Assembly: GCA_002269645.1 (NCBI GenBank)
Contig: NIVC01001338.1
Location: 62,001 to 126,000, forward strand
DNA length: 64,000 nucleotides
Source of the DNA: Macrostomum lignano
Lineage: Eukaryota
Direction of reading: 5' to 3'
Under the pieces are notes generated by a model. That model made no database searches and had not been told where the DNA came from. It was given only the letters and a program-made list of their open reading frames with translations. This document shows, in pieces, positions 1 to 64,000 of the stretch (positions within the stretch are counted from its first letter, which is position 1; every line of letters starts with the position of its first letter). The position numbers were made by a program, and so were the translations under genes.

Positions 1-630
1 AATGAATGACTGAACGACTCAAAATATAGTGTCAATGACTGAATGACTCAAACAGTGCATGACTGAACGACTCAAAATATAGTGTCAATGACTGAATGAC
101 TCAAACAGTGCATGACTGAACGACTCAAAATATAGTGTCAATGACTGAATGACTCAAACAGTGCATGACTGAACGACTCAAAATATAGTGTCAATGACTG
201 AATGGCCCAAACAGTAAATGACTGAATGACTCAAACAGTGCATGACTTAATGACTCAAGCAGTGCATGACTTAATGACTCAAACAGTGCATGACTAAATG
301 AGTCAAGCAGTGCATGACTGAATGACTCAAACAGTGCATGATTTAATGACTCAAGCAGTGCATGACTAAATGAGTCAAGCAGTGCATGACTTAATGACTC
401 AAACAGTGCATGACTTAATGACTCAAACAGTGCATGACTGAATGACTCAAACAGTGCATGACTTAATGACTCAAACAGTGCATGACTTAATGACTCAAAC
501 AGTGCATGACTTAATGAGTCAAGCAGTGCATGACTGAATGACTCAAGCAGTGCATGACTGAATGACTCAAGCAGTGCATGACTGAATGACTCAAAAAGTG
601 CATGACTAAATGAGTCAAGCAGTGCATGAC
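1..630. repeat. 24-bp minisatellite (ATGACTGAATGACTCAAACAGTGC) in a PLAA intron
   Basis: Tandem units visible directly; a longer variant alternates in the first 200 bp. Confidence 0.95.
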
Positions 631-672
631 AAAACTACAAATAAGCCAGTAGCTCAGAGTCGACTCGCTCAC

Positions 673-3600
673 CTGCCAGCCGGCATTCTCCTTGGCAAAG
701 TCCAGCTGATCAATCAATTCGAGCACCGATTTAAAATTGCCGACTAGCCAAGCTTTACCAGCCTCAGTTGCAGCTAAATTGGCCAGCAGCCTGGCCGCGA
801 GCATCTGACACGGCAGACTGCTACTAGGAGACAGAAATTTAGCCAACAACTGAGCTACAGTTGCACTGCCGGATTCCAACAGGATCTGAGCAGCCACAGG
901 AAATCTGCAAGCCATTCGCAGCACATCAAGCAGTGGCAGAGAGCAATCTGAAGCTCCATTCAAGGCCGTGTCAGCAATGGACAGGATCAGTCGGGCATCG
1001 GCTGAGTCTCCCTGACTGATCCCGGATTCCACCAGTGCGTCCAGCCGATCGGGCAGGTCTGCTGGCACCGAGGCGGCCAGTTCGCCAAGTTTCTTACGCA
1101 GCCCGGCCATGTTGCCAGCTGACAGAATCTGCAACTCCTTGTAGGGCAGGTATCTGAAAGGTGTGTGAACGCGGCTCTCATGTAGCTTTATATATACCGA
1201 TGTTGCGACCTTAGATGATCAGCAGATTTGCGTGTCAGACTACTTAAAGTAAAAAAACCCAAGTTTAAAGTAGTAATGCTTTTTTTAAATTCAAGGCAAT
1301 AAAAATATGATTTTTCTGTTTTTATACTTTTCATAAATAAAAAAACTATTGCATTTCAATCAGAGCTACATCCCAATATCCCACCCCAATTAGAGAATCT
1401 TATCCCATATCCCACACCAATTAGAGAATCCCATCCCATATCCCACACCAATTAGAGAATCCCATCCCATATCCCACACCAATTAGAGAATCCCATCCCA
1501 TATCCCACACCAATTAGAGAATCCTATCCCATATCCCACACCAATTAGAGAATCCTATCCCATATCCCACACCAATTAGAGAATCCCATCTCATATCCCA
1601 CACCAATTAGAGAATCCCATCTCATATCCCACACCAATTAGAGAATGTCCCATCCCATATCCCACACCAGCTAGAGAATCCCATCTCATATCCCATACCA
1701 ATTAGAGAATGTCCCATCTCATATCCCACACCAATTAGAGAATGTCCCATCTCATATCCCATACCAATTAGAGAATCCCATCTCATATCCCACACCAATT
1801 AGAGAAAGTCCCATCTCATATCCCACACCAATTAGAGAATGTCCCATCCCATATCCCACACCAGCTAGAGAATCCCATCTCATATCCCATACCAATTAGA
1901 GAATGTCCCATCCCATATCCCACACCAGCTAGAGAATCCCATCTCATATCCCACACCAATTAGAGAATCCCATCCCATATCCCACACCAGCTAGAGAATC
2001 CCATCCCATATCCCACACCAATTAGAGAATGTCCCATCCCATATCCCACACCAGCTAGAGAATCCCATCTCATATCCCACACCAATTAGAGAATGTCCCA
2101 TCCCATATCCCACACCAATTAGAGAATGTCCCATCCAATATTCTACACCAATTAGAGAATCCCATCCCATATCCCACACCAATTAGAGAATGTCCCATCC
2201 AATATTCTACACCAATTAGAGAATCCCATCCCATATCCCACACCAATTAGAGAATGTCCCATCCAATATTCTACACCAATTAGAGAATCCCATCCCATAT
2301 CCCACACCAATTAGAGAATCCCATAAACCAGATCCCACAGTGACACTAATTAAAGAATCCCAAATATCCCAAATCCCATGCCAACAGGAGAAACACCTCA
2401 CTTGGCCTTTAATTCGGGGGTGACTCCTCGTTCGCCGCTAGCGCCGCCTCCAACCCCAGCGCCGCCAGGCACGTACCGGTTGCCACCGGTGAAGGGGTCG
2501 CTAAAGCCTCTGCCGGTTCCACCGTCACTAGTGCCGCTACCGGGTATGTACCTGCCAGAGCCGGTGTACGGATCCGCATAGGTGCCCTGACTAATAGTTG
2601 GAGTCTCGCCAGCGTTGGTCCTAATAAACTGGGCCACCTGATCCAGGTAGGCCTGCGGCAGCAGGTGCTTGTCAATAAATCTTTGAGCAGCGAACCAAGG
2701 ATCTTCGGTGCGATTGTAAGGCAGCTTCAGAGGCGGCTTGCCTTCTTCAACGTCTACGGTGAACACAAAATCGTAGTCTTGGCCTTCAAAACGGGTCCGG
2801 CCGCCGCTGCCGCCGCCTCCGCCGCCTCCGCTGTTGACTGTCTCTCCGCCTTCTCCGCCAACAACGTCGCCTACCTTTTGCCATCTGATAGTTATTGAAA
2901 GTGGATCAAGGGTATGAGATTGAAAATTGACTAATTGATTCCATGTATTTGAGTGGTTTGGGGTGGCTTGGGGGGCGATTCTTGGAGTGACTTGGAGGGC
3001 GATTCTCAGGGTGGATTGGGGGCGATTCTCAGGGTGGATTGGGGGGCGATTCTCAGGGTGGATTGGGGGCGATTCTCAGGGTGGATTGGGGGGCGATTCT
3101 CAGGGTGGATTGGGGGCGATTCTCAGGGTGGATTGGGGGCGATTCTCAGGGCGGATTGGGGGCGATTCTCAGGGTGGATTGGGGGCGATTCTCGGCGGAT
3201 TGGGGGAGATTCTCAGGGTGGATTGGGGGCGATTCTCAGGGCGGATTGGGGGCGATTCTCAGGGTGGATTGGGGGCGATTCTCAGGTGGATTGGGGGAGA
3301 TTCTCAGGGTGGATTGGGGGAGATTCTCAGGGTGGATTGGGGGCGATTCTCAGGGTGGTTTGGAACGATTTTCAGGGTGGCTGGGGGGCGATTCTCAAAG
3401 TGGTTTGGAGGCGATTCTCGTGGTGGTTTGGGGCGATTCTCAAGGTGGTTTGGAATGATTTTCGGGGTGACTTGGGGCGACTCTCAGAGTGGATTGGGGG
3501 CGATTCTCAGGGTGGTTTGGAATGATTTTCGGGGTGACTTGGGGCGACTCTCAGAGTGGATTGGGGGCGATTCTCAGGGTGGTTTGGAATGATTTTCAGG

Positions 3601-6600
3601 GTGACTTGGGGCGACTCTCAGAGTGGATTGGGGCGATTCTCAGGGTGGTTTGGAATGACTTTCAGGGTGACTTGGGGCGATTCTCAAAGTGGTTTGGAGG
3701 CGATTCTCAGTGTGGTTTGGGGGCGATTCTCAGGGTGGTTTGGGGGCGATTTTCAGGGTTGCTTGGGGGCGATCCTCGATTCCTCATGGTTGCTTGGGGC
3801 GATTTTCGTGGTTCCTTAGGGCGAACCTCATGGTGATTTAATGGCAATTCTCAAGGTGGTTTGGGGCGATTCTCATGATGGTTTGGAGACGATTCTCAGA
3901 GTGGTTTGGACTCACTTGGAATTGGGTCAAGATCAATTTCAAGATGGTTCAGGGGAGGGTAACGGTCTGAGTATATGGTGGAAAACTGCAAAAATTATCA
4001 TAAACAACAAATGGTTGTTTACTCACTTGGCCTCCTCGTTAGACCACTGATGCGCTTCAATCTTGGCGCCGCGCCTCACCATGATAACCTGGCCCTCCCG
4101 CTGACCAGCCCTGGTCAAGGCCTCCGGGCCGGGCAGCTTCTCCGTGTCCAGATCGCCGATCTTCACCGGGATGGCGCTGTCCGCGACCTCGGCTTCGTAC
4201 ACGGCCAGCAGGTCAGGCGGTGCCAGTCGGTGGGCTTCGGCTGTGAATACGCGAATGGCCTGGCCGGCGGGGAGTGCGAGGTGACAGGCACACGATGCAG
4301 CTGCGAGAGGTGATGACCGCCTGACTGCCTACCTGCCTGTTTATGACTGCCCGTCTGTTTATCCGCCTGTTTACCTACCTGTTAATTTACCTGCCTGTTT
4401 ACTTGAATATCTATCTGCCTGTTTATGAGTGTTTATCTGCCTGTTTACCTGCTTGTTCATCTGCCTTTTTACCTGTCTGTTTACATGTCTGTTTACCTGA
4501 CTATTTATCTGCCTGTTTACCTACCTGTTTATTTGCCTGTTTACCTGCCTGTTTATCAACATATTAACTTGCCTGTTTATTTGCCTGTTTACCTGCCTGT
4601 TTATCAACATATTAACTTGCCTGTTTATTTGCCTGTTTACCTGCCTGTTTATCAACATATTAACTTGCCTGTTTATTTACCTGTTTATCTGCCTGTTTAT
4701 CTGCCTGTTTACCTGCACCTGTTTATCTACCTGCTTACCTGCCTGCTTATTTGCCTGTTTATATATCTGTTTACTTGCCTGTTAACCTTCCTGTCTGTTT
4801 ATCTGTTTGCTGACCTGTCCTTGTTTACCTGTATGTTCTGTATGTCCATTGGTCTGTTTATGTGTCTGTTGACACTGTTTACGTTTCGTTGATTTGTCTG
4901 TTTACCTATCTGTCCTCATCTGATTCTGCTTGCTAAGACTGCAGTTCTAGCTTACAGGCTTAGAGTCAGCTGACAAAAAAAGGCGCAGAGGCCCGATATA
5001 AATAAACAACTCACAGCGTCGCTGCCGGCAACAGCCAGGTCGCCATTCACTAGCCAACAGACGGCCCAAATAGACTGGCAGGGCATGGTCAGGGCCTGCA
5101 GACAGGCGCCAGTCTCCACCGACCACAATCGGCAGGTTCGATCCTCGGACGCCGAGGCGAAATGCAAAACATCGCCGTCAGCGTCCGGGTCGGGCAGGGC
5201 GGCGACGGCGTAGACGAAACCGGCGTGACCTTCAAATGTCATCTGACTGGAGGTGGCGTGCAGGTGCCACAGTCGGAGCGTGGCATCGTTGCTGCAGGAC
5301 ACAAATCGGCGATTGGGGAGGCGGCAGAGGCCGCGAACGGCGTCGAAGTGACCAGAGAGAGTCGTCACGCTGGCGGGCTTGGCCAGCTGCTGCGGCTGTT
5401 GAGTTAATAAAATACGTATTCGTGCTTAGGATATTATTACTAACAGCTATAAAATCCCAGTTCCCTAATCTGAAATCCCAATTCCCTAATCTGAAATCCC
5501 AATTCCCCAATCTGAAATCCCAATTCCCTAATCTGAAATCCCAATTCTATAATCTAAAATCCCAATTCCCCAATCTGAAATTTCAATTCCCTAATCTGAA
5601 ATCCCAATTCCCTAATCTAAAATCCCAGTTCCCTAATCTGAAATCCTAATTCCATAATCTGAAATCTCAGTTCCCTAATCTAAAATCCCAATTCCCCAAT
5701 CTAAAATCCCAATTCCCCAATCTAAAATCCCAAGTCTCTAATCTAAAATCGCAATTCTCAGATCTGAAATCCCAATTCCTCAATCTGAAATCCCAATTCC
5801 CTTATCTGAAATCCCAATTCAACCATTTTAAATCTCCTTTCTAATCTGAAATCCCAATTCCCTAATCTGAAATCTCAATTCTCTAAGCTAGAATCCCAAT
5901 TCTCCATCCTGAAATCCCAATTCTCCATCCTGAAATCCCAATTCTCCATCCTGAAATCCCAATTCTCCATCCTGAAATCCCAATTCCCCAATCTGAAATC
6001 CTAATTCCCCAGTCTGAAATCCCGATTCCACAATTTGAAACCTCAACCCTCCCACTTGAAATCCGGATTCCCCAAATTAAAATCCCAATCCCACAATCCG
6101 AAATTTGAAGTCCCAGTTACCAGTTCAGTCTCGCCATCCTTATCTGTGCCGAGCTCCATCGGCCACAGCTTGATCTGTCTGTCCGCCCCGGCCGTGGCGA
6201 CCAGCGCCTCCTCCGGGTCGAAGCTGATAGCGGACCAGACCGCCGCCTCGTGGCCGCCAGCGAACACGGCCACGCAGCGGTTGCGACGCCACAGTCGAGC
6301 GGTTCGGTCCCAGCTGGCGCTGAGCAGCTGGCGGCCGCTGGATCCGTGCGGGCCGGCGCAGCTCAGGCCGCAGACGTTCGCTTCGTGACCTTCAAGACGG
6401 GCGACTGGCTCGGGCGAGTCCAGGGTGAAGGCGAATATTACCTGGTTGAGAGGGGGGCATTTGGCGATAGGATACAATGGGATTTTATCCAAAAAGTTAT
6501 CAACAAAGGGATAGAAATTTATATATATATTGTGAATAAGAGAACTTTATGGGGAAATATGAAGGGGAGAATGGGGATTCATGGGGAACATGGTGGGAAG

Positions 6601-7854
6601 TAGGGGGATTCATGGGGAATATGGTGGGGAGAATGGGGATTTATGGGGAACATGGTGGGAAGTAGGGGGATTCATGGGGAATATGGTGGGGAGAATGGGG
6701 ATTTATGGGGAATATGGTGGGAGAAGGGAGATTCATGGGGAAATATGGTGAGGAGAATGGGGATTTATGGGGAAATATGATGGGGAGAATGGGGATTTAT
6801 GGGAAATATGATGGGGAGAATGGGGATTCATGGGGAATATGGTGGGGAGAAGGGGGATTCATGGGGAAATATGATGGGGAGAATGGGAATTCATGGGGAA
6901 TAATGTGGGGAGAAGGGGGAATTCATGGGGAATATGGTGGGGAGAATGGGGATTTATGGGTAAATATGATGGGGAGAATGGGGAATTCATCGGGAATATG
7001 GTGGGGAGAAGGGGGAATTCATGGGGAATATGGTGGGGAGAATGGGGATTTATAGGGAATATGGTGGGGAGAATGGGGATTTATGGGGAAATATGATGGG
7101 GAGAATGGGGATTCATGGGGAATATGGTGGGGAGAATGGGGATTCATGGGGAATATGGTGGGGAGAATGGGGATTTATGGGGAAATATGGTGGGGAGAAT
7201 GGGGATTTATGGGGAAATATGGTGGGGAGAATGGGGATTTATGGGGAAATATGGTGGGGAGAATGGGGATTTATGGGGAAATATGATGGGGAGAAGGGGG
7301 ATTCATGGGGAATATGGTGGGGAGAATGGGGATTTATGGGGAAATATGATGGGGAGAATGGGGATTCATGGGAAATATGGTGGGGAGAATGGGGATTCAT
7401 GGGGAATATGGTGCGGTTAAGGGGGATTTATGGGGAAATATGATGGGGAGAATGGGGATTCATGGGGAAAAATAATAATAAGGAATTAAGAATGCGACGA
7501 AAACACAGGGAATAATGAGTAGTACTCTTCCATCTCCCAGCCACCCACCTTGTCCATTCCAGCGGTGTATAGCAGGCCACCAGGGCACCAGTCGCATGGG
7601 TCCATCCAAGCAACGGCATTCACGTAGCCGGCATGCGAGCACAGGCCCAGGCACTCCGTGTAACCAACCGCTCCATCTTGAGCAGCCAGATCCGGACTCC
7701 AAACTCGAGCTGTTCGATCGCGACTGGCGCTGGCGATACAGGCAGCCCCAGACAGGGCAGGGGAGGTCACCGAGCACAGGGCTTTCACGTCTTTCTCGTG
7801 GCCTAGAAGGCTGCAGCTCAATCTGTAGGGTCGGAACGTGCTGGCCGATGCCAT
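673..7854 (-). CDS. PLAA: Phospholipase A2-activating protein (PLAA/Doa1/Ufd3), WD40-PFU-PUL; 3' end lies beyond the window start
   Basis: Exons 7854-7549, 6441-6121, ~5395-5015, 4259-4027, 2884-2402, 1153-673, all GT-AG with compatible phases (about 735 aa so far). WD40 repeats (GHEKDVKAL, SASRDRTARVW, GHEANVCGL, GHFDAVRGL); PFU domain (KWQKVGDVVG...DYDFVFTVDVEEGKPPLKLPYN..DPWFAAQRF..YLDQVAQFIRTN); ARM-like PUL start (YLPYKE...CQMLAARLLANL). The exon 3 acceptor could be a few codons different. Confidence 0.95.
1370..2330. repeat. ~31-33-bp minisatellite (TATCCCACACCAATTAGAGAATCCCATCCCA) in PLAA intron 5
   Basis: Period 31 seen at 1441/1472; GT-insertion variants. Confidence 0.95.
2955..3910. 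repeat. ~23-24-bp G-rich minisatellite (GGGCGATTCTCAGGGTGGATTGG) in PLAA intron 4
   Basis: Tandem units, degenerating toward 3900; source of several artefactual ORFs. Confidence 0.95.
4315..4900. repeat. Degenerate CTGTTTAC/CTGCCTGT low-complexity repeat in PLAA intron 3
   Basis: Seen directly. Confidence 0.9.
5450..6110. repeat. 21-bp minisatellite (AATCTGAAATCCCAATTCCCT) in PLAA intron 2
   Basis: Seen directly; gives the KSQFPNL 7-aa artefact ORF. Confidence 0.95.
6555..7470. repeat. ~32-bp purine/G-rich minisatellite (GGGGAGAATGGGGATTTATGGGGAAATATGAT) in PLAA intron 1
   Basis: Seen directly. Confidence 0.95.
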
Positions 7855-7964
7855 GGGTGCTTCTGTCTGGGATTGGCTTGGTGCTTGGATTGTCCTGGCT
7901 TTGCCTTGGCAACCGCGGCTTTGAGCATCAATGGAAACAATAATCTTGTATTGGAAGTTTTTGG

Positions 7965-8360
7965 GAGATCTGGTCGCTGGGGTGATATCTAGTAGCTTCA
8001 GGTGGGATCTGGTAGCTGGGGTGAGGTCTGGTAGCTTTAGGTGAGATCTGGTAGCTAGGGTGAGATCTGGTAGCTGGGGTGAGGTCTGGTAGCTGGGTAA
8101 GATCTGGTAGCTTGAAGTGAGAATCTGGTAGCTTAGATGAGATCTGGTAGCTGGGGTAAGATCTGGTAGCTTGAAGTGAGAATCTGGTAGCTTAGATGAG
8201 ATCTGGTAGCTGGGGTGAGATCTGTTAGCTTGGGTGAGATCTGGTAGCTGGGGTGAGATCTGGTAGCTGGGTAAGATCTGGTAGCTGGGGTGAGATCTGG
8301 TAGCTGGGTAAGATCTGGTAGCTGGGTGAGATCTGGTAGCTTGAATGAGATCTGGTAGCT
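7965..8360. repeat. 19-20-bp minisatellite (GAGATCTGGTAGCTGGGGT) upstream of the PLAA ATG
   Basis: Seen directly. Confidence 0.95.
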
Positions 8361-8849
8361 TGAGCCTATAATCTGGCATACAAAATGACAGGATAAAAAT
8401 GAATTTAAATAGAGAGAAACAGCAACAATTATTGATATATGAATATATTAGTTTAACAGTTTCAATTTAATTATTAGGGCAGTAAATAAAAAGGAGTAAA
8501 AAATTAAGCATCCGATCTACACGCAAATGTGACATATTTATTTATGAATGAAAGCAAAATCAGAAAAATCTTTCTCTTTAAAGCCGATAACAGTGAAAAG
8601 GGGCGACACACTTATGGCTGGTATTTATTTGTAAAGGAAGCCAAAATCACGAAATATTTAGTTAATTATATCACGAATATTTTGATGTTTATCTTACGAA
8701 GGGAATACTGTAATTAAAAAAAGATTTTATACCAATAAGTGGTTAAAAAAATTGGAAATATAACAGAACTATGTAATTAAACCAGGTTTAAAAACGAGTG
8801 CTTTCTTTAAAGGAGTAAAATTTATTTGTACCTTCACACTAGAGTTTCA

Positions 8850-10702
8850 CTAAAACATTACTTTAACAGGTCTGGAAGCTCTTTGAATAAAGCACGGCTT
8901 GTTGAATTTGCACTTCTCCAAGTGCTTTGACTGCCAGGCTCCCGGGGGCAGGCGCTCTGGAAGGAAATGGTTCGAAATAAGGATATTGGTGTTATAATTG
9001 TTATTTAATAGGAGTATCTTTCCATACCCTCTCTCCGTACCTCCCTCACTTTCTACTCTCTCTACCCTCACTCCCTACCACTCTATCCTCACCTGTCTCT
9101 CTCACCTCTCTCTACCCCCGTCTCTCCACCCTCACCTGTCTATATCCTCACCTCTCTCTCACCTCTCTCTACCCTTATCTGTCTCTCTACCCTTATCTGT
9201 CTCTCTACCCTCACCTGTCTCTCTACCCTAATCTGTCTCTCTACCCTTATCTGTCTCTCTATCCTCACCTGTCTCTCTATCCTCACCTGTCTCTCTATCC
9301 TCACCTGTCTCTCTATCCTCACCTGTCTCTCTATCCTCACCTGTCTCTCTACCCTAATCTGTCTCTCTACCCTAATCTGTCTCTCTACCCTAATCTGTCT
9401 CTCTACCCTAATCTGTCTCTCTACCCTTATCTGTCTCTCTATTCTCACCTGTCTCTCTATCCTCACCTGTCTCTCTACCCTAATCTGTCTCTCTACCCTT
9501 ATCTGTCTCTCTACCCTAATCTGTCTCTCTACCCTTATCTGTCTCTCTATCCTCACATGTCTCTCTACCCTAATCTGTCTCTCTACCCTCACCTGTCTCT
9601 CTACCCTTATCTGTCTCTCTACCCTTATCTGTCTCTCTACCCTCACCTGTCTCTCTACCCTTATCTGTCTCTCTACCCTCAGCTGTCTCTCTACCCTTAT
9701 CTGTCTCTCTACCCTTATCTGTCTCTCTACCCTTATCTGTCTCTCTACCCTTATCTGTCTCTCTACCCTCAGCTGTCTCTCTACCCTTATCTGTCTCTCT
9801 ACCCTCAGCTGTCTCTATCCTCAGCTGTCTCTACCCTCAGCTGTCTCTATCCTCAGCTGTCTCTATCCTCAGCTGTCTCTATCCTCAGCTGTCTCTATCC
9901 TCAGCTGTCTCTACCCTCAGCTGTCTCTATCCTCAGCTGTCTCTCTACCCTTATCTGTCTCTCTACCCTCAGCTGTCTCTCTACTCTCACCTGTCTCTCT
10001 ACCCTTATCTGTCTCTCTACCCTTATCTGTCTCTCTACTCTCACCTGTCTCTCTACCCTCAGCTGTCTCTTTACTCTCAGCTGTCTCTCTACCCTTATCT
10101 GTCTCTCTACCCTTATCTGTCTCTCTACTCTCACCTGTCTCTCTACCCTTATCTGTCTCTCTACTCTCACCTGTCTCTCTACTCTCACCTGTCTCTCTAC
10201 CCTTATCTGTCTCTCTACCCTTATCTGTCTCTCTACTCTCACCTGTCTCTCTACCCTTATCTGTCTCTCTACCCTCAGCTGTCTCTCTACTCTCAGCTGT
10301 CTCTCTACCCTTATCTGTCTCTCTACCCTCAGCTGTCTCTCTACTCTCACCTGTCTCTCTACCCTCAGCTGTCTCTATCCTCAGCTGTCTCTCTCCTCAG
10401 CTGTCTCTATCCTCAGCTGTCTCTATCCTCAGCTGTCTCTACCCTTATCTGTCTCTCTACCCTCAGCTGTCTCTACCTGGCCTACTTTCAGCGGTATGTG
10501 CATCTTCCTCAATAAGTATTAAATAGGCATTAAAATTGACTTGCTCCATACCTTTGCTTTCATCAGTGCCCTCTCTGACGCAATTCTCGTTGCCATAGCA
10601 ACCAGCAGAGTTGCCAGCACAATAATCGGCATATCTGGCTCCGCAGCCGAGGTAGGCCAAAGGACAAGCTTTATCTGCCTCCATCAGTCCAAGGTCAGTA
10701 AC
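8850..10702 (-). CDS. Two extra exons paralogous to the FBXO30-like C-terminus, without an F-box (alternative 3' end or remnant duplicate)
   Basis: Exon 10702-10552 (CAG acceptor, phase 0; [24 protein letters not shown]...ESK; donor GTATGG, phase 1) splices in frame to exon 8956-8850 (CAG acceptor, phase 1; [34 protein letters not shown]). These match CPLAYLGC and LPAAAWMSKHLASCEFN of the upstream gene. Confidence 0.6.
9040..10475. repeat. 18-bp pyrimidine-rich minisatellite (CTGTCTCTCTACCCTTAT)
   Basis: Seen directly; gives VERQIR artefact ORFs. Confidence 0.95.
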
Positions 10703-10829
10703 CTGCTGGGCATGCCAACAGCACAAAAATGCTAGTTTGAATTTATCGAAAACGAAAATTTATTGTATAAACAATTGTCAAGTCAATTAAACAGCGCTAC
10801 AGTTGCAGTCTTTGTAGAAGCGTGCATTT

Positions 10830-11260
10830 AGGTTCAGGAAAAGGGGATAGGTAGAGACGATAGGGAGAGGAGAGAGGAAGAGAGTATACAGGAGAGAAGT
10901 AGACAAGAAGAGTAGACAGGGAGAGAGTAGATATGGCGAGAGTAGACAGGGAGAGTAGAGAGGGAGAGAGTAGACAGGGACAGAAGTAGACAGCAAGAGT
11001 AGACAAGAGAGAAGAGAGTAAAGAGGGAGAGAGTAGACAAGAAGAGTAGACAGGGAGAGTAGATAGAGAGAGTAGTCAAGGAGAGAGTAGAGAGGGAGAG
11101 TAGACACGGAGAGTAGATAAAGAGAGTAGTCAGGGAGAGAGTAGAGTAGAGGGAGAGAGTAGACACGGAGAGTAGATAGAGAGAGTAGTCAGGGAGAGAG
11201 TAGACACGGAGTAGATAGAAAGAGTAGTCAGGGAGAGAGTAGACAGGAAAAGTAGTCTGG
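10830..11260. repeat. Purine-rich degenerate repeat (AGAGAGTAGACAGGG)
   Basis: Seen directly. Confidence 0.85.
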
Positions 11261-11559
11261 GAGAAATATTGGACAGTGAAGATAGTAGGTAAATGGGAGA
11301 AGTAGACCGGTAGGTAACAGATAAACGAGCTGGCTAAGAAAATATCAGGGAGTGAAAAACTCTATCAGCGCATATAACGGTAAATGGGTTTAAAAACGCA
11401 AACGATAAGCATGCAACATAAGGCTCTGATCTGAGGCTTACAGTTAACTTAAATCTCCACAAAACACTGTACAAGCCCAGCAAAGAGGAAAAACGGTAAC
11501 TAAGGAGGAAACCAAAAGCAGACAGAAACTCCACAGCATTATAACCTTTCATACAGCAC

Positions 11560-12380
11560 TGCTTTCTCCCTTTATTCAGCACTGCTGTCTCCCTCCATTC
11601 AGCACTGCTGTCTCCCTCCATTCAGCACTGCTGTCTCCCTTCTTTCAGCACAGCTGTCTCCCTTCTTTCAGCACAGCTGTCTCCCTCCAATCAGCACTGC
11701 TGTCTCCCTCCATTCAGCACTGCTGTCTCCCTCCATTCAGCACTGCTGTCTCCCTTCATTCAGCACAGCTGTCTCATTTCATTCAGCACTGCTGTCTCAT
11801 TTCATTTGGCACTACAGTCCCCTCACTCAGCACAGGCAGCACTGCTATTCCCCTCACTCAGCACAGACAGCACTGCTATTCCCCTCACTCAGCACAGACA
11901 GCACTGCTATTCCCCTCACTCAGCACAGGCAGCACTGCTATTCCCCTCACTCAGCACAGACAGCACTGCTATTCCCCTCACTCAGCACAGGCAGCACTGC
12001 TATTCCCCTCACTCAGCACAGACAGCACTGCTATTCCCCTCACTCAGCACAGACAGCACTGCTATTCCCCTCACTCAGCACAGACAGCACTGCTATTCCC
12101 CTCACTCAGCACAGGCAGCACTGCTATTCCCCTCACTCAGCACAGACAGCACTGCTATTCCCCTCACTCAGCACAGGCAGCACTGCTATTCCCCTCACTC
12201 AGCACAGGCAGCACTGCTATTCCCCTCACTCAGCACAGGCAGCACTGCTATTCCCCTCACTCAGCACAGGCAGCACTGCTATTCCCCTCACTCAGCACAG
12301 GCAGCACTGCTATCCCCCTCACTCAGCACAGGCAGCATTGCTATTCCCCTCACTCAGCACAGGCAGCACTGCCATCCCCC
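11560..12380. repeat. Composite minisatellite: ~23-bp CAGCACTGCTGTCTCCCTCCATT grading into 31-bp CAGCACAGGCAGCACTGCTATTCCCCTCACT
   Basis: Seen directly; the two units share CAGCACTGCT. Confidence 0.95.
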
Positions 12381-12964
12381 TTCAGCGGAGGCAGCACTCG
12401 CACTCGCACAGGAGCGGTCTGAGTCTCGGATCGCTGGTTGAACTCGCAGCTGGCCAGATGCTTCGACATCCAAGCGGCAGCTGGCAGACCCCCTGGCCGG
12501 TGATGGTCGAATGCGGCTTGGCCGGAGGCGAACCAGCGGGCTCTGCTTGGTTTGGACACCTGTCGCCAACCGGTGATACCGGTGGGGCTCTGGTTAGCCA
12601 GCAGCTCCCAGCCAAGTTCAACGCAACAGCTTCGGCCGCGGCGCCAACGATCGTCATCAAGACGGTGGCGCATCGCCCGGCAAGTTGAGCGAAGGCACAA
12701 CAGGGCGTGGCTGTCCAGGTAGGACAGAATGCGATCGATCAGCTCGTCTGGTAGGGTCATGAGGCCTGGGCCTGGGTGGAAGTTGATAGGCGCAGAGATA
12801 GCTGTGTGTCTCACTTTGCCACCGGCCTGCATGCTGCCTGCCTGCCTGCCCGCCTGTCTGTCTGTCTGTCTGTCGTCTGTCTGCCTGTCTGTCGTCTGTC
12901 TGTCTTCTGTCTGTCTGTCTGTCTGTCTGCCTGTCTGTCTGTCTGTCTGTCTGTCTGTCTGCCG

Positions 12965-13011
<47 letters not shown>

Positions 13012-13061
13012 GTCTGTCTGTCTGTCTGTCTGCCTGTCTGTCTGTCTGTCGTCTGTCTGTC

Positions 13062-13100
<39 letters not shown>

Positions 13101-13177
13101 GTCTGTCTGTCTGTCTGTCTGCCTGTCTGTCTGTCTGTCGTCTGTCTGTCGTCTGTCTGTCTGTCTGTCTGCCTGCC

Positions 13178-13210
<33 letters not shown>

Positions 13211-13308
13211 GCCTGGTCGTCTGTCTGTCTGCCTGTCTGTCTGCCTGTCTGTCTGTCGTCTGTCTGTCTGTCTGCCTGCCTGCCTGCCTGTCTGTCTGTC
13301 TGTCTGCC

Positions 13309-13344
<36 letters not shown>

Positions 13345-13407
13345 GTCTGTCTGTCTGTCTGTCTGCCTGCCTGCCTGCCTGTCTGCCTGCCTGTCTGTCT
13401 GCCTGCC

Positions 13408-13450
<43 letters not shown>

Positions 13451-14929
13451 GTATGTCTGTCTGGATACATATCCCAATCAATCGCCCCGAAACCGTCTCC
13501 AACCCGTACCCCACTCACTACAGTAGCCATCATCATCGCTAGAATCGTCTCCAACACCGCTAGCCTTCTCATCGCCAAGACAGCCAACAGAGGAATCTCG
13601 GCGAGCGAAAGCGTGCCCGAACAGATCGAACACGAGGCCTTTATCGCCTGTGAAGCGGGCGGTGCAGCCCAGGTAGGCCAGCGGACAGACTGTCTCAGCC
13701 GCGAGGGTGTCGCTGCCGGACAAGTTGGGATACAGGCGGAGGTGCTGCGCTGCGTGCCAAGAGAATTCGTCGCGACGAACAACCTGTGCGGCAGAGAGCG
13801 GAGGAGATTAGAATAACCGCATTACTAATGGTTACCTTGAAAAGATCTTTTGATAAACTTTATAAAACACATCAACTAAAGATAATAAAAGGATTGACTT
13901 AGTAACAAAGTACAGAATCTTGCAGATTCTTGAGTACAGACACCTGTAAGATACTTGAGTACAGACACCTGTAAGATACTAGAGTACAGACACCTGTAAG
14001 ATACTTGAGTACAGACACCTGTAAGATACTAAAGTACAGACACCTGTAAGATACTTGAGTACAGACACCTGTAAGATACTAGAGTACAGACCCCTGTAAG
14101 ATACTTGAGTACAGACACCTGTAAGATACTAGAGTACAGACCCCTGTAAGATACTTAAGGAGACAGAACGGAACCCGCAGCTCACCTGAGAGCATACCCG
14201 AGCACCGCGCGGACGCCAATCGTGGGCCCTCGGACAGCCGTCGCCAGGATTAACAAACGCCAAGTGATGATTGACAAGCTGCGGCAGCGGAGGCTGGTGA
14301 TGATGATGATTTGGCGACTCGGCAAGGCAGCTCAGAATTCGAGCGGACAGGCCGCTGCTTGGCAGTCGATGAGGCTGCTCGGCTGATTTCTCCCCAGCCT
14401 CTTCTTTATCATCATCACGATCGCCGAGTCCTTGACTACGGTAGCCTAGCAACTGGTCTAGCGGCTCACTGCCAGCCCGATGACCTTCTCCATAATTGTT
14501 GTTATTAGCAACGGACTTGGCAGGCTTACTGTTACTGTAATTATTATTACTAGACGCCGGCCGACGCTCTTTAAGCATCAGCGACAGGCAGAGGGCGCTG
14601 TCGAAATTCGATCGACAAAATCCGTCAACATCCGGACAGGCGACGCTCATGGATGACGTCACGAACTCCGGGAACAGCATCAGCGGGCACTGGACAATGG
14701 AGGCCGGACAGACAGACAGGTGACTGGCCAACTGCTGACGAGGCAATCGCCTGTCGCAACCGTAAGCAACATTGATGCAGGGGACCAGCTGCCTGGGACA
14801 AATCAACAGGTGATCCGGCCGTTTGCAGGCGTGGAAACAGGCACTGCAGTCGCAGTGAATCATGTCGCAGCCGAGGTCGCAGCTGCGCCTGTGACAGCGG
14901 CAGCAATGATTGGCGCAGATGTTGTCCAT
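12350..14929 (-). CDS. FBXO30/FBXO40-like F-box protein with an N-terminal TRAF-type zinc finger (~486 aa)
   Basis: Exons 14929-14186, 13783-13519, 12801-12350 (phases 0 and 1 compatible). N-terminal HCCRC..CD..C.C.A.FHACK..DH.LICP...VPCINVAYGC...HL.VCPASIV; CSQVVRRDEFSWH...CPLAYLGC; F-box LMTLPDELIDRILSYLDSHALLCLRSTCRAMR; C-terminal MSKHLASCEFN. Same order of motifs as in FBXO30/40. Confidence 0.88.
12830..13460. repeat. (TCTG)n microsatellite in intron 2 of the F-box gene
   Basis: Seen directly. Confidence 0.97.
13930..14158. repeat. 25-bp minisatellite (GAGTACAGACACCTGTAAGATACTT) in intron 1 of the F-box gene
   Basis: Seen directly. Confidence 0.95.
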
Positions 14930-15049
14930 GCAATAGGTTCAGAGATCACGTGGTCTGTAGCAGTTGGGCTTTTGTTTTTGTTGGAAATGCAATTCGCTAA
15001 TTAGCAATGAAAGTGGGAGCCGAATATTTGATTGCTGACAATTTATGCT

Positions 15050-15320
15050 AAGGTTGGGGTTCAGGTTAGGTTTGGGGTTCAGGTTAGGGTTGGGGTTAGG
15101 GTTCAGGTTAGGTTTGGGGTTCAGGTTAGGGTTGGGGTTAGGGTTCAGGTTAGGTTTGGGGTTCAGGTTAGGGTTGGGGTTAGGGTTTAGGTTAGGTTTG
15201 GGGTTCAGGTTAGGGTTGGGGTTCAGGTTAGGGTTGGGGTTCAGTTTAGGGTTAGGGTTCAGGTTAGGGTTGGGGTTGAGGTTCAGGTTAGGGTTAGGGT
15301 TCAGGTTAGGGTTGGGGCAC
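15050..15320. repeat. Telomere-like degenerate hexamer repeat (GGTTAG/GGTTGG/GGTTCA)
   Basis: Repeated TTAGGG with variant hexamers. Confidence 0.85.
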
Positions 15321-17205
15321 CTCCAGGTTGGGGTTCGGGTATTCATGTGCAACCTTGGGAATCACCTAGCCATTTCTATTGGCAAAACACACAAGGTTAA
15401 GAATTGGTTCAGGTTAAGAAAGGGTGAGCTCTAATAGCAACTTACATGTGTGTTGCACATAGAAATGGCCAGGTGAATCCCTAGGTTGCAGCCAAGCATG
15501 GGTTTAAGGTTAGGGTTGGGGTTAGAGGGTTCAGGTCAAGATTGGTAGTCAATTTATAGCATGTCTATATTTGTTATTAATAGTAAAATGCCTACTAGGT
15601 TTTTGTGTTATAGTTTATATAAAATATAAACAACTTATACTTAATTCAAAAAACAAAATTTGCTATAGGGGGCCTAGTTAAGGACTTTAATGAGGGTTCC
15701 ATGACTTGCCAATGCCCATATGTATATAGTAAAGGCAAATTTCAATAAAAACAAAAAAGTTAATATATAGTCATATAGACTAGGTTTTTGCAAATGATTA
15801 GGCCCTAGCTTTATAATGCAATTATATAAATAAAATGAAATTTGAAATTAGAAATACAAGAAAATAAAGAAAGTTATTTTTTTACAAGAAAAACTTTAAA
15901 AATATTTATTTAGCTTTCTGCCTTTCATTAAAATGATAATAAATAAGGGTTAGACAAGATCTTGATCTTAGTTATCAAGATCTTAGAACTTTAATAAATG
16001 GCTATTAAAAAAACTTATCTTTACAAAAATAGATGATTTTGATTATTTTATTAAGCCTATGCTGCCTATTTTTAAAATTAAGAAATGGTAATTTCTAGCA
16101 TTAATTTAAAAGCCAACAATTGTTAGGCCCTAGCCTAGGCCTAGGCCTATTGTGACTGTTTACTGTGACTATATAAATAGTAAGACAGTTGTTTTAGGCA
16201 ATCTTCTCGAATTGTTTGTTTAATTATTTCCGGAATTATTTCACCCTCTATTCAAGGGTGGTGGGGAGTGGGGGTTGGAATTGTACGAACAATTCAATAA
16301 GATAGGCCTAGCCATTGTTTTAATAGTCAATATATAAAACAAATCTATATACTAATTTTGTGCTGTTTGTCAGTCAGTCAGCCAGTCAGTTGGTTTGTCA
16401 TTGATTTTTTGAGAACTATCTCTCTTGTCTGGCCAATTATTTTTCAAATCAGTTATATACTTATACATATAGGCCTATATTTAATATTTTAGCCTTGGGC
16501 CTAAAATTGACTTCTTAGACTTTATTGCCTTGCTAGGGGGCCTACTACAGCCTACAGCTAGGCCTACAGGTTGTTAGGCTCCTAAGAATCACAATCACAA
16601 AAAATAATTGGTTCAATAACCGAGTCTAATTAAATTAATTTATATACTTTAAATTTAAATTAACTTTTAGTGAAATTGAAAACCAGGGCAGTAGGGCCTA
16701 GCCTAAGTGGCTCAGGCAAATGGCAAAACAGCCAATCTTAGGCAGTCTAGCACTCCTAGCAGTCTGATTTCTGAGCTGTAGTTTTATTGGTGTTTGACGA
16801 ATAATACGAAAACTTTGAAATATTTTTAAACAGCAAATAATAAGGTTAACATATTGTTTTATGCGATAGATATCTATAAACATTTAATATTAGGCTAATC
16901 AAATTTGGCCGAACGCATATATTTCCCTGATTTAAAACGTTATTTTTACCTCGATACAACAAACTTAAAGAGAAAGAAACTGTGGTCTCTTGTATTTATG
17001 TACTTAAAGATGACTTAATAAATAATAACTTTTTATATTAAAAAATGTTTAAAATAAGCTATCTGCTTTAGAGTGGTTTGTGTTTTTTAAGTTAAATTAA
17101 GATCGGACATTTTTGCAGGATTTTTTGTAATGCACGTGTTAAACATTCTTTTTATTAGAATTACTGAATAATATATATATCTTTGTTCCTTTGTGTGTAC
17201 TAAAA

Positions 17206-18492
<1,287 letters not shown>

Positions 18493-19677
18493 CATCTGCT
18501 TGGCTTGGATTTTTAGAACTTCAAAAAGTGAACATTTTAACAATTATGAATTTACATAAATGCATGCTAGCTTTGATTTACTTAAGCGTGTTCCATTTGA
18601 AATACATTTATAAACAATTCCGTCCGTTAAACGGTGACTAATCATATATCAAGGACCACTAAAAGTAACCGTTGTATCAGGACGCAACACTCGTAGATAT
18701 TGCAAAATTATTTGAAGGGCACACAGGTAGTTTTATCGCCAGGTTGCTTTAAATTTGGTTTTATTTAAGATGGCAGCAAGTTTTACATGTACACCAATTT
18801 TGGAGATTCTGTGGATCAAAGAGGACGTCATCTAAAAGCACCTAAAAGCCGAAGTCCCAGTAGGCAGTAGGCAGCTCACAAGACGCCTCACGACAGATCA
18901 GGATGCCTCTGACGGGCCACGCCCTCATGTCCTGTGGCGGCAGCTCAACTTCCTGAGTTCACCGCGAGGTCCGAGTCGCGATCCTCGGGCTGCCGCGCCG
19001 CGCTGGCCTTCTAATTGTGATTCCTTAATCTGATCGGACAATTGTACATGCAGTCAGAAAGCAGAGTCAGAATAAATGGTTCCTTAAATTCAAGAAACTG
19101 ACACCCAACTCACACTCAACTAACACCCAAATGACGCTCAACTGACACCCAACTGGCATCCAACTGACACCAACTGACACCCGGCTGACACCTCGATTAT
19201 CCTTGCAGAACCGTTAACAGATCGAAGTACAGTGATTGCTTGACAGAAATAAATATTTAGATTAAAGAAAATTCCGTGTATTTCTTTCATAGCTTCATGA
19301 AATGTGAAATTTAGTTAGAAAAAAACGTTGTGCGCTGGCACGGTTAAGAAACTACAATATTAAGTTTTATAACGGGTGGTAATAAAATATTTTGAAAATT
19401 TCTCTAGTTAAAAATGTATAGAATAAAATAAAACAAACTAAGGCAAAAATAATATAACTTGCATCGCACACCAAGAGATAATTAAAGCTGCTTAAAAGAT
19501 TTTTCACCTGAACCAAAAAATCCAATATTCATTGACTTGGGATAAAATGTGCAATAGACTACGGAATTAAAACAAAAGCTGGTGAATTAAGACGTCAAAA
19601 TCCACAGATGAGATTAGAGGATCAGAATTGTTACGCTTTGCAGATGGGTTAGAGGTAAAAATCCATCATAGGTGGGA

Positions 19678-20725
19678 TTAGATGGATTGAAAATAACTGG
19701 TAGGTGGATTACTAAATCGGAGTATGATGACATCCTCAGTCAGGTACTTGTTAGCCATGGCCACCGTCTTCACTGTGCCGGCCAGCCTTCCACACGGGTC
19801 GTTAAAATATCGCCAACCAATTTTGATGCAGAAGACGATTAAAATTGGTTGAACGAGAGAAGACGATAAAACGATTGTTGTTATTATCGTTTTAGAGAGT
19901 GACGTTACTGTCGGACAGGAAGGCGCCATTAAAGTACAGCTTGGACTTGCCCGTCACGTCTGAGACATCGAAGGCAGAACCGATGGCAGAATCTGCTGCT
20001 TGGACATAAGGCTGCGGTGTCCGTTCTGGATGTACAGCCGCCTGGTGTCCGTGGGGCTGCTGTCGCCCCACTCCCACAGGTGCAGCCAGTACTCTGTAAA
20101 GCTGCTGCAGTCGGTCAGCTTGATGAAGACGTTCACTTCAGGCGTCCTGCTCACCTCCATGAGCCAGGTGAAGCTGCTGTTGAAGTCGAGGCCCCGCGTG
20201 TCCGTCACCCGCGACGTCGCGCCGTTCATCCTGGCGCCGTCGCTGCTCCAGACGACCCCGTCGTGCTCGACGGAGTTCCTCTGGCCGCGGGCGTCGCAGA
20301 CCAGATTTTCCAGCCGGGCCCGCGGTTGCCGACCCACACGGCGGCGAAGTGCCGGTTGGCGACGAGGGCGTCCAGCTCGGAGTCCACGAACAGCTCGCAG
20401 TCGGCCGGGCCCAGCGCGGGGTCGTCGGGCGGGCTGCTCAGGCTGAGCAGGTGGCAGACTCGGCTGAACAGGAACAGCGAGCAGGCGGAGCTGCGCCGGT
20501 GCCGCTGCACCACCCCGACGCCCGACAGCGGCTGCCAGCGGGCCCGGATGACGCACTCGAGCGGGGAGGCGGCGGGAGCGGGCAGGGCCCAGGCGGCCAG
20601 GGACCGGCTGAGGCAGGGCCGCCAGAAGGCGGGCAGGTAGGCGGCGGAGGCGGCCAGCGGCAGGACGACAAAGGAGAGCAGAAGGCAGGCCAGCAGCGGG
20701 CTGCGAATTATTTGGCGAGCGACAT
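19678..20725 (-). pseudogene. Secreted LamG/concanavalin-A-like domain protein broken by about 4 frameshifts (pseudogene or assembly errors)
   Basis: Signal-like LLACLLLSFVVLPLAASA, then LamG-like segments in successive frames: NLVCDARGQRN..W..DGARMNGATSRV...LDFNSSFTW; TGKSKLYFNG; KIGW....LAGTVKTVAMANKYLTEDVI. Confidence 0.55.
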
Positions 20726-21129
20726 GTCGATCTGCTGCTTCCAGGAGAGATTGTTGCAGAAATAGGAGAAAGTTTTCCGCTAATATACAGCTGCTCCAGA
20801 CGGACTAATTGATTGTTGAGTCAATAATAATCATATTTTAACTGTGACAGACTAATTCCTAAAGGGGCTGAAATGCCTGCTTGTGATGGCGTTTTAACTG
20901 GCATAATTAGCTCAGATTTTTGTCTCTCCCTCTGTTTGCTTTGGATACAGGCAGAAATGCAAATTAATGGATGCTTTTGCATTTGAAGGATAATCAATTA
21001 AATTTCTGTGTCTAAATGCATATCAACAGTTGAAAGATAGATAGACGCAGGTGCTAGAAACATTACAGGCGTTTGCCTTGTTGCTGCGCCCACCCCTCGC
21101 CAGCAGCAGGAAAGCTCGAGAGAGTGGCG

Positions 21130-21595
21130 TCTGCGATCTTCGTACAGGCTGGAGACCCGGATCCAGCTGTTCCAGTGCAGCGGCCCAGCCATCGGTGAAC
21201 GGCGCGGTCGTCTAGTGGTCCTTGTCAACTTGCTTTTTGCACCCATAGGTTTTTTGTTTTGCATACATAGTACGCTCGTATAATAATGAAAGTAGCAGTA
21301 ATGTACATGTATTATCATCATCATCAGATCCATAGCCATCCTGCTCAGCTGAACCAGACTCTCTCCACTCTACTGCCTGTCCAGCCACCTTGTGACCCTT
21401 GCCTCTGCCCCTCTGTCCCTGAGCAACACCCACCACCTTCAACCACAGCCTTCAGCACTTCATCGCTCCTCTCAACGTGCCCGGCGAAACGGAATTTCCT
21501 TCTTTTGATCAGATCCACTTTCTCCTTCCAGGAAATGCCCTGCATCCTTCTGTAGATCTTCATCTAGAAAGCTCTCAGTCGCTTTTTAACTTTCT
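21130..21595 (-). mobile_element. Degenerate 3' ORF fragment of an RTE-like non-LTR retrotransposon
   Basis: KRLRAF*MKIYRRMQGISWKEKV...IKRRKFRFAGHVER...VVEG and RRPRR...EDRRR; in-frame TAG at 21564-21566 where RTE elements have Glu (AFEM). Confidence 0.75.
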
Positions 21596-22109
21596 TTTCC
21601 ATTGTCCAGCTCTCACACGCAGAGAGAGAGAGAGAATAGTTGCCATGGCTAACGAGCTCATTAGCAGCATTTTATTTTCATGTGGATGTTTTTTGCTGCC
21701 CAGATGTTGTTCAGTTTCCCTAGCCGAATCTCCATGCCTGACTTTCCATTGTCTTCTGATCGATATCCAAGGAAGGTAAAAAACTCCTTATGTGTTCCGA
21801 ATGTACACAATAACCGTCAAATTCCCCAAACCGATTCTCCCTGTCCCCCTCTTGCCAGTCATCATCACTGCTGAAGCTTGAAGGCAAGCCTGACAAAACT
21901 GAAGCAAATTGTACCTTAGATGTGGACTCAACTTAAGAGGATTTACAAGTGGAATAAAGTATTTGTCGATATGCTAGATAGCATAGTACAGCTTGAACAT
22001 GACCATAAAAGATATCCACACAGCTATATTCAAATGTATAGATTACAACTATCTTTAAGACTTTGATTTCAATAAAACATCATAAAGACATGTCATAAAG
22101 ACATCATCG

Positions 22110-22165
22110 CAAGGTCTTGAGTACTTGAGTACTTGAGTACTTGAGTACTTGAGTACTTGAGTACT
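22110..22165. repeat. (GAGTACTT)n octamer repeat
   Basis: Seen directly. Confidence 0.95.
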
Positions 22166-22649
22166 TGAGTGCTTGAGTACTTGAGTTAATTTGTTCATAA
22201 AGACGTAAGCGGATGAATAGAAAACTATTTTATAATTTACAAGCAAATGTTCAATGTAAAAAAAAATAGAATTTTGGGCATTTATAATTTACACAAATTT
22301 TTGGAGTACATGTAGAGATCATGTAGATGTAGAACTTAGTGAGCTCATACACGTACATATCCATACATTCATAATTGTCAATCCGGGGCTAGATATGGGT
22401 CATCTATGCAACGATTTGGATTTTGAATTTCATCTGGGATTGAGTACCCCGAGACTCTTTCGATTCGATAGGGCTGTCTATCTGAAATGAAATGTTATCA
22501 AGGTAATGGGATTACCTAGGAATTGGGATTATCTCAGATTCAGAAAGATTTGCAACTATAAGTCCAGGAATTTAGATTATCAGGGATATTAAGGATGATC
22601 AGGGAGGCTTGAGATTATCTTTGATTGAAGATTATCTGCGGTTGGGGAT

Positions 22650-22790
22650 TATCTAGGGTTGGGATTATCTAGGGTTGGGGATTATCTAGGGTTGGGGATT
22701 ATCTAGGGTTGGGGATTATCTAGGGTTGGGGATTATCTAGGGTTGGGGATTATCTAGGGTTGGGGATTATCGTGCGTTGGGGATTATCTG
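22650..22790. repeat. 17-bp minisatellite (GGGGATTATCTAGGGTT)
   Basis: Seen directly. Confidence 0.95.
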
Positions 22791-22943
22791 GGGTTAGGAA
22801 TTATTCAGAGTCGAGGATGATATGTGATAGGGGTTATCCGGGATTGATATTACCTGTAATCGGAAGTTCTTTGGGATTTTAAGTGTCTGGGATTTGAGGC
22901 CATTAATTTTCTTAGCAGTATTCCCCTGTCATCCTCAATTTAA

Positions 22944-25500
22944 TCAATCGCACCCCGCATTCGCAGTCAGCAGCCGCAGCGACACACTGCCATGCTCCGA
23001 AGCTCCGTAGCCGACAGCACTGTCGCCACTCAACATCTGACAGTCGATGCCGCTATCGCCGTCGCAGAAGCTGCCGCCGCCGCCGCCGCTGTCGGTGTAG
23101 TACAGCCCGGCCCCGCCGCCGCTGTAGCCGCCGCCGCCGCCCGCCGCTCCGTAGCACTCCTGCGTCGCGTCAAACTCCGTCGTGTAGCCGCCGCCGCCTC
23201 CGCCGCCGCCAAATCCGCCGTCACCGCCGCGGAGGTTGCCAGCTAGCGAGCCGTTGAACCCGCCGACGCCGCCAAGCCAGCCGTTGGCGAGGCCGCCGCC
23301 TCCGTCGCCGTCGATAGCGCTCCGACGCGGATTGACCGGCGAGCCGACGACCCAGCCAGCGCCGCAGCCGCCGTGGTTGCTGAAGTCGAGCTGGCTGGCT
23401 GTCGACATGCTGGCCGGTTCGTTGAACCCCGGCTGGCCGAATGTGCCGCCCACGCCGTGGAAGCCGTCTCCTGTCGATGAGCCGTGCGAGTTGCTGCCGT
23501 TGCTGCTGCTGGTGCCGTGCATGCCTGGGGCGAAGGAGTCGGTGACATCTTCATCTTCATACTTCTCACGGCCTTATTCTTATTCTCGGCTTATGCCTCA
23601 CTCATACCTCATTTTCTTTTAGGGATTTCTTATCCCTACTCCTCAAAGTTGTTTTAAGACGCAAAATCTTAAATTACAAATCTGATGTTCGAGCAGTATG
23701 GTTCTCTAATCCAAAAATCAAATCCAAAATTGAAAATCCCATATGTCAACTCCCAAATTCAAAATTTCAAATCCCGAATCCCAACTCCTAAATCCCAAAT
23801 CCCAAATTCCAAATTCCAAATTCCAAATCCCGAATTCCAAATACCAAATCCCAAATCTCTAATCCGAAATCCGAAGTCCCAACTCCCAAATTCCAAATCC
23901 CAGATTCCAAATCTCAAACCCAAAATCCCGAATCCCAAATCCCATATCCCAAGTCCCAAATTCCAACTCCCTACTTCCAAATCCCGAATCCCAAATCCCA
24001 ACTCCCAAATCCCAAATTCCAAATCCCAGATTCCAAATCTCAAATCCCAAACCCCAAATCCCAAATCCCATTCAAAATCTCACCGCCAGCCCAGTATGTG
24101 GCGCCGCCGCCCCCGCCAGCGGCCAGGTACAACCTTGCTGGTTCGCCGTCGCCAGTGGCGCCTCTGTACACAAAGCTGCCGCCGCCGCCTCCGCCGCCTC
24201 GACTTCCGACGGCGCTGCCGGTGGCGCCTCCAGCCTGGCCGACCACTACAGACAGCTGGACGCCGATCGGGAGAACAAACTTGCCAGTCGCCATGGCGCC
24301 GAGACCGCCGGGCTGGTTCTCCTCGAAGCTTCGACCGCCTTTGGCGCCGCGAGCGGTCAGCAGGTAGCAACCAGCCACGGGTGTGGTGGCAGTTTGAACC
24401 GAGCCAGTGCGACCTGTGCTGCTGTCTGAGTGTGCCGATCGGATCAGATTAGAGTGGGATCAAAGTAGATGGGGATCAAAGTGAAACGTAATCAATTTTC
24501 CCACATGTACGGCGCTTTGGATCATATCAGGATGGGATCATATTGGGATCACATCGGGATGGGATCACATCGGGATGGGATCATATCGGGATGGGATCAT
24601 ATCGGGATGGGATCATATTAGGATCACATCGGGATGGGATCATATCGGGATGGGATCATATCGGGATGGGATCATATCGGGATGGGATCATATCGGGATG
24701 GGATCATATCGGGATGGGATCATATCGGGATAGGATATCATATACTCTCTGAGATCTCTTACTCGAAAAGTTCATATAGACGCTTTGACCGAGTAGATTT
24801 CGAAAATTCTCCTCCAGCCACACCTGGCTGCCGGAGTTTCCGAGTAGACGATGTTGGAAGCTGTGGGCAGGCGGGCTGTCTGCAAGGTTGCGTATGATCA
24901 CCAGCTGGCAGAGTTGGCCAGTCAGGACTGCGGCTGAGCACCCCAGTTGTCGACAGCGAGCTACGCAGTCGAGTTCCCGGTTGCCAGCAAAGCTGGTGAC
25001 GTTGATCACCTGGCTGCTGATTGTGGAGTCCAGCTCGAGCAAGGCGCTGCTTGACAGGCGGTAGTTGCGGCATCGAGTTGGTGAGGCTGCCAGGACCAGA
25101 GTGACTGAAACTCGATAATTATTACAGATTGAGATTGATTGCTAATTCCATAATTAGGTAGTTAATTGAGCTAATTAAGGTAATTGATAGGTAGGTAGGT
25201 AAGTAGGCAGGTAGGTAGATAGGTAGGCAGGTAAGTAGGCAGGTAGGTCGGTAAGTAGGCAGGTAGGCAGGTAGGTAGGCAGGTAGGTAGGTAGGTAGGC
25301 AGGCAGGAAGGCAGGTAGGTAGGTAGGCAGGAAGGCCGGTAGGTAGGCAGGTAGGTAGGTAGGCAGGTAGGTAGGTAAGTAGGCAGGTAGGCAGGTAGAT
25401 AATAGGTTAGACGCATGTGCAACTTACACAGCTGGTTCGCACTCAAGATCACGAGAGCAGATGCAGCACAGAGCGTAGAATAGAATTTCCAGGGTAGCAT
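22944..25500 (-). CDS. Secreted PAN/apple-like + ALK/LTK-type glycine-rich domain protein (441 aa), no TM or kinase
   Basis: Exons 25500-25428, 25104-24763, 24413-24084, 23524-22944, all phase-1 GT-AG. Signal peptide; PAN-like [22 protein letters not shown]; glycine-rich domain [86 protein letters not shown]. Confidence 0.85.
23750..24075. repeat. CCAAAT(T)/CCCAAAT low-complexity repeat in an intron
   Basis: Seen directly. Confidence 0.9.
24520..24730. repeat. 16-bp minisatellite (CATATCGGGATGGGAT) in an intron
   Basis: Seen directly. Confidence 0.95.
25185..25400. repeat. (GTAG/GCAG)n microsatellite in an intron
   Basis: Seen directly. Confidence 0.95.
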
Positions 25501-26034
25501 ACTCTAACGGCTTAGGACTCAGAGTTGGGAGACTACCTAAGCAGCAGCAACAATGGGACGGAATTCTAAAACAAGCGGCTGCAGACAGTGTAATGAGCGA
25601 TGCCGGGGCGGTGTGCCTATTAAAGGTATGGATTTTACTGCAGCTTATTAATAATTCAAGTCGATCCCTGCATCCCTAGGCTCAATTGTTGCAATAAGAC
25701 AGGGTTTTTGACAATTTATTTTTTTGACGTTTTATACACAGGCTGGAGGGGCTGATACTACACGTGTGTAGTATTACATGTAGCTAAGCACTAGCATTAG
25801 CAATTTTGTAATTGATTGCAACTTGTATGTAGAACCCTGTGCAAGCTTACATGTACCTCAGAAGAATGCCGCCTAACTAGATATGAATACCTGTATCGGC
25901 TGACCTTTAATTGAGACATGTACATCACGAAAGCATGTACATCATGCAGACGGAAGTGATGAAGTGAATTACCTTATTTAGTCTGACCTTATTTAAGTAT
26001 GAAGCTAACTTTAGTTCCTTACTGAGTCTTACAT

Positions 26035-29000
26035 GCAGCTTACTGAGCCAATTAAATTTAGCTTACTGAGCTAACTACATGTAGCTTACTGAGCTAACTA
26101 CATGTAGCTTACTGAGCTAACTACATGTAGCTTACTGAGCTAACTACATGTAGCTTACTGAGCCAATTACATGTAGCTTACTGAGCTAACTACATGTAGC
26201 TTACTGAGCTAACTACATGTAGCTTACTGAGACAATTACATGTAGCTTACTGAGCTAACTACATGTAGCTTACTGAGCCAATTAAATGTAGCTTACTGAG
26301 CTAACTACATGTAGCTTACTGAGCTAACTACATGTAGCTTACTGAGCTAACTACATGTAGCTTACTGAGACAATTACATGTAGCTTACTGAGCTAACTAC
26401 ATGTAGCTTACTGAGCCAATTACATGTAGCTTACTGAGCCAATTACATGTAGCTTACTGAGCCAATTACATGTAGCTTACTGAGCCAATTACATGTAGTT
26501 TACTGAGCCAATTACATGTAGCTTACTGAGCCAATTACATGTAGCTTACTGAGACAATTACATGAAGCTTACTGAGCCAATTACATGTAGCTTACTGAGC
26601 CAATTACATGTAGCTTACTGAGCCAATTACATGTAGCTTACTGAGCTAACTACATGTAGCTTACTGAGCCAATTACATGTAGCTTACTGAGCTAACTACA
26701 TGTAGCTTACTGAGACAATTACATGTAGCTTACTGAGCCAATTACAGGTAGTTTTCTTCGGCAATTACATGTAGCTTACTGAGCCAATTACATGTAGCTT
26801 ACTGAGCTAACTACATGTAGCTTACTGAGCCAATTACATGTAGCTTACTGAGCCAATTACATGTAGCTTACTGAGCCAATTACATGTAGCTTACTGAGCC
26901 AATTACATGTAGCTTACTGAGCCAATTACATGTAGCTTACTGAGCTAACTACATGTAGCTTACTGAGACAATTACATGTAGCTTACTGAGCTAACTACAT
27001 GTAGCTTACTGAGACAATTACATGTAGCTTACTGAGCCAATTACATGTAGCTTACTGAGACAATTACATGTAGCTTACTGAGCTAACTACATGTAGCTTA
27101 CTGAGCCAATTACATGTAGCTTACTGAGCCAATTACATGTAGCTTACTGAGCCAATTACATGTAGCTTACTGAGCCAATTACATGTAGCTTACTGAGCCA
27201 ATTACATGTAGCTTACTGAGCCAATTACATGTAGCTTACTGAGACAATTACATGTAGCTTACTGAGCCAATTACATGTAGCTTACTGAGCTAACTACATG
27301 TAGCTTACTGAGACAATTACATGTAGCTTACTGAGCCAATTACATGTAGCTTACTGAGCCAATTACATGTAGCTTACTGAGCCAATTACATGTAGCTTAC
27401 TGAGCTAACTACATGTAGCTTACTGAGCCAATTACATGTACTTACTGAGCCAATTACATGTAGCTTACTGAGCCAATTACATGTAGCTTACTGAGCCAAT
27501 TACATGTAGCTTACTGAGCCAATTACATGTAGCTTACTGAGCCAATTACATGTAGCTTACTGAGCCAATTACATGTAGCTTACTGAGCCAATTACATGTA
27601 GCTTACTGAGCCAATTACATGTAGCTTACTGAGCCAATTACATGTACTTACTGAGCCAATTACATGTAGCTTACTGAGCCAATTACATGTAGCTTACTGA
27701 GCCAATTACATGTAGCTTACTGAGCCAATTACATGTAGCTTACTGAGCCAATTACATGTAGCTTACTGAGCCAATTACATGTAGCTTACTGGGCTAACTA
27801 CATGTAGCTTACTGAGACAATTACATGTAGCTTACTGAGCTAACTACATGTAGCTTACTGAGCTAACTACATGTAGCTTACTGAGCCAATTACATGTAGC
27901 TTACTGAGCTAACTACATGTAGCTTACTGAGCCAATTACATGTAGCTTACTGAGCCAATTACATGTAGCTTACTGAGCCAATTACATGTAGCTTACTGAG
28001 CCAATTACATGTAGCTTACTGAGCCAATTACATGTAGCTTACTGAGCTAACTACATGTAGCTTACTGAGACAATTACATGTAGCTTACTGAGCTAACTAC
28101 ATGTAGCTTACTGAGACAATTACATGTAGCTTACTGAGCTAATTACATGTAGCTTACTGAGCTAATTACATGTAGCTTACTGAGCCAATTACATGTAGCT
28201 TACTGAGCCAATTACATGTAGCTTACTGAGCCAATTACAGGTAGTTTTCTTCGGCAATTACATGTAGCTTACTGAGCCAATTACATGTAGCTTACTGAGC
28301 CAATTACATGTAGCTTACTGAGCCAATTACATGTAGCTTACTGAGCCAATTACATGTAGCTTACTGAGCCAATTACATGTAGCTTACTGAGCTAACTACA
28401 TGTAGCTTACTGAGCCAATTACATGTAGCTTACTGAGCCAATTACATGTAGCTTACTGAGCCAATTACATGTAGCTTACTGAGCCAATTACATGTAGCTT
28501 ACTGAGCCAATTACATGTAGCTTACTGAGCTAACTACATGTAGCTTACTGAGCCAATTACATGTAGCTTACTGAGCTAACTACATGTAGCTTACTGAGAC
28601 AATTACATGTAGCTTACTGAGCTAACTACATGTAGCTTACTGAGCTAACTACATGTAGCTTACTGAGCTAACTACATGTAGCTTACTGAGCTAACTACAT
28701 GTAGCTTACTGAGCTAACTACATGTAGCTTACTGAGCTAACTACATGTAGCTTACTGAGCCAATTACATGTAGCTTACTGAGCCAATTACATGTAGCTTA
28801 CTGAGCCAATTACATGTAGCTTACTGAGCCAATTACATGTAGCTTACTGAGCCAATTACATGTAGCTTACTGAGCCAATTACATGTAGCTTACTGAGCCA
28901 ATTACATGTAGCTTACTGAGCCAATTACATGCAGCTTACTGAGCCAATTACATGTAGCTTACTGAGACAATTACATGTAGCTTACTGAGCCAATTACATG

Positions 29001-32000
29001 TAGCTTACTGAGCCAATTACATGTAGCTTACTGAGACAATTACATGTAGCTTACTGAGCCAATTACATGTAGCTTACTGAGACAATTACATGTAGCTTAC
29101 TGAGCCAATTACATGTAGCTTACTGAGCCAATTACATGTAGCTTACTGAGCTAACTACATGTAGCTTACTGAGCCAATTACATGTAGCTTACTGAGCTAA
29201 CTACATGTAGCTTACTGAGACAATTACATGTAGCTTACTGAGCTAACTACATGTAGCTTACTGAGCTAACTACATGTAGCTTACTGAGCTAACTACATGT
29301 AGCTTACTGAGCTAACTACATGTAGCTTACTGAGCTAACTACATGTAGCTTACTGAGCCAATTACATGTAGCTTACTGAGCCAATTACATGTAGCTTACT
29401 GAGCCAATTACATGTAGCTTACTGAGCCAATTACATGTAGCTTACTGAGCCAATTACATGTAGCTTACTGAGCCAATTACATGTACTTACTGAGCCAATT
29501 ACATGTAGCTTACTGAGCCAATTACATGTAGCTTACTGAGCCAATTACATGTAGCTTACTGAGCCAATTACATGTACTTACTGAGCCAATTACATGTAGC
29601 TTACTGAGCCAATTACATGTAGCTTACTGAGCCAATTACATGTAGCTTACTGAGCCAATTACATGTACTTACTGAGCCAATTACATGTAGCTTACTGAGC
29701 CAATTACATGTAGCTTACTGAGCCAATTACATGTAGCTTACTGAGCCAATTACATGTAGCTTACTGAGCCAATTACATGTAGCTTACTGAGCCAATTACA
29801 TGTAGCTTACTGAGCCAATTACATGTAGCTTACTGAGCCAATTACATGTAGCTTACTGAGCCAATTACATGTAGCTTACTGAGCCAATTACAGGTAGTTT
29901 TCTTCGGCAATTACATGTAGCTTACTGAGCCAATTACATGTAGCTTACTGAGCCAATTACATGTAGCTTACTGAGCCAATTACATGTACTTACTGAGCTA
30001 ATTACATGTAGCTTACTGAGCTAATTACATGTAGCTTACTGAGCCAATTACATGTAGCTTACTGAGCCAATTACATGTAGCTTACTGAGCCAATTACAGG
30101 TAGTTTTCTTCGGCAATTACATGTAGCTTACTGAGCCAATTACATGTAGCTTACTGAGCCAATTACATGTAGCTTACTGAGCCAATTACATGTAGCTTAC
30201 TGAGCCAATTACATGTAGCTTACTGAGCCAATTACATGTAGCTTACTGAGCTAACTACATGTAGCTTACTGAGCCAATTACATGTAGCTTACTGAGCCAA
30301 TTACATGTAGCTTACTGAGCCAATTACATGTAGCTTACTGAGCCAATTACATGTAGCTTACTGAGCCAATTACATGTAGCTTACTGAGCTAACTACATGT
30401 AGCTTACTGAGCCAATTACATGTAGCTTACTGAGCTAACTACATGTAGCTTACTGAGACAATTACATGTAGCTTACTGAGCTAACTACATGTAGCTTACT
30501 GAGCTAACTACATGTAGCTTACTGAGCTAACTACATGTAGCTTACTGAGCTAACTACATGTAGCTTACTGAGCTAACTACATGTAGCTTACTGAGCTAAC
30601 TACATGTAGCTTACTGAGCCAATTACATGTAGCTTACTGAGCCAATTACATGTAGCTTACTGAGCCAATTACATGTAGCTTACTGAGCCAATTACATGTA
30701 GCTTACTGAGCAATTACATGTAGCTTACTGAGCCAATTACATGTAGCTTACTGAGCTAACTACATGTAGCTTACTGAGACAATTACATGTAGCTTACTGA
30801 GCCAATTACATGTAGCTTACTGAGCCAATTACATGTAGCTTACTGAGCCAATTACATGTAGCTTACTGAGCCAATTACATGTAGCTTACTGAGCCAATTA
30901 CATGTAGCTTACTGAGCCAATTACATGTACTTACTGAGCCAATTACATGTAGCTTACTGAGCCAATTACATGTAGCTTACTGAGCCAATTACATGTAGCT
31001 TACTGAGCCAATTACATGTAGCTTACTGAGCCAATTACATGTAGCTTACTGAGCCAATTACATGTAGCTTACTGAGCCAATTACATGTAGCTTACTGAGC
31101 CAATTACATGTAGCTTACTGAGCCAATTACATGTAGCTTACTGAGCCAATTACATGTAGCTTACTGAGCCAATTACATGTAGCTTACTGAGCCAATTACA
31201 TGTAGCTTACTGAGCCAATTACATGTAGCTTACTGAGCCAATTACATGTAGCTTACTGAGCCAATTACATGTAGCTTACTGAGCCAATTACATGTAGCTT
31301 ACTGAGCCAATTACATGTAGCTTACTGAGCCAATTACATGTAGCTTACTGAGCCAATTACATGTAGCTTACTGAGCCAATTACATGTAGCTTACTGAGAC
31401 AATTACATGTAGCTTACTGAGCCAATTACATGTAGCTTACTGAGCCAATTACATGTAGCTTACTGAGACAATTACATGTAGCTTACTGAGCCAATTACAT
31501 GTAGCTTACTGAGACAATTACATGTAGCTTACTGAGCCAATTACATGTAGCTTACTGAGCCAATTACATGTAGCTTACTGAGCTAACTACATGTAGCTTA
31601 CTGAGCCAATTACATGTAGCTTACTGAGCTAACTACATGTAGCTTACTGAGCAATTACATGTAGCTTACTGAGCTAACTACATGTAGCTTACTGAGCTAA
31701 CTACATGTAGCTTACTGAGCTAACTACATGTAGCTTACTGAGCTAACTACATGTAGCTTACTGAGCTAACTACATGTAGCTTACTGAGCTAACTACATGT
31801 AGCTTACTGAGCCAATTACATGTAGCTTACTGAGCCAATTACATGTAGCTTACTGAGCCAATTACATGTAGCTTACTGAGCCAATTACATGTAGCTTACT
31901 GAGCCAATTACATGTAGCTTACTGAGCCAATTACATGTAGCTTACTGAGCCAATTACATGTAGCTTACTGAGCCAATTACATGTAGCTTACTGAGCCAAT

Positions 32001-34455
32001 TACATGTAGCTTACTGAGCCAATTACATGTAGCTTACTGAGCCAATTACATGTAGCTTACTGAGCCAATTACATGTAGCTTACTGAGCCAATTACATGTA
32101 GCTTACTGAGCCAATTACATGTAGCTTACTGAGCCAATTACATGTAGCTTACTGAGCCAATTACATGTAGCTTACTGAGCCAATTACATGTAGCTTACTG
32201 AGCCAATTACATGTAGCTTACTGAGCCAATTACATGTAGCTTACTGAGCCAATTACATGTAGCTTACTGAGCCAATTACATGTAGCTTACTGAGCCAATT
32301 ACATGTAGCTTACTGAGCCAATTACATGTAGCTTACTGAGCCAATTACAGTAGTTTTCTTCGGCAATTACATGTAGCTTACTGAGCCAATTACATGTAGC
32401 TTACTGAGCCAATTACATGTAGCTTACTGAGCCAATTACATGTAGCTTACTGAGCTAATTACATGTAGCTTACTGAGCTAATTACATGTAGCTTACTGAG
32501 CCAATTACATGTAGCTTACTGAGCCAATTACATGTAGCTTACTGAGCCAATTACATGTAGCTTACTGAGCCAATTACATGTAGCTTACTGAGCCAATTAC
32601 ATGTAGCTTACTGAGCCAATTACATGTAGCTTACTGAGCCAATTACATGTAGCTTACTGAGCCAATTACATGTAGCTTACTGAGCCAATTACATGTAGCT
32701 TACTGAGCTAATACATGTAGCTTACTGAGCCAATTACATGTAGCTTACTGAGCCAATTACATGTAGCTTACTGAGCCAATTACATGTAGCTTACTGAGCC
32801 AATTACATGTAGCTTACTGAGCCAATTACATGTAGCTTACTGAGCTAACTACATGTAGCTTACTGAGCCAATTACATGTAGCTTACTGAGCTAACTACAT
32901 GTAGCTTACTGAGCTAATTACATGTAGCTTACTGAGCTAACTACATGTAGCTTACTGAGCTAACTACATGTAGCTTACTGAGCTAACTACATGTAGCTTA
33001 CTGAGCTAACTACATGTAGCTTACTGAGCTAACTACATGTAGCTTACTGAGCCAATTACATGTAGCTTACTGAGCCAATTACATGTAGCTTACTGAGCCA
33101 ATTACATGTAGCTTACTGAGCCAATTACATGTAGCTTACTGAGCCAATTACATGTAGCTTACTGAGCCAATTACATGTAGCTTACTGAGCCAATTACATG
33201 TAGCTTACTGAGCCAATTACATGTAGCTTACTGAGCCAATTACATGTAGCTTACTGAGCCAATTACATGTAGCTTACTGAGCCAATTACATGTAGCTTAC
33301 TGAGCCAATTACATGTAGCTTACTGAGCCAATTACATGTAGCTTACTGAGCCAATTACATGTAGCTTACTGAGCTAACTACATGTAGCTTACTGAGCTAA
33401 CTACATGTAGCTTACTGAGCCAATTACATGTAGCTTACTGAGCCAATTACATGTAGCTTACTGAGCCAATTACAGGTAGTTTTCTTCGGCAATTACATGT
33501 AGCTTACTGAGCCAATTACATGTAGCTTACTGAGCCAATTACATGTACTTACTGAGCCAATTACATGTAGCTTACTGAGCCAATTACATGTAGCTTACTG
33601 AGCCAATTACATGTAGCTTACTGAGCCAATTACATGTAGCTTACTGAGCCAATTACATGTAGCTTACTGAGCCAATTACATGTAGCTTACTGAGCCAATT
33701 ACATGTAGCTTACTGAGCCAATTACAGGTAGTTTTCTTCGGCAATTACATGTAGCTTACTGAGCCAATTACATGTAGCTTACTGAGCCAATTACATGTAG
33801 CTTACTGAGCCAATTACATGTAGCTTACTGAGCCAATTACATGTAGCTTACTGAGCCAATTACATGTAGCTTACTGAGCTAACTACATGTAGCTTACTGA
33901 GCCAATTACATGTAGCTTACTGAGCTAACTACATGTAGCTTACTGAGACAATTACATGTAGCTTACTGAGCTAACTACATGTAGCTTACTGAGCTAACTA
34001 CATGTAGCTTACTGAGCCAATTACATGTAGCTTACTGAGCCAATTACATGTAGCTTACTGAGCCAATTACAGGTAGTTTTCTTCGGCAATTACATGTAGC
34101 TTACTGAGCCAATTACATGTAGCTTAATGAGCCAATTACATGTAGCTTACTGAGCCAATTACATGTAGCTTACTGAGCCAATTACATGTAGCTTACTGAG
34201 CCAATTACATGTAGCTTACTGAGCCAATTACATGTAGCTTACTGAGCCAATTACATGTAGCTTACTGAGCCAATTACATGTAGCTTACTGAGCTAACTAC
34301 ATGTAGCTTACTCAGCTAATTACATGTAGCTTACTGAGCCAATTACATGTAGCTTACTGAGCCAATTACATGTAGCTTACTGAGCCAATTACATGTAGCT
34401 TACTGAGCCAATTACATGTAGCTTACTGAGCCAATTACATGTAGCTTACTGAGCT
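26035..34455. repeat. 23-bp satellite array (GAGCCAATTACATGTAGCTTACT), about 366 units
   Basis: Head-to-tail units without spacers; variants GAGCTAACT, GAGACAATT and GAGCTAATT; palindromic core TACATGTA. Confidence 0.99.
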
Positions 34456-34765
34456 CAGGTTATTGAGCTCATCTAGCTTAGCCCTGCATTTTTTATAAAT
34501 TAAACTTTTTAATAGATAATTAAGTCATCAAAAGCCATCTTGTTTATGCCCATTTTGTTTTATCAGCAGATGGATTAACTTCGTTTATTTAAAGCTCTCA
34601 ATATGGGTTGATTCTTGCGCTCTCGATGTCGCAACTTGCCACCAAAATCACTGATCAAAATTGTCTCTTTTCATGTTGTTCGCTTTCCAGCTCTTAAGCA
34701 ATGCTGAGATCATTAGGTAGTTAGCTGGTTCGCAAGATTCGGTGGATCCGATCAGTTCCAGTTAA

Positions 34766-35151
34766 TTAACAGCTGTAGCAGGGACAACGTTCGTCCACAT
34801 AATTGCTGTAATACTTTTGTTCGCTGACGCAGTACCTGCGGTAGCGACCGCCTTGATGGATGCAGTGGATTGTACAGATGATTTCCCAGGTGTTTCTAGG
34901 GTCTGAAAAAAACACAAATAGTTTACTAGGCATTGGTTAGAAAGATTTAGAAAGAATTTTGAAACATTTGCATCTTTAGTCCGACTCTAAAAACGGTTCA
35001 ACTTACACACGACATTGCTGGGCAGGCGTCTCTTGTTGGCCAGGTGGTCGCTAGCGGCCGGTTCAATCAGCGGATGGTTCCTGCTGATAGGCGAGGCACT
35101 AGAAGCAGCAAAGCCCAACAGACAGACGGTACCAAGCAGCAGCAGATTCAT
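34766..35151 (-). CDS. Small secreted Cys-rich defensin-like peptide precursor (93 aa)
   Basis: Exon 35151-35007 (145 nt, donor GTAAGT), 104-bp intron, exon 34902-34766 (TTTTTTCAG acceptor). Translation: MNLLLLGTVCLLGFAASSASPISRNHPLIEPAASDHLANKRRLPSNVVYPRNTWEIICTIHCIHQGGRYRRYCVSEQKYYSNYVDERCPCYSC*. Confidence 0.8.
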
Positions 35152-38100
35152 GCTAGATCTTTCGAATTGAGAGGTTGCAGTTTTGCCAAGTTATCTTTGC
35201 GAGTGTTGGCTCCGCTCTCCCGGATCTGCCGCTCCGCTTAAAAACGCAGCCGGGAATCACGCGCCTGCCAAGTGCTGCGTCGGCGTTGCCAATCGTCGGC
35301 GCTGAAGCTGGATCGAGTTGGAAGCTCAAACAAACCTACACCAATTTCCATGAAGGTACCAGCATGGAATTGGCGCCAAAATGGAAGCTTGCCATTGTAA
35401 TTGGCGCCGCCTTCGCGGGTGCTCTTCTACAATCGCGCGTAAACGGTAATTATAAGCAATCAAAAACGCCTACGTATCTTCAGCTGCAGAAGCAGAGTGA
35501 GGGAGCGATCGGATGCCTGCATCAGCTTAATTTGAAGATTAAAGAGTCGGCTCGTCCTTAGAAAATTCTAGAACAGTGTTTACACAGGGAAGCTGCAGCT
35601 TTACTTGTAAACAAGAGTCACCTCGCCCCTCTGGGCCAAGGCGGCCCTGGTGCAAGTAAATGCATGCACAGAGCTGCTTTCCAGCGGTCAAGACGGATGT
35701 CCGGGACGTGAGCCGCGCTTTCCTGCTGCAGGAGCCAAAAGGACCAAACGAAGCACCGCATCATCAAGCAAGGGACAACTGGCAACCCCGTGGAATCCAC
35801 TGACTTCACTGACGGGTCCCAAATCAACTCTGCGTCTGGCTGTGGCTATCGCCGGAGTCCGGGGGGATCTGTGGCAAACTTCCCAATGTTCTTCTAACTG
35901 CACATTGAACACAATCAATGACGTAAGAGTCAGATGCGTTTACCGCTGAGATAAGGCACTCGCCCAGAGTCGGGTAATTCTAGCACACGACCAGGCGTCG
36001 AACGGCCGCGGATTGGACAGCCGGTTGCGAGGAGATGAATCAGTTCTTGTCCTCCCTTTCTCTGCGTGGGAAAAACTAAAAGACACCTGCACACCAGAAT
36101 CAGGGAGCACTGGCTCAATTAACCGTTGGCAATCCAAACTCACCTCTTAGATTGCAGCAGTTGCTCCAATTGTAAAGCTGAGGAATGCTTCAAAGACATT
36201 GACCATTGCTCATTTGACTGCATTAAATCTCAGTCCCCCAGCCTAACACTCAACTTCAATATACGAGCGTAGTAGTGGCGCTGGTCATGTTCTCGGCGTG
36301 TTCTAAGACATTCTGTGTAGTTGGCTGCAACCCAAACCACCCGTCCCTGTGGACCTTGCCTTTCGATTACGGACTAAATTTATATAAATGTCATCACATT
36401 CATTCACTCGCAACCTACTCGTTAGTAATTAAATAAACCTCAACATGCACACTGTAGTGCGACACGCGTTATTTTCATTAAACCAATGTTGATTTTCGGT
36501 TTCCTCTTCTTGCTGCTTGCCAAGCGAGCTAGCTTACAAGATCACGGATAATATTCTTACTTATCTACTAGTGCCCTGAATTTAGTCGCACGAATTCTAG
36601 CATCGCGACAATGCAGCAGAATCTTTTTGTTCAGCGTTTTCTGACTTTGATGTATCTCTCCATCAAACTATATACTTAGCTTACAGCAACAGTCAATAGA
36701 AGCGAGTAAATTGGAGTCAAAAAGACAACTTTTGACTCCAATTTGGAGTCAAAGACAAACAAAGTCGACAATTTTTTTCAACTGAATGAAAAGCAGAAAA
36801 ACAAGCACATGACAAACGACTGTTTCAAATGCAGATTTTTAAAAGACTCGCTATGCGCAGTGTCGCTTTGCGTCTATTCAGTGAGTGAGGAGCCATTGGG
36901 ACAGAACAACAACTCTCAGAATAGAGAATAATAGATTTTTGTCGGGGGGCTGCTAGCCAGACAATGGTGGATCCTGCATCCTGGATGCTGAAACAGAAGA
37001 CATATCTTAACTACAGAGCTGAAAGCAGAGACAATGCAGTAACCAATTAAATGACTGATTGTGCCGAACTCAAATGCAGCGCTGGAAGCGCCTAACGGAT
37101 CAACACAGTTTTTCCTCACAAAGCAAAACAACTCAAAGACTCGCTTTCTTGATCTGCACGGCATCTGTGAAGTCATTGCTATGCACTTTTGGTGACAATA
37201 ACACGCGCGTGGGATGCGTGGTAATGTCATTTTGGATATAAACACGAAACGGCAATTTGAACAATAACAAAGGGTAAATTTTATTTTTTGATGTTAGGTA
37301 GAAAAACATCAAAAACTGTTCAACAAAGAAATCGCATGTTAATCAGTTAATACCAGGCCTACACAGTAACGTCACTCAGAAAGAATATCAATCAGATTTC
37401 GACTGCCGCCAATGGTCACTTTCATCTTCTTTGACGGAGCAGCCTGCACACGTAGTGCGCTGTCGGTCTGGACAGGCTCTTGATAAGCATCCGCACATTC
37501 TTCCAATGTAGCTTCGCTTATTGTGGTTGGAGTTTGGACGAGCAAGCTTAACAATCTCATTAGTTTCGGAAACTGTATGATTCAGCGCCTGATCCACAGC
37601 CAGAGATGCCCTATACAAACTGCGATCACGACGCCTTGCAATAAGTAGCGTTTAACAGTTCGCTCACACTTTTGCCCAGTGATGAGCAAGATCTCCTGGA
37701 TAGTCTGGCCAAAGGCATCCTACAGGTGGCACGCTCTAGTTACTCTGCAGTTTAAAAGAAAAGTTGGCAACTGATTTGTCTAGATGCAAATGTGTTCACA
37801 GAGAAACATTATAATTATGGTGGGCAAAAGTACAGGTCAGACTACCTACCATTTGCAGCGGTCGGTTTACACCTTAGTAAGGCCTGCTTTCTCACTGACG
37901 TTCTTCATAAACTCAAGAAGATAGCGAAAGCCTCTAGCAGTTTTCTCGGAGAATCTATAGCGGTTCCCGTCTCGACTGTCTAATGGCTTGGGCATGAATG
38001 ACGTGCAAATCAAGTCGAACTCGCCGGATGTTACTCCTGAAATCTCACCATTCGGTATTGCTCCGTAGTTAACTAGAGGAAGCAGAACTTCTGCCACTGT

Positions 38101-39054
38101 AGTTGGCTCTGCGTCAGCCATGGCGATTTCGTTTGTGTAAATGAAAGATCCAAGCAATCAAAGCTACTACGTCTTTTTCTACTCAGCTCTATTAAACCTT
38201 CCCTCTCTTTATGGGATTGTAGTAGGGCATTATTTTAGGAACGGGGAATTTTGCAGGTTTAAATATGCTTTTACCCTACTATCAGTAGTCAACCCGGGGA
38301 AATAATTAGCGGCAGGGTTAAGTGGATAAAATTGGGGTTCCTTTAGAACTACAGAGCAGTTGGGCTCTTGGGAAAGAAAGTGTCTTCGAACTTGAAAAAT
38401 TCACAAGAAAAGCGGTAAGAAGGGGAAATAAATAAAGAAATATAATTTAGGCTTGCACAGAGGAGTCTTGCCTCTAATTCTATAACTGGGAGTCTTGCCC
38501 AAGCACTATAGCGGGAATAAGGAAATAGGGAATTAATGTAAAAGCAAAACTAACTTTTGTACCGTAATTCACTTTTTTTTATTATTAAAACTTTTGTACT
38601 AACTAAATCTAAATTGGTGTCCTGACTCAGTTCTTTAAACCTAAAGCTAGAATTAGGGAACAGCAGGAACCTGGTGGCAGCGAACTACCAAAAGTCTCAA
38701 CCAGTAGGAAGTAAAATCCACTAGTAAGAATCCTTAGCAATACAAACCAGTAGCCTAACCGCAACCACGTCCATCCCAGGATCAAAAAACTACAGTTCGT
38801 ATTAATGTCGATGTGGACCATAGACTAAAATTTATTTACATTTAGTTAATGGTAGAAAGTGAGGGCTTCGCCCCCACACCCCCATTCTCACTCTCCCCCA
38901 CCTCGACTCCTTCCGGCGTCAACTAATGCCATGCCATAGACGAAAGCGCATAGCAATGTTTCTACTGCACTATTTTTGAGTGTTAATGTCATTACCAGAA
39001 GAATATATCATTGTAATTATACTTTTACCCAGACGCAATGAAAAAATATTTTGG

Positions 39055-39907
39055 CCATTATTCCACAGTTTTGATGTGTACCATAGACATTTGGATTGAA
39101 AAAATCCATCGCTCAGTATTTTTGTTAATAAATACAGAACAACAAGAAGTAAATGAACTAAAAGAAAAAATCATTAAAACTAAAGTACCAGCTACACGAA
39201 AAGAGTTAATAATAAATGTCACAGCTAGTGCAGTTCATCAGTTTGTAGCCGAAATTTGACAATGTAAAAATCAATTTGTCACCCAAAGTGAAACATGCAC
39301 AGTTCTCAAAGCCGCAGTTTCCAAAGATGCTCGACACTTTAGCCTGATGATTTGGCACTGCAAAAGGAGTTGGTCTATGTTGAATGTTTTCTATGAAAGA
39401 GAAATACAGGTGCTCAAGTATAGTTGCCGAACTTACCATTTGAAAGATGCACGACTTGGTTAAGTTGGCATGAGACTGATGAGCTTCGTCTGATGAGCTT
39501 CTTTGGTACCGCAGTATCCAAGCTGGGATTCTTTGGGACTGTCGGCTGCTCGACTGAATCGATTGGCCGCTTTCAGGCATCGTTTATAGCCGTCGAGGCG
39601 TTAAGGACTGCATGGTCGCGTTTTCTTCCTAGGTAGCGCCGCACGGTTCGTTCAGTCGTCGACAGGAAGATTTTTTCAATTAATAAGCGCGGCTGTTTGA
39701 CGAGATGCACCAGCCATGGTTGTTTGACAAGACAAATAGCTTTTTCTCCCACTACTCGCTTTCCTGATTTCTTGCAAGACGCAAGCAAAATCAGCACTCA
39801 TCACAGTGTTGTCTATGGTCAAACTAAGCCACACAACTCAGTCGTCTATGGGTAAAACAACTCTTAAAACAGCCAATTGAAGCATGATAAAAAGTGTGGA
39901 ATAATGG
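39055..39907. mobile_element. Putative non-autonomous DNA element with 13-bp terminal inverted repeats
   Basis: CCATTATTCCACA (39055-39067) and TGTGGAATAATGG (39895-39907); inverted CCATAGAC/GTCTATGG motifs inside; an HTH-like fragment STTERTVRRYL on the minus strand. No TSD confirmed. Confidence 0.4.
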
Positions 39908-40140
39908 ATAAATAATCAGCGGTCCCAGTGCGTGATAACGCGTTTGTCTGGCGAGCGCCGGTAGGCGCGAGCCATAGACAAATCGTTGTCACGTGCTGCG
40001 ACCGTTGATTCTTTGCATTGTTTTTCTGTTTGACGATCCTACAGACAATGCATTGTTTGTAGTAGTGGATTGCTCTGCATTAAAAATGTAAATAATGACC
40101 GTCAAATTGCTAAACAATGACAGCGACAAAAGTGTGGAAT

Positions 40141-40276
40141 AATGATAGATTGTGTATATGGTTTTGGAGGTAGACAATGATAAATTTTAGTCACTCGTGG
40201 CTAAACCACTTGGCTTCGCCACTCGTGAAAAATGTATCATTGTCTACCTCCAAAACCATATACACAATCTATCATT
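40141..40276. repeat. Perfect 42-bp inverted repeat with a 52-bp spacer (palindromic MITE-like element)
   Basis: 40141-40182 is the exact reverse complement of 40235-40276; the spacer contains CACTCGTG twice and GGCTTCGCC. Confidence 0.9.
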
Positions 40277-40553
40277 GTCAAGCGTATTGAAGCGGCAGGA
40301 CAACCAAATGCTGATGGGGCTGCTAATGATCGAAGCAGATCAGCACAGCACGTACAGAAATCGTTAAAAGTGTCACGCCTCATTCAACAGAAATCTGCAA
40401 GCATTCACGCCAAATTGAAAAGCTGGAAACTGCAGCATAAATAAAAGTCACTCCAGACACAAAATCTGCGTCTCCAAAAAAATTCTGGCCTTCCGAGAGA
40501 AAAATCAGTCTATTCGTCATAACCTAGAGGAAAGTCATCAATTGCCAGGAGAA

Positions 40554-41480
40554 ATGACTGCGGTTCTCACCTCTTGCTGCTGGCCTTCACTACTTGTGCT
40601 TTGCCTTCTCTGCCACCCGTCTCTGCCTCGTCAGTCTGGAGCTGGAAGCCGGTTCGCGGTGACCTCGCCGAGTACAGGGTTCTGTCAACGTTTAAGACTA
40701 ACAGCAAGTCGTCTGTATTAGCAAATTTCAGGCGGCGAAGGCTCATGTGGTGTCTTACGACACTGCATCGGGCGACTGCACCCTGCTGGAGTGTGACCGT
40801 GGCAGCAGAGACAACTGCAGAAAGTGCCGGCACGATGGAAATCCGAGTTTACCGATACTCTGGGTGAGTGAGGCGTTTCTGTGAATTACCTTGATGCGCT
40901 GTGTGAGTGAGCTGCGTATCTGTCAGTTGCCTTCCTTTGCCATGGTGGCACTCTGGAAGCACCAGATAGCTTACATCTGTTCCATACCCTCCAATCGCAG
41001 GTCGATCAAGGAGCCGGACAGCTGCTGGCAGATCTTCCTACACAGAGTCGACCGCGACTCCGTCAGCTTCAACCGGAACTGGTCGGAGCACGCGAGCAGA
41101 TTCGGTCAGGGCGAGAGTCGAAACTACTGGATGGGTCTGGAGCAGCTCCTGCACCAGCTCACTAATTGACTGGAGTGTGGAGAGTCCACTGGGAGTTCAG
41201 CGACTGGGATGACAACTGGTACCTGGGCTGAGATGATCCCTTCTCTGTTGGCCCAGCTCTGTTGGCCCAGCGACCGACAAGTACAGGTGCTCGATGGGAC
41301 CGCTGAACACGAGCAGGTCAAATTTCGGACAACGAACCACATCAAATCATGTAATGAACATGCAGTTCAGCATTATCGATTCTGATAACGATAATTGGTC
41401 CTCTGGAAGCTGCGCTGATGGTCCTGCTGGTGGTTCAACTGGTGCTCCTTGATGGTGCCCCAGTACAAAATACCTGTACC
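40554..41480 (+). pseudogene. Fibrinogen-related (FReD) secreted protein pseudogene
   Basis: Signal-like MTAVLTSCCWPSLLVLCLLC; intron 40864-41000; FBG motifs WQIFLHRVDRDSVSFNRNWSE..FGQG..NYWMGLEQL, DWDDNWY, GPATDKYR, MQFS.IDSDND...C, WWFNWC spread over several frames with stops. Confidence 0.8.
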
Positions 41481-42543
41481 CACCGCTTTGGCTTTTAATT
41501 TCTATTTCATTCTTTTTCCTATCTTTTTCCAAAATGTTTAAAATAACAGGGTTTTTTTAAAAGTGCCTACGACACTGGGTATCTACTACTATTTGCCTAA
41601 TACCAACCCCGTGCTTCGAGTTTACTACTCCATGAAGAGCTTCGAGGGCATGATTCGTCAGTGACCGCGTGAAACAACGGAAAATTTTTCGGAGCTATTC
41701 AACTCTTAACAGTGATATAGACGGAAGTTATTATATTGCAATTCTTTGAACAACCATTTTACTATCTCTTAAAAAGCTTAGCCTTTTAGTGGGCGCCCCC
41801 GATATTCGCAATGGTGAAATTCAAAGCTTCACTGGATCGTTCTATGAATAAATGCAGGGGGTCCACCAAGTTGTCGTAGTGGTTTAAGTCCTAACCACAA
41901 GTTGCTATTACTAACCTACTTGACCTTATCTCACCTCTGTGGGTAGCCTCAAACTACGAATCTCTTACTAACTGAACGTGTATGGGCTATCGTCAGTACG
42001 ATTTACCCTGGTAGCTACAGTACCCGAGCGGCAAGACAAGGACGACTTAAGTAGAAGGATGGGAAACCTTGTTTCTTAGAAAAATTTTGAAGGCTGCAGG
42101 TTTTTCCAAAAAAACACTACGGAGATAGGAAGTTTTCATTTTTTCAGCACAAAAATTGTTATTGCTTTTGATAGGAGGCAGATCCAGTGTTCATCTTTTG
42201 ATATGTTGTGCCTTTCTTATTGCTCTATCGATATTCATAAAGCTTTTCGTTCAAAAAATTAGGATTCTATGTTAATTTTTTAGGCTACTCTACGTACATT
42301 TTTCTTCTTATTTATTCCCTTGGCCTTGGCCTTGGGCCTTCGTATAAACTAGAAGAGCTTGATCTTTTCTTCTAGTATTAGTTTAACATGATCTAGAACG
42401 TGAATTAGGTGACCAATAGGGGACTAAATAAAAGTTCAAATTCCATCTATCACATTTGCTCTAGATAGCATATAAAGTGTGTTATAGGCATGGCATTATG
42501 AATAGTGTAAGCACTGTAAGACCAAAATAGCCACAATATTGAA

Positions 42544-42835
42544 CAGTGGCAATGCAGGGCACAGGGCTGGGGGGGCAGAGGCCAGAGGGGGCTGCTCCCC
42601 CTGGGTGACCAGTGACCACACCCTCCCATCCCTCCATGGGGTGACCTACCATAGGCCTAGTTTTTTTGTATAAGCTTAGGCCTATAATTAGCATTTTTGT
42701 AAGATTTTTCATGCAATGTGTTAGCGCTAGGCTACTCTAATTCTAGAAAATTTGCTAGAGAAGGGGGTGACCACCCACCATACCATACCCCCTACTTCCT
42801 CTTATAATTGGAGGTGCTATGTAATGCCGCCACTG
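42544..42835. mobile_element. hAT-like MITE, 292 bp, 8-bp TSD
   Basis: Termini CAGTGGC...GCCACTG; ATATTGAA duplicated at 42536-42543 and 42836-42843. Confidence 0.8.
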
Positions 42836-43883
42836 ATATTGAATCTCTTGTTGCTATTATATCTATCTATTCTCTATCTTTAATTTGCAACTTAATATAA
42901 TAGGCCTAGCAATTGTTATATTAATTAAGTATATATTTTAATCATGTATAAATACTATGCAATTATTGAAATAATACAAAATATTATATTATATATAAAA
43001 ATATAACTGCAATAATATATTTAAAACAAATAATCTATATAAATTTTTTAAATTTTCTTTTTAAATTTTATTCCAGGTAGGTTTAGTAATAATATTACCT
43101 AACTAAAATAAGTTTAGCCTAATATGAAGCTACCCTGGTACCAATATTTTTAGTTTAATAATTCAAGTAACAATTAATCAATTTAATTATAAGCTACAAA
43201 AAAACTTGGAATATATCTAGGCCTATAGGCCTAAGCAAGCAACAAAGTGAACAAAGTATTGTGTACTTGGCCTAGGCTAGGTTTTATTTGCTTTATTTAA
43301 TAGATAAATATCTGCAATAAAAGCTTAAGAGAATGCTTTTTGTTTGGTTAGGGCCTAATCCGATTTTATTATAGTAGTACCTATCTAAGATTTGTAGATC
43401 TAGGCCAGATACTATACCCAATTACAATATTTATCATTACTGATAACTGATAAGATATAGGCCCCCTATAGAAATCAATGTTAGGCACCATTAATGAAAA
43501 TCTAAACTTCCATTAATGGCAAAAGTGTTGACTATAGTCTTGACTGTTTAACCAGTTTTAATGAATTTTTTCTATTTCTCTAAATTAGTACACTCAATGG
43601 CAGAGTCAATGGTTTAATACAATGCCAGACTTTTCCGGACGCCCCTCGTATATTAAAATTTGTTAATGTCATTAATCTTCCTATTCTAATCATTTATAGT
43701 ATAATTAAAAATTCACAATTGTAAAATGTAATGGGAAAAATTCTCACCTACTATATTTTTATAGTTGTGTTGTGGCCACAAGAGCAGTTGCTATCTGTAA
43801 GCATATGCAGTGAAAATTTCTGCAGAATAATCATCCATACATGTTTGCAGAAAATTGCATATAACCAACCAATAAGCAAATTA

Positions 43884-46800
43884 ATGGCTCTGCACCGACT
43901 TAGCTCAGCTTGCAATAGAATGTTTCTATCAGCATCAGTAGTGCAGACTGCCAGTGGACTACGCAGCCTGTCATCCGCAGGCGGACTGGCTGACAAATTC
44001 ACCAAGGCGCAGTCAGCTCTGCAGCGGCTCACTGAGGATCCCGGCAATGCTGCCAAGCTGAAGATCTACAGCCTGTATAAGCAGGCCACGGAGGGCAAGT
44101 GCACCAAGCCGAAGCCGGGATTCACCGATTTCGTCGGCCGAGCCAAATGGGACGCTTGGAGCGGCCTTGGGGACATGACCAAGGATCAGGCTATGCAGCA
44201 GTACATTGACCTGGTGGAGTCCATGGGCGGCAAGCTGGATGCTCCCGATACTACTGCCGATACTACTAATCCCGCCGATTCTAATACTGCGTCTGCTGAT
44301 TATAAGGTACAAGCTTATTGATTGTGAAATCTTTATTAAAATAACTGCATTTTTTGTTTTGCTGAAGATTTTTTGTCTGAAGATTTTCTAATGACATTTC
44401 TCTGCAAGATTAGCTGTCATGCGCTCACTGATAGGCAGCTTGCTCTGTAGCTGGCGCCCCCTCTGTAGCTGGCGCCCCCTCTGTAGCTGGCGCCCCCTCT
44501 GTAGTTGGCGCCCAACAACAACAACAAACAACAAAATACGCTGTCATGATGGTAAAAGTCAGCGTCACAGGGCGCGCTTCATGGCTTGGGCGCGAACAAA
44601 GGCCGCGCCACCGGCAGTGTCCGGGGCGCCGGCGTCAGCCAGCAGACAGTCGACATAACGCCGAGTTCGCGCTTGACCTCGCCGGTAGGGTGCCTGCAGC
44701 GTGAGCAGCAGCACCTCCTGCACCGGCTGTGGGCAGTACGACTCGGCGCGGATGAGATGGCCTGCGAGCTGGAGTCGCCGACGGCGCAGTAGATCACTTG
44801 GACGTGGCAGGCCAGCGCGGCGATAGAGTGCCGCGTTGGTGACTCGCTCGACGCCGATGTTGAAGGCGGCGCGCAGCAGACCAGCGTGCGCCGCATCGAC
44901 TTGCTGTTCGAGTGAGTCCGTCAGCGTCCAGGTCTCGGCGTTGTACAGCAGGACGGTCTCGATTACCGCCTGGAACAGCGCCGCCCTCTGGCGGTCCGGT
45001 AGGGCCTCGGACTGCAGGACTGCCCTCACAGAACGAAAGGCAGCCCAGGCAAGCCCGCGGCGGCGTCGCAGGTCCTCGCGAGCGTCTGGAACCAGACCGC
45101 CGAGGTAGACGAACTGCTGACATCGCGGGAGTTCGGTCGCCTGCCCGTCAGCGCCTCGGCAAAATATTGCAGCCTCGATGTCGTCCGGCACGCAGAGCAC
45201 AACGGTCTTCTGCGTGTTGACCACCAGGCCGACACTCGCCGCAACGGCAACCAGCCTGTCCAGCTGCCGTTGGGCGCCCTCGACGGTCGAGGACAGCAGG
45301 GCGAGGTCGTCGGCGTAGCCGACCAGTTGGCGCCCCCTCTGTAGTTGGCGCCCCCTCTGTAGCTGGCGCCCCCTCTGTAGCTGGCGCCCCTCTGTAGCTG
45401 GCGCCCCCTCTGTAGCTGGCGCCCCCTCTGTAGCTGGTGCCCCCTCTGTAGCTGGCGCCCCTTCTGTAGCTGGCGCCCCTTCTGTAGCTGGCGCCCCCTC
45501 TGTAGCTGGTGCCCCCTCTGTAGCTGGCGCCCCTTCTGTAGCTGGCGCCCCCTCTGTAGCTGGTGCCCCCTCTGTAGCTGGCGCCCCCTCTGTAGCTGTA
45601 GCTGGCCCCCTCTGTAGCTGGTGCCCCTTCTGTAGCTGGCGCCCCCTCTGTAGCTGGCGGCCCCTCTGTAGCTGGTGCCCCTTCTGTAGATGGCGCCCCC
45701 TCTGTAGCTGGCGCCTTCTCTGTAGCTGGCGCCCCTTCTGTAGCTGGTGCCCCCTCTGTAGCTGGCGCCCCTCTGTAGCTGGCGCCCCCTCTGTAGCTGG
45801 CGCCCCCTCTGTAGCTGGCGCCCCCTCTGTAGCTGGCGCCCCCTCTGTAGCTGGCGCCCCCTCTGTAGCTGGCGCCCCCTCTGTAGCTGGCGGCCCCTCT
45901 GTAGCTGGCGCCCCCTCTGTAGCTGGCGCCCCCTCTGTAGCTGGCGGCCCCTCTGTAGCTGGCGCCCCCTCTGTAGCTGGCGGCCCCTCTGTAGCTGGCG
46001 CCCCCTCTGTAGCTGGCGCCCCCTCTGTAGCTGGCGGCCCCTCTGTAGCTGGCGCCCCCTCTGTAGCTGGCGGCCCCTCTGTAGCTGGCGCCCCCTCTGT
46101 AGCTGGCGGCCCCTCTGTAGCTGGTGCCCCCTGTGTAGCTGGTGCCCCTTTAGTTGGCGCTCCTGGATATAGTTGGATTAAGTTTTAACTACTTTAACTA
46201 CTTCTAGCTACTAGTTGTAAAAATAAATTTAAGAACTATAAAAAGGGTCCGAGCGAGGTCTGTTTTTACATACGACATAATTATGTTTGCATGCACTCAA
46301 GGTTCAAATATCCGAATCTCAGTTACTGCAGCAATTCTCATTCGCATTGGTTTAAAAGACAATAAATGAAACGTTGCATTTTTAGCACTAAAAGTTTGTT
46401 TTGTCTTTATTTTTTTGGCGTTAATTAAAACCAAGATCTAACATTAACAACATCTAAGGTCAATTGAGAGGATTCCAATATTTACAATATATAAAGATTG
46501 TTAAATTTTCATGTTGCTACTGTAAGTAGACGATTGCGCAGAAACTTTATTATGTATTTTTATTTACTTTCAGGAAGCTCTAGTATCCATCTCGCCTAGC
46601 GGGGTGCTTTGGTTCACCCTGAATCGGCCAGCCAAGAAGAATGCCATCTCAACCGATCTATACGCTGAATGGTCCAAAGCGATGGAGCAGGCCGCCGCTG
46701 ACGACAAGGTCAAGGCTATGGTCATCACCGGTGCCGGGGAGTATTTCAGCTCCGGCAACGATTTGTCCAGCTTCACCAATTTAAAACCCGGCGTCACCAT

Positions 46801-46981
46801 GGAGCAGATGGCCGCCGATGGTAACGCCATTTTGCGTCGCTTTGTTGCGGCATTTATCGACTTCCCCAAGCCGTTGATTGCGCTGGTTAATGGGCCCGCG
46901 GTGGGCATCTCTGTGTCCACGCTGGGCCTGTACGATCAGGTGAGTCTTTTGAGAACTGGGCGCATTTGTTGGAAATAAGTG

Positions 46982-47045
<64 letters not shown>

Positions 47046-47985
47046 CAGATAGATAGACAGATAGATAGATGCAGACAGGTAGGTAGATAGTTAAGCTTTA
47101 ACAATAAAGTCAATTAAATTCCTACTCCCTAATCGCAGGTGTTCGCCTCCGACTCAGCCACATTCCACATGCCATTCTCCTCGCTGGGCCAAACTCCCGA
47201 AGGCTGCTCCTCCTACACCCTGCCCCGCATCATGGGCCTGCCGGCTGCTGCCTCCCTGGTCATGTTCAACCGGAAGATCTCCGCCCAGGAGGCGCTGTCC
47301 TGCGGCCTCGTTAGCCGGGTCTTCCCGGCTGCCTCCTTCGCCGCCGAGGCCGGCGCCGCAGTTGAAGAGATTGCCGCCCTGCCCAGACAGGTGAGCGCCG
47401 GTCATCTGCTAATTTTTGCTTAACCGATTTGTTCACTGGATGCACTGATCTCATTAATTCAATTTTCTGCTGCGGAGAGCTAGCTAGCTTAAAATAGTTT
47501 TCAGATTTTTAGAAGCCTACTGTTGTAACTTTTCTCTCCCTTCCTCTCCTATCTCCCTCTCTCCCTCTCTCCCCTATCTCCCTCTCTCCCTTCCTCTCCT
47601 ATCTCCCTCTCTCCCTTCTCTCTTATCTCCCTCTCTCCCTTTCTCTCTTATCTCCGTCTCTCCCTTCTCTCTTATCTCCCTCTCTCCCTTTCTCTCTTAT
47701 CTCCGTCTCTCCCTTTCTCTCTTATCTCCCTCTGTCCCTTTCTCTCTTATCTCCCTCTCTCCCTTTCTCTCTTATCTCCCTCTCCTTTCGTCTCCCATCT
47801 GCCTCTCTCCCTCTTCTATCTCTTTGCAGACGCTAATTTACGCCAAGCAGCTTTTGCGAGAGCCAATCAGAGCGGAGCTGCACGCCACCAACGAACGGGA
47901 GTGCAACCGGCTGCAGGAGCGCTGGATATCCGAGGACTGCTTCAATGCTGTGGCGAAATTTTTCTCGCGAAAGTCTAAGCTTTGA
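43884..47985 (+). CDS. ECI2: Enoyl-CoA delta isomerase 2 (ACBP + crotonase domains), 398 aa, PTS1 SKL
   Basis: Exons 43884-44306, 46574-46939, 47139-47390, 47830-47985 (all phase 0). [34 protein letters not shown]; crotonase [52 protein letters not shown]; ends FFSRKSKL*. Confidence 0.97.
44435..46150. repeat. 18-bp minisatellite (CTCTGTAGCTGGCGCCCC) interrupted by the LINE
   Basis: About 4 units left of the LINE and about 45 units right of it. Confidence 0.95.
44514..45324 (-). mobile_element. 5'-truncated RTE-clade LINE inserted in ECI2 intron 1
   Basis: Open RT C-terminus [58 protein letters not shown]..; (TTG)n-like tail at 44514-44534; 11-bp TSD AGTTGGCGCCC at 44503-44513 and 45325-45335. 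Confidence 0.92.
46978..47095. repeat. (GATA)n microsatellite in ECI2 intron 2
   Basis: Seen directly. Confidence 0.97.
47530..47820. repeat. Pyrimidine-rich repeat (TCTCTTATCTCCCTCTCTCCCT) in ECI2 intron 3
   Basis: Seen directly. Confidence 0.9.
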
Positions 47986-48412
47986 TGCGTTGGGAGTGAC
48001 AAGCAGTCGCTGGGGTGTGAACTTCATTAAATTAAAGCAATTGATTTATCATGGTAATTTTGAAAAAAAGAATTCGAGCATATGGATACTAGTAATGAGT
48101 GTATGGTTTTGTTATATTTTTACTAGTAGCAAGTAGCTTTTTTAATTTCCATAATCATTTCTGCTTGATCTTCTGGTTTTTTTGTAGCGCGAACGCGAAT
48201 ATTACACAAAAACACTTTAAAATGAAATAATATAAACTGATTTGTGCCTGATTTCACTGTGAATTAGATATTAAGAAGAATCATAAATGAAAAATATTTT
48301 TTCCTCTTTGTTTTTAGGAACACGTTTAAATTTTTTTTCAGGCATTATTTCGGGAAATCCTTGGGAAACCAGTCGGCTTATGTTAAAGACTGAGCCACAC
48401 AAGCTGCTCTCT

Positions 48413-50703
48413 CTATGAAATATGATTCCAATTTATGTTGTCCAGTTCCATCTGAAGTGCCAACATTGTTGGACTGGTGTGGTTCGCTAGCTGGTTAAAT
48501 AGCTGCTCAGCGCAATGTCGCACTGACTCAGAAACACCAATGTTGCTGCTGTTGCCGCAGCTGCGACTCGGCGAGCAATCTGGCAACAGGCTAATAATGA
48601 GCTTCTGCTCAGCAACCCACGCTTCAATGTCAGTCTGCGACCATTTATCACCGGCTGCAGTTTTCTGGCACCAGAGTCGGATTGAATCGATGCAACTAAG
48701 CGTCGAATCACTGTGTTGCACTGCCTGACTAGCCGCTCTGATGCTGACTGCCTTGAGTACAGCGTTCGTCACCAGATCGAATGAGCTTGAGTCTATTTGG
48801 CATTTACTAGTATCCGTCTTGACAGCTTTATCGAGCACCCTGTAAGCCATCAACGTGGCCAACTGCAATGACGAGTCAAGAAACGGCGCATAGAAGTGCA
48901 CAGGAAGTTGAAATTCTTTTCCGCTAGATCTACGAGTAGATGGAAAAGTCGTTGCTAAAGCCGATTTGGTGAACAGTTGCAGAGCCTCGCGATCTTCTGT
49001 GCCACCCCGAGCAGCCATGACCGTCAGCATCGCCCTCGTGTGCCTGATAGTCGACAGAAGATCCAGTAAAAAATCTGCTTGGTCGTTTAAACTTAGGCCG
49101 TCGTAGAGCTTGGCTAGAAGAGTTTCTGAAGGTACACCGCTGGCAGTCTTCAGGTTGATTCCCGCTGGCAGACGGTGCTCGAAAGCCCGACTCGCAACTG
49201 CCGGCATCGCAAATCGGACAGCTCGAGCGCAGGATTCGACCTGCGTCAGTCGGCCCTTGTCGCTGCTGCCCAGCAAAAAGCTTCTCAATCGTCCCGCGCC
49301 CTCAATAAATGCTAGACCGATCAACGTGTCGGGGTCTTGGGCTGTCAGCAGTCTCAGACGTTGCCGCATAACTTCCAGTCGTCCGCGTACGCTAATAAAT
49401 CCGAAACGACCGTCCACGCTTACTACAGTTCCGGTCCTGCTTCCGCTTGGTTGGGACGCTTTGACCGCTGCTGGCAGTTGGTCTAGTTGGAAAGCTTTCC
49501 AGCCGCGTTCACCGCTCGGAAATAAGTCTACCAGGTCTGACAGCAGCACAGGTTTTGTGACGTCTGCATAGTGCGGCGCGTTTTTGGTCAAATTAAAAAT
49601 ACGAGCGTACATATTAATGATGCTCCTATAATTATTGCTGTTTTCCCACTTACTGCCTTCATCATCTCGCCGTTCTAATTGATTGAGCTGCAGTCTCAGA
49701 CTGACAATTCGATCGGCTATGACTCCTGGCAGGCCGCGATCGACTCGTTCAAACGCTGATGCTGCTTCTATTCGATACGCCCAAGCGCTTGCCATTAAAA
49801 AACAAAGACAGCAAATGTAAATGCGTGTATCGCCAGGCAGATTATAAAGTTAAACGCGACATTAACGAAATCCGAAATTTCTTACTTATCATCTACATCA
49901 CTAGCATAAGTCGACATCTCAGACGCTTGCAGTCTTAGCGGCACAGTTATGTAATCGGCAGCTGGGTAAGTTGCGAGTTCGACTCCCGCCGGTAGGCCCA
50001 ATCCCGCCAGGTAGCCTAACAGTCGCTCGGACGCTTCACCATTCCTAGGCTTAGTGAATCGAGTGCTCAGCAGGCCGGTGTGCCTTCCTAGTAGGCGAGC
50101 CAGAGCCGGCTCCACCGCGATTGCCTCTCGTCCGAACAGGTCTCTGGCGGGGCTGGACCTCATGCATGACAGCGCCAGACTTGAGGCGGCTCGCATCCAA
50201 CTCTTGGCGCTAATTGAAGGCTCCGGTCTAACCAGCGCTTCAATTAGCGCGCTAGCGGCTTGCTGTTGAACCAAGCGCAACCGATCAACGCTGCCGTCTT
50301 TAAATCCGGTGCCTTCAACGCTCCACTGTAGGCTAGCGACTCGCTGGAAACTGCGACACACTTGCAGCGGCTCGTACTGGCTGCAGTTGTCAGCCCCAGC
50401 GAATCCCTTGAATGATTTTTGATCGACTACTTGCAAGGCACTTCTATTAGAGATCTCTGACTCCTTGTGACAGTCGATCCTGCCGATGTAAAATGCTGAG
50501 AGAGCCGCGGCTGCAGCCGACAGGAGCACCGTCAGAATGGCTCCCAGTAGCAGCAGACAGGCTGTCAGTTTTGAACGCTTACGACGAACTGGGAGTCGTT
50601 GAATATCGTCATCGGATTGACTTAATCTAATCGAGACGTTGTTATCCTCATCCTGATTTGCTTCGTTTCTGGTGTGTAACGTTGGCGTCCTGAAAATTGA
50701 CAT
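48413..50703 (-). CDS. Divergent neprilysin/M13-like type II membrane protein lacking HExxH (probably 2 exons, 730 aa)
   Basis: The 273-aa and 460-aa ORFs join through a 98-bp intron (donor AA|GTAAGA at 49885, AAG acceptor at 49788). Cytoplasmic tail, RRKR, TM helix, then M13-like landmarks in order: VCRSFQRVASLQW, ALSCMRSS, ESCARAVRFAMPAVA, LPVHFYAPFL, LMAYRVLD (HExxH position), SKC, RLWCQ, PDCSPSRSC. Confidence 0.6.
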
Positions 50704-51222
50704 AATTTAAGCTTCTAATACGAGCATAGACGCATCGAAAGTATCAGTTGTTTTGTTTTATAATCAGCTTTGAGGCGATAGAAGCTGATTGGCTCTGCTT
50801 TAGATTCGCCCCAAATCAAAGCCTCGGTGACTGCTGAATATTTTGAATTTTAACGAATCTGGTATTCAGCCTTTAGGCACGAGACAGCCTAACGCATCTT
50901 GGTGACTGTGCAGTTAATTTAAATATAAATTGCATCGTCATGGCTATACATATATTCCCATCAGCGCGCTTTGCTTGCTAAAAAATTGAAGTAGCTGGAG
51001 AGCTTTTTTTACGGAAAATGCGTGCATGCCTTTGTTAGAAATATTAATCTAAGGCTTTTCGTCAGAAAAATAATTTCCTGTTTTTAATTACTTCGTTATT
51101 GATCCTGTCTTCCAAGTCCTCAGTCACAAAATTACCTTGGTTGTGACTCGGAATTTAATTAAAGAATGCGTTTCACTTTATTCAATAGTAATTTTTATCG
51201 ATTTTCCATGTTGATAACCTAA

Positions 51223-51580
51223 GGGGGGGCCGTAGCCCAGCGGTCTAGCGCAGGCTCTGGTGTGCCAGCAGGCTCGATTCCAAGTGCAGTCACATTAATT
51301 TGGGGCTGAATTGGAATCTCGGCTTGGCTCTGCTCGTGCAATTAACGGCCTTGAGAGCCAACCCCCCAAGGCGCAGTGAAGTGTACATGCCTAACGATAA
51401 AATAAAGTTAGGGCCGCTGTACACTCCTGTGTCAGTGTGTGCCTGCGTACGTATCCGCGCGCTTGTGTGCCTGCTCAGGGGAGTCGGCGGAATGGGCAGT
51501 AATGCCTCTCGCCGGTTGTGTGCCTATGTCGCTTAAAGTGCGCCAGGGTGCACACAACCCCCCTGCCTCTAATAAAAAAA
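51223..51580 (+). mobile_element. tRNA-derived SINE
   Basis: A box TAGCCCAGCGGTCTAG; B-box-like GGCTCGATTCC (51271-51281); A-rich tail AATAAAAAAA; TGTTGATA on both sides. A second GGCTCGATTCCAAG fragment lies near 51650. Confidence 0.7.
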
Positions 51581-53921
51581 TGTTGATAGCCGGGGGGGGG
51601 CAGAGCTGCTCCGTTCAAACGCGTCTGAATCTCGCTCTTAAGTCCTAGGCTCGATTCCAAGCACCCCAAAAGCAGTTAATGGGGCTCATGCATAAAAATG
51701 GTTTGTCCTTCTCAACCCTTAAGCACTGTACGAGTACAACCTCTGTGAGTTCGTGTTTGCGTACGTTTCCGTGTGCACACGTGTGCTCAGGGGTCAGCGG
51801 ACCGATGTTTGCATGGCAGCCTTGACTAGCGGTAGTGTCATAGATAAAGGAGTCCTTGCTTCGAGAAGACAGTCCATGGACAGCGCAAGTTGTCAAACTA
51901 GATCGATGAATTTATAAGCCAGAAAGTTCCTAACAGAAATCCAATCGATATTTATTCAACTCAATTTCATAGTGCACTTGATTCTGTGAAAACTCCATTA
52001 ATAAGAAGAATCGAAGGCATATTTCTCTCTCGCTAAAAAAATTACCTAGTGTGTAAAATTATTTTTTTGCTGTTCAATGCAACAGTTAAACTACTTAAAT
52101 TTAGATTATAGATACACTTGTTCCTGTAACACTCATCTACTTATATGAGTAGCGTGGTTAACATTTTGTTGTTCTGCTTTGGTGCTATGCTCCTACAGTA
52201 CCGGTACATGTATGTATGCAGTATAGTATATAGTTAGTTGGCTTTTAGCCACCCAGTTGCAGCATCTTTCGGTCAAACAGCTTACAAACAGTGGTAATAA
52301 TTTACAAATTTTATTACCTGCCATACACTTTGGACAAGCCTGTAGAGCAATGCCGAAAATCAAGAATTCGTGTCCATATCGCGTTGTCAGCTGCACCTGA
52401 TGTACAGTATGTACTCGGATGTACAAACTTACACAAGATGTACAGTGGCCCTCTGACTTTCTTTCCGTCAGGAAGTCTACTAGAAATCATAATGTGCTGT
52501 GTCTGGGTTGGCTCAAATGAGCAAAGATCGCTACGACAAGCTCTAGGCCTATTGCCGGTCTAGGCACTTAATTAAGAAATTAATTTCGCCACAGGTGTAT
52601 AGCCGAACTCGGGTACTTTTCACACAATGGCTTCAATTCGAAGAGAAACATTGTCGATCGGGAAAGTCACTCGCACGACAGCGTGTAGGAGGTAACAAGG
52701 GAAAGCTCGTGCTCATTTACATTTTAAGATATCAAGCTTTAGACTGTTGAGCCATCGGTTTGGAGGTTTAATCAAAATATTTTTAAGACTCGAGTGCATG
52801 CACTCAAATCAACAGGTACACAGCCCATGCACTGATTACTTTGCCGGGCTCATTTGGAGGCTTTTGAATCGAAAAAGCACAAAACTTCAAACTAAACCGC
52901 GGGTGAAAAATTAATTAAAGGCTGTTTTTCTACACCGAATGCATTTTTTTGTTTACTATTTCCGTAATGCTTCTTGCTGTTGCCCAAAAAAGGAAGATAA
53001 ATTTCGTGCTGAATATCTAATATCTCCTTCAGCACTATTTTATAATTTGTTTTTATGTGCACGACGCTTCAGTTTACACCAGTATCTAATATTAGGTATG
53101 GAATTTTCTACTGTCAAAATTAGGGTCAGAGTAAACCCGATCTGCGGCAATGGCAAACCTGCTGCCTCCAAAAGCTTTCCAAGAAACGAAGTTTCCCGTA
53201 GTTACTTGAGTAGTCATTGGTCATGACTTTCTTCAGATTGAGCTTTATTGCGTGTGAGCATGTCAATGCATGCAGAAAATATTTTGGTAATTCCTGATTT
53301 AATCCAGCCTACGCTCGTACCGAATATGGAAAATCGCGAGCTCAACGAGGCCCCAATTCTGGAGTAAGCTCAATTTTTGACTGTCAACTGCCCTGGGGGT
53401 TTTAAAAATTACTTGACTCGAATTGTTTAATGTTTCCAATGCTATCTATACGACGTAAATGCACTTCTGCAGTATGCTGCGTGCGTTTTACTCGTAGATT
53501 TGAAAGACATTCATTTTAGAATACATCGTAGTATGTTGCATCAAAACACGGACGTTGTCAAGAATTTTTTTATCGTTAAGGGGGCGCCAGCACCAGGGGC
53601 TTTAGCACCAAGGGCGCCAGCACCAGGGTCACCAGCACCGGGGTCACCAGCACCGCATCCTGGCTACGACACTGCATCAGAGCTGCCTGAATTAATATAA
53701 ATGTAGGAGAAAGCTAATGTTGATCTGGATTCTTTTTTTATTGCAGCACTGTTTCATAGAAATTTGATGCAAGAACAATAAGAGCAATTTAATTCAATTA
53801 ATCAAAAAAAGCAATTCTAATTTCCTTGGATGACTCTGGTCCAATTCTCGCGAATTCAAGCAATCAGTGTCTCATCTGGCTGGCCTCATCCGGATTGGCC
53901 CGCAACTGATGTGGACTTCAT

Positions 53922-53929
53922 TATAAATA
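53922..53929 (+). promoter_or_regulatory. Candidate TATA box of the second defensin-like gene
   Basis: TATAAATA 120 bp upstream of the ATG; CCAAT/ATTGG at about 53841 and 53894. Confidence 0.4.
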
Positions 53930-54041
53930 CTCGCATAGGTGTGACTCTGCGTCCGTACTGCATCTGACGTACTCAAAGCAAAACCTTGGATTTTTCAGTA
54001 ATCTTTTTCCTGTCTCAATCAGTTCTGATACTAATTAGCCA

Positions 54042-54542
54042 ATGCATTCGTCCACTACAATACTGGCAGCTTGCCTTGTGCTGGTGCTAATCAGCGTTGA
54101 CTATCAGGGTGGCGGAGTTAGCGCCACACCTTTGGCTAATAAACCTGGCGAGATGCAAACTCGACAAGTCAACAAAAGAGTTTTCTGTAAGTAATAAAAC
54201 CAACTGGTTTCAGATTTTTATTTTGCCAGGCAGTCGATCGATAAGCTAAGCCAACAACCCCACGCTGCGTGCTAAATGTACATTTAGCTGACAATGTACA
54301 GATTGTAGGGTAGGCAGAAATTCTCTGCTATCTCACCCACCTCCCCACTGCGCGCTGAATGTACATTGAATGTACACTCGGAACTTTAAATGCCAATTTC
54401 TACCTACTTTCCAGATTTTCACACGGTTTTTCGCTACTGCACCCGCCGTTGTCGTCAGCACTTTGGCGTCACCGCCGGCTGCGTTGGATACCTGAACATG
54501 CCTTTAGGCACATGCGACTGCGTCTGTTCCAACTATCCTTGA
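54042..54542 (+). CDS. Small secreted Cys-rich defensin-like peptide precursor (90 aa)
   Basis: Exon 54042-54186 (145 nt, donor GTAAGT), 228-bp intron, exon 54415-54542 (TTTCCAG acceptor). Translation: MHSSTTILAACLVLVLISVDYQGGGVSATPLANKPGEMQTRQVNKRVFYFHTVFRYCTRRCRQHFGVTAGCVGYLNMPLGTCDCVCSNYP*. Confidence 0.82.
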
Positions 54543-55204
54543 CCTTGAGTCGCAGCCACAGCTGGCCATGACAACTAAAATTAATATAATTAAACATCAA
54601 ATTTGCTAATTTCAAGTTGCGATGGAAATTTACACAACAACGAAGTTGACTGTGCTGTTTGCAGTCTGTGATTATAAGAAAATTGCAATGTTAAGATTGA
54701 GAATGCCGTATTTAAGCAGAATTTTGCAAATTTATGTTACCTTTTAATTCAGAGCAGAAGAACTAAATATACGAACGTGCAATCATAATTACATACAAAT
54801 AACAAATTTCAGAGGGACCCTAAGTCCCAAATTAGGCAAGATGGCTTTAAAACAAAAGAATGCATTAAGGTGTCTCTTTTATCTTTTATCTTTTATTTAA
54901 TCTCTTTTTTCTTTAAATCAAAAATGCGTTTCGCAGAATTTTTTTAGCATAAACAAAATCTGATAGGTTAAGTTAGGTTTCAGATTTTTTGGCACTTAAA
55001 CTTGCAGCATTTCAATTTTTAGGCTTCAGAACAGAACTGCGAATGAGGCGGCATGTAGCTGCTTTGTTCAGGGTTGAATTCACGAAAATGGGAAAATGCT
55101 TTAACTGAGGACTGGTAATACGTATTGTAAAACACAGCTTCTGCAGATTAAATACGAGCCAGATAAAACAGCTTTTATCAATGAAATAAGGCCGGTAGGG
55201 TTGC

Positions 55205-56015
55205 CAATCAAGAGACAGGGGCGCCTATCAAGAGACAGGGGCGCCTATCAAGAGATAGGGGCGCCAACTAAGAGACAGGGGCGCCAACTAAGAGACAGGG
55301 GCGCCAACTAAGAGGCAGAGGCGCCTATCAAGAGACAGCGGCGCTAACTAAGAGACAGAGGTGCCTATCAAGAGACTGGGCGCTAATCAAGAGACAGGGA
55401 CGCCCATCGAAAGACAGGGACGCCCACACAGACAGAGGACACCCACCAAGAGACAGGGGCGCCTATCAAGAGACAGGGGCGCCTATCAAGAGACTGGGGC
55501 GCTAATCAAGAGACAGGGGCGCCTATCAAGAGACAGGGGCGCCTATCAAGAGACTGGGGCGCTAATCAAGAGACAGGGGCGCCTATCAAGAGACAGGGGC
55601 GCCAATCAAGAGACAGAGGCGCCTATCAAGAGACAGGGGCGCTAATCAAGACAGGGGCGCTAATCAAGAGACAGTGACGCCCATCGAAAGACAGGGACAC
55701 CCATTAAGAGACACGGACGCCCGCCCAAAGACATGGGCGCCAATCAAGAGACAGGGACGCCCATCAAGAGACAGGGACGCCCATCAAGAGACAGGGGCGC
55801 TCCGCCAAGAGACAGAGACAGAGGACACCCACCAAGAGACAGAGACAGAGGACACCCACCAAGAGACAGAGACAGAGGACACCCACCAAGAGACAGGGGC
55901 GCCAATAAAGAGAAAGGGGCGCCAACCAAGAGACAGGGGCGCCCACCAAGAGACATGGGCGCCAATCAAGAGACAGGGGCGCCAATCAAGAGACAGGGGC
56001 ACCCACCAAGAGACT
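55205..56015. repeat. 20-bp minisatellite (CAAGAGACAGGGGCGCCTAT) with variants
   Basis: Seen directly. Confidence 0.95.
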
Positions 56016-56611
56016 CAAATATTAGATCCCCTGCAGCCCCTTAGAGTTGCAAACCCTGAAAAAAGTCCCAAGCACAACAGTTGAAGACAGGCACGATGTT
56101 TAGCTGATTTTAGAATACTTCGTAATACCACAAATAGCCTTCTATCTCGCGCATGTTGTCACGCTGCAAGCTCGCATGTCTTCAACCCTCTATTTCCTTC
56201 CATGTCCTTTCTCAGTTTTTTCATACCCCTATGGCCACAGTGTCGAGGTTTGACTTTTTTCCCAACTGGATATGCAGGTGCACGAGACCATAGCGCCAAC
56301 AGCTGTCAGGTAGGCAGTTATTCTGCCTCTCCGATCACGGGATTAGGCCGATCTGTGAGAGAGAGCATTATCTGGGATATTGCGAGAAAACAAGGGGCTG
56401 AGTTTTAACGGCCTTGAGACTAAGAATCGATAACTGATCAATCTTTCAATTTCCAATTTCCCCTATGAAGGTAAGGCAACTTACGTACACTAATGGGATT
56501 TCTGCGTTATATAGGCGAAATAATCACTTAGATTTCCCACTGTTTTAATTGATGCAAAATTATTAAACTATTTAATCGTCTGGACAGCACAAAAATAAGA
56601 ATACCACAGGT

Positions 56612-57460
56612 ATGAAACCACTGAGCATTGTGGTCACCATTCAGGTGTGCCTGTCTGTTGCTCTTCTTGTTTTAAACGGTAAGGTCAATTTATAAACTGT
56701 GTTTTTAATGAGGTAGTGACTTAATAAACAGGTAAATATTGTATTAGCAGTGGACTTAAATACCCACAGCATGGGTACGGTAGCAGTGGACCTAAATTCC
56801 CACAGCATGGGCAGCAGTGGACCTAAATACCCAGAGCATGGGTAGCAGTGGACCTAAATACCCACAGCATGGGTAGCAGTGGACCTAAATACCCACAGCA
56901 TGGGCAGCAGTGGACCTAAATACCCACAGCATGGGTAGCAGTGGACCTAAATACCCACAGCATGGGCAGCAGTGGACCTAAATACCCAGAGCATGGGTAG
57001 CAGTGGACCTAAATACCCAGAGCATGGGTAGCAGTGGACCTAAATACCCAGAGCATGGGTAGCAGTGGACCTAAATACCCAGAGCATGGGTAGCAGTGGA
57101 CCTAAATACCCAGAGCATGGGTAGCAGTGGACCTAAATACCCAGAGCATGGGCAGCAGTGGACCTAAATACCCACAGCATGGGCAGCAGCGGACCTAAAT
57201 AACCACAACTCAAACGGTTTGTCAAACAGGTGTCGCAACTGCCAACCCGGCCAACGCTTCCAAGCCCCGAACCCCGCCGCCACCGCCGCCGCCGCCGCCG
57301 GTGGTTCTGCCCTCGGTGCCGGGCGGTCGACGCTGCGTGTTCCCGTTCTGGTGGCACGGCAGGTGGCATCACACCTGCGTGCGGTACGACCTCAAAGGCG
57401 AAGAGTGGTGCTCAATCACTGCAAACTTCACTAAAGACGAAAATTGGATGCGGTGCGACA
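56612..57460 (+). CDS. Secreted protein with a poly-Pro linker and a fibronectin type II domain; 3' exon(s) unresolved
   Basis: Exon 56612-56678 (MKPLSIVVTIQVCLSVALLVLN, donor GTAAGG, phase 1) and exon 57230-57460 (..[53 protein letters not shown], donor GTGAGT), matching the FN2 consensus C.FPF...G....C......WC.TT.N...D..W..C. Confidence 0.82.
56750..57200. repeat. 31-bp minisatellite (CAGTGGACCTAAATACCCACAGCATGGGTAG) in FN2 gene intron 1
   Basis: Seen directly. Confidence 0.95.
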
Positions 57461-57494
57461 GTGAGTTGGGAAGTCACGTGACTGCTACGATGGC

Positions 57495-57935
57495 GTCAGC
57501 CTGTTAGATATGATGAGCAGAGTGTTATGATAGAGTCAGCCTGTTAGACATGAGCACTGAGTGTTATGATAGAGTCAGTCTGTTAGACATGAGCACTGGG
57601 TGTTATCATATAGAGTCAGTCTGTTAGACATGAGCACTGAGTGTTATGATAGAGTCAGTCTGTTAGACATGAGCACTGGGTGTTATCATATAGAGTCAGC
57701 CTGTTAGACATGAGCACTGGGTGTTATCATATAGAGTCAGTCTATTAGACATGAGCTCTGAGTGTTATGATAGAGTCAGTCTGTTAGACATGAGCTCTGA
57801 GTGTTATGATAGAGTCAGTCTGTTAGACATGAGCTCTGAGTGTTATGATAGAGTCAGTCTGTTAGACATGAGCACTGAGTGTTATGATAGAGTCAGTCTG
57901 TTAGACATGGGCACAGAGTGTTATCATAGAGCCGC
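57495..57935. repeat. 39-bp minisatellite (GAGTGTTATGATAGAGTCAGTCTGTTAGACATGAGCACT) after the FN2 exon
   Basis: Seen directly. Confidence 0.95.
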
Positions 57936-58484
57936 AGTGTTAGACAGAAGTGGTGAGCATAATGATGTAAAGATTTTATTGCCTATATTCGCATTATTTT
58001 CCATTTCAGCAATTAATTTTTGTTTCCTAAAGCAAAAACGACAATTTTTGAAATGAGCTCAGCCGCTCGCAATCTGTTTCCGGTTCAACATCTTTTATCC
58101 CTAGCTCTAATTGCATCCTGACGGCTATCCGACAAAAGTGTCCGGTGCGCCTTTCACCTAATTAACTGCCAGCTTAGTCAGAAATCAGGAGCTTTATTTG
58201 AGACAGGGTGTGTGCCATTTCCGCAACCTTTTAAACTAGAAAGAAATCTGCAGGAAGTTTCAACTTAGCCAATCTTTGAGGCTGCTCAATGAAACGTGGG
58301 CGTGGAAAATTCGATAACTAGTTTGATGTTGGCGCTCTTGAAAAGGAATTGCGTCATGCATCACGTTTGGGGCGTTCAAAGTAGCTTGCTTGAACTGCAA
58401 AACTTCATCTGTTAAATATCAAATTTTACAGGACAGATGTTTACCTGTTACAAGACAAGCCCTTGAATTTTTTTATCGAAAAGA

Positions 58485-58650
58485 GGGGTAACTAGCCTAG
58501 TGGTCAGAGCGTCATACTTACGACTGGAAGGACAGGTCGACCCATTCGGGACAAGTTGTGTCCTTGAGCAATACACTTAACTCTGCATTGTTTCAGTTCA
58601 CCCAGCTGTAAAATGGGTGCCAGCATTAGCTGGGGTGATTAAGGGTTTGC
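58485..58650 (+). mobile_element. tRNA-derived CORE-type SINE
   Basis: A box TAGCCTAGTGGTCAGAGCG; GTGTCCTTGAGCAATACACTTAACTCT..TTCAGTTCACCCAGCTGTAAAATGGG resembles the MIR/CORE domain GTGACCTTGGGCAAGTTACTTAACCTCT..CAGTTTCCTCATCTGTAAAATGGG. Confidence 0.7.
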
Positions 58651-59839
58651 GCACGGGGCATTTGTTGGGCCATACGCGTACAACGGGACCCGCACTGTTG
58701 GGCCAAAAAAAATGTTGGGACTGTCCCATCAAGTCCGTCCAACACTTCCAAAAAACTTACAATAGCAGCTCAAAAAAATACTCTATGGATTCAGCTCGAC
58801 AGCCTCTTTTTGATGGTGCAACTCATTTTTAATAATTTTACTTGCTGTGTCAATAAATAAGCAAAAACTGGCGTCCCAATAAGGAAAAATGATACAAAAT
58901 TCGACCAAATCACTATTGGGACACTGAAATGGCTAATCTGCTCCCGCATATTTTTATTGGTTTTTTCTCATATTTTTACTAATAGTAGATTTCAAGCGCA
59001 TTCATTTGCTGCAGTCTTTGTTTCAAGACGTAAATACATAGCATACATTAAAATACATACAAAGCAAAGCATAGCAAAACACTTTTAAGGGTATTTTATT
59101 GTCAAAGGATGGTTCTGGATGGAGATAAACCTAAAGAAATGACAAGGGCTTACATGTACTTCTGACTGTGATGGGCATCAGTACTCTACACGAACTAAAT
59201 TGTTAGGACAGTGTTGCAGTGTTGAATACAACAGCCCACTCTTGTTAGGACTCATGCTATTGACTGCTGCGCGCATTCGATATTCTATAAATTGTTGGGA
59301 CTGTGTGCTAGAGTGTCGTTTACAAAAGCCCACTCATATTAGGACTTACCCCATACATGTTAGGACTAAGCCCTACCCCCTGTGTACATGGCTCCAATTT
59401 ACCAGAGTCCCCTTGCTAGTTAGGTGTACATTTATTTTGGTCTATTATTGACGCCACCCCGCAAACGTACGGTAAACAAAATTGGCATGTACTCGCCATG
59501 CTGAAATCAATGGTCAACTCTGCCTCTGCCATGGCACCCGAGTCACCATGGTATGGAAAGAACAGCATGGAATGGCACAGCGATAAACATGTAAGTGGTA
59601 TTAAAAAACTTTGTCGGAAACAAGAAGCATTTATATTTAAATGCTATAAAAAATACTGCTCCTGCTAAGCAGTACCTACCTTTACTTCAGGTATATCACC
59701 TTTGATCAACTGCCATGTGGCGCAATTGCCAAAGGATCCGTCGACTTTAACCGGTAAGCTGTAAAAGCTTTGAGTAAAACTTGACATTTCGTCTGAATCC
59801 ATTGACATTCAATAGCCTACGTGTCCAACCACAAAAATT

Positions 59840-62800
59840 ATAAGTTTTGTACTTTTAACTCTCAGATCGGGTCTTAGCAGATTTCTATAGCTATGCATGC
59901 AAGGGCCCCTCAGAAGAGATGCTTAAACACTGCAGTGCATTTTTCCTAGCAATTATTGGGACACGAAGTGTTGGGCCACTGTGTGTGTGTCTAGTTTTTT
60001 CCGCATTTGTTAAGTCACCTAAAGAACTCAATTAATAAAGGGCTCCAGAACAAATTGATGGGCAAACGGATGACACACTGCACAGAGACTTGTTGGGACA
60101 TATTAAAAACAGCTTATTTTAGAATGGGTACACTTTACTAAAGTAGAATGCTCCTACAGAAAGCTGCAAGCAAACTAGCATCTTCTGGAGCTGACATGCA
60201 GAGAAGAATGATTTTGTCGTCCTTGAAATCACTAAACAGATATGCGAAATCGATCTTTTGCTAATCCCACCACAGGTTCCAGTGAAAAGAAGAAACGAAA
60301 CCCATTGACTAAATTGGCAGTCGACTCAATCGATGCCGACTGCAACTGACCTGTCAGCTTCGAACTCAGGAGAGCAGCTAATAGACTACGAGAGTAATGC
60401 TAGATGCCAGAATGCTTCACAACATCAAAGTCTTAAGCAGAAGCTTCAATGAAAGGTTAGTTCATGCTGTGGCTGCATTCGTTTTCGTGTCTAGAAGCGT
60501 TATAACTTTTTGTACTTTTAACTCTCAGATCGGGTCTTAGCAGATTCTATAGCTATGCATGCAAGGGCCCCTCAGAGGAGATGCTTAAACACTGCAGTGC
60601 ATTTTTCCTAGCAATTATTGGGACACGAAGTGTTGGGCCACTGTGTGTGTGTCTAGTTTTTTCCGCATTTGTTAAGTCACCTAAAGAACTCAATTAATAA
60701 AGGGCTCCAGAACAAATTGATGGGCAAACGGATGACACACTGCACAGAGACTTGTTGGGACATATTAAAAACAGCTTATTTTAGAATGGGTACACTTTAC
60801 TAAAGTAGAATGCTCCTACAGAAAGCTGCAAGCAAACTAGCATCTTCTGGAGCTGACATGCAGAGAAGAATGATTTTGTCGTCCTTGAAATCACTAAACA
60901 GATATGCGAAATCGATCTTTTGCTAATCCCACCACAGGTTCCAGTGAAAAGAAGAAACGAAACCCATTGACTAAATTGGCAGTCGACTCAATCGATGCCG
61001 ACTGCAACTGACCTGTCAGCTTCGAACTCAGGAGAGCAGCTAATAGACTACGAGAGTAATGCTAGATGCCAGAATGCTTCACAACATCAAAGTCTTAAGC
61101 AGAAGCTTCAATGAAAGGTTAGTTCATGCTGTGGCTGCATTCGTTTTCGTGTCTAGAAGCGTTATAACTTTTTGTACTTTTAACTCTCAGATCGGGTCTT
61201 AGCAGATTCTATAGCTATGCATGCAAGGGCCCCTCAGAGGAGATGCTTAAACACTGCAGTGCATTTTTCCTAGCAATTATTGGGACACGAAGTGTTGGGC
61301 CACTGTGTGTGTGTCTAGTTTTTTCCGCATTTGTTAAGTCACCTAAAGAACTCAATTAATAAAGGGCTCCAGAACAAATTGATGGGCAAACGGATGACAC
61401 ACTGCACAGAGACTTGTTGGGACATATTAAAAACAGCTTATTTTAGAATGGGTACACTTTACTAAAGTAGAATGCTCCTACAGAAAGCTGCAAGCAAACT
61501 AGCATCTTCTGGAGCTGACATGCAGAGAAGAATGATTTTGTCGTCCTTGAAATCACTAAACAGATATGCGAAATCGATCTTTTGCTAATCCCACCACAGG
61601 TTCCAGTGAAAAGAAGAAACGAAACCCATTGACTAAATTGGCAGTCGACTCAATCGATGCCGACTGCAACTGACCTGTCAGCTTCGAACTCAGGAGAGCA
61701 GCTAATAGACTACGAGAGTAATGCTAGATGCCAGAATGCTTCACAACATCAAAGTCTTAAGCAGAAGCTTCAATGAAAGGTTAGTTCATGCTGTGGCTGC
61801 ATTCGTTTTCGTGTCTAGAAGCGTTATAACTTTTTGTACTTTTAACTCTCAGATCGGGTCTTAGCAGATTCTATAGCTATGCATGCAAGGGCCCCTCAGA
61901 AGAGATGCTTAAACACTGCAGTGCATTTTTCCTAGCAATTATTGGGACACGAAGTGTTGGGCCACTGTGTGTGTGTCTAGTTTTTTCCGCATTTGTTAAG
62001 TCACCTAAAGAACTCAATTAATAAAGGGCTCCAGAACAAATTGATGGGCAAACGGATGACACACTGCACAGAGACTTGTTGGGACATATTAAAAACAGCT
62101 TATTTTAGAATGGGTACACTTTACTAAAGTAGAATGCTCCTACAGAAAGCTGCAAGCAAACTAGCATCTTCTGGAGCTGACATGCAGAGAAGAATGATTT
62201 TGTCGTCCTTGAAATCACTAAACAGATATGCGAAATCGATCTTTTGCTAATCCCACCACAGGTTCCAGTGAAAAGAAGAAACGAAACCCATTGACTAAAT
62301 TGGCAGTCGACTCAATCGATGCCGACTGCAACTGACCTGTCAGCTTCGAACTCAGGAGAGCAGCTAATAGACTACGAGAGTAATGCTAGATGCCAGAATG
62401 CTTCACAACATCAAAGTCTTAAGCAGAAGCTTCAATGAAAGGTTAGTTCATGCTGTGGCTGCATTCGTTTTCGTGTCTAGAAGCGTTATAACTTTTTGTA
62501 CTTTTAACTCTCAGATCGGGTCTTAGCAGATTCTATAGCTATGCATGCAAGGGCCCCTCAGAGGAGATGCTTAAACACTGCAGTGCATTTTTCCTAGCAA
62601 TTATTGGGACACGAAGTGTTGGGCCACTGTGTGTGTGTCTAGTTTTTTCCGCATTTGTTAAGTCACCTAAAGAACTCAATTAATAAAGGGCTCCAGAACA
62701 AATTGATGGGCAAACGGATGACACACTGCACAGAGACTTGTTGGGACATATTAAAAACAGCTTATTTTAGAATGGGTACACTTTACTAAAGTAGAATGCT

Positions 62801-63720
62801 CCTACAGAAAGCTGCAAGCAAACTAGCATCTTCTGGAGCTGACATGCAGAGAAGAATGATTTTGTCGTCCTTGAAATCACTAAACAGATATGCGAAATCG
62901 ATCTTTTGCTAATCCCACCACAGGTTCCAGTGAAAAGAAGAAACGAAACCCATTGACTAAATTGGCAGTCGACTCAATCGATGCCGACTGCAACTGACCT
63001 GTCAGCTTCGAACTCAGGAGAGCAGCTAATAGACTACGAGAGTAATGCTAGATGCCAGAATGCTTCACAACATCAAAGTCTTAAGCAGAAGCTTCAATGA
63101 AAGGTTAGTTCATGCTGTGGCTGCATTCGTTTTCGTGTCTAGAAGCGTTATAACTTTTTGTACTTTTAACTCTCAGATCGGGTCTTAGCAGATTCTATAG
63201 CTATGCATGCAAGGGCCCCTCAGAAGAGATGCTTAAACACTGCAGTGCATTTTTCCTAGCAATTATTGGGACACGAAGTGTTGGGCCACTGTGTGTGTGT
63301 CTAGTTTTTTCCGCATTTGTTAAGTCACCTAAAGAACTCAATTAATAAAGGGCTCCAGAACAAATTGATGGGCAAACGGATGACACACTGCACAGAGACT
63401 TGTTGGGACATATTAAAAACAGCTTATTTTAGAATGGGTACACTTTACTAAAGTAGAATGCTCCTACAGAAAGCTGCAAGCAAACTAGCATCTTCTGGAG
63501 CTGACATGCAGAGAAGAATGATTTTGTCGTCCTTGAAATCACTAAACAGATATGCGAAATCGATCTTTTGCTAATCCCACCACAGGTTCCAGTGAAAAGA
63601 AGAAACGAAACCCATTGACTAAATTGGCAGTCGACTCAATCGATGCCGACTGCAACTGACCTGTCAGCTTCGAACTCAGGAGAGCAGCTAATAGTCTACG
63701 AGCGTAATGCTGGATGCCAG
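59840..63720. repeat. 662-bp tandem repeat, about 5.9 near-identical copies
   Basis: The AGATCGGG anchor recurs at 59864, 60527, 61189, 61851, 62513 and 63175. Confidence 0.98.
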
Positions 63721-64000
63721 AGTGCTCTAAATAACGAGACTCCTGTTTTCTCACTCGACCGGAATTTGTTGTTTAATCTGCTTAACTAATCTCTGCGTTT
63801 TAGTTTTCAGTTTCACTGTCAATTTTAGGTTTTATTCTAAGCGCAAGTGTAATTGAATTTTTTATTCATATTAGTCAGGCATATTGCGTACAGCATTAGT
63901 AAAGGTAAAGGTAAATAGACTGCTTGTAACTAGTTTTTCCTTCATGTGGATTGGCTTTAACGAAGCCTTTTGTATTTCAAGTAATGCTGAATTCGCTGGA

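Follow-up and report, generated by a model that had tools for sequence, protein, structure and literature searches.

A family of two-exon, six-cysteine peptide genes in Macrostomum lignano as candidate divergent CSαβ peptides of a flatworm

Do flatworms encode peptides of the CSαβ fold? According to Irvine et al. (2023), whose screen of 33 flatworm genomes took in the Macrostomum lignano assembly studied here, they do not, an absence that these authors found surprising. The window that we analysed (64,000 nucleotides of contig NIVC01001338.1, positions 62,001 to 126,000 of the forward strand) holds two small genes on opposite strands, A and B, which an earlier note made from the sequence alone had read as an unannotated family of defensin-like peptides. 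Both were in fact listed in the table of AMP-like peptides of Irvine et al. (2023) and then discarded, because they were present in a single genome or in no group; the HMM and BLAST screen of the same study, which covered this proteome, did not pick them out as CSαβ.

Two genes, a paralog and their copies

The two genes were not new to the databases either. Their predicted products are 100% identical to the GenBank hypothetical proteins PAA69241.1 (BOX15_Mlig033545g1, gene A) and PAA69243.1 (BOX15_Mlig034330g1, gene B), and UniProt has labelled further copies. Those of B (Mlig034330g2/g3) are named [quoted passage not shown], which implies a match to the PROSITE profile PS51378, and those of A (Mlig033545g2/g3) carry the UniProt/UniRef name "ShKT domain-containing protein".

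Most of the structural reading stood up well. The two-exon design, rebuilt from sequence at both loci, is accurate to the single base: the first coding exon measures 145 nt, and the intron that follows starts with GTAAGT, is in phase 1 and splits a Tyr codon (Table 1). Each exon is an ORF of 50-55 aa, so that a 60-aa ORF listing misses both genes, as the earlier note had observed. The N-K-R motif, placed by that note at the end of the first exon, is present in exon 1 of both genes but not at its end (residues 44-46 in B and 39-41 in A). The six-Cys spacing CxxxC-x9/10-C-x10/14-CxC-x1/2-C recurred at both loci as described, with the usual N-terminal Cys missing and an extra Cys at the C-terminus. 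The product of B has 90 aa (...QVNKR VFYFHTVFRY-C-TRR-C-x9-C-x10-C-D-C-V-C-SNYP) and that of A has 93 aa (...LANKRR LPSNVVYPRNTWEII-C-TIH-C-x10-C-x14-C-P-C-YS-C). A six-frame regex scan of the 64-kb window for this Cys pattern found exactly two sites, A and B, compared with 0/100 block shuffles.

Table 1. Features of genes A and B, in positions of the window; the upstream box of gene B, ATTAAA and AATAAA come from sequence reading only
Feature	Position	Strand	Details
Gene B, coding exon 1	54042..54186	+	145 nt, ATG at 54042
Gene B, signal peptide	54042-54125	+	cleavage after VSA, following Irvine S5
Gene B, propeptide	54126-54179	+	N-K-R at its end; exon 1 continues for the first 2 1/3 mature-peptide codons
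Gene B, intron	54187..54414	+	phase 1, 228 nt, GTAAGT...TTTCCAG; splits Tyr49 (T/AT)
Gene B, coding exon 2	54415..54542	+	with TGA stop; six-Cys domain C-x3-C-x9-C-x10-C-x-C-x-C
Gene B, TATAAATA box	53922..53929	+	~120 nt upstream of ATG; putative
Gene B, ATTAAA	54589..54594	+	poly(A)-signal variant, 47 nt past the stop
Gene A, coding exon 1	35007..35151	-	145 nt, ATG at 35151
Gene A, prepro region	35026-35151	-	through N-K-R-R; first mature-peptide residues follow in exon 1
Gene A, intron	34903..35006	-	phase 1, 104 nt, GTAAGT...TTTTCAG; splits Tyr49 (T/AC)
Gene A, coding exon 2	34766..34902	-	with TAA stop; six-Cys domain C-x3-C-x10-C-x14-C-x-C-x2-C
Gene A, proximal promoter	35237..35290	-	TATA-like TTTTTAAG 35237-35244; block GGCAACGCCGACGCAGCAC 35272-35290
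Gene A, AATAAA	34584..34589	-	~180 nt downstream of the stop

A and B are real, transcript-supported genes: their spliced structures agree exactly with the GenBank models, which belong to an annotation based on RNA-seq assemblies (Wudarski 2017, PMC5730564). The gene order A / ACBP-ECH gene / B is found again on the homeologous contig NIVC01000440.1, and its A / ACBP-ECH part on contig NIVC01001855.1. A third locus, the paralog Mlig029134, lies on another contig; its exon 1 has 142 nt, its intron is likewise in phase 1 and interrupts a Tyr codon, and its Cys array is that of A. Three loci were thus found in total, with two or three near-identical copies seen for each. Compared with Mlig029134, A has an ω of 0.25 over the prepro region and of 0.40 over the mature region (pN 0.17 and 0.45, respectively); every Cys is retained and the proximal promoters are conserved, including both the TATA-like element and the upstream block of gene A. 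AMP and toxin families typically combine a conserved leader with a mature peptide that evolves fast.

It is extremely improbable that A and B are non-functional, whether as transcribed noise or as an annotation artefact. For this reading, homeologous copies diverge equally in exons and introns (~2-3%), and most of the CDS differences alter an amino acid; with only 5-7 substitutions between copies, an analysis of selection among homeologs has no power. Against noise, each copy seen retains its reading frame, its splice sites and its full set of Cys, ω stays below 1 between A and its old paralog while the intron is down to 61% identity, the promoter is conserved, and the gene models derive from RNA-seq.

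Evidence for and against a CSαβ fold

The cysteine-stabilised helix motif (CxxxC with a downstream CxC), on which the defensin-like reading had been built, is found in B, A and Mlig029134. Structure prediction followed by Foldseek, one of the checks proposed at the outset, leaned towards that reading for B and not for A. The AF2 model of B, from a single sequence, has a helix at residues 2-16 and strands at 20-25 and 35-39 (pLDDT 79), an α-β-β arrangement whose best PDB matches (Cn2, CssII and eurocin) are all CSαβ, with E-values of 0.8-4.3 that are not significant. The model of A, made from a single sequence and not from the A/paralog alignment, has low confidence (pLDDT 58.7), two strands and no helix, and its Foldseek matches are meaningless. 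Scorpion β-toxins share with B the helix-loop motif YC.R.C(K/R)Q.(F/Y)G..AG, with 8/15 identities to Cn2 (YC.R.C+Q.+G..AG), a match that spans only ~20 residues, falls short of significance in a database search and was selected once the fold search had been seen. Cn2 and CssII are long-chain CSαβ sodium-channel toxins of 66 aa; unlike B, they are held by four disulfides, carry a β-strand at the N-terminus and end in a long tail.

Profile comparisons brought A closer to the mussel defensin MGD-1, all six of its Cys aligning to C10, C14, C25, C33, C35 and C38 (hhalign P=0.0013). When A and B were combined in one profile, P was 0.00036; of 60 shuffles of all columns none scored better, and of 60 with the Cys columns fixed one did. 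The hhalign probabilities against five verified defensins are low (B 1.6%, A 18%, A+B 37%), the signal being mostly the Cys framework, and Cys-fixed shuffles matched the observed score against seven verified CSαβ peptides in 17/1000 cases for B and 18/1000 for A. A Pfam scan of both precursors gave no defensin, toxin or ShK match at E<=10, its sole match being a spurious sub-threshold viral peptidase, and PDB sequence searches with the precursors, the mature B peptide and the A-type profile returned no match. We regard the term defensin-like as moderately supported for B, by its model and the CSαβ peptides that lead its matches, and as weak for A, which has the framework match to MGD-1 and an uninformative model.

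The UniProt label of the A copies suggests a different assignment, namely that A-type peptides are ShKT-domain peptides. Besides the UniRef name itself, the C-x10-C segment, which has Tyr and basic residues, can be aligned with ShK C17-C28. The framework of ShK (1ROO), C-x8-C-x4-C-x10-C-x3-C-x2-C, is nonetheless not that of A, C-x3-C-x10-C-x14-C-x-C-x2-C; only 2/6 Cys align (hhalign P=0.27, probability 0.2%), the Pfam ShK model has no match at E<=10, and a PDB search with the A-type profile brought up no ShK entry. We rejected this identity on the Cys framework and consider it very improbable.

Whether A and B belong together is a separate matter. Neither their proteins (BLASTP E=6.5) nor their DNA show significant similarity and, therefore, the claim of one design rests on gene architecture, Cys framework and linkage. 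It could be argued that the A-type (Mlig033545, Mlig029134) and the B-type (Mlig034330) have no common origin and are neighbours by chance, orphan Cys-rich secreted peptides of which only B is CSαβ-like, A having another fold. Separate origins would account for the lack of similarity, for the Cys out of register in a MAFFT alignment of the mature regions alone, for the missing helix in the model of A and for the different UniProt labels, and a leader exon followed by a phase-1 intron is a common layout in secreted-peptide genes. The MAFFT three-sequence alignment and the mature-only alignment were both misaligned and were left out of the profile work, and the model of A, given its uncertainty, carries no evidential weight. 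A and B have in common the 145-nt exon 1, the intron phase, the split Tyr codon, the N-K-R site (invariant across all family members) and the order of the six Cys; they are linked across the same gene on the homeologous NIVC01000440.1, and their combined profile beats either alone against defensins. We therefore find unrelated neighbours unlikely and continue to treat A and B as one family.

Relatives outside M. lignano were not found by word-index searches or by an exhaustive HMM search (1.84 billion representatives); the sole match from another source was a repetitive junk ORF, P0007, aligned to the leader region. Overall, we consider the chances about even that A and B, with Mlig029134, form a small family of expressed two-exon genes that seems confined to Macrostomum and whose products most likely adopt a divergent CSαβ fold and most likely act in host defence.

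Cysteine array and proposed disulfide wiring

Like the 8-Cys mollusc defensins (MGD-1, PDB 1FJN; oyster Cg-Def, 2B68) and nematode ABFs, A and B are small secreted peptides derived from precursors. The CxxxC-x10-C and C-terminal CxCxxC segments of the A-type are identical in spacing to MGD-1 C10-C14-C25 and C33-C35-C38, and mollusc defensins come from Lophotrochozoa, a clade which also takes in flatworms. Peptides of the 8-Cys type have the bonds C2-C6, C3-C8, C4-C9 and C5-C10, whereas the flatworm peptides have six Cys only, the positions equivalent to MGD-1 C4 and C21 not being Cys. Their β-hairpin loop is longer (10-14 residues vs 7), they lack the GFGC N-terminus, and in place of the GXC γ-core B has TAGC then CVG, A has RRYC and Mlig029134 has YSRC. 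Their net charge is also far lower. The flatworm precursor has an N-terminal propeptide with KR, in contrast to the anionic C-terminal extension of mussel CSαβ AMP precursors, described for mytilins (PMC7168163).

Classical six-Cys insect and fungal defensins (PF01097, PS51378; plectasin, eurocin, micasin) share with the flatworm peptides the CxxxC...CxC staple, a length of ~40 aa and, going by the model of B, the α-β-β core. They have an n-loop Cys, used in the C2-C6 bond, and no Cys past CxC; in the flatworm peptides this is reversed, and no Cys lies upstream of CxxxC in any mature peptide. Judged from the Cys array, the defining C2-C6 disulfide of the CSαβ fold cannot form. Pfam PF01097 matches neither A nor B; UniProt reports a PS51378 match for copies of B.

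In the ten-Cys reference array of Tarr (2016), the family retains C3, C4, C6, C8, C9 and C10. The absence of C2 and C5 leaves six Cys and therefore a third bond different from that of 8-Cys defensins. From its array, the family most likely corresponds to a defensin of the 8-Cys mollusc/nematode type minus C2 (n-loop) and C5 (loop). Since these two are lost, their former partners C6 and C10, which lie on the two strands of the hairpin, probably pair up. Numbered within the peptide, we infer the pairing C1-C4, C2-C5 and C3-C6, as did the earlier note. A precedent exists in ASABF-6Cys-α of Ascaris suum, a six-Cys CSαβ peptide whose two missing Cys are not disulfide partners of each other, which implies a rewired connectivity (Tarr 2016). 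Compared by Cys array, ASABF-6Cys-α keeps C3-C6, C8 and C9 and lacks C2 and C10, whereas the flatworm peptides lack C2 and C5.

We propose tentatively, and with somewhat less than even confidence, that these are the first genuine CSαβ (cis-defensin-type) peptides of Platyhelminthes and that they carry an undescribed rewiring of the scaffold, in which a new cross-hairpin C6-C10 disulfide arose from an 8-Cys ancestor.

Processing, possible roles and meaning

Both precursors have an N-terminal signal peptide and, ahead of the Cys domain, a predicted dibasic processing site; in table S5 of Irvine et al. (2023), copies of both genes are SignalP-positive (signal peptide = Y), and 54.5% of AMP predictors, all in silico, are positive for both. 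The predicted mature peptides (44-52 aa) are rich in Tyr and other aromatic residues and weakly cationic, with a net charge of +0.8 to +2.8, which is low for a defensin (MGD-1, +5.9). It is reasonable to hypothesize that each gene gives a prepropeptide with a signal peptide, which the SignalP calls support for copies of A and B, and that a proprotein convertase would cut the short propeptide after the dibasic N-K-R(R). This would release a peptide with a computed charge of +1 to +3, presumably held by three disulfides. CxxxC on the helix would be stapled to CxC on the last β-strand, most likely in a divergent cysteine-stabilised α/β fold of the cis-defensin or scorpion-toxin-like kind, and the product would most likely serve as a secreted host-defence effector.

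A CSαβ-like scaffold may also do another job, as an ion-channel toxin or deterrent, a gland or seminal-fluid product, or a signalling peptide, and not as an antimicrobial effector. We find this rather doubtful, if less so than the idea of unrelated neighbours. M. lignano is not known as a venomous predator, which counts against a toxin. The closest matches of B in both fold and sequence are scorpion sodium-channel toxins and not defensins, the net charge is low and barely more than half of the AMP predictors are positive, the dibasic site of the precursor is neuropeptide-like, the mature peptide evolves fast, as in reproductive and toxin genes, and toxins and defensins are not separable by sequence alone (Tarr 2016). 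Expression data placing the genes in reproductive, neural or gland tissue were not found: a literature search on the gene IDs returned no papers, the IDs are absent from the supplements of M. lignano RNA-seq papers, including the positional RNA-seq study (PMC7336406), and these sources gave no tissue, infection or activity data for A or B. In our reading, host defence remains the most likely role.

The value of the finding is moderate, as the genes were already public, the family is tiny and lineage-restricted, and function stands at the level of prediction. If the rewiring is true, the array C3, C4, C6, C8, C9, C10 would be a natural disulfide rewiring complementary to that of ASABF-6Cys-α, and the C6-C10 bond would free the N-terminus and possibly change the target. 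If B and, by extension, A are CSαβ peptides, the phylogenetic gap in flatworms would be partly an artefact of divergence, and the published conclusion that flatworms are without this effector class would be overturned. M. lignano, which is transgenic and RNAi-tractable, would then offer a system for testing defensin-type immunity in a flatworm.

Gene structures, database records and surroundings

Gene models for both loci, gene A on the minus strand (Mlig033545g1) and gene B on the plus strand (Mlig034330g1), were reconstructed from raw sequence. The architecture proposed in an earlier note was recovered in each: two exons with a 145-nt first exon, a GTAAGT intron, a split tyrosine codon and a six-cysteine array. 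The N-K-R motif of the propeptide, which the note had put at the end of exon 1, is present in both genes but lies a few codons short of that end. Both loci are indeed invisible to the ORF track, because each exon alone is only an ORF of 50-55 aa. The cysteine pattern search suggested in the note matched only these two sites in a six-frame scan of the 64 kb, with 0 matches in 100 block shuffles of the window.

Features of genes A and B and of the surrounding window
Feature	Position	Strand	Remark
Gene A exon 1	35151-35007	-	145 nt
Gene A intron	35006-34903	-	starts GTAAGT
Gene A split codon			T/AC = Tyr49
Gene A exon 2	34902-34766	-	
Gene A product			93 aa; N-K-R at residues 39-41, then R42
Gene A Cys array			C-x3-C-x10-C-x14-C-x-C-x2-C
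Gene A promoter and 5'UTR blocks	35160-35330	-	conserved at 9900-10072 of L004 (fetched A' locus)
Gene B exon 1	54042-54186	+	145 nt
Gene B intron	54187-54414	+	starts GTAAGT
Gene B split codon			T/AT = Tyr49
Gene B exon 2	54415-54542	+	
Gene B product			90 aa; N-K-R at residues 44-46
Gene B Cys array			C-x3-C-x9-C-x10-C-x-C-x-C
PLAA-like gene (WD40 + PUL)	511-8379	-	real gene interleaved with satellite arrays
F-box + TRAF-type zinc-finger gene	12350-14929	-	real gene interleaved with satellite arrays
DPCD exon	17559-18155	+	real gene interleaved with satellite arrays
Mini-/microsatellite arrays	2950-13800, 23685-24452, 55674-56084		dense
Gly-rich ORF	22944-23522	-	192 aa
ACBP + enoyl-CoA hydratase/isomerase gene	43731-44321 onward	+	ECI2-like; 406 aa in homeologs
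G+C-rich stretch	44-48 kb		56% GC
Antisense ORF	44565-45224	-	219 aa
Long ORF	48413-49795	-	460 aa
Long ORF	49882-50703	-	273 aa
GCACCAG-type repeat	53590-53665		short, imperfect

The product of gene B is identical to PAA69243.1 (BOX15_Mlig034330g1) and that of gene A to PAA69241.1 (BOX15_Mlig033545g1), both carried by a single 310,638-bp contig of GCA_002269645.1. This GenBank annotation comes from genome-guided RNA-seq transcript assemblies and was not predicted ab initio (Wudarski et al. 2017, PMC5730564); therefore, the spliced structures are transcript-supported, via the RNA-seq-derived annotation rather than the reads themselves. Copies that are 95-98% identical lie on two further contigs: NIVC01000440.1, with the complete order A (minus), ACBP-enoyl-CoA-isomerase gene, B (plus), and NIVC01001855.1, where the fetched locus holds A adjoining the ACBP-ECH gene only. 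These are known duplicated genome blocks of M. lignano.

UniProt/UniRef names the g2/g3 copies of B "Invertebrate defensins family profile domain-containing" and those of A "ShKT domain-containing protein". The g1 copies of both genes are named "Uncharacterized", in the case of B despite a mature domain identical to that of its g2/g3 copies (UniRef entries P0001/P0005 vs P0004; P0002 vs P0008), and such inconsistent automatic naming suggests borderline profile scores or database-release differences. In file S5 of Irvine et al. 2023 (PMC10414684), Mlig034330g2/g3 appear as fAMP-LP 149 (step "Same genome") and Mlig033545g3 as fAMP-LP 530 ("Ungrouped"), with a predicted signal peptide and 54.5% of AMP predictors positive for each; these entries were discarded before the prioritisation step. 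Given the existing GenBank models, UniProt names and S5 rows, the genes are not unannotated, as the earlier note had called them. They were previously recorded in databases, yet never described as a family or as CSαβ (cysteine-stabilised α/β) peptides.

The ECI2-like gene between A and B adjoins a G+C-rich stretch, within which an antisense ORF has the look of a retroelement remnant and no Pfam match. Two neighbouring long minus-strand ORFs (no Pfam match at E<=0.01), the second with a hydrophobic, transmembrane-like stretch, may represent an orphan gene located in the interval from the ECI2-like gene to gene B. A repeat of GCACCAG-type units some 400 nt 5' of gene B reads on the minus strand as collagen-like Gly-X-Y triplets (GAGDPGAGDPGAGA...), and may represent either a microsatellite or a stray collagen-like exon. 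The satellite arrays elsewhere generate numerous long ORFs on either strand that are spurious (their repeats include RVERQI, DRQT and PNPKSQI), and another ORF abounds in Gly runs (e.g., GGGGGSF; no Pfam match at E<=0.01).

Cysteine framework and predicted fold

In the ten-Cys reference array of the CSαβ superfamily, the helix staple consists of the bonds C3-C8 and C4-C9, the fold is completed by C2-C6, and C5-C10 is the extra bond of mollusc defensins and nematode ABFs (Tarr 2016, PMC5116183). The flatworm peptides retain C3, C4, C6, C8, C9 and C10, and are without C2 and C5. Since the two missing cysteines are not partners, C6 and C10, on the two hairpin strands, are left to pair together; we infer this bond, which corresponds to the C1-C4, C2-C5, C3-C6 scheme of the earlier note. 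An eight-Cys ancestor that lost C2 and C5 and then formed the C6-C10 bond would provide an evolutionary route to it. ASABF-6Cys-α is a published, complementary precedent, lacking C2 and C10 whereas the flatworm peptides lack C2 and C5. Neither the C2-C6 bond of the canonical fold nor a GXC γ-core is present in the flatworm peptides, where both were looked for, and strict CSαβ membership is therefore not established.

When the exon-2 product of B was modelled with AlphaFold2 from its single sequence (mean pLDDT 79), CxxxC fell on a helix at 2-16, and the third Cys and CxCxC on strands at 20-25 and 35-39; these strand limits would allow Cys22 to face Cys37. In a Foldseek search of the PDB with this model, the top two matches are the scorpion β-toxins Cn2 and CssII, and the fungal defensin eurocin comes fourth; each has a CSαβ fold, but the E-values, 0.8-4.3, are not significant. 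B and Cn2 (sequence verified), a pair picked after the fold search, have YC.R.C(K/R)Q.(F/Y)G..AG in common over helix and loop, with 8/15 identities. A three-disulfide α-β-β fold is moderately supported for B. AlphaFold and Foldseek, which the note had proposed, gave a poor result for A: its model (pLDDT 58.7) has no helix and its fold matches are meaningless.

For gene A, the CxxxC-x10-C and CxCxxC spacings are identical to those of mussel defensin MGD-1 (PDB 1FJN, sequence verified). Alignment with hhalign against five verified defensins gave P=0.0013 (probability 18%), putting 6/6 Cys of A on MGD-1 C10, C14, C25, C33, C35 and C38. A combined A+B profile did better than A alone (P=0.00036, probability 37%); of full column shuffles 0/60 scored higher, and of Cys-fixed ones 1/60. 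Against seven verified CSαβ peptides, Cys-fixed residue shuffles reached the real score in 17/1000 cases for B, 18/1000 for A and 377/1000 for A', a paralog of A (Mlig029134) on another contig. Pfam and HMMER-versus-PDB searches were negative throughout. The three-disulfide α-β-β fold is weakly supported for A. An ShKT identity of A was rejected, as the ShK framework (C-x8-C-x4-C-x10-C-x3-C-x2-C) differs and just two Cys align (P=0.27).

Family extent and divergence

In two single-sequence searches, one profile search (5.8-billion-protein collection) and one exhaustive HMM search (1.84 billion representatives), the matches fell into just three gene clusters, B (Mlig034330), A (Mlig033545) and A' (Mlig029134), each of them from M. 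lignano. One further match was a repetitive ORF, judged spurious; aside from it, neither the profile nor the HMM search returned relatives outside M. lignano. The family is tiny and, as far as visible, confined to a single genus.

A' is 52% identical to A. Its gene has a 142-nt exon 1, an 85-nt phase-1 intron starting GTAAGC, a split Tyr codon (T/AC), the N-K-R motif and an A-type Cys array. Between A and A', ω is 0.25 and pN 0.17 in the prepro region, against ω 0.40 and pN 0.45 in the mature region, with dS saturated; every Cys is kept and intron identity is just 61%. This divergence reads as purifying selection on a real gene. Host-defence and toxin families often combine a conserved leader with a fast-evolving mature peptide. 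The ~170 bp 5' of the ATG carry strongly conserved blocks (e.g., GGCAACGCCGACGCAGCAC, GCGCGTGA.TCCC) and a TATA-like box; the mature-peptide coding region and intron are heavily diverged. These promoter blocks suggest a common regulatory element under constraint in A and A', and nothing resembling them was seen at gene B.

A and B have no significant similarity at the protein or DNA level. Their putative kinship rests on a shared exon-1 length, intron phase, split codon, N-K-R, Cys order and linkage, the last seen both in the window and on NIVC01000440.1.

Predicted processing and role

The signal peptide would be removed first, with SignalP support for copies of A and B (Irvine S5) and a predicted cleavage after VSA in B. 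A convertase would then cut after N-K-R(R), as the invariant dibasic site suggests, releasing a peptide of 44-52 aa that would adopt the three-disulfide α-β-β fold. The predicted mature peptides have a pI of 7.8-8.7, a net charge of +0.8 to +2.8 and 16-18% aromatic residues. By analogy, the secreted products may be host-defence effectors; a toxin-like, reproductive or signalling role is a live alternative, and a literature search for expression, infection and activity data on these genes found none.

The value of the finding is moderate, as the genes are already in databases, the family is tiny and any function is putative; it is, at the same time, a real, tidy family, testable in a tractable model. 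From BLAST/HMM screens with Mlig_3_7 among the genomes covered, Irvine et al. 2023 (PMC10414684) concluded that CSαβ peptides are not encoded by flatworms, an absence that they called surprising. Genes A and B are plausible exceptions to it, missed as CSαβ by earlier screens because of their divergence.

Follow-up and report, generated by a model that had tools for sequence, protein, structure and literature searches.

The minus strand of the 64-kb stretch of contig NIVC01001338.1 analysed here (the window) carries a two-exon gene, Mlig033545.g1, at 34766-35151, whose product is a prepropeptide of 93 amino acids. The coding sequence begins with an ATG at 35151 (-), and exon 1 (35151-35007, read from the sequence) is separated from exon 2 (34902-34766) by a GT-AG intron of 104 bp (35006-34903; GTAAGT...TTTTTTTCAG), which the splice model places in phase 1. 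Splicing in this phase builds the codon TAC for Tyr49; the end of exon 1 (35007..35025, -) encodes LPSNVV, the predicted N-terminal tail of the mature peptide, and supplies the first base of the Tyr49 codon. Exon 2 contains all six cysteines of the domain (Cys58, Cys62, Cys73, Cys88, Cys90, and Cys93) and is closed by a TAA stop codon; if the intron were retained, the exon 1 frame would reach a stop after 54 amino acids, upstream of every one of these cysteines. GenBank PAA69241.1 (Mlig033545g1, "hypothetical protein"), from the free-living flatworm Macrostomum lignano, matches the spliced protein at 100% identity, and since the annotation of M. lignano was built on RNA-seq-guided, de novo transcripts (PMC5730564), the predicted splice is that of a transcript-derived model. 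Mlig033545.g1 is a real, previously annotated spliced prepropeptide gene, and a sequence-only reading of the window, which had described a prepropeptide ending in CPCYSC at 34766-35151 and a 104-bp intron within it, was correct on both points. No second copy of the gene was found within the window, and an Rfam scan of the window returned no match.

The flanks of the gene carry several candidate expression signals, all on the minus strand. A TATA-like box, TTTTTAAG, can be read directly at 35237..35244, approximately 85-93 nt 5' of the ATG, and a promoter role is suggested for it; the paralogous gene Mlig029134 has TATTTAAG at the matching position, and its annotated coding sequence (a partial, 5'-open model) begins 29 nt 3' of its own TATA-like box. 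By analogy with the Mlig029134 model, the probable 5' UTR would span 35152..35220, a stretch in which the duplicate loci L001 and L002 match the window at 98-99% identity. A putative AATAAA polyadenylation signal lies at 34584..34589, 176 nt 3' of the stop codon. On the plus strand, an open reading frame at 35365 was considered as a divergent neighbour gene and rejected, as the paralogous locus has no conserved counterpart. Outside the gene, a satellite of 367 copies of a 23-bp unit (8.4 kb) occupies 26018..34454, and its end lies 312 bp from the stop codon, in agreement with the distance of about 300 bp from an 8.4-kb satellite noted earlier. The satellite is not regarded as functionally connected with the gene, because duplicate locus L001 has just 17.5 copies of the unit at the same position, and because tandem repeats make up 15% of the M. 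lignano genome (PMC5730564).

The precursor begins with a predicted signal peptide extending from residue 1 to approximately residue 19/20 (MNLLLLGTVCLLGFAASSA/S; 35092..35151, -). The N-terminal signal peptide that characterizes secreted prepropeptides is recognizable in a hydrophobic core at residues 1-9 (KD 9-mer means of 1.9-2.7), in the small residues SSAS that follow as the c-region, and in a positive SignalP 4.1 call on a near-identical copy. This call, which answers the SignalP check on secretion proposed by the sequence-only reading, comes from a published run (Y) on the 95%-identical copy Mlig033545g3 (PMC10414684, S5 file), a copy that differs from the window copy in the signal region solely at residue 7. 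The signal peptide is followed by a putative propeptide, PISRNHPLIEPAASDHLAN (35026..35091, -), which ends in the dibasic stretch K40-R41-R42, where cleavage is predicted.

Processing at NKR, as claimed in the sequence-only reading, finds support in one respect and not in another. N39-K40-R41, part of an ANKR motif, is invariant between the window gene and Mlig029134, but the ProP 1.0 run published for the 95%-identical copy called a single site, after RYRR, and none after NKRR (PMC10414684, S5 file); it is therefore conservation that points to cleavage at NKR. The same ProP result speaks against KR(R) processing in a reading of the peptide as a secreted effector. The site called by ProP corresponds to an internal furin-type motif in exon 2, R68-Y-R-R71 (approximately 34835-34846 by codon count, -), which is present in the window copy and fits the R-x-K/R-R furin consensus, and the product listed for the near-identical copy, YCVSEQNYYSNYVAERCPCYSC (PMC10414684, S5 file), begins at Tyr72. 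A furin-type cut after R68-Y-R-R71 would generate either two chains held together by disulfides or a C-terminal peptide of 22 residues on its own. However, the site is absent from Mlig029134, in which RYYYSR takes its place, and it is situated one residue before Cys73, within a domain that is probably locked by disulfides, whereas the basic motif that has been conserved is ANKR, so that processing of this kind appears quite improbable.

Cleavage after KR would release a peptide of 52 amino acids with a net charge of +3, and cleavage after KRR one of 51 amino acids with a net charge of +2. The predicted mature peptide contains seven Tyr, six Arg, and six Cys residues, and its earlier description as an Arg/Tyr-rich peptide of about 52 residues with a net charge near +3 is borne out by the values computed after KR. 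The net charge varies within the family. Values of +2/+3 in the window copy and +5 in the duplicate copy would suit an antimicrobial-like peptide; Mlig029134 has +1 (pI 7.8), and a charge this modest, with a paralogue that is nearly neutral, is atypical for cationic antimicrobial peptides and speaks against an antimicrobial role.

The family, found in M. lignano only, consists of two paralogous loci, the window gene and Mlig029134 (52% identity), together with near-identical duplicate copies. Mlig029134 shares with the window gene the position and phase of the intron, the ANKR site, and the spacing of the cysteines, C-x3-C-x10-C-x14-C-x-C-x2-C; its own intron is 85 bp long and diverged in sequence. 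Between the two genes, dN/dS is approximately 0.40 overall, 0.25 in the signal and propeptide region, and 0.39 in the mature part, while dN rises from 0.18 in the signal and propeptide region to 0.69 in the mature part. As the paralogue has an open frame throughout, an intron placed and phased alike, KR, and the six cysteines, at a dN/dS of approximately 0.4, the gene is more than a chance reading frame. The rapid change of the mature peptide would fit seminal-fluid, pheromone, or toxin-like peptides as well as it fits an effector.

Searches beyond the species returned little. No relative outside M. lignano was found in 5.8 billion clusters by a word-index search, and none was accepted in 1.84 billion representative proteins by an exhaustive HMMER search with a mature-peptide profile; two extra hits of the exhaustive search were rejected as translated tandem repeats. 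When a profile of the full precursor was used to look for a wider superfamily with the same leader, the one match was an ML2 gene model of the paralogue, of poor quality, whose sequence does not justify the "SCP domain" in its name. In Pfam, a meaningless sub-threshold match to Peptidase_C3G (E = 0.15-0.17) was the sole result for the precursor, for its near-identical copy and its paralogue, and for the two mature peptides; sequence searches of the PDB, with the single sequence and with a profile, gave no relevant match. Neither of the gene names (Mlig033545 and Mlig029134) and none of the peptide strings turned up in the full texts searched or in the searched supplements of papers on M. lignano; text matches to "RCPCHSC" were rejected as an unrelated acronym.

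The structures of both paralogues were modelled with AlphaFold, and both models contain helices only, with no beta-strand (pLDDT 79.5 and 68.2; 3-sequence alignments, with the five models in disagreement). In each, the long helix predicted at residues 10-23 of the 52-mer includes C-x3-C, and C-P-C lies in the non-helical C-terminus. This arrangement resembles the cysteine-stabilised helix (CSH) motif, in which a C-x3-C in a helix is bonded to a C-x-C in an extended segment: the order of C-x3-C followed by C-x-C is the same, both elements are invariant in Mlig029134, and the first half is predicted to be helical and the second to be in a non-helical tail, although the disulfide pairing here is a conjecture. 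Because CSH is a structural motif common to unrelated families, it tells how the peptide may be braced and not to which family it belongs. The best structural match of the window-peptide model in Foldseek, occupying the top two hits, is AtLURE1.2 (PDB 5Y9W/5YAH), a defensin-like (DEFL) plant signalling peptide, with a target-normalised TM score of 0.64 over 41 columns; the match is not significant (E = 4.5, probability 0.16) and the sequence identity is 20%, and the Mlig029134 model yields no Foldseek hit at all.

The sequence-only reading had aligned the peptide with mussel-type defensins, and the details of that alignment are sound. The MGD-1 sequence that it used matches 1FJN_A exactly, and its by-eye register (CTIHC / GRYRRYC / RCPCYSC) is reproduced by Smith-Waterman alignment with MGD-1, in which two MGD-1 cysteines are indeed missing: Cys21 lies opposite a Tyr, as had been stated, and Cys4 is unmatched. 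The alignment scores 48, with a shuffle p of 0.006, or 0.033 with the cysteines held fixed, for a target that was picked post hoc; for Mlig029134 the corresponding values are 0.10 and 0.36. Against a defensin profile built from the PDB sequences of five solved CS-alpha-beta defensins, hhalign recovers the expected register of C-x3-C / C / C-x-C with a P of 0.001-0.005 but a probability of just 7-19%, and a score as high as the observed one arises in 1.3% of column shuffles, rising to 3.3% when the cysteines are kept in place. No hit to Pfam PF01097 (Defensin_2) was obtained at E<=10 with any of four sequences, and no solved defensin was found at E<=10 by phmmer and profile searches of PDB sequences, whereas MGD-1, searched as a control, retrieves six further defensins at E<1e-3, and fungal, mollusc, and arthropod defensins readily match one another. 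The marginal alignment, the low hhalign probability, the lack of a Pfam or PDB match, and the all-helical models leave the proposed membership in the mussel-type defensins unsupported.

The cysteine framework leads in the same direction. The peptide shares with MGD-1 (PDB 1FJN) the C-x3-C, the downstream C-x-C, and a further cysteine at +3 (R-C-x-C-Y-x-C; MGD-1 has eight cysteines), and with MGD-1 and the PF01097 defensins the His before the second helix cysteine, in the window copy, as well as a small, cationic, and secreted nature and a phase-1 intron before the exon of the cysteine domain. However, against the CS-alpha-beta pattern C-X4-15-C-X2-H-C-X6-9-G-X-C-X4-9-C-X-C (PMC6435467), it lacks a cysteine before C-x3-C, has no G-x-C, and has 14 residues instead of 4-9 in its last loop, which in MGD-1 has 7; its length is 52 amino acids compared with 39 in MGD-1, and its paralogue is nearly neutral in charge. 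The C-x2-H-C motif itself is present in the window copy, and the 10-residue gap from the second helix cysteine to the next cysteine is within the defensin range. The N-terminal GFGC, invariant in the five solved defensins and the region through which many defensins bind lipid II, is missing from the window peptide. In mussel defensins the precursor has an acidic extension at its C-terminus and not an N-terminal propeptide, whereas the window precursor has an N-terminal propeptide with KR. As phase-1 introns are common around secreted domains, the phase-1 intron (35006-34903) that precedes the unsplit cysteine-domain exon here (exon 2) is weak evidence for a defensin. In arthropod and mollusc defensin genes, a phase-1 intron likewise flanks the exon of the cysteine domain (PMC6435467).

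On this evidence the likeness to mussel defensins is weak, and the peptide is not a demonstrable mussel or arthropod CS-alpha-beta defensin. It might nevertheless be a true but highly diverged homologue of the MGD type, in which the first cysteine and the loop cysteine were lost and the two orphaned cysteines, as the sequence-only reading had suggested, possibly re-paired in a new disulfide. The reproducible register and shuffle statistics, the fit of C-x3-C, C-x-C, and the extra terminal C-x2-C to MGD-1, the C-x2-H-C motif and the gap that follows it, the upstream phase-1 intron, and the defensin-like LURE peptides as best structural matches favour such descent. It is rather unlikely, however, given the lack of a Pfam or PDB match, the low hhalign probability and non-significant Foldseek hits, the lack of significant similarity between the paralogue and MGD-1, the missing N-terminal elements and G-x-C, the long loop preceding C-x-C, the absence of a predicted beta-sheet in either paralogue, and the type of precursor. 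In addition, an HMM and BLAST survey that included both M. lignano assemblies reported no CS-alpha-beta peptide in flatworms (PMC10414684). The further proposition, that the gene represents the first CS-alpha-beta-derived defensin lineage in Platyhelminthes, with the N-terminal disulfide lost, a new bond between a strand cysteine and the C-terminal cysteine, and a divergence that has carried it past homology surveys, is unlikely to hold; if it did, the reported absence from flatworms would be overturned and a re-wired defensin scaffold revealed.

Two other identities have been weighed. An automatic UniProt name, carried over by UniRef, calls the near-identical copy A0A267ER24 a "ShKT domain-containing protein", and a peptide with six cysteines, a terminal C-x2-C, and an all-helical prediction would suit an ShKT domain (PF01549) in outline. 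ShKT domains have six cysteines, end in C-x3-C-x2-C, and pair their cysteines 1-6, 2-4, and 3-5, but the peptide ends in C-x-C-x2-C; PF01549 is not hit at E<=10 by any of the three sequences scanned (window copy, near-identical copy, and paralogue), and Foldseek, up to E = 10, matched neither of the two moderate-confidence models to a structure of the ShK type. The name has been given neither to the window copy, which is of identical length, nor to the paralogue, and an ShKT identity is very improbable. Alternatively, the peptide could be an endogenous neuropeptide or hormone, a water-borne pheromone, or a seminal-fluid peptide, cut by a convertase at KR in a regulated secretory cell. Its layout is that of a prohormone (signal peptide, spacer, conserved KR, and a C-terminal peptide running up to the stop codon), its predicted fold is compact, helical, and disulfide-locked, the net charge of the paralogue is low, and its confinement to a single species and its rapid change are in keeping with reproductive proteins, for which fast evolution in Macrostomum is described (PMC7336406, PMC8662610). 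However, amino-acid change in the mature part is about four times as fast as in the leader, the reverse of typical neuropeptide precursors; the peptide carries no amidation signal; the database searches yielded no relative in another flatworm; and neither the gene identifiers nor the peptide strings were found in the searched supplements of a screen for prostate-specific transcripts. A signalling or reproductive peptide is unlikely, and as a further orphan specific to its lineage it would be of limited general interest.

A conserved leader, a fast-changing mature part, and a fixed cysteine scaffold are typical of extracellular peptides that have foreign or co-evolving targets, and because the gene combines all three, a secreted effector is the likeliest role, with host defence to be considered first. 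We accordingly lean, with about an even chance of being right, towards a fast-evolving secreted effector with a cysteine-stabilised-helix motif and a primarily antimicrobial-like function in host defence, which is not a demonstrable member of the mussel and arthropod defensins. The gene would be driven from its TATA-like box; its C-terminal domain of approximately 45 residues is encoded wholly by exon 2. The precursor would enter the secretory pathway, where a Kex2/prohormone-convertase-type enzyme would cut after KR(R) to free a Tyr/Arg-rich peptide of 51-52 residues (approximately 6.2 kDa). Two disulfides would pin the C-x3-C helix to the C-terminal C-P-C segment as a cysteine-stabilised helix, a third would join Cys73 to the C-terminal Cys93, and the peptide would have extracellular targets that are foreign or that co-evolve rapidly with it.

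Against the reported absence of CS-alpha-beta peptides, a species-restricted, fast-evolving six-cysteine peptide with C-x3-C / C-x-C is a candidate for what free-living flatworms use instead, and a defensin that has diverged very far is another possible outcome. Because M. lignano is amenable to RNAi, in situ hybridisation, and transgenesis, the question is directly answerable. The annotation of the gene and an entry in a supplementary list were already known, and the corrected peptide boundaries, the comparison with the paralogue, and the negative membership tests are new.

The list in question is that of the flatworm antimicrobial-like peptides of Irvine et al. 2023 (PMC10414684), where the 95%-identical copy BOX15_Mlig033545g3 is entry 530, classed as "Ungrouped" and dropped from the pipeline. 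Like the helminth peptides of that study, it has a positive SignalP result and positive antimicrobial predictions; the peptide modelled there is a 22-residue fragment, and cysteine-rich candidates were left aside by the study. For this fragment, 6 of the 11 antimicrobial-peptide predictors (54.5%) were positive, which favours an antimicrobial-like role but lies at the bottom of the range of that study.

Mlig033545g1, on the reverse strand of the window (34766–35151), consists of two exons. Exon 1 carries the ATG (35151–35007, 145 nt) and is directly followed by a strong GTAAGT donor, which opens a 104-bp intron (35006–34903) whose 3' end consists of a pyrimidine tract and an AG (TTTGTGTTTTTTTCAG), and exon 2 (34902–34766) ends with a TAA stop codon. 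The splice is in phase 1, with the junction codon TAC encoding Tyr49, and the spliced product is a 93-aa protein, MNLLLLGTVCLLGFAASSASPISRNHPLIEPAASDHLANKRRLPSNVVYPRNTWEIICTIHCIHQGGRYRRYCVSEQKYYSNYVDERCPCYSC; read without splicing, exon 1 reaches a stop after 54 aa, ahead of all six domain cysteines. On the same strand, an AATAAA, read from the sequence, lies 176 nt 3' of the stop codon, and a TATA-like TTTTTAAG lies approximately 90 nt 5' of the ATG, with TATTTAAG at the matching place in the paralogue. At the protein level, the spliced product shows 100% identity to PAA69241.1 ("hypothetical protein BOX15_Mlig033545g1", Macrostomum lignano, contig NIVC01001338.1), and because the GenBank annotation was built from transcripts (a genome-guided transcriptome from RNA-seq together with de novo transcripts; PMC5730564), the intron predicted by the sequence-only reading is spliced identically in a transcript-derived model. 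Mlig033545 is a transcribed, spliced gene.

No second gene copy is found within the 64-kb window, and a copy with 98–99% identity resides on two further contigs (g2 and g3, at the duplicate loci L001 and L002), consistent with the high proportion of duplicated sequence reported for the DV1 genome (PMC5730564). Between this copy and the window copy, the coding sequence shows five amino-acid replacements and two silent substitutions, numbers too small for a selection test. Three of the five replacements fall within the mature peptide, each of them altering its charge (E55K, K78N, and D85A); the net charge is +2/+3 in the window copy, +5 in the duplicate copy, and +1 in the paralogue Mlig029134. 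The earlier description of the mature peptide as about 52 aa after KR, Arg/Tyr-rich, and with a net charge of about +3 holds.

The single paralogue, Mlig029134, also encodes 93 aa and shares 52% identity with Mlig033545. Its 85-bp intron interrupts the same codon in the same phase, although the intron sequences cannot be aligned. Identity is approximately 70% in the leader (signal peptide and propeptide through A-N-K-R) and approximately 40% in the mature part, while the six cysteines with their spacing (C-x3-C-x10-C-x14-C-x-C-x2-C) and the E-R-C-P-C-x-S-C end are invariant between the two. Nei–Gojobori estimates for this pair give a dN/dS of 0.40 overall, 0.25 in the leader (dN 0.18), and 0.39 in the mature part (dN 0.69), where dS is saturated. 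The two genes constitute a constrained protein-coding family in which the leader is conserved and the mature peptide changes fast on a fixed cysteine scaffold. A word-index search of 5.8 billion clusters, with a single sequence and with a full-length profile, returned M. lignano models only, and an exhaustive HMMER search of 1.84 billion representatives with a mature-peptide profile recovered no relative beyond the two known clusters, so that, within these searches, the family is restricted to this one species; two extra HMMER matches were set aside as translated tandem repeats. Two UniRef entries (A0A1I8GCU8 and A0A1I8G7U5) are older ML2-assembly models of the paralogue that read through the 5' UTR; automatic annotation calls them "Secreted protein" and "SCP domain-containing protein", and nothing in the 144-aa sequence visibly justifies the SCP label.

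The gene model is public, and a 95%-identical copy, BOX15_Mlig033545g3, is listed in the S5 file of PMC10414684 as flatworm AMP-like peptide no. 530 (pipeline step "Ungrouped"), with 54.5% of 11 AMP predictors positive; ungrouped and cysteine-rich candidates were dropped without testing in that survey. The peptide boundaries for the full domain, the comparison of paralogues and introns, the asymmetry in evolutionary rate, and the explicit negative membership tests are new. SignalP 4.1 is positive for the listed copy (PMC10414684), and the precursor carries a signal peptide, as had been expected. ProP does not return the proposed cleavage at N-K-R-R; its one site in this copy follows R-Y-R-R, giving a predicted 22-aa peptide, YCVSEQNYYSNYVAERCPCYSC (PMC10414684). 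This furin-type R-x-R-R sequence (residues 68–71; 34835–34846, reverse strand) resides inside the cysteine domain just before Cys73, and occurs in each of the three Mlig033545 copies. Cleavage at the KR site is nevertheless favoured and would be expected from the paralogue, since the conserved dibasic motif A-N-K-R is invariant there and RYRR is replaced by RYYYSR, and also because RYRR lies one residue before a cysteine of a probably disulfide-locked domain.

The AlphaFold model of the window 52-mer, built from a three-sequence alignment (pLDDT 79.5, pTM 0.60), contains helices at residues 10–23, 35–38, and 43–46 and no strand, and that of the paralogue (pLDDT 68.2) contains helices at 3–23, 30–35, and 43–46; no beta-sheet is predicted in either. 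In both models, C-x3-C is placed inside the long helix and the C-P-C-x-x-C tail is non-helical, and such a predicted placement is what a cysteine-stabilised-helix arrangement requires. Foldseek searches against the PDB yielded nothing significant for the window model, the two best matches being to the defensin-like AtLURE1.2 (E = 4.5–6.8, TM 0.64 normalised by target), and no match for the paralogue model.

The peptide had been read as a mussel-type defensin from a by-eye alignment to MGD-1, whose sequence as used there matches 1FJN_A exactly. Smith–Waterman alignment recovers the same register (C-T-I-H-C/C-H-R-H-C, G-R-Y-R-R-Y-C/G-R-C-G-G-Y-C, and R-C-P-C-Y-S-C/R-C-T-C-Y-R-C, with a gap of 7 residues) and scores 48, whereas shuffled sequences score 27.6 ± 5.5 (p = 0.006, or 0.033 with cysteines held in place); for the paralogue, the score is 32 (p = 0.10 and 0.36, respectively). 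BLASTP aligns only the last 15 residues with MGD-1 (E = 0.035, single comparison). When given a profile of five defensins with solved structures (MGD-1, BmKDfsin3, micasin, oyster defensin, and eurocin), hhalign arrives at the same register with a probability of only 7–19%, and its score is matched in 1.3% of column shuffles of the peptide alignment, or 3.3% with cysteine columns fixed. These nominal values are suggestive at best, because MGD-1 was chosen after the resemblance had been seen. Further results speak against family membership: none of four sequences matches Pfam Defensin_2 and no solved defensin is matched among PDB sequences, both at E ≤ 10, while MGD-1 alone, as a control, finds scorpion, fungal, oyster, and tick defensins at E < 1e-3. 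Several defining features of CS-alpha-beta defensins are absent from the window peptide, which lacks the N-terminal GFGC invariant in the five solved ones, the first cysteine, and the G-x-C motif, and has 14 residues in the loop before C-x-C, compared with 4–9 in the defensin family pattern (PMC6435467). A phase-1 intron ahead of an unsplit exon encoding the entire cysteine domain agrees with defensin genes (PMC6435467), a weak argument for kinship. An HMM and BLAST survey covering 33 species of flatworm, with both M. lignano assemblies among the data, concluded that flatworms encode no CS-alpha-beta peptides (PMC10414684). The boldest reading, that the peptide is a much-diverged defensin with a re-wired scaffold in a phylum reported to lack them, is improbable. 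The UniRef name "ShKT domain-containing protein", given to the near-identical duplicate and absent from the window copy and paralogue entries, likewise does not establish membership; it is treated as a borderline automatic assignment, as Pfam ShK matches none of the Mlig033545/Mlig029134 sequences scanned, the C-terminal cysteine spacing of ShKT is unlike that of the peptide, and no ShK-type structure is among the Foldseek matches.

We rate the peptide as a probable member of the small secreted disulfide-rich effector peptides. The precursor would be secreted and then processed by an enzyme of the Kex2/prohormone-convertase type, which would cut after KR(R), releasing a peptide of approximately 6.2 kDa that may work like a cysteine-stabilised-helix peptide, with two disulfides linking the helix to the C-terminal C-P-C and a third putative disulfide between Cys73 and Cys93, and that would act as an extracellular effector. 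Host defence is tentatively ranked first among its roles because a conserved leader with a variable mature part is the pattern of host-defence peptides and toxins and the reverse of that in classical neuropeptide precursors, and because M. lignano feeds on diatoms and inhabits microbe-rich intertidal sand. Reproductive, pheromone, or neuropeptide signalling ranks second and is rather unlikely, though less so than the diverged defensin; it is retained because the net charge is modest and variable across copies.

Among annotated genes, the closest is one of the ACBP/enoyl-CoA hydratase family, approximately 8.7 kb upstream, and long ORFs at 43731–44321 (forward), 7486–8379, 12350–13477, and 14129–14929 (all reverse) match Pfam ACBP, WD40, F-box, and TRAF-type zinc finger as ordinary host-gene exons; those at 48413–49795 and 49882–50703 (reverse) have no Pfam match. 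On the opposite strand, an ORF at 35365–35561 starts 214 bp upstream of the Mlig033545g1 ATG and opens with MELAPKWKLAIVIGAAFAGALLQSRVNG, a signal-peptide- or membrane-segment-like stretch followed by GTAATT. Conservation of this ORF extends to the near-identical duplicates but not to the locus of the paralogue, and the GenBank annotation does not include it. On the other side, a 23-bp satellite (26018–34454; 367 units, 8.4 kb) reaches to within 312 bp of the stop codon, in keeping with the 300 bp noted earlier. At the same position in L001 (NIVC01000440.1, 98–99% identical), it spans 17.5 units (3697–4097, 0.4 kb), a 21-fold length difference between duplicates of a single locus, and the paralogous locus has no 23-bp units. 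Given this difference, and as tandem repeats make up 15% of the M. lignano genome (PMC5730564), the adjacency is incidental. Beyond the satellite, short arrays of the 7-bp TCCCAAA unit (24003–24070), the 16-bp GGATCATATCGGGATG unit (24519–24736), and TAGG-type units (25188–25398) recur in the same order in L001 (4725–4964, 5532–5834, and 6283–6388), and the entire repeat-rich flank is therefore syntenic.

Follow-up and report, generated by a model that had tools for sequence, protein, structure and literature searches.

Do flatworms possess defensins of the CSab (cysteine-stabilised alpha/beta) type? CSab defensins occur in animals from sponges to arthropods. A published answer for the flatworms is negative. 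Irvine et al. (2023) screened 33 flatworm species, both assemblies of Macrostomum lignano among them, with BLAST and HMMs and concluded that these animals have no genes for big defensins, CSab peptides or myticalins; the absence of CSab peptides they called surprising (PMC10414684). The locus considered here, positions 54042-54542 on the plus strand of a 64-kb window (the whole stretch of M. lignano DNA that was analysed), raises the question again. It had been proposed to hold an intact, expressible gene of a small cysteine-rich prepro-peptide. Is the gene real, what may its product look like, and what may it be good for?

Gene structure and annotation

The locus contains a spliced open reading frame of 90 amino acids, which is distributed over two exons (Table 1). 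The donor site, T followed by GTAAGT, comes after base 54186, and the pyrimidine-rich acceptor CTACCTACTTTCCAG ends at 54414. The intron carries a direct repeat of 30 nt with a spacing of 83 nt. The product agrees residue for residue with GenBank PAA69243.1, hypothetical protein BOX15_Mlig034330g1 of Macrostomum lignano. The window itself covers about 62-126 kb of contig NIVC01001338.1 in assembly GCA_002269645.1 (Mlig_3_7).

This identity matters because of the way the database entry came about. The gene models of the M. lignano assembly have RNA-seq and transcriptome assemblies as their sole source: StringTie/TACO and a de novo transcriptome were used, and the boundaries were derived from trans-splicing and poly(A) reads (PMC5730564). 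Transcripts that are at least 95% identical share a common prefix in the Mlig names (PMC5730564). Since this annotation uses RNA only, the model of Mlig034330g1 and its intron are indirect evidence of expression. The proposed intact and expressible two-exon prepro-peptide gene thus stands: reading frame and splice sites are intact, and the product equals an RNA-derived model. Mlig034330g1 is a real, intact and already catalogued two-exon gene with an RNA-derived annotation.

A cysteine-pattern scan for CxxxC...CxCxC met elsewhere in the 64 kb only simple repeats, and tblastn of the peptide of each exon against the window revealed no paralogue by sequence.

Table 1. Features of the two peptide genes and of the flanks of Mlig034330g1 (positions in the window)
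Feature	Position	Strand	Remarks
Candidate TATA box, TATAAATA	53922..53929	+	113 nt 5' of the ATG
CCAAT	53841 and 54039	+	the one at 54039 overlaps the ATG
Mlig034330g1, exon 1, coding part	54042..54186	+	145 nt; ATG at 54042
Signal peptide, residues 1-28, predicted	54042-54125	+	in exon 1
Propeptide, residues 29-46	54126-54179	+	K45-R46 at 54174-54179
First 2 1/3 codons of the mature peptide	end of exon 1	+	
Phase-1 intron	54187..54414	+	228 nt; GTAAGT...TTTCCAG
Exon 2	54415..54542	+	rest of the mature peptide, all six Cys; TGA at 54540-54542
Candidate poly(A) signal, ATTAAA	54589..54594	+	47 nt 3' of the stop; conserved in sister copies
Second peptide gene, BOX15_Mlig033545g1	34766..35151	-	same architecture; found by Cys-density scan
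Mlig033545g1, exon 1	35007-35151	-	145 nt, same length as exon 1 of Mlig034330g1
Mlig033545g1, phase-1 intron	34903-35006	-	GTAAGT donor
Mlig033545g1, exon 2	34766-34902	-	

Genome copies and flanking motifs

Two further copies, Mlig034330g2 and Mlig034330g3, are found on other contigs and are syntenic with the window copy. An ACBP/enoyl-CoA hydratase-family gene lies upstream of all three; downstream, an EF-hand gene follows g2 and g3, and the 10 kb behind the window copy contain no called gene. Identity of the sisters with the window copy amounts to about 96-98%, and this holds for exons, intron and flanks alike. M. lignano has undergone recent polyploidy, and the near-identical copies fit this history. 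Their products differ from that of the window copy in two amino acids, both in the propeptide (M38/I and R41/H). Compared with them, the window copy shows two indels: 28 bp are deleted about 200 nt before the ATG, and 11 bp are inserted in the putative 5' UTR. As intron and exons are equally conserved, the copies contain no information on selection.

The flanks had been described as a TATA-containing promoter with CCAAT motifs and, downstream, an ATTAAA-like signal. The latter was found as expected. The TATA motif, TATAAATA, is present in a plausible position, but is statistically nothing special: five occurrences in the window compare with 3.2 expected. As it is not over-represented, its position alone speaks for it. 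Its identity in both sister copies says little, because the copies are that similar throughout. Both CCAAT motifs are present as well, but the one at 53841 is not conserved between the copies; it arose at the junction of the copy-specific 28-bp deletion, and neither g2 nor g3 has it.

A small peptide family of Macrostomum lignano

A word-indexed search through 5.8 billion proteins returned the Mlig034330 cluster alone. With exhaustive HMMER against 1.84 billion cluster representatives, the only true relatives were two paralogues from the same species, Mlig020375 (P0005; 96 aa, E 4e-5) and Mlig002610 (P0006; 102 aa, E 5e-4). Two other HMMER matches, a 901-aa repeat protein (P0004) and a 2300-aa bacterial repeat protein (P0007), were discarded as low-complexity or repeat artefacts. 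A further profile search with the Mlig034330 family yielded no additional relatives. We thus deal with a small multigene family, so far found only in M. lignano, which comprises three groups with about three near-identical copies each.

The three groups are 35-48% identical. Invariant are the dibasic KR, a His shortly after it, the six Cys, an FG after CxxxC and the sequence G-Y-x-N after the third Cys. Mlig034330, Mlig020375 and Mlig002610 each have a single phase-1 intron, 0-4 residues past the KR. Among the groups, pS in the core codons is 0.51-0.71, which is near saturation, and pN is 0.34-0.47, a crude estimate from 36 ungapped core codons only. Near-saturated pS with a lower pN indicates old duplicates, in which the scaffold was maintained and the positions between the cysteines changed freely. 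The mature peptides of all paralogues are cationic (+2.9 to +5); a conserved Lys is missing.

Precursor and mature peptide

The precursor has its hydrophobic core at residues 6-19. SignalP 4.1 predicted a signal peptide for both sister copies, g2 and g3, cleaved between A28 and T29, and one also for the paralogue Mlig002610g1, according to the available part of supplement S5 of Irvine et al. (PMC10414684). A signal peptide and a conserved dibasic site in front of the mature domain, as in secreted precursors of the prohormone type, are thus seen at the sequence level. Most likely, the precursor would enter the secretory pathway, lose its signal peptide by signal peptidase and then be cut after the KR by an enzyme of the furin or prohormone-convertase type.

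Such a cut after K45-R46 would leave a peptide of exactly 44 residues. The original prediction had described it as containing CTRRCR, GTC and CxCxC (here CDCVC), and all of these were indeed found behind K45-R46. The cysteines occupy positions 11, 15, 25, 36, 38 and 40 of the mature peptide, which corresponds to the framework C-X3-C-X9-C-X10-C-X-C-X-C. With 4 Arg, no Lys and 1 Asp, the charge is about +2.9 at pH 7. The canonical N-terminal cysteine of defensins is missing, which the original prediction had not noted.

Predicted scaffold and disulfides

AlphaFold2 models were built on an alignment of the four mature-domain sequences. For the mature domain of Mlig034330, the model consists of a helix (residues 2-19) and two strands (25-30 and 35-40) with a mean pLDDT of 81.7. 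The model of the paralogue Mlig002610 (helix 2-17, strands 23-28 and 33-38; pLDDT 72.5) is alike in topology and register. In both, the helix carries CxxxC and the last strand the first two Cys of CxCxC; the third and the last Cys of the peptide are found at opposite ends of a regular hairpin. The claim of a cationic helical CTRRC segment combined with a C-terminal CDCVC agrees with the model, which puts the former in the helix and the latter in the strand.

How would the cysteines pair? Judged from the DSSP register, C11-C36, C15-C38 and C25-C40 appear to be the only geometrically sensible wiring. The bonds C11-C36 and C15-C38 would probably pin the CxxxC of the helix to the CxC of the last strand. 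C25-C40 would probably staple the two ends of the hairpin and replace the canonical bond from an N-terminal Cys to the first strand. The scaffold would then be a CSab, i.e., defensin-like, layout with a rewired third bond. All members of the family have the same spacings of CxxxC and CxC, which make up the cysteine-stabilised helix motif; the pairing itself is a prediction from the models.

Structural comparison by Foldseek against the PDB produced no E value below 2 for either model; the method has little power at 44 residues. The nematode peptide ASABF (2D56) appeared at rank 15 with E 5, a TM score of 0.42 and 40 aligned columns.

Searches for known families

Pfam scans with the precursor, the mature peptide and the paralogues did not reveal any defensin or toxin family, and no defensin even at E up to 10. 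Sequence searches of the PDB, be it with the single sequence or with the profile, did not find a defensin either. They returned a zinc-ribbon segment of ribosomal protein L24 and, weakly (E 3.3), the helix of a scorpion beta-toxin; both were set aside as chance matches. With hhalign, the family was compared to MGD-1, mytilin B, ASABF, insect defensin A and plectasin, and the probability never exceeded 4%; the matches did not surpass those of composition-matched shuffles. The reference peptides had been verified against the PDB, MGD-1, plectasin and ASABF by exact residue-by-residue alignment, insect defensin A and mytilin B as full-length table matches with 79 and 60 bits, respectively. A profile-profile comparison with an alignment of the five CSab peptides gave a probability of 1%.

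The databases nevertheless use the word defensin. In UniRef, the sister copies and both paralogue groups are named "Invertebrate defensins family profile domain-containing", a name derived from the PROSITE profile INVERT_DEFENSINS (PS51378), and the window copy is named "Uncharacterized protein". No Cys is present between the KR and CxxxC in any of the three paralogue groups. The gamma-core GxC on the strand before the CxC strand was not found in them; the first-strand Cys is preceded by A-G, R-G or A-R and a spacer residue is lacking. Instead, a GxC sits directly before CxC (GTC or GNC, RGC in one paralogue), so that the GxC motif named in the original prediction is real in the window copy, but not invariant in the family. 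The pattern of ShKT domains is missing too: CxxxC opens the framework, CxCxC closes it, and neither the peptide nor its paralogues matched Pfam ShK. The peptide therefore does not qualify as a classical six-cysteine defensin; by motif and predicted topology it may be called CSab-like.

Possible function and alternative readings

With modest confidence we take Mlig034330g1 to encode a secreted host-defence, i.e., antimicrobial, peptide on a CSab-like scaffold with the predicted rewired third bond. For a marine flatworm exposed to bacteria, the role of a secreted effector of host defence would be the most likely one. Killing might be achieved by binding to membranes or to cell-wall precursors, which is a guess by analogy only.

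The literature has touched the family without discussing it. In the available part of supplement S5 of Irvine et al., "AMP-like peptides", Mlig034330g2 and g3 are listed with 6 positive out of 11 predictors in a dropped group called "Same genome", and Mlig002610g1 with 8 out of 11 as "Ungrouped" and likewise dropped; the window copy g1 is not among the S5 entries listed there (PMC10414684). These votes speak for a role in defence. The lack of any significant sequence match to a defensin or CSab family speaks against it. Unlike the present analysis, the catalogue did not group these sequences into a single family and did not recognise a CSab-like framework, and none of the cysteine-rich candidates was tested by its authors (PMC10414684). 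Apart from this catalogue, the M. lignano full texts and supplements, as far as accessible, contained no reports on expression, induction or activity of Mlig034330, Mlig020375 or Mlig002610. The family has thus been listed but not interpreted, and the gene already has its database entry.

Of course, other readings have to be weighed. One is that there is no functional gene at all, just a chance pair of open reading frames or a decaying copy. The 28-bp deletion and the 11-bp indel, which distinguish the window copy from its sisters, might be taken as signs of decay, and selection cannot be read from the three copies, which have diverged too little and whose intron is conserved to the same degree as the exons. 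Yet the product is exactly that of an RNA-derived gene model, reading frame and splice sites are intact, and the old paralogues, although their synonymous sites are near saturation, have retained the KR, all six Cys and the phase of the intron. This reading can practically be dismissed. Rather improbable, in our view, is a different disulfide-rich fold, ShKT-like or a novel knot, in which case the likeness to CSab would be a coincidence of spacing over-interpreted by AlphaFold2. It would explain why neither sequence searches nor Foldseek matched CSab proteins and why the canonical third disulfide is missing; the alignment was only four sequences deep, and the model of the paralogue is of moderate quality. 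In addition, the helix, predicted to span about 18 residues, exceeds the length typical of CSab peptides. The invariant spacings of CxxxC and CxC, however, and the agreement of two models on the placement and register of helix and strands favour the CSab layout. ShKT domains have a six-cysteine framework that typically ends in C-x3-C-x2-C; the ending seen here is not of this type, and the Pfam ShK scan was negative.

The remaining alternative accepts gene, processing and scaffold and disputes the function: the peptide could be a signalling, a reproductive (seminal-fluid) or a toxin-like ligand that modulates a receptor or ion channel, an activity known from many CSab peptides and from other small disulfide-rich ones. 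We consider this less likely than host defence, though by no means far-fetched. Precursors of neuropeptide-like and toxin-like peptides typically have a prepro-KR architecture as well. CSab peptides with six cysteines cannot be sorted into toxins and antimicrobials by sequence alone (PMC5116183). The net charge is only about +3, for the sister copies no more than 6 of the 11 AMP predictors gave a positive vote in the S5 entries available, the variable positions evolve fast between the paralogues, as they do in reproductive and toxin genes, and a look-alike neighbour is labelled ShKT by UniProt (see below). What weakens the case is the lack of a C-terminal amidation signal in the window copy, and the gene did not show up in the part of the reproduction-related supplementary tables that was searched. 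A dyad containing Lys is a hallmark of toxins that block the pore of K+ channels. The family has no conserved Lys and Mlig034330g1 none at all, which argues against a pore-blocker of this kind. M. lignano feeds on diatoms, and venom is not known from this species; this does not favour a toxin either. Host defence, with the reservations made, remains our preferred reading.

A second peptide gene in the window

Some 19 kb upstream of Mlig034330g1, on the opposite strand, the window contains a second gene of this kind, BOX15_Mlig033545g1 (Table 1). It probably is the "Peptide 1" of the original prediction. Its product of 93 amino acids, with signal peptide, propeptide and KR, equals PAA69241.1. 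The framework, C-X3-C-X10-C-X14-C-X-C-X2-C, starts with C-T-x-x-C like that of Mlig034330g1. Mlig029134 is a paralogue group of Mlig033545 with 52% identity. The two peptide genes of the window are separated by the ACBP/enoyl-CoA hydratase-family gene, and the protein accessions of the Mlig033545 and Mlig034330 copies differ by exactly two in all three genome copies. We read this constant offset as a conserved gene pair that flanks one intervening gene.

Are the two genes related? Comparison of the two window peptides by hhalign yielded E 0.0016; a re-run with the option -M first gave a lower score, 18.6, with E 0.0095. When the signal peptide was kept and the rest was column-shuffled, 25 of 120 shuffles reached this score. 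In view of this control, homology of Mlig034330g1 and Mlig033545g1 is no more than plausible. The second gene ends in C-x-C-x-x-C, as do mollusc defensins and ASABF, which supports the view that the last Cys of both genes is a C10-like partner of the mid Cys.

UniRef calls the alleles of the second gene "ShKT domain-containing". Pfam ShK did not match Mlig033545g1, and its framework does not fit ShKT. The ill-fitting label teaches that profile-derived names of short peptides, "defensin" included, are fragile. A match of the propeptide of Mlig033545g1 to a phage hyaluronidase in the PDB search was due to chance.

Significance

As the gene was already annotated and its family partly catalogued, the advance lies in the interpretation. 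It is conceivable, though we would not yet call it probable, that the Mlig034330 family, possibly together with Mlig033545 and Mlig029134, is a genuine and highly divergent CSab defensin lineage of the Platyhelminthes, which has lost the N-terminal disulfide and uses a bond across the hairpin ends instead. At least one early-branching flatworm may have a CSab scaffold that homology searches miss because it has diverged and been rewired too far. If so, the conclusion of Irvine et al. on the absence of these peptides from flatworms would be overturned (PMC10414684), and a phylogenetic gap in the distribution of CSab peptides would be filled. The superfamily would also gain a new disulfide topology and, with it, an example of natural disulfide rewiring. 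The peptides would further represent testable effectors of innate immunity in M. lignano. To our knowledge, this species is the one flatworm with routine transgenesis. Should they have no antimicrobial activity, the peptides would still constitute an uncharacterised, lineage-restricted family of secreted peptides.

Comparison with known defensin-like peptides

The insect defensin A/sapecin type (PS51378, Defensin_2) shares several traits with the Mlig034330 peptide: a secreted prepro-peptide, a dibasic site, a cationic peptide of about 40 residues and, as predicted in our case, three disulfides, a helix that bears CxxxC and a last strand that bears CxC. Even the distance of nine residues from CxxxC to the next Cys is the same in insect defensin A. 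In contrast to the insect type, the Mlig034330 peptide has no Cys N-terminal to the helix, so that the defining C1-C4 bond cannot exist. It further differs by an extra Cys right after CxC (CxCxC) and by a longer hairpin, X10 versus X5-7.

Mytilin B from Mytilus (2EEM), which is also lophotrochozoan, resembles the model of the peptide in its long hairpin, in the second strand with G-x-C-x-C-x-C and in the GY that opens the first one. This hairpin (GY...G.C.C.C) gave the best local hhalign match, which is non-significant, as 9 of 100 shuffles reached its score. Mytilin has a disulfide at the base of the hairpin, as is predicted for the Mlig034330 peptide, and its GXC aligns with the position before CxC (Tarr 2016, PMC5116183), which resembles the arrangement found here. 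It differs in having eight Cys, including an N-terminal one and a C-terminal CxxC partner, and in a spacing of X4, instead of X9, from helix to hairpin.

The nematode ASABF/ABF peptides, CSab peptides of "worms", provided the only small disulfide-rich Foldseek alignment that covered nearly the whole model; hhalign detected no sequence similarity of ASABF to the Mlig034330 family. Projected onto the ten-cysteine array of Tarr 2016 (PMC5116183), the family occupies C3, C4, a mid Cys (C5/C6), C8, C9 and a C10-like position. In that scheme the C2-C6 bond completes the canonical fold (PMC5116183), and C2 is missing in the family. There is a precedent: ASABF-6Cys-alpha, which unlike the Mlig034330 peptide keeps the reference cysteines C3-C6, C8 and C9, is a CSab peptide with six cysteines that likewise lacks the N-terminal one and necessarily adopts a non-canonical pairing (PMC5116183).

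A second secreted-peptide gene

The peptide gene (Mlig034330g1) is not the only gene for a small secreted product in the window. The Peptide 1 gene shares with it a 145-nt first exon, a phase-1 intron and the dibasic KR site. In all three genome copies, as judged by the order of GenBank accessions, a single gene appears to intervene between the two. The six Cys of the Peptide 1 product are arranged as CxxxC...CxCxxC. UniRef names its alleles "ShKT domain-containing", a label that is supported neither by this framework nor by Pfam.

Features of the window outside the peptide gene
Feature	Position	Strand	Remarks
TRAF-like zinc-finger exon	14129-14929	-	PF15965
DPCD-family exon	17559-18155	+	PF14913
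Satellite, 8.4 kb	26018-34454		23-bp unit CTTACTGAGCCAATTACATGTAG; ~367 copies, 95% matches
Peptide 1 gene, secreted peptide	34766-35151	-	two exons; 93-aa product identical to PAA69241.1, BOX15_Mlig033545g1
ACBP + enoyl-CoA hydratase/isomerase gene, ECI2-like	43731-47985	+	
Pair of long ORFs (460 aa, 273 aa)	48413-50703	-	flanked by the ACBP/enoyl-CoA hydratase-family gene on one side and the peptide gene on the other
Tandem array, 662-bp period	59883-64000		copies 100% identical; reaches window end

Promoter, 5' UTR and intron of the peptide gene

The "CCAAT" marked in the original prediction (53841-53846) exists because the promoter region of the window copy has lost 28 bp relative to the two sister loci, L002 and L003 (alignment A1, columns 107-134); it was created by that very deletion. 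The putative 5' UTR of the window copy also differs from the two sister copies, here by an 11-bp insertion, GCAAAACCTTG. About 400 bp upstream of the ATG, at 53576-53660, lies a short imperfect repeat, rich in Ala, Pro and Gly, with units of the type GCACCAGGGG.

The intron contains a 30-nt direct repeat (54255-54367), 80% identical at a spacing of 83 nt and with the palindromic core GCTAAATGTACATTTAGC. Within the same interval GCTRAATGTACATT occurs three times (0.06 expected) and nowhere else in the window. Directly past the donor, at 54208, an acceptor-like decoy is seen, TTTCAGATTTT.

Repeats and neighbouring loci

Some 300 bp separate the end of the 23-bp-unit satellite from the Peptide 1 stop codon. 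The initial 26 kb of the window contain many further mini-satellite arrays. Downstream of the peptide gene, an EF-hand gene is called in both sister loci, at a distance of 7.7-8.7 kb, whereas here none is called within 10 kb. The 662-bp array may therefore be peculiar to the window copy, whether as an insertion, as an expansion or as an artefact of assembly. The ORFs of 460 and 273 aa have no Pfam match, and public annotation calls no gene at their position; they may be the degenerate remains of a mobile element, or a gene missing from the annotation.

The loci of the two paralogue groups, Mlig020375 (L004/L005) and Mlig002610 (L006-L008), have a neighbour of the same kind. In both groups alike, a protein-kinase gene in opposite orientation lies 1.6-6 kb downstream, which suggests that these loci are themselves duplicated segments.
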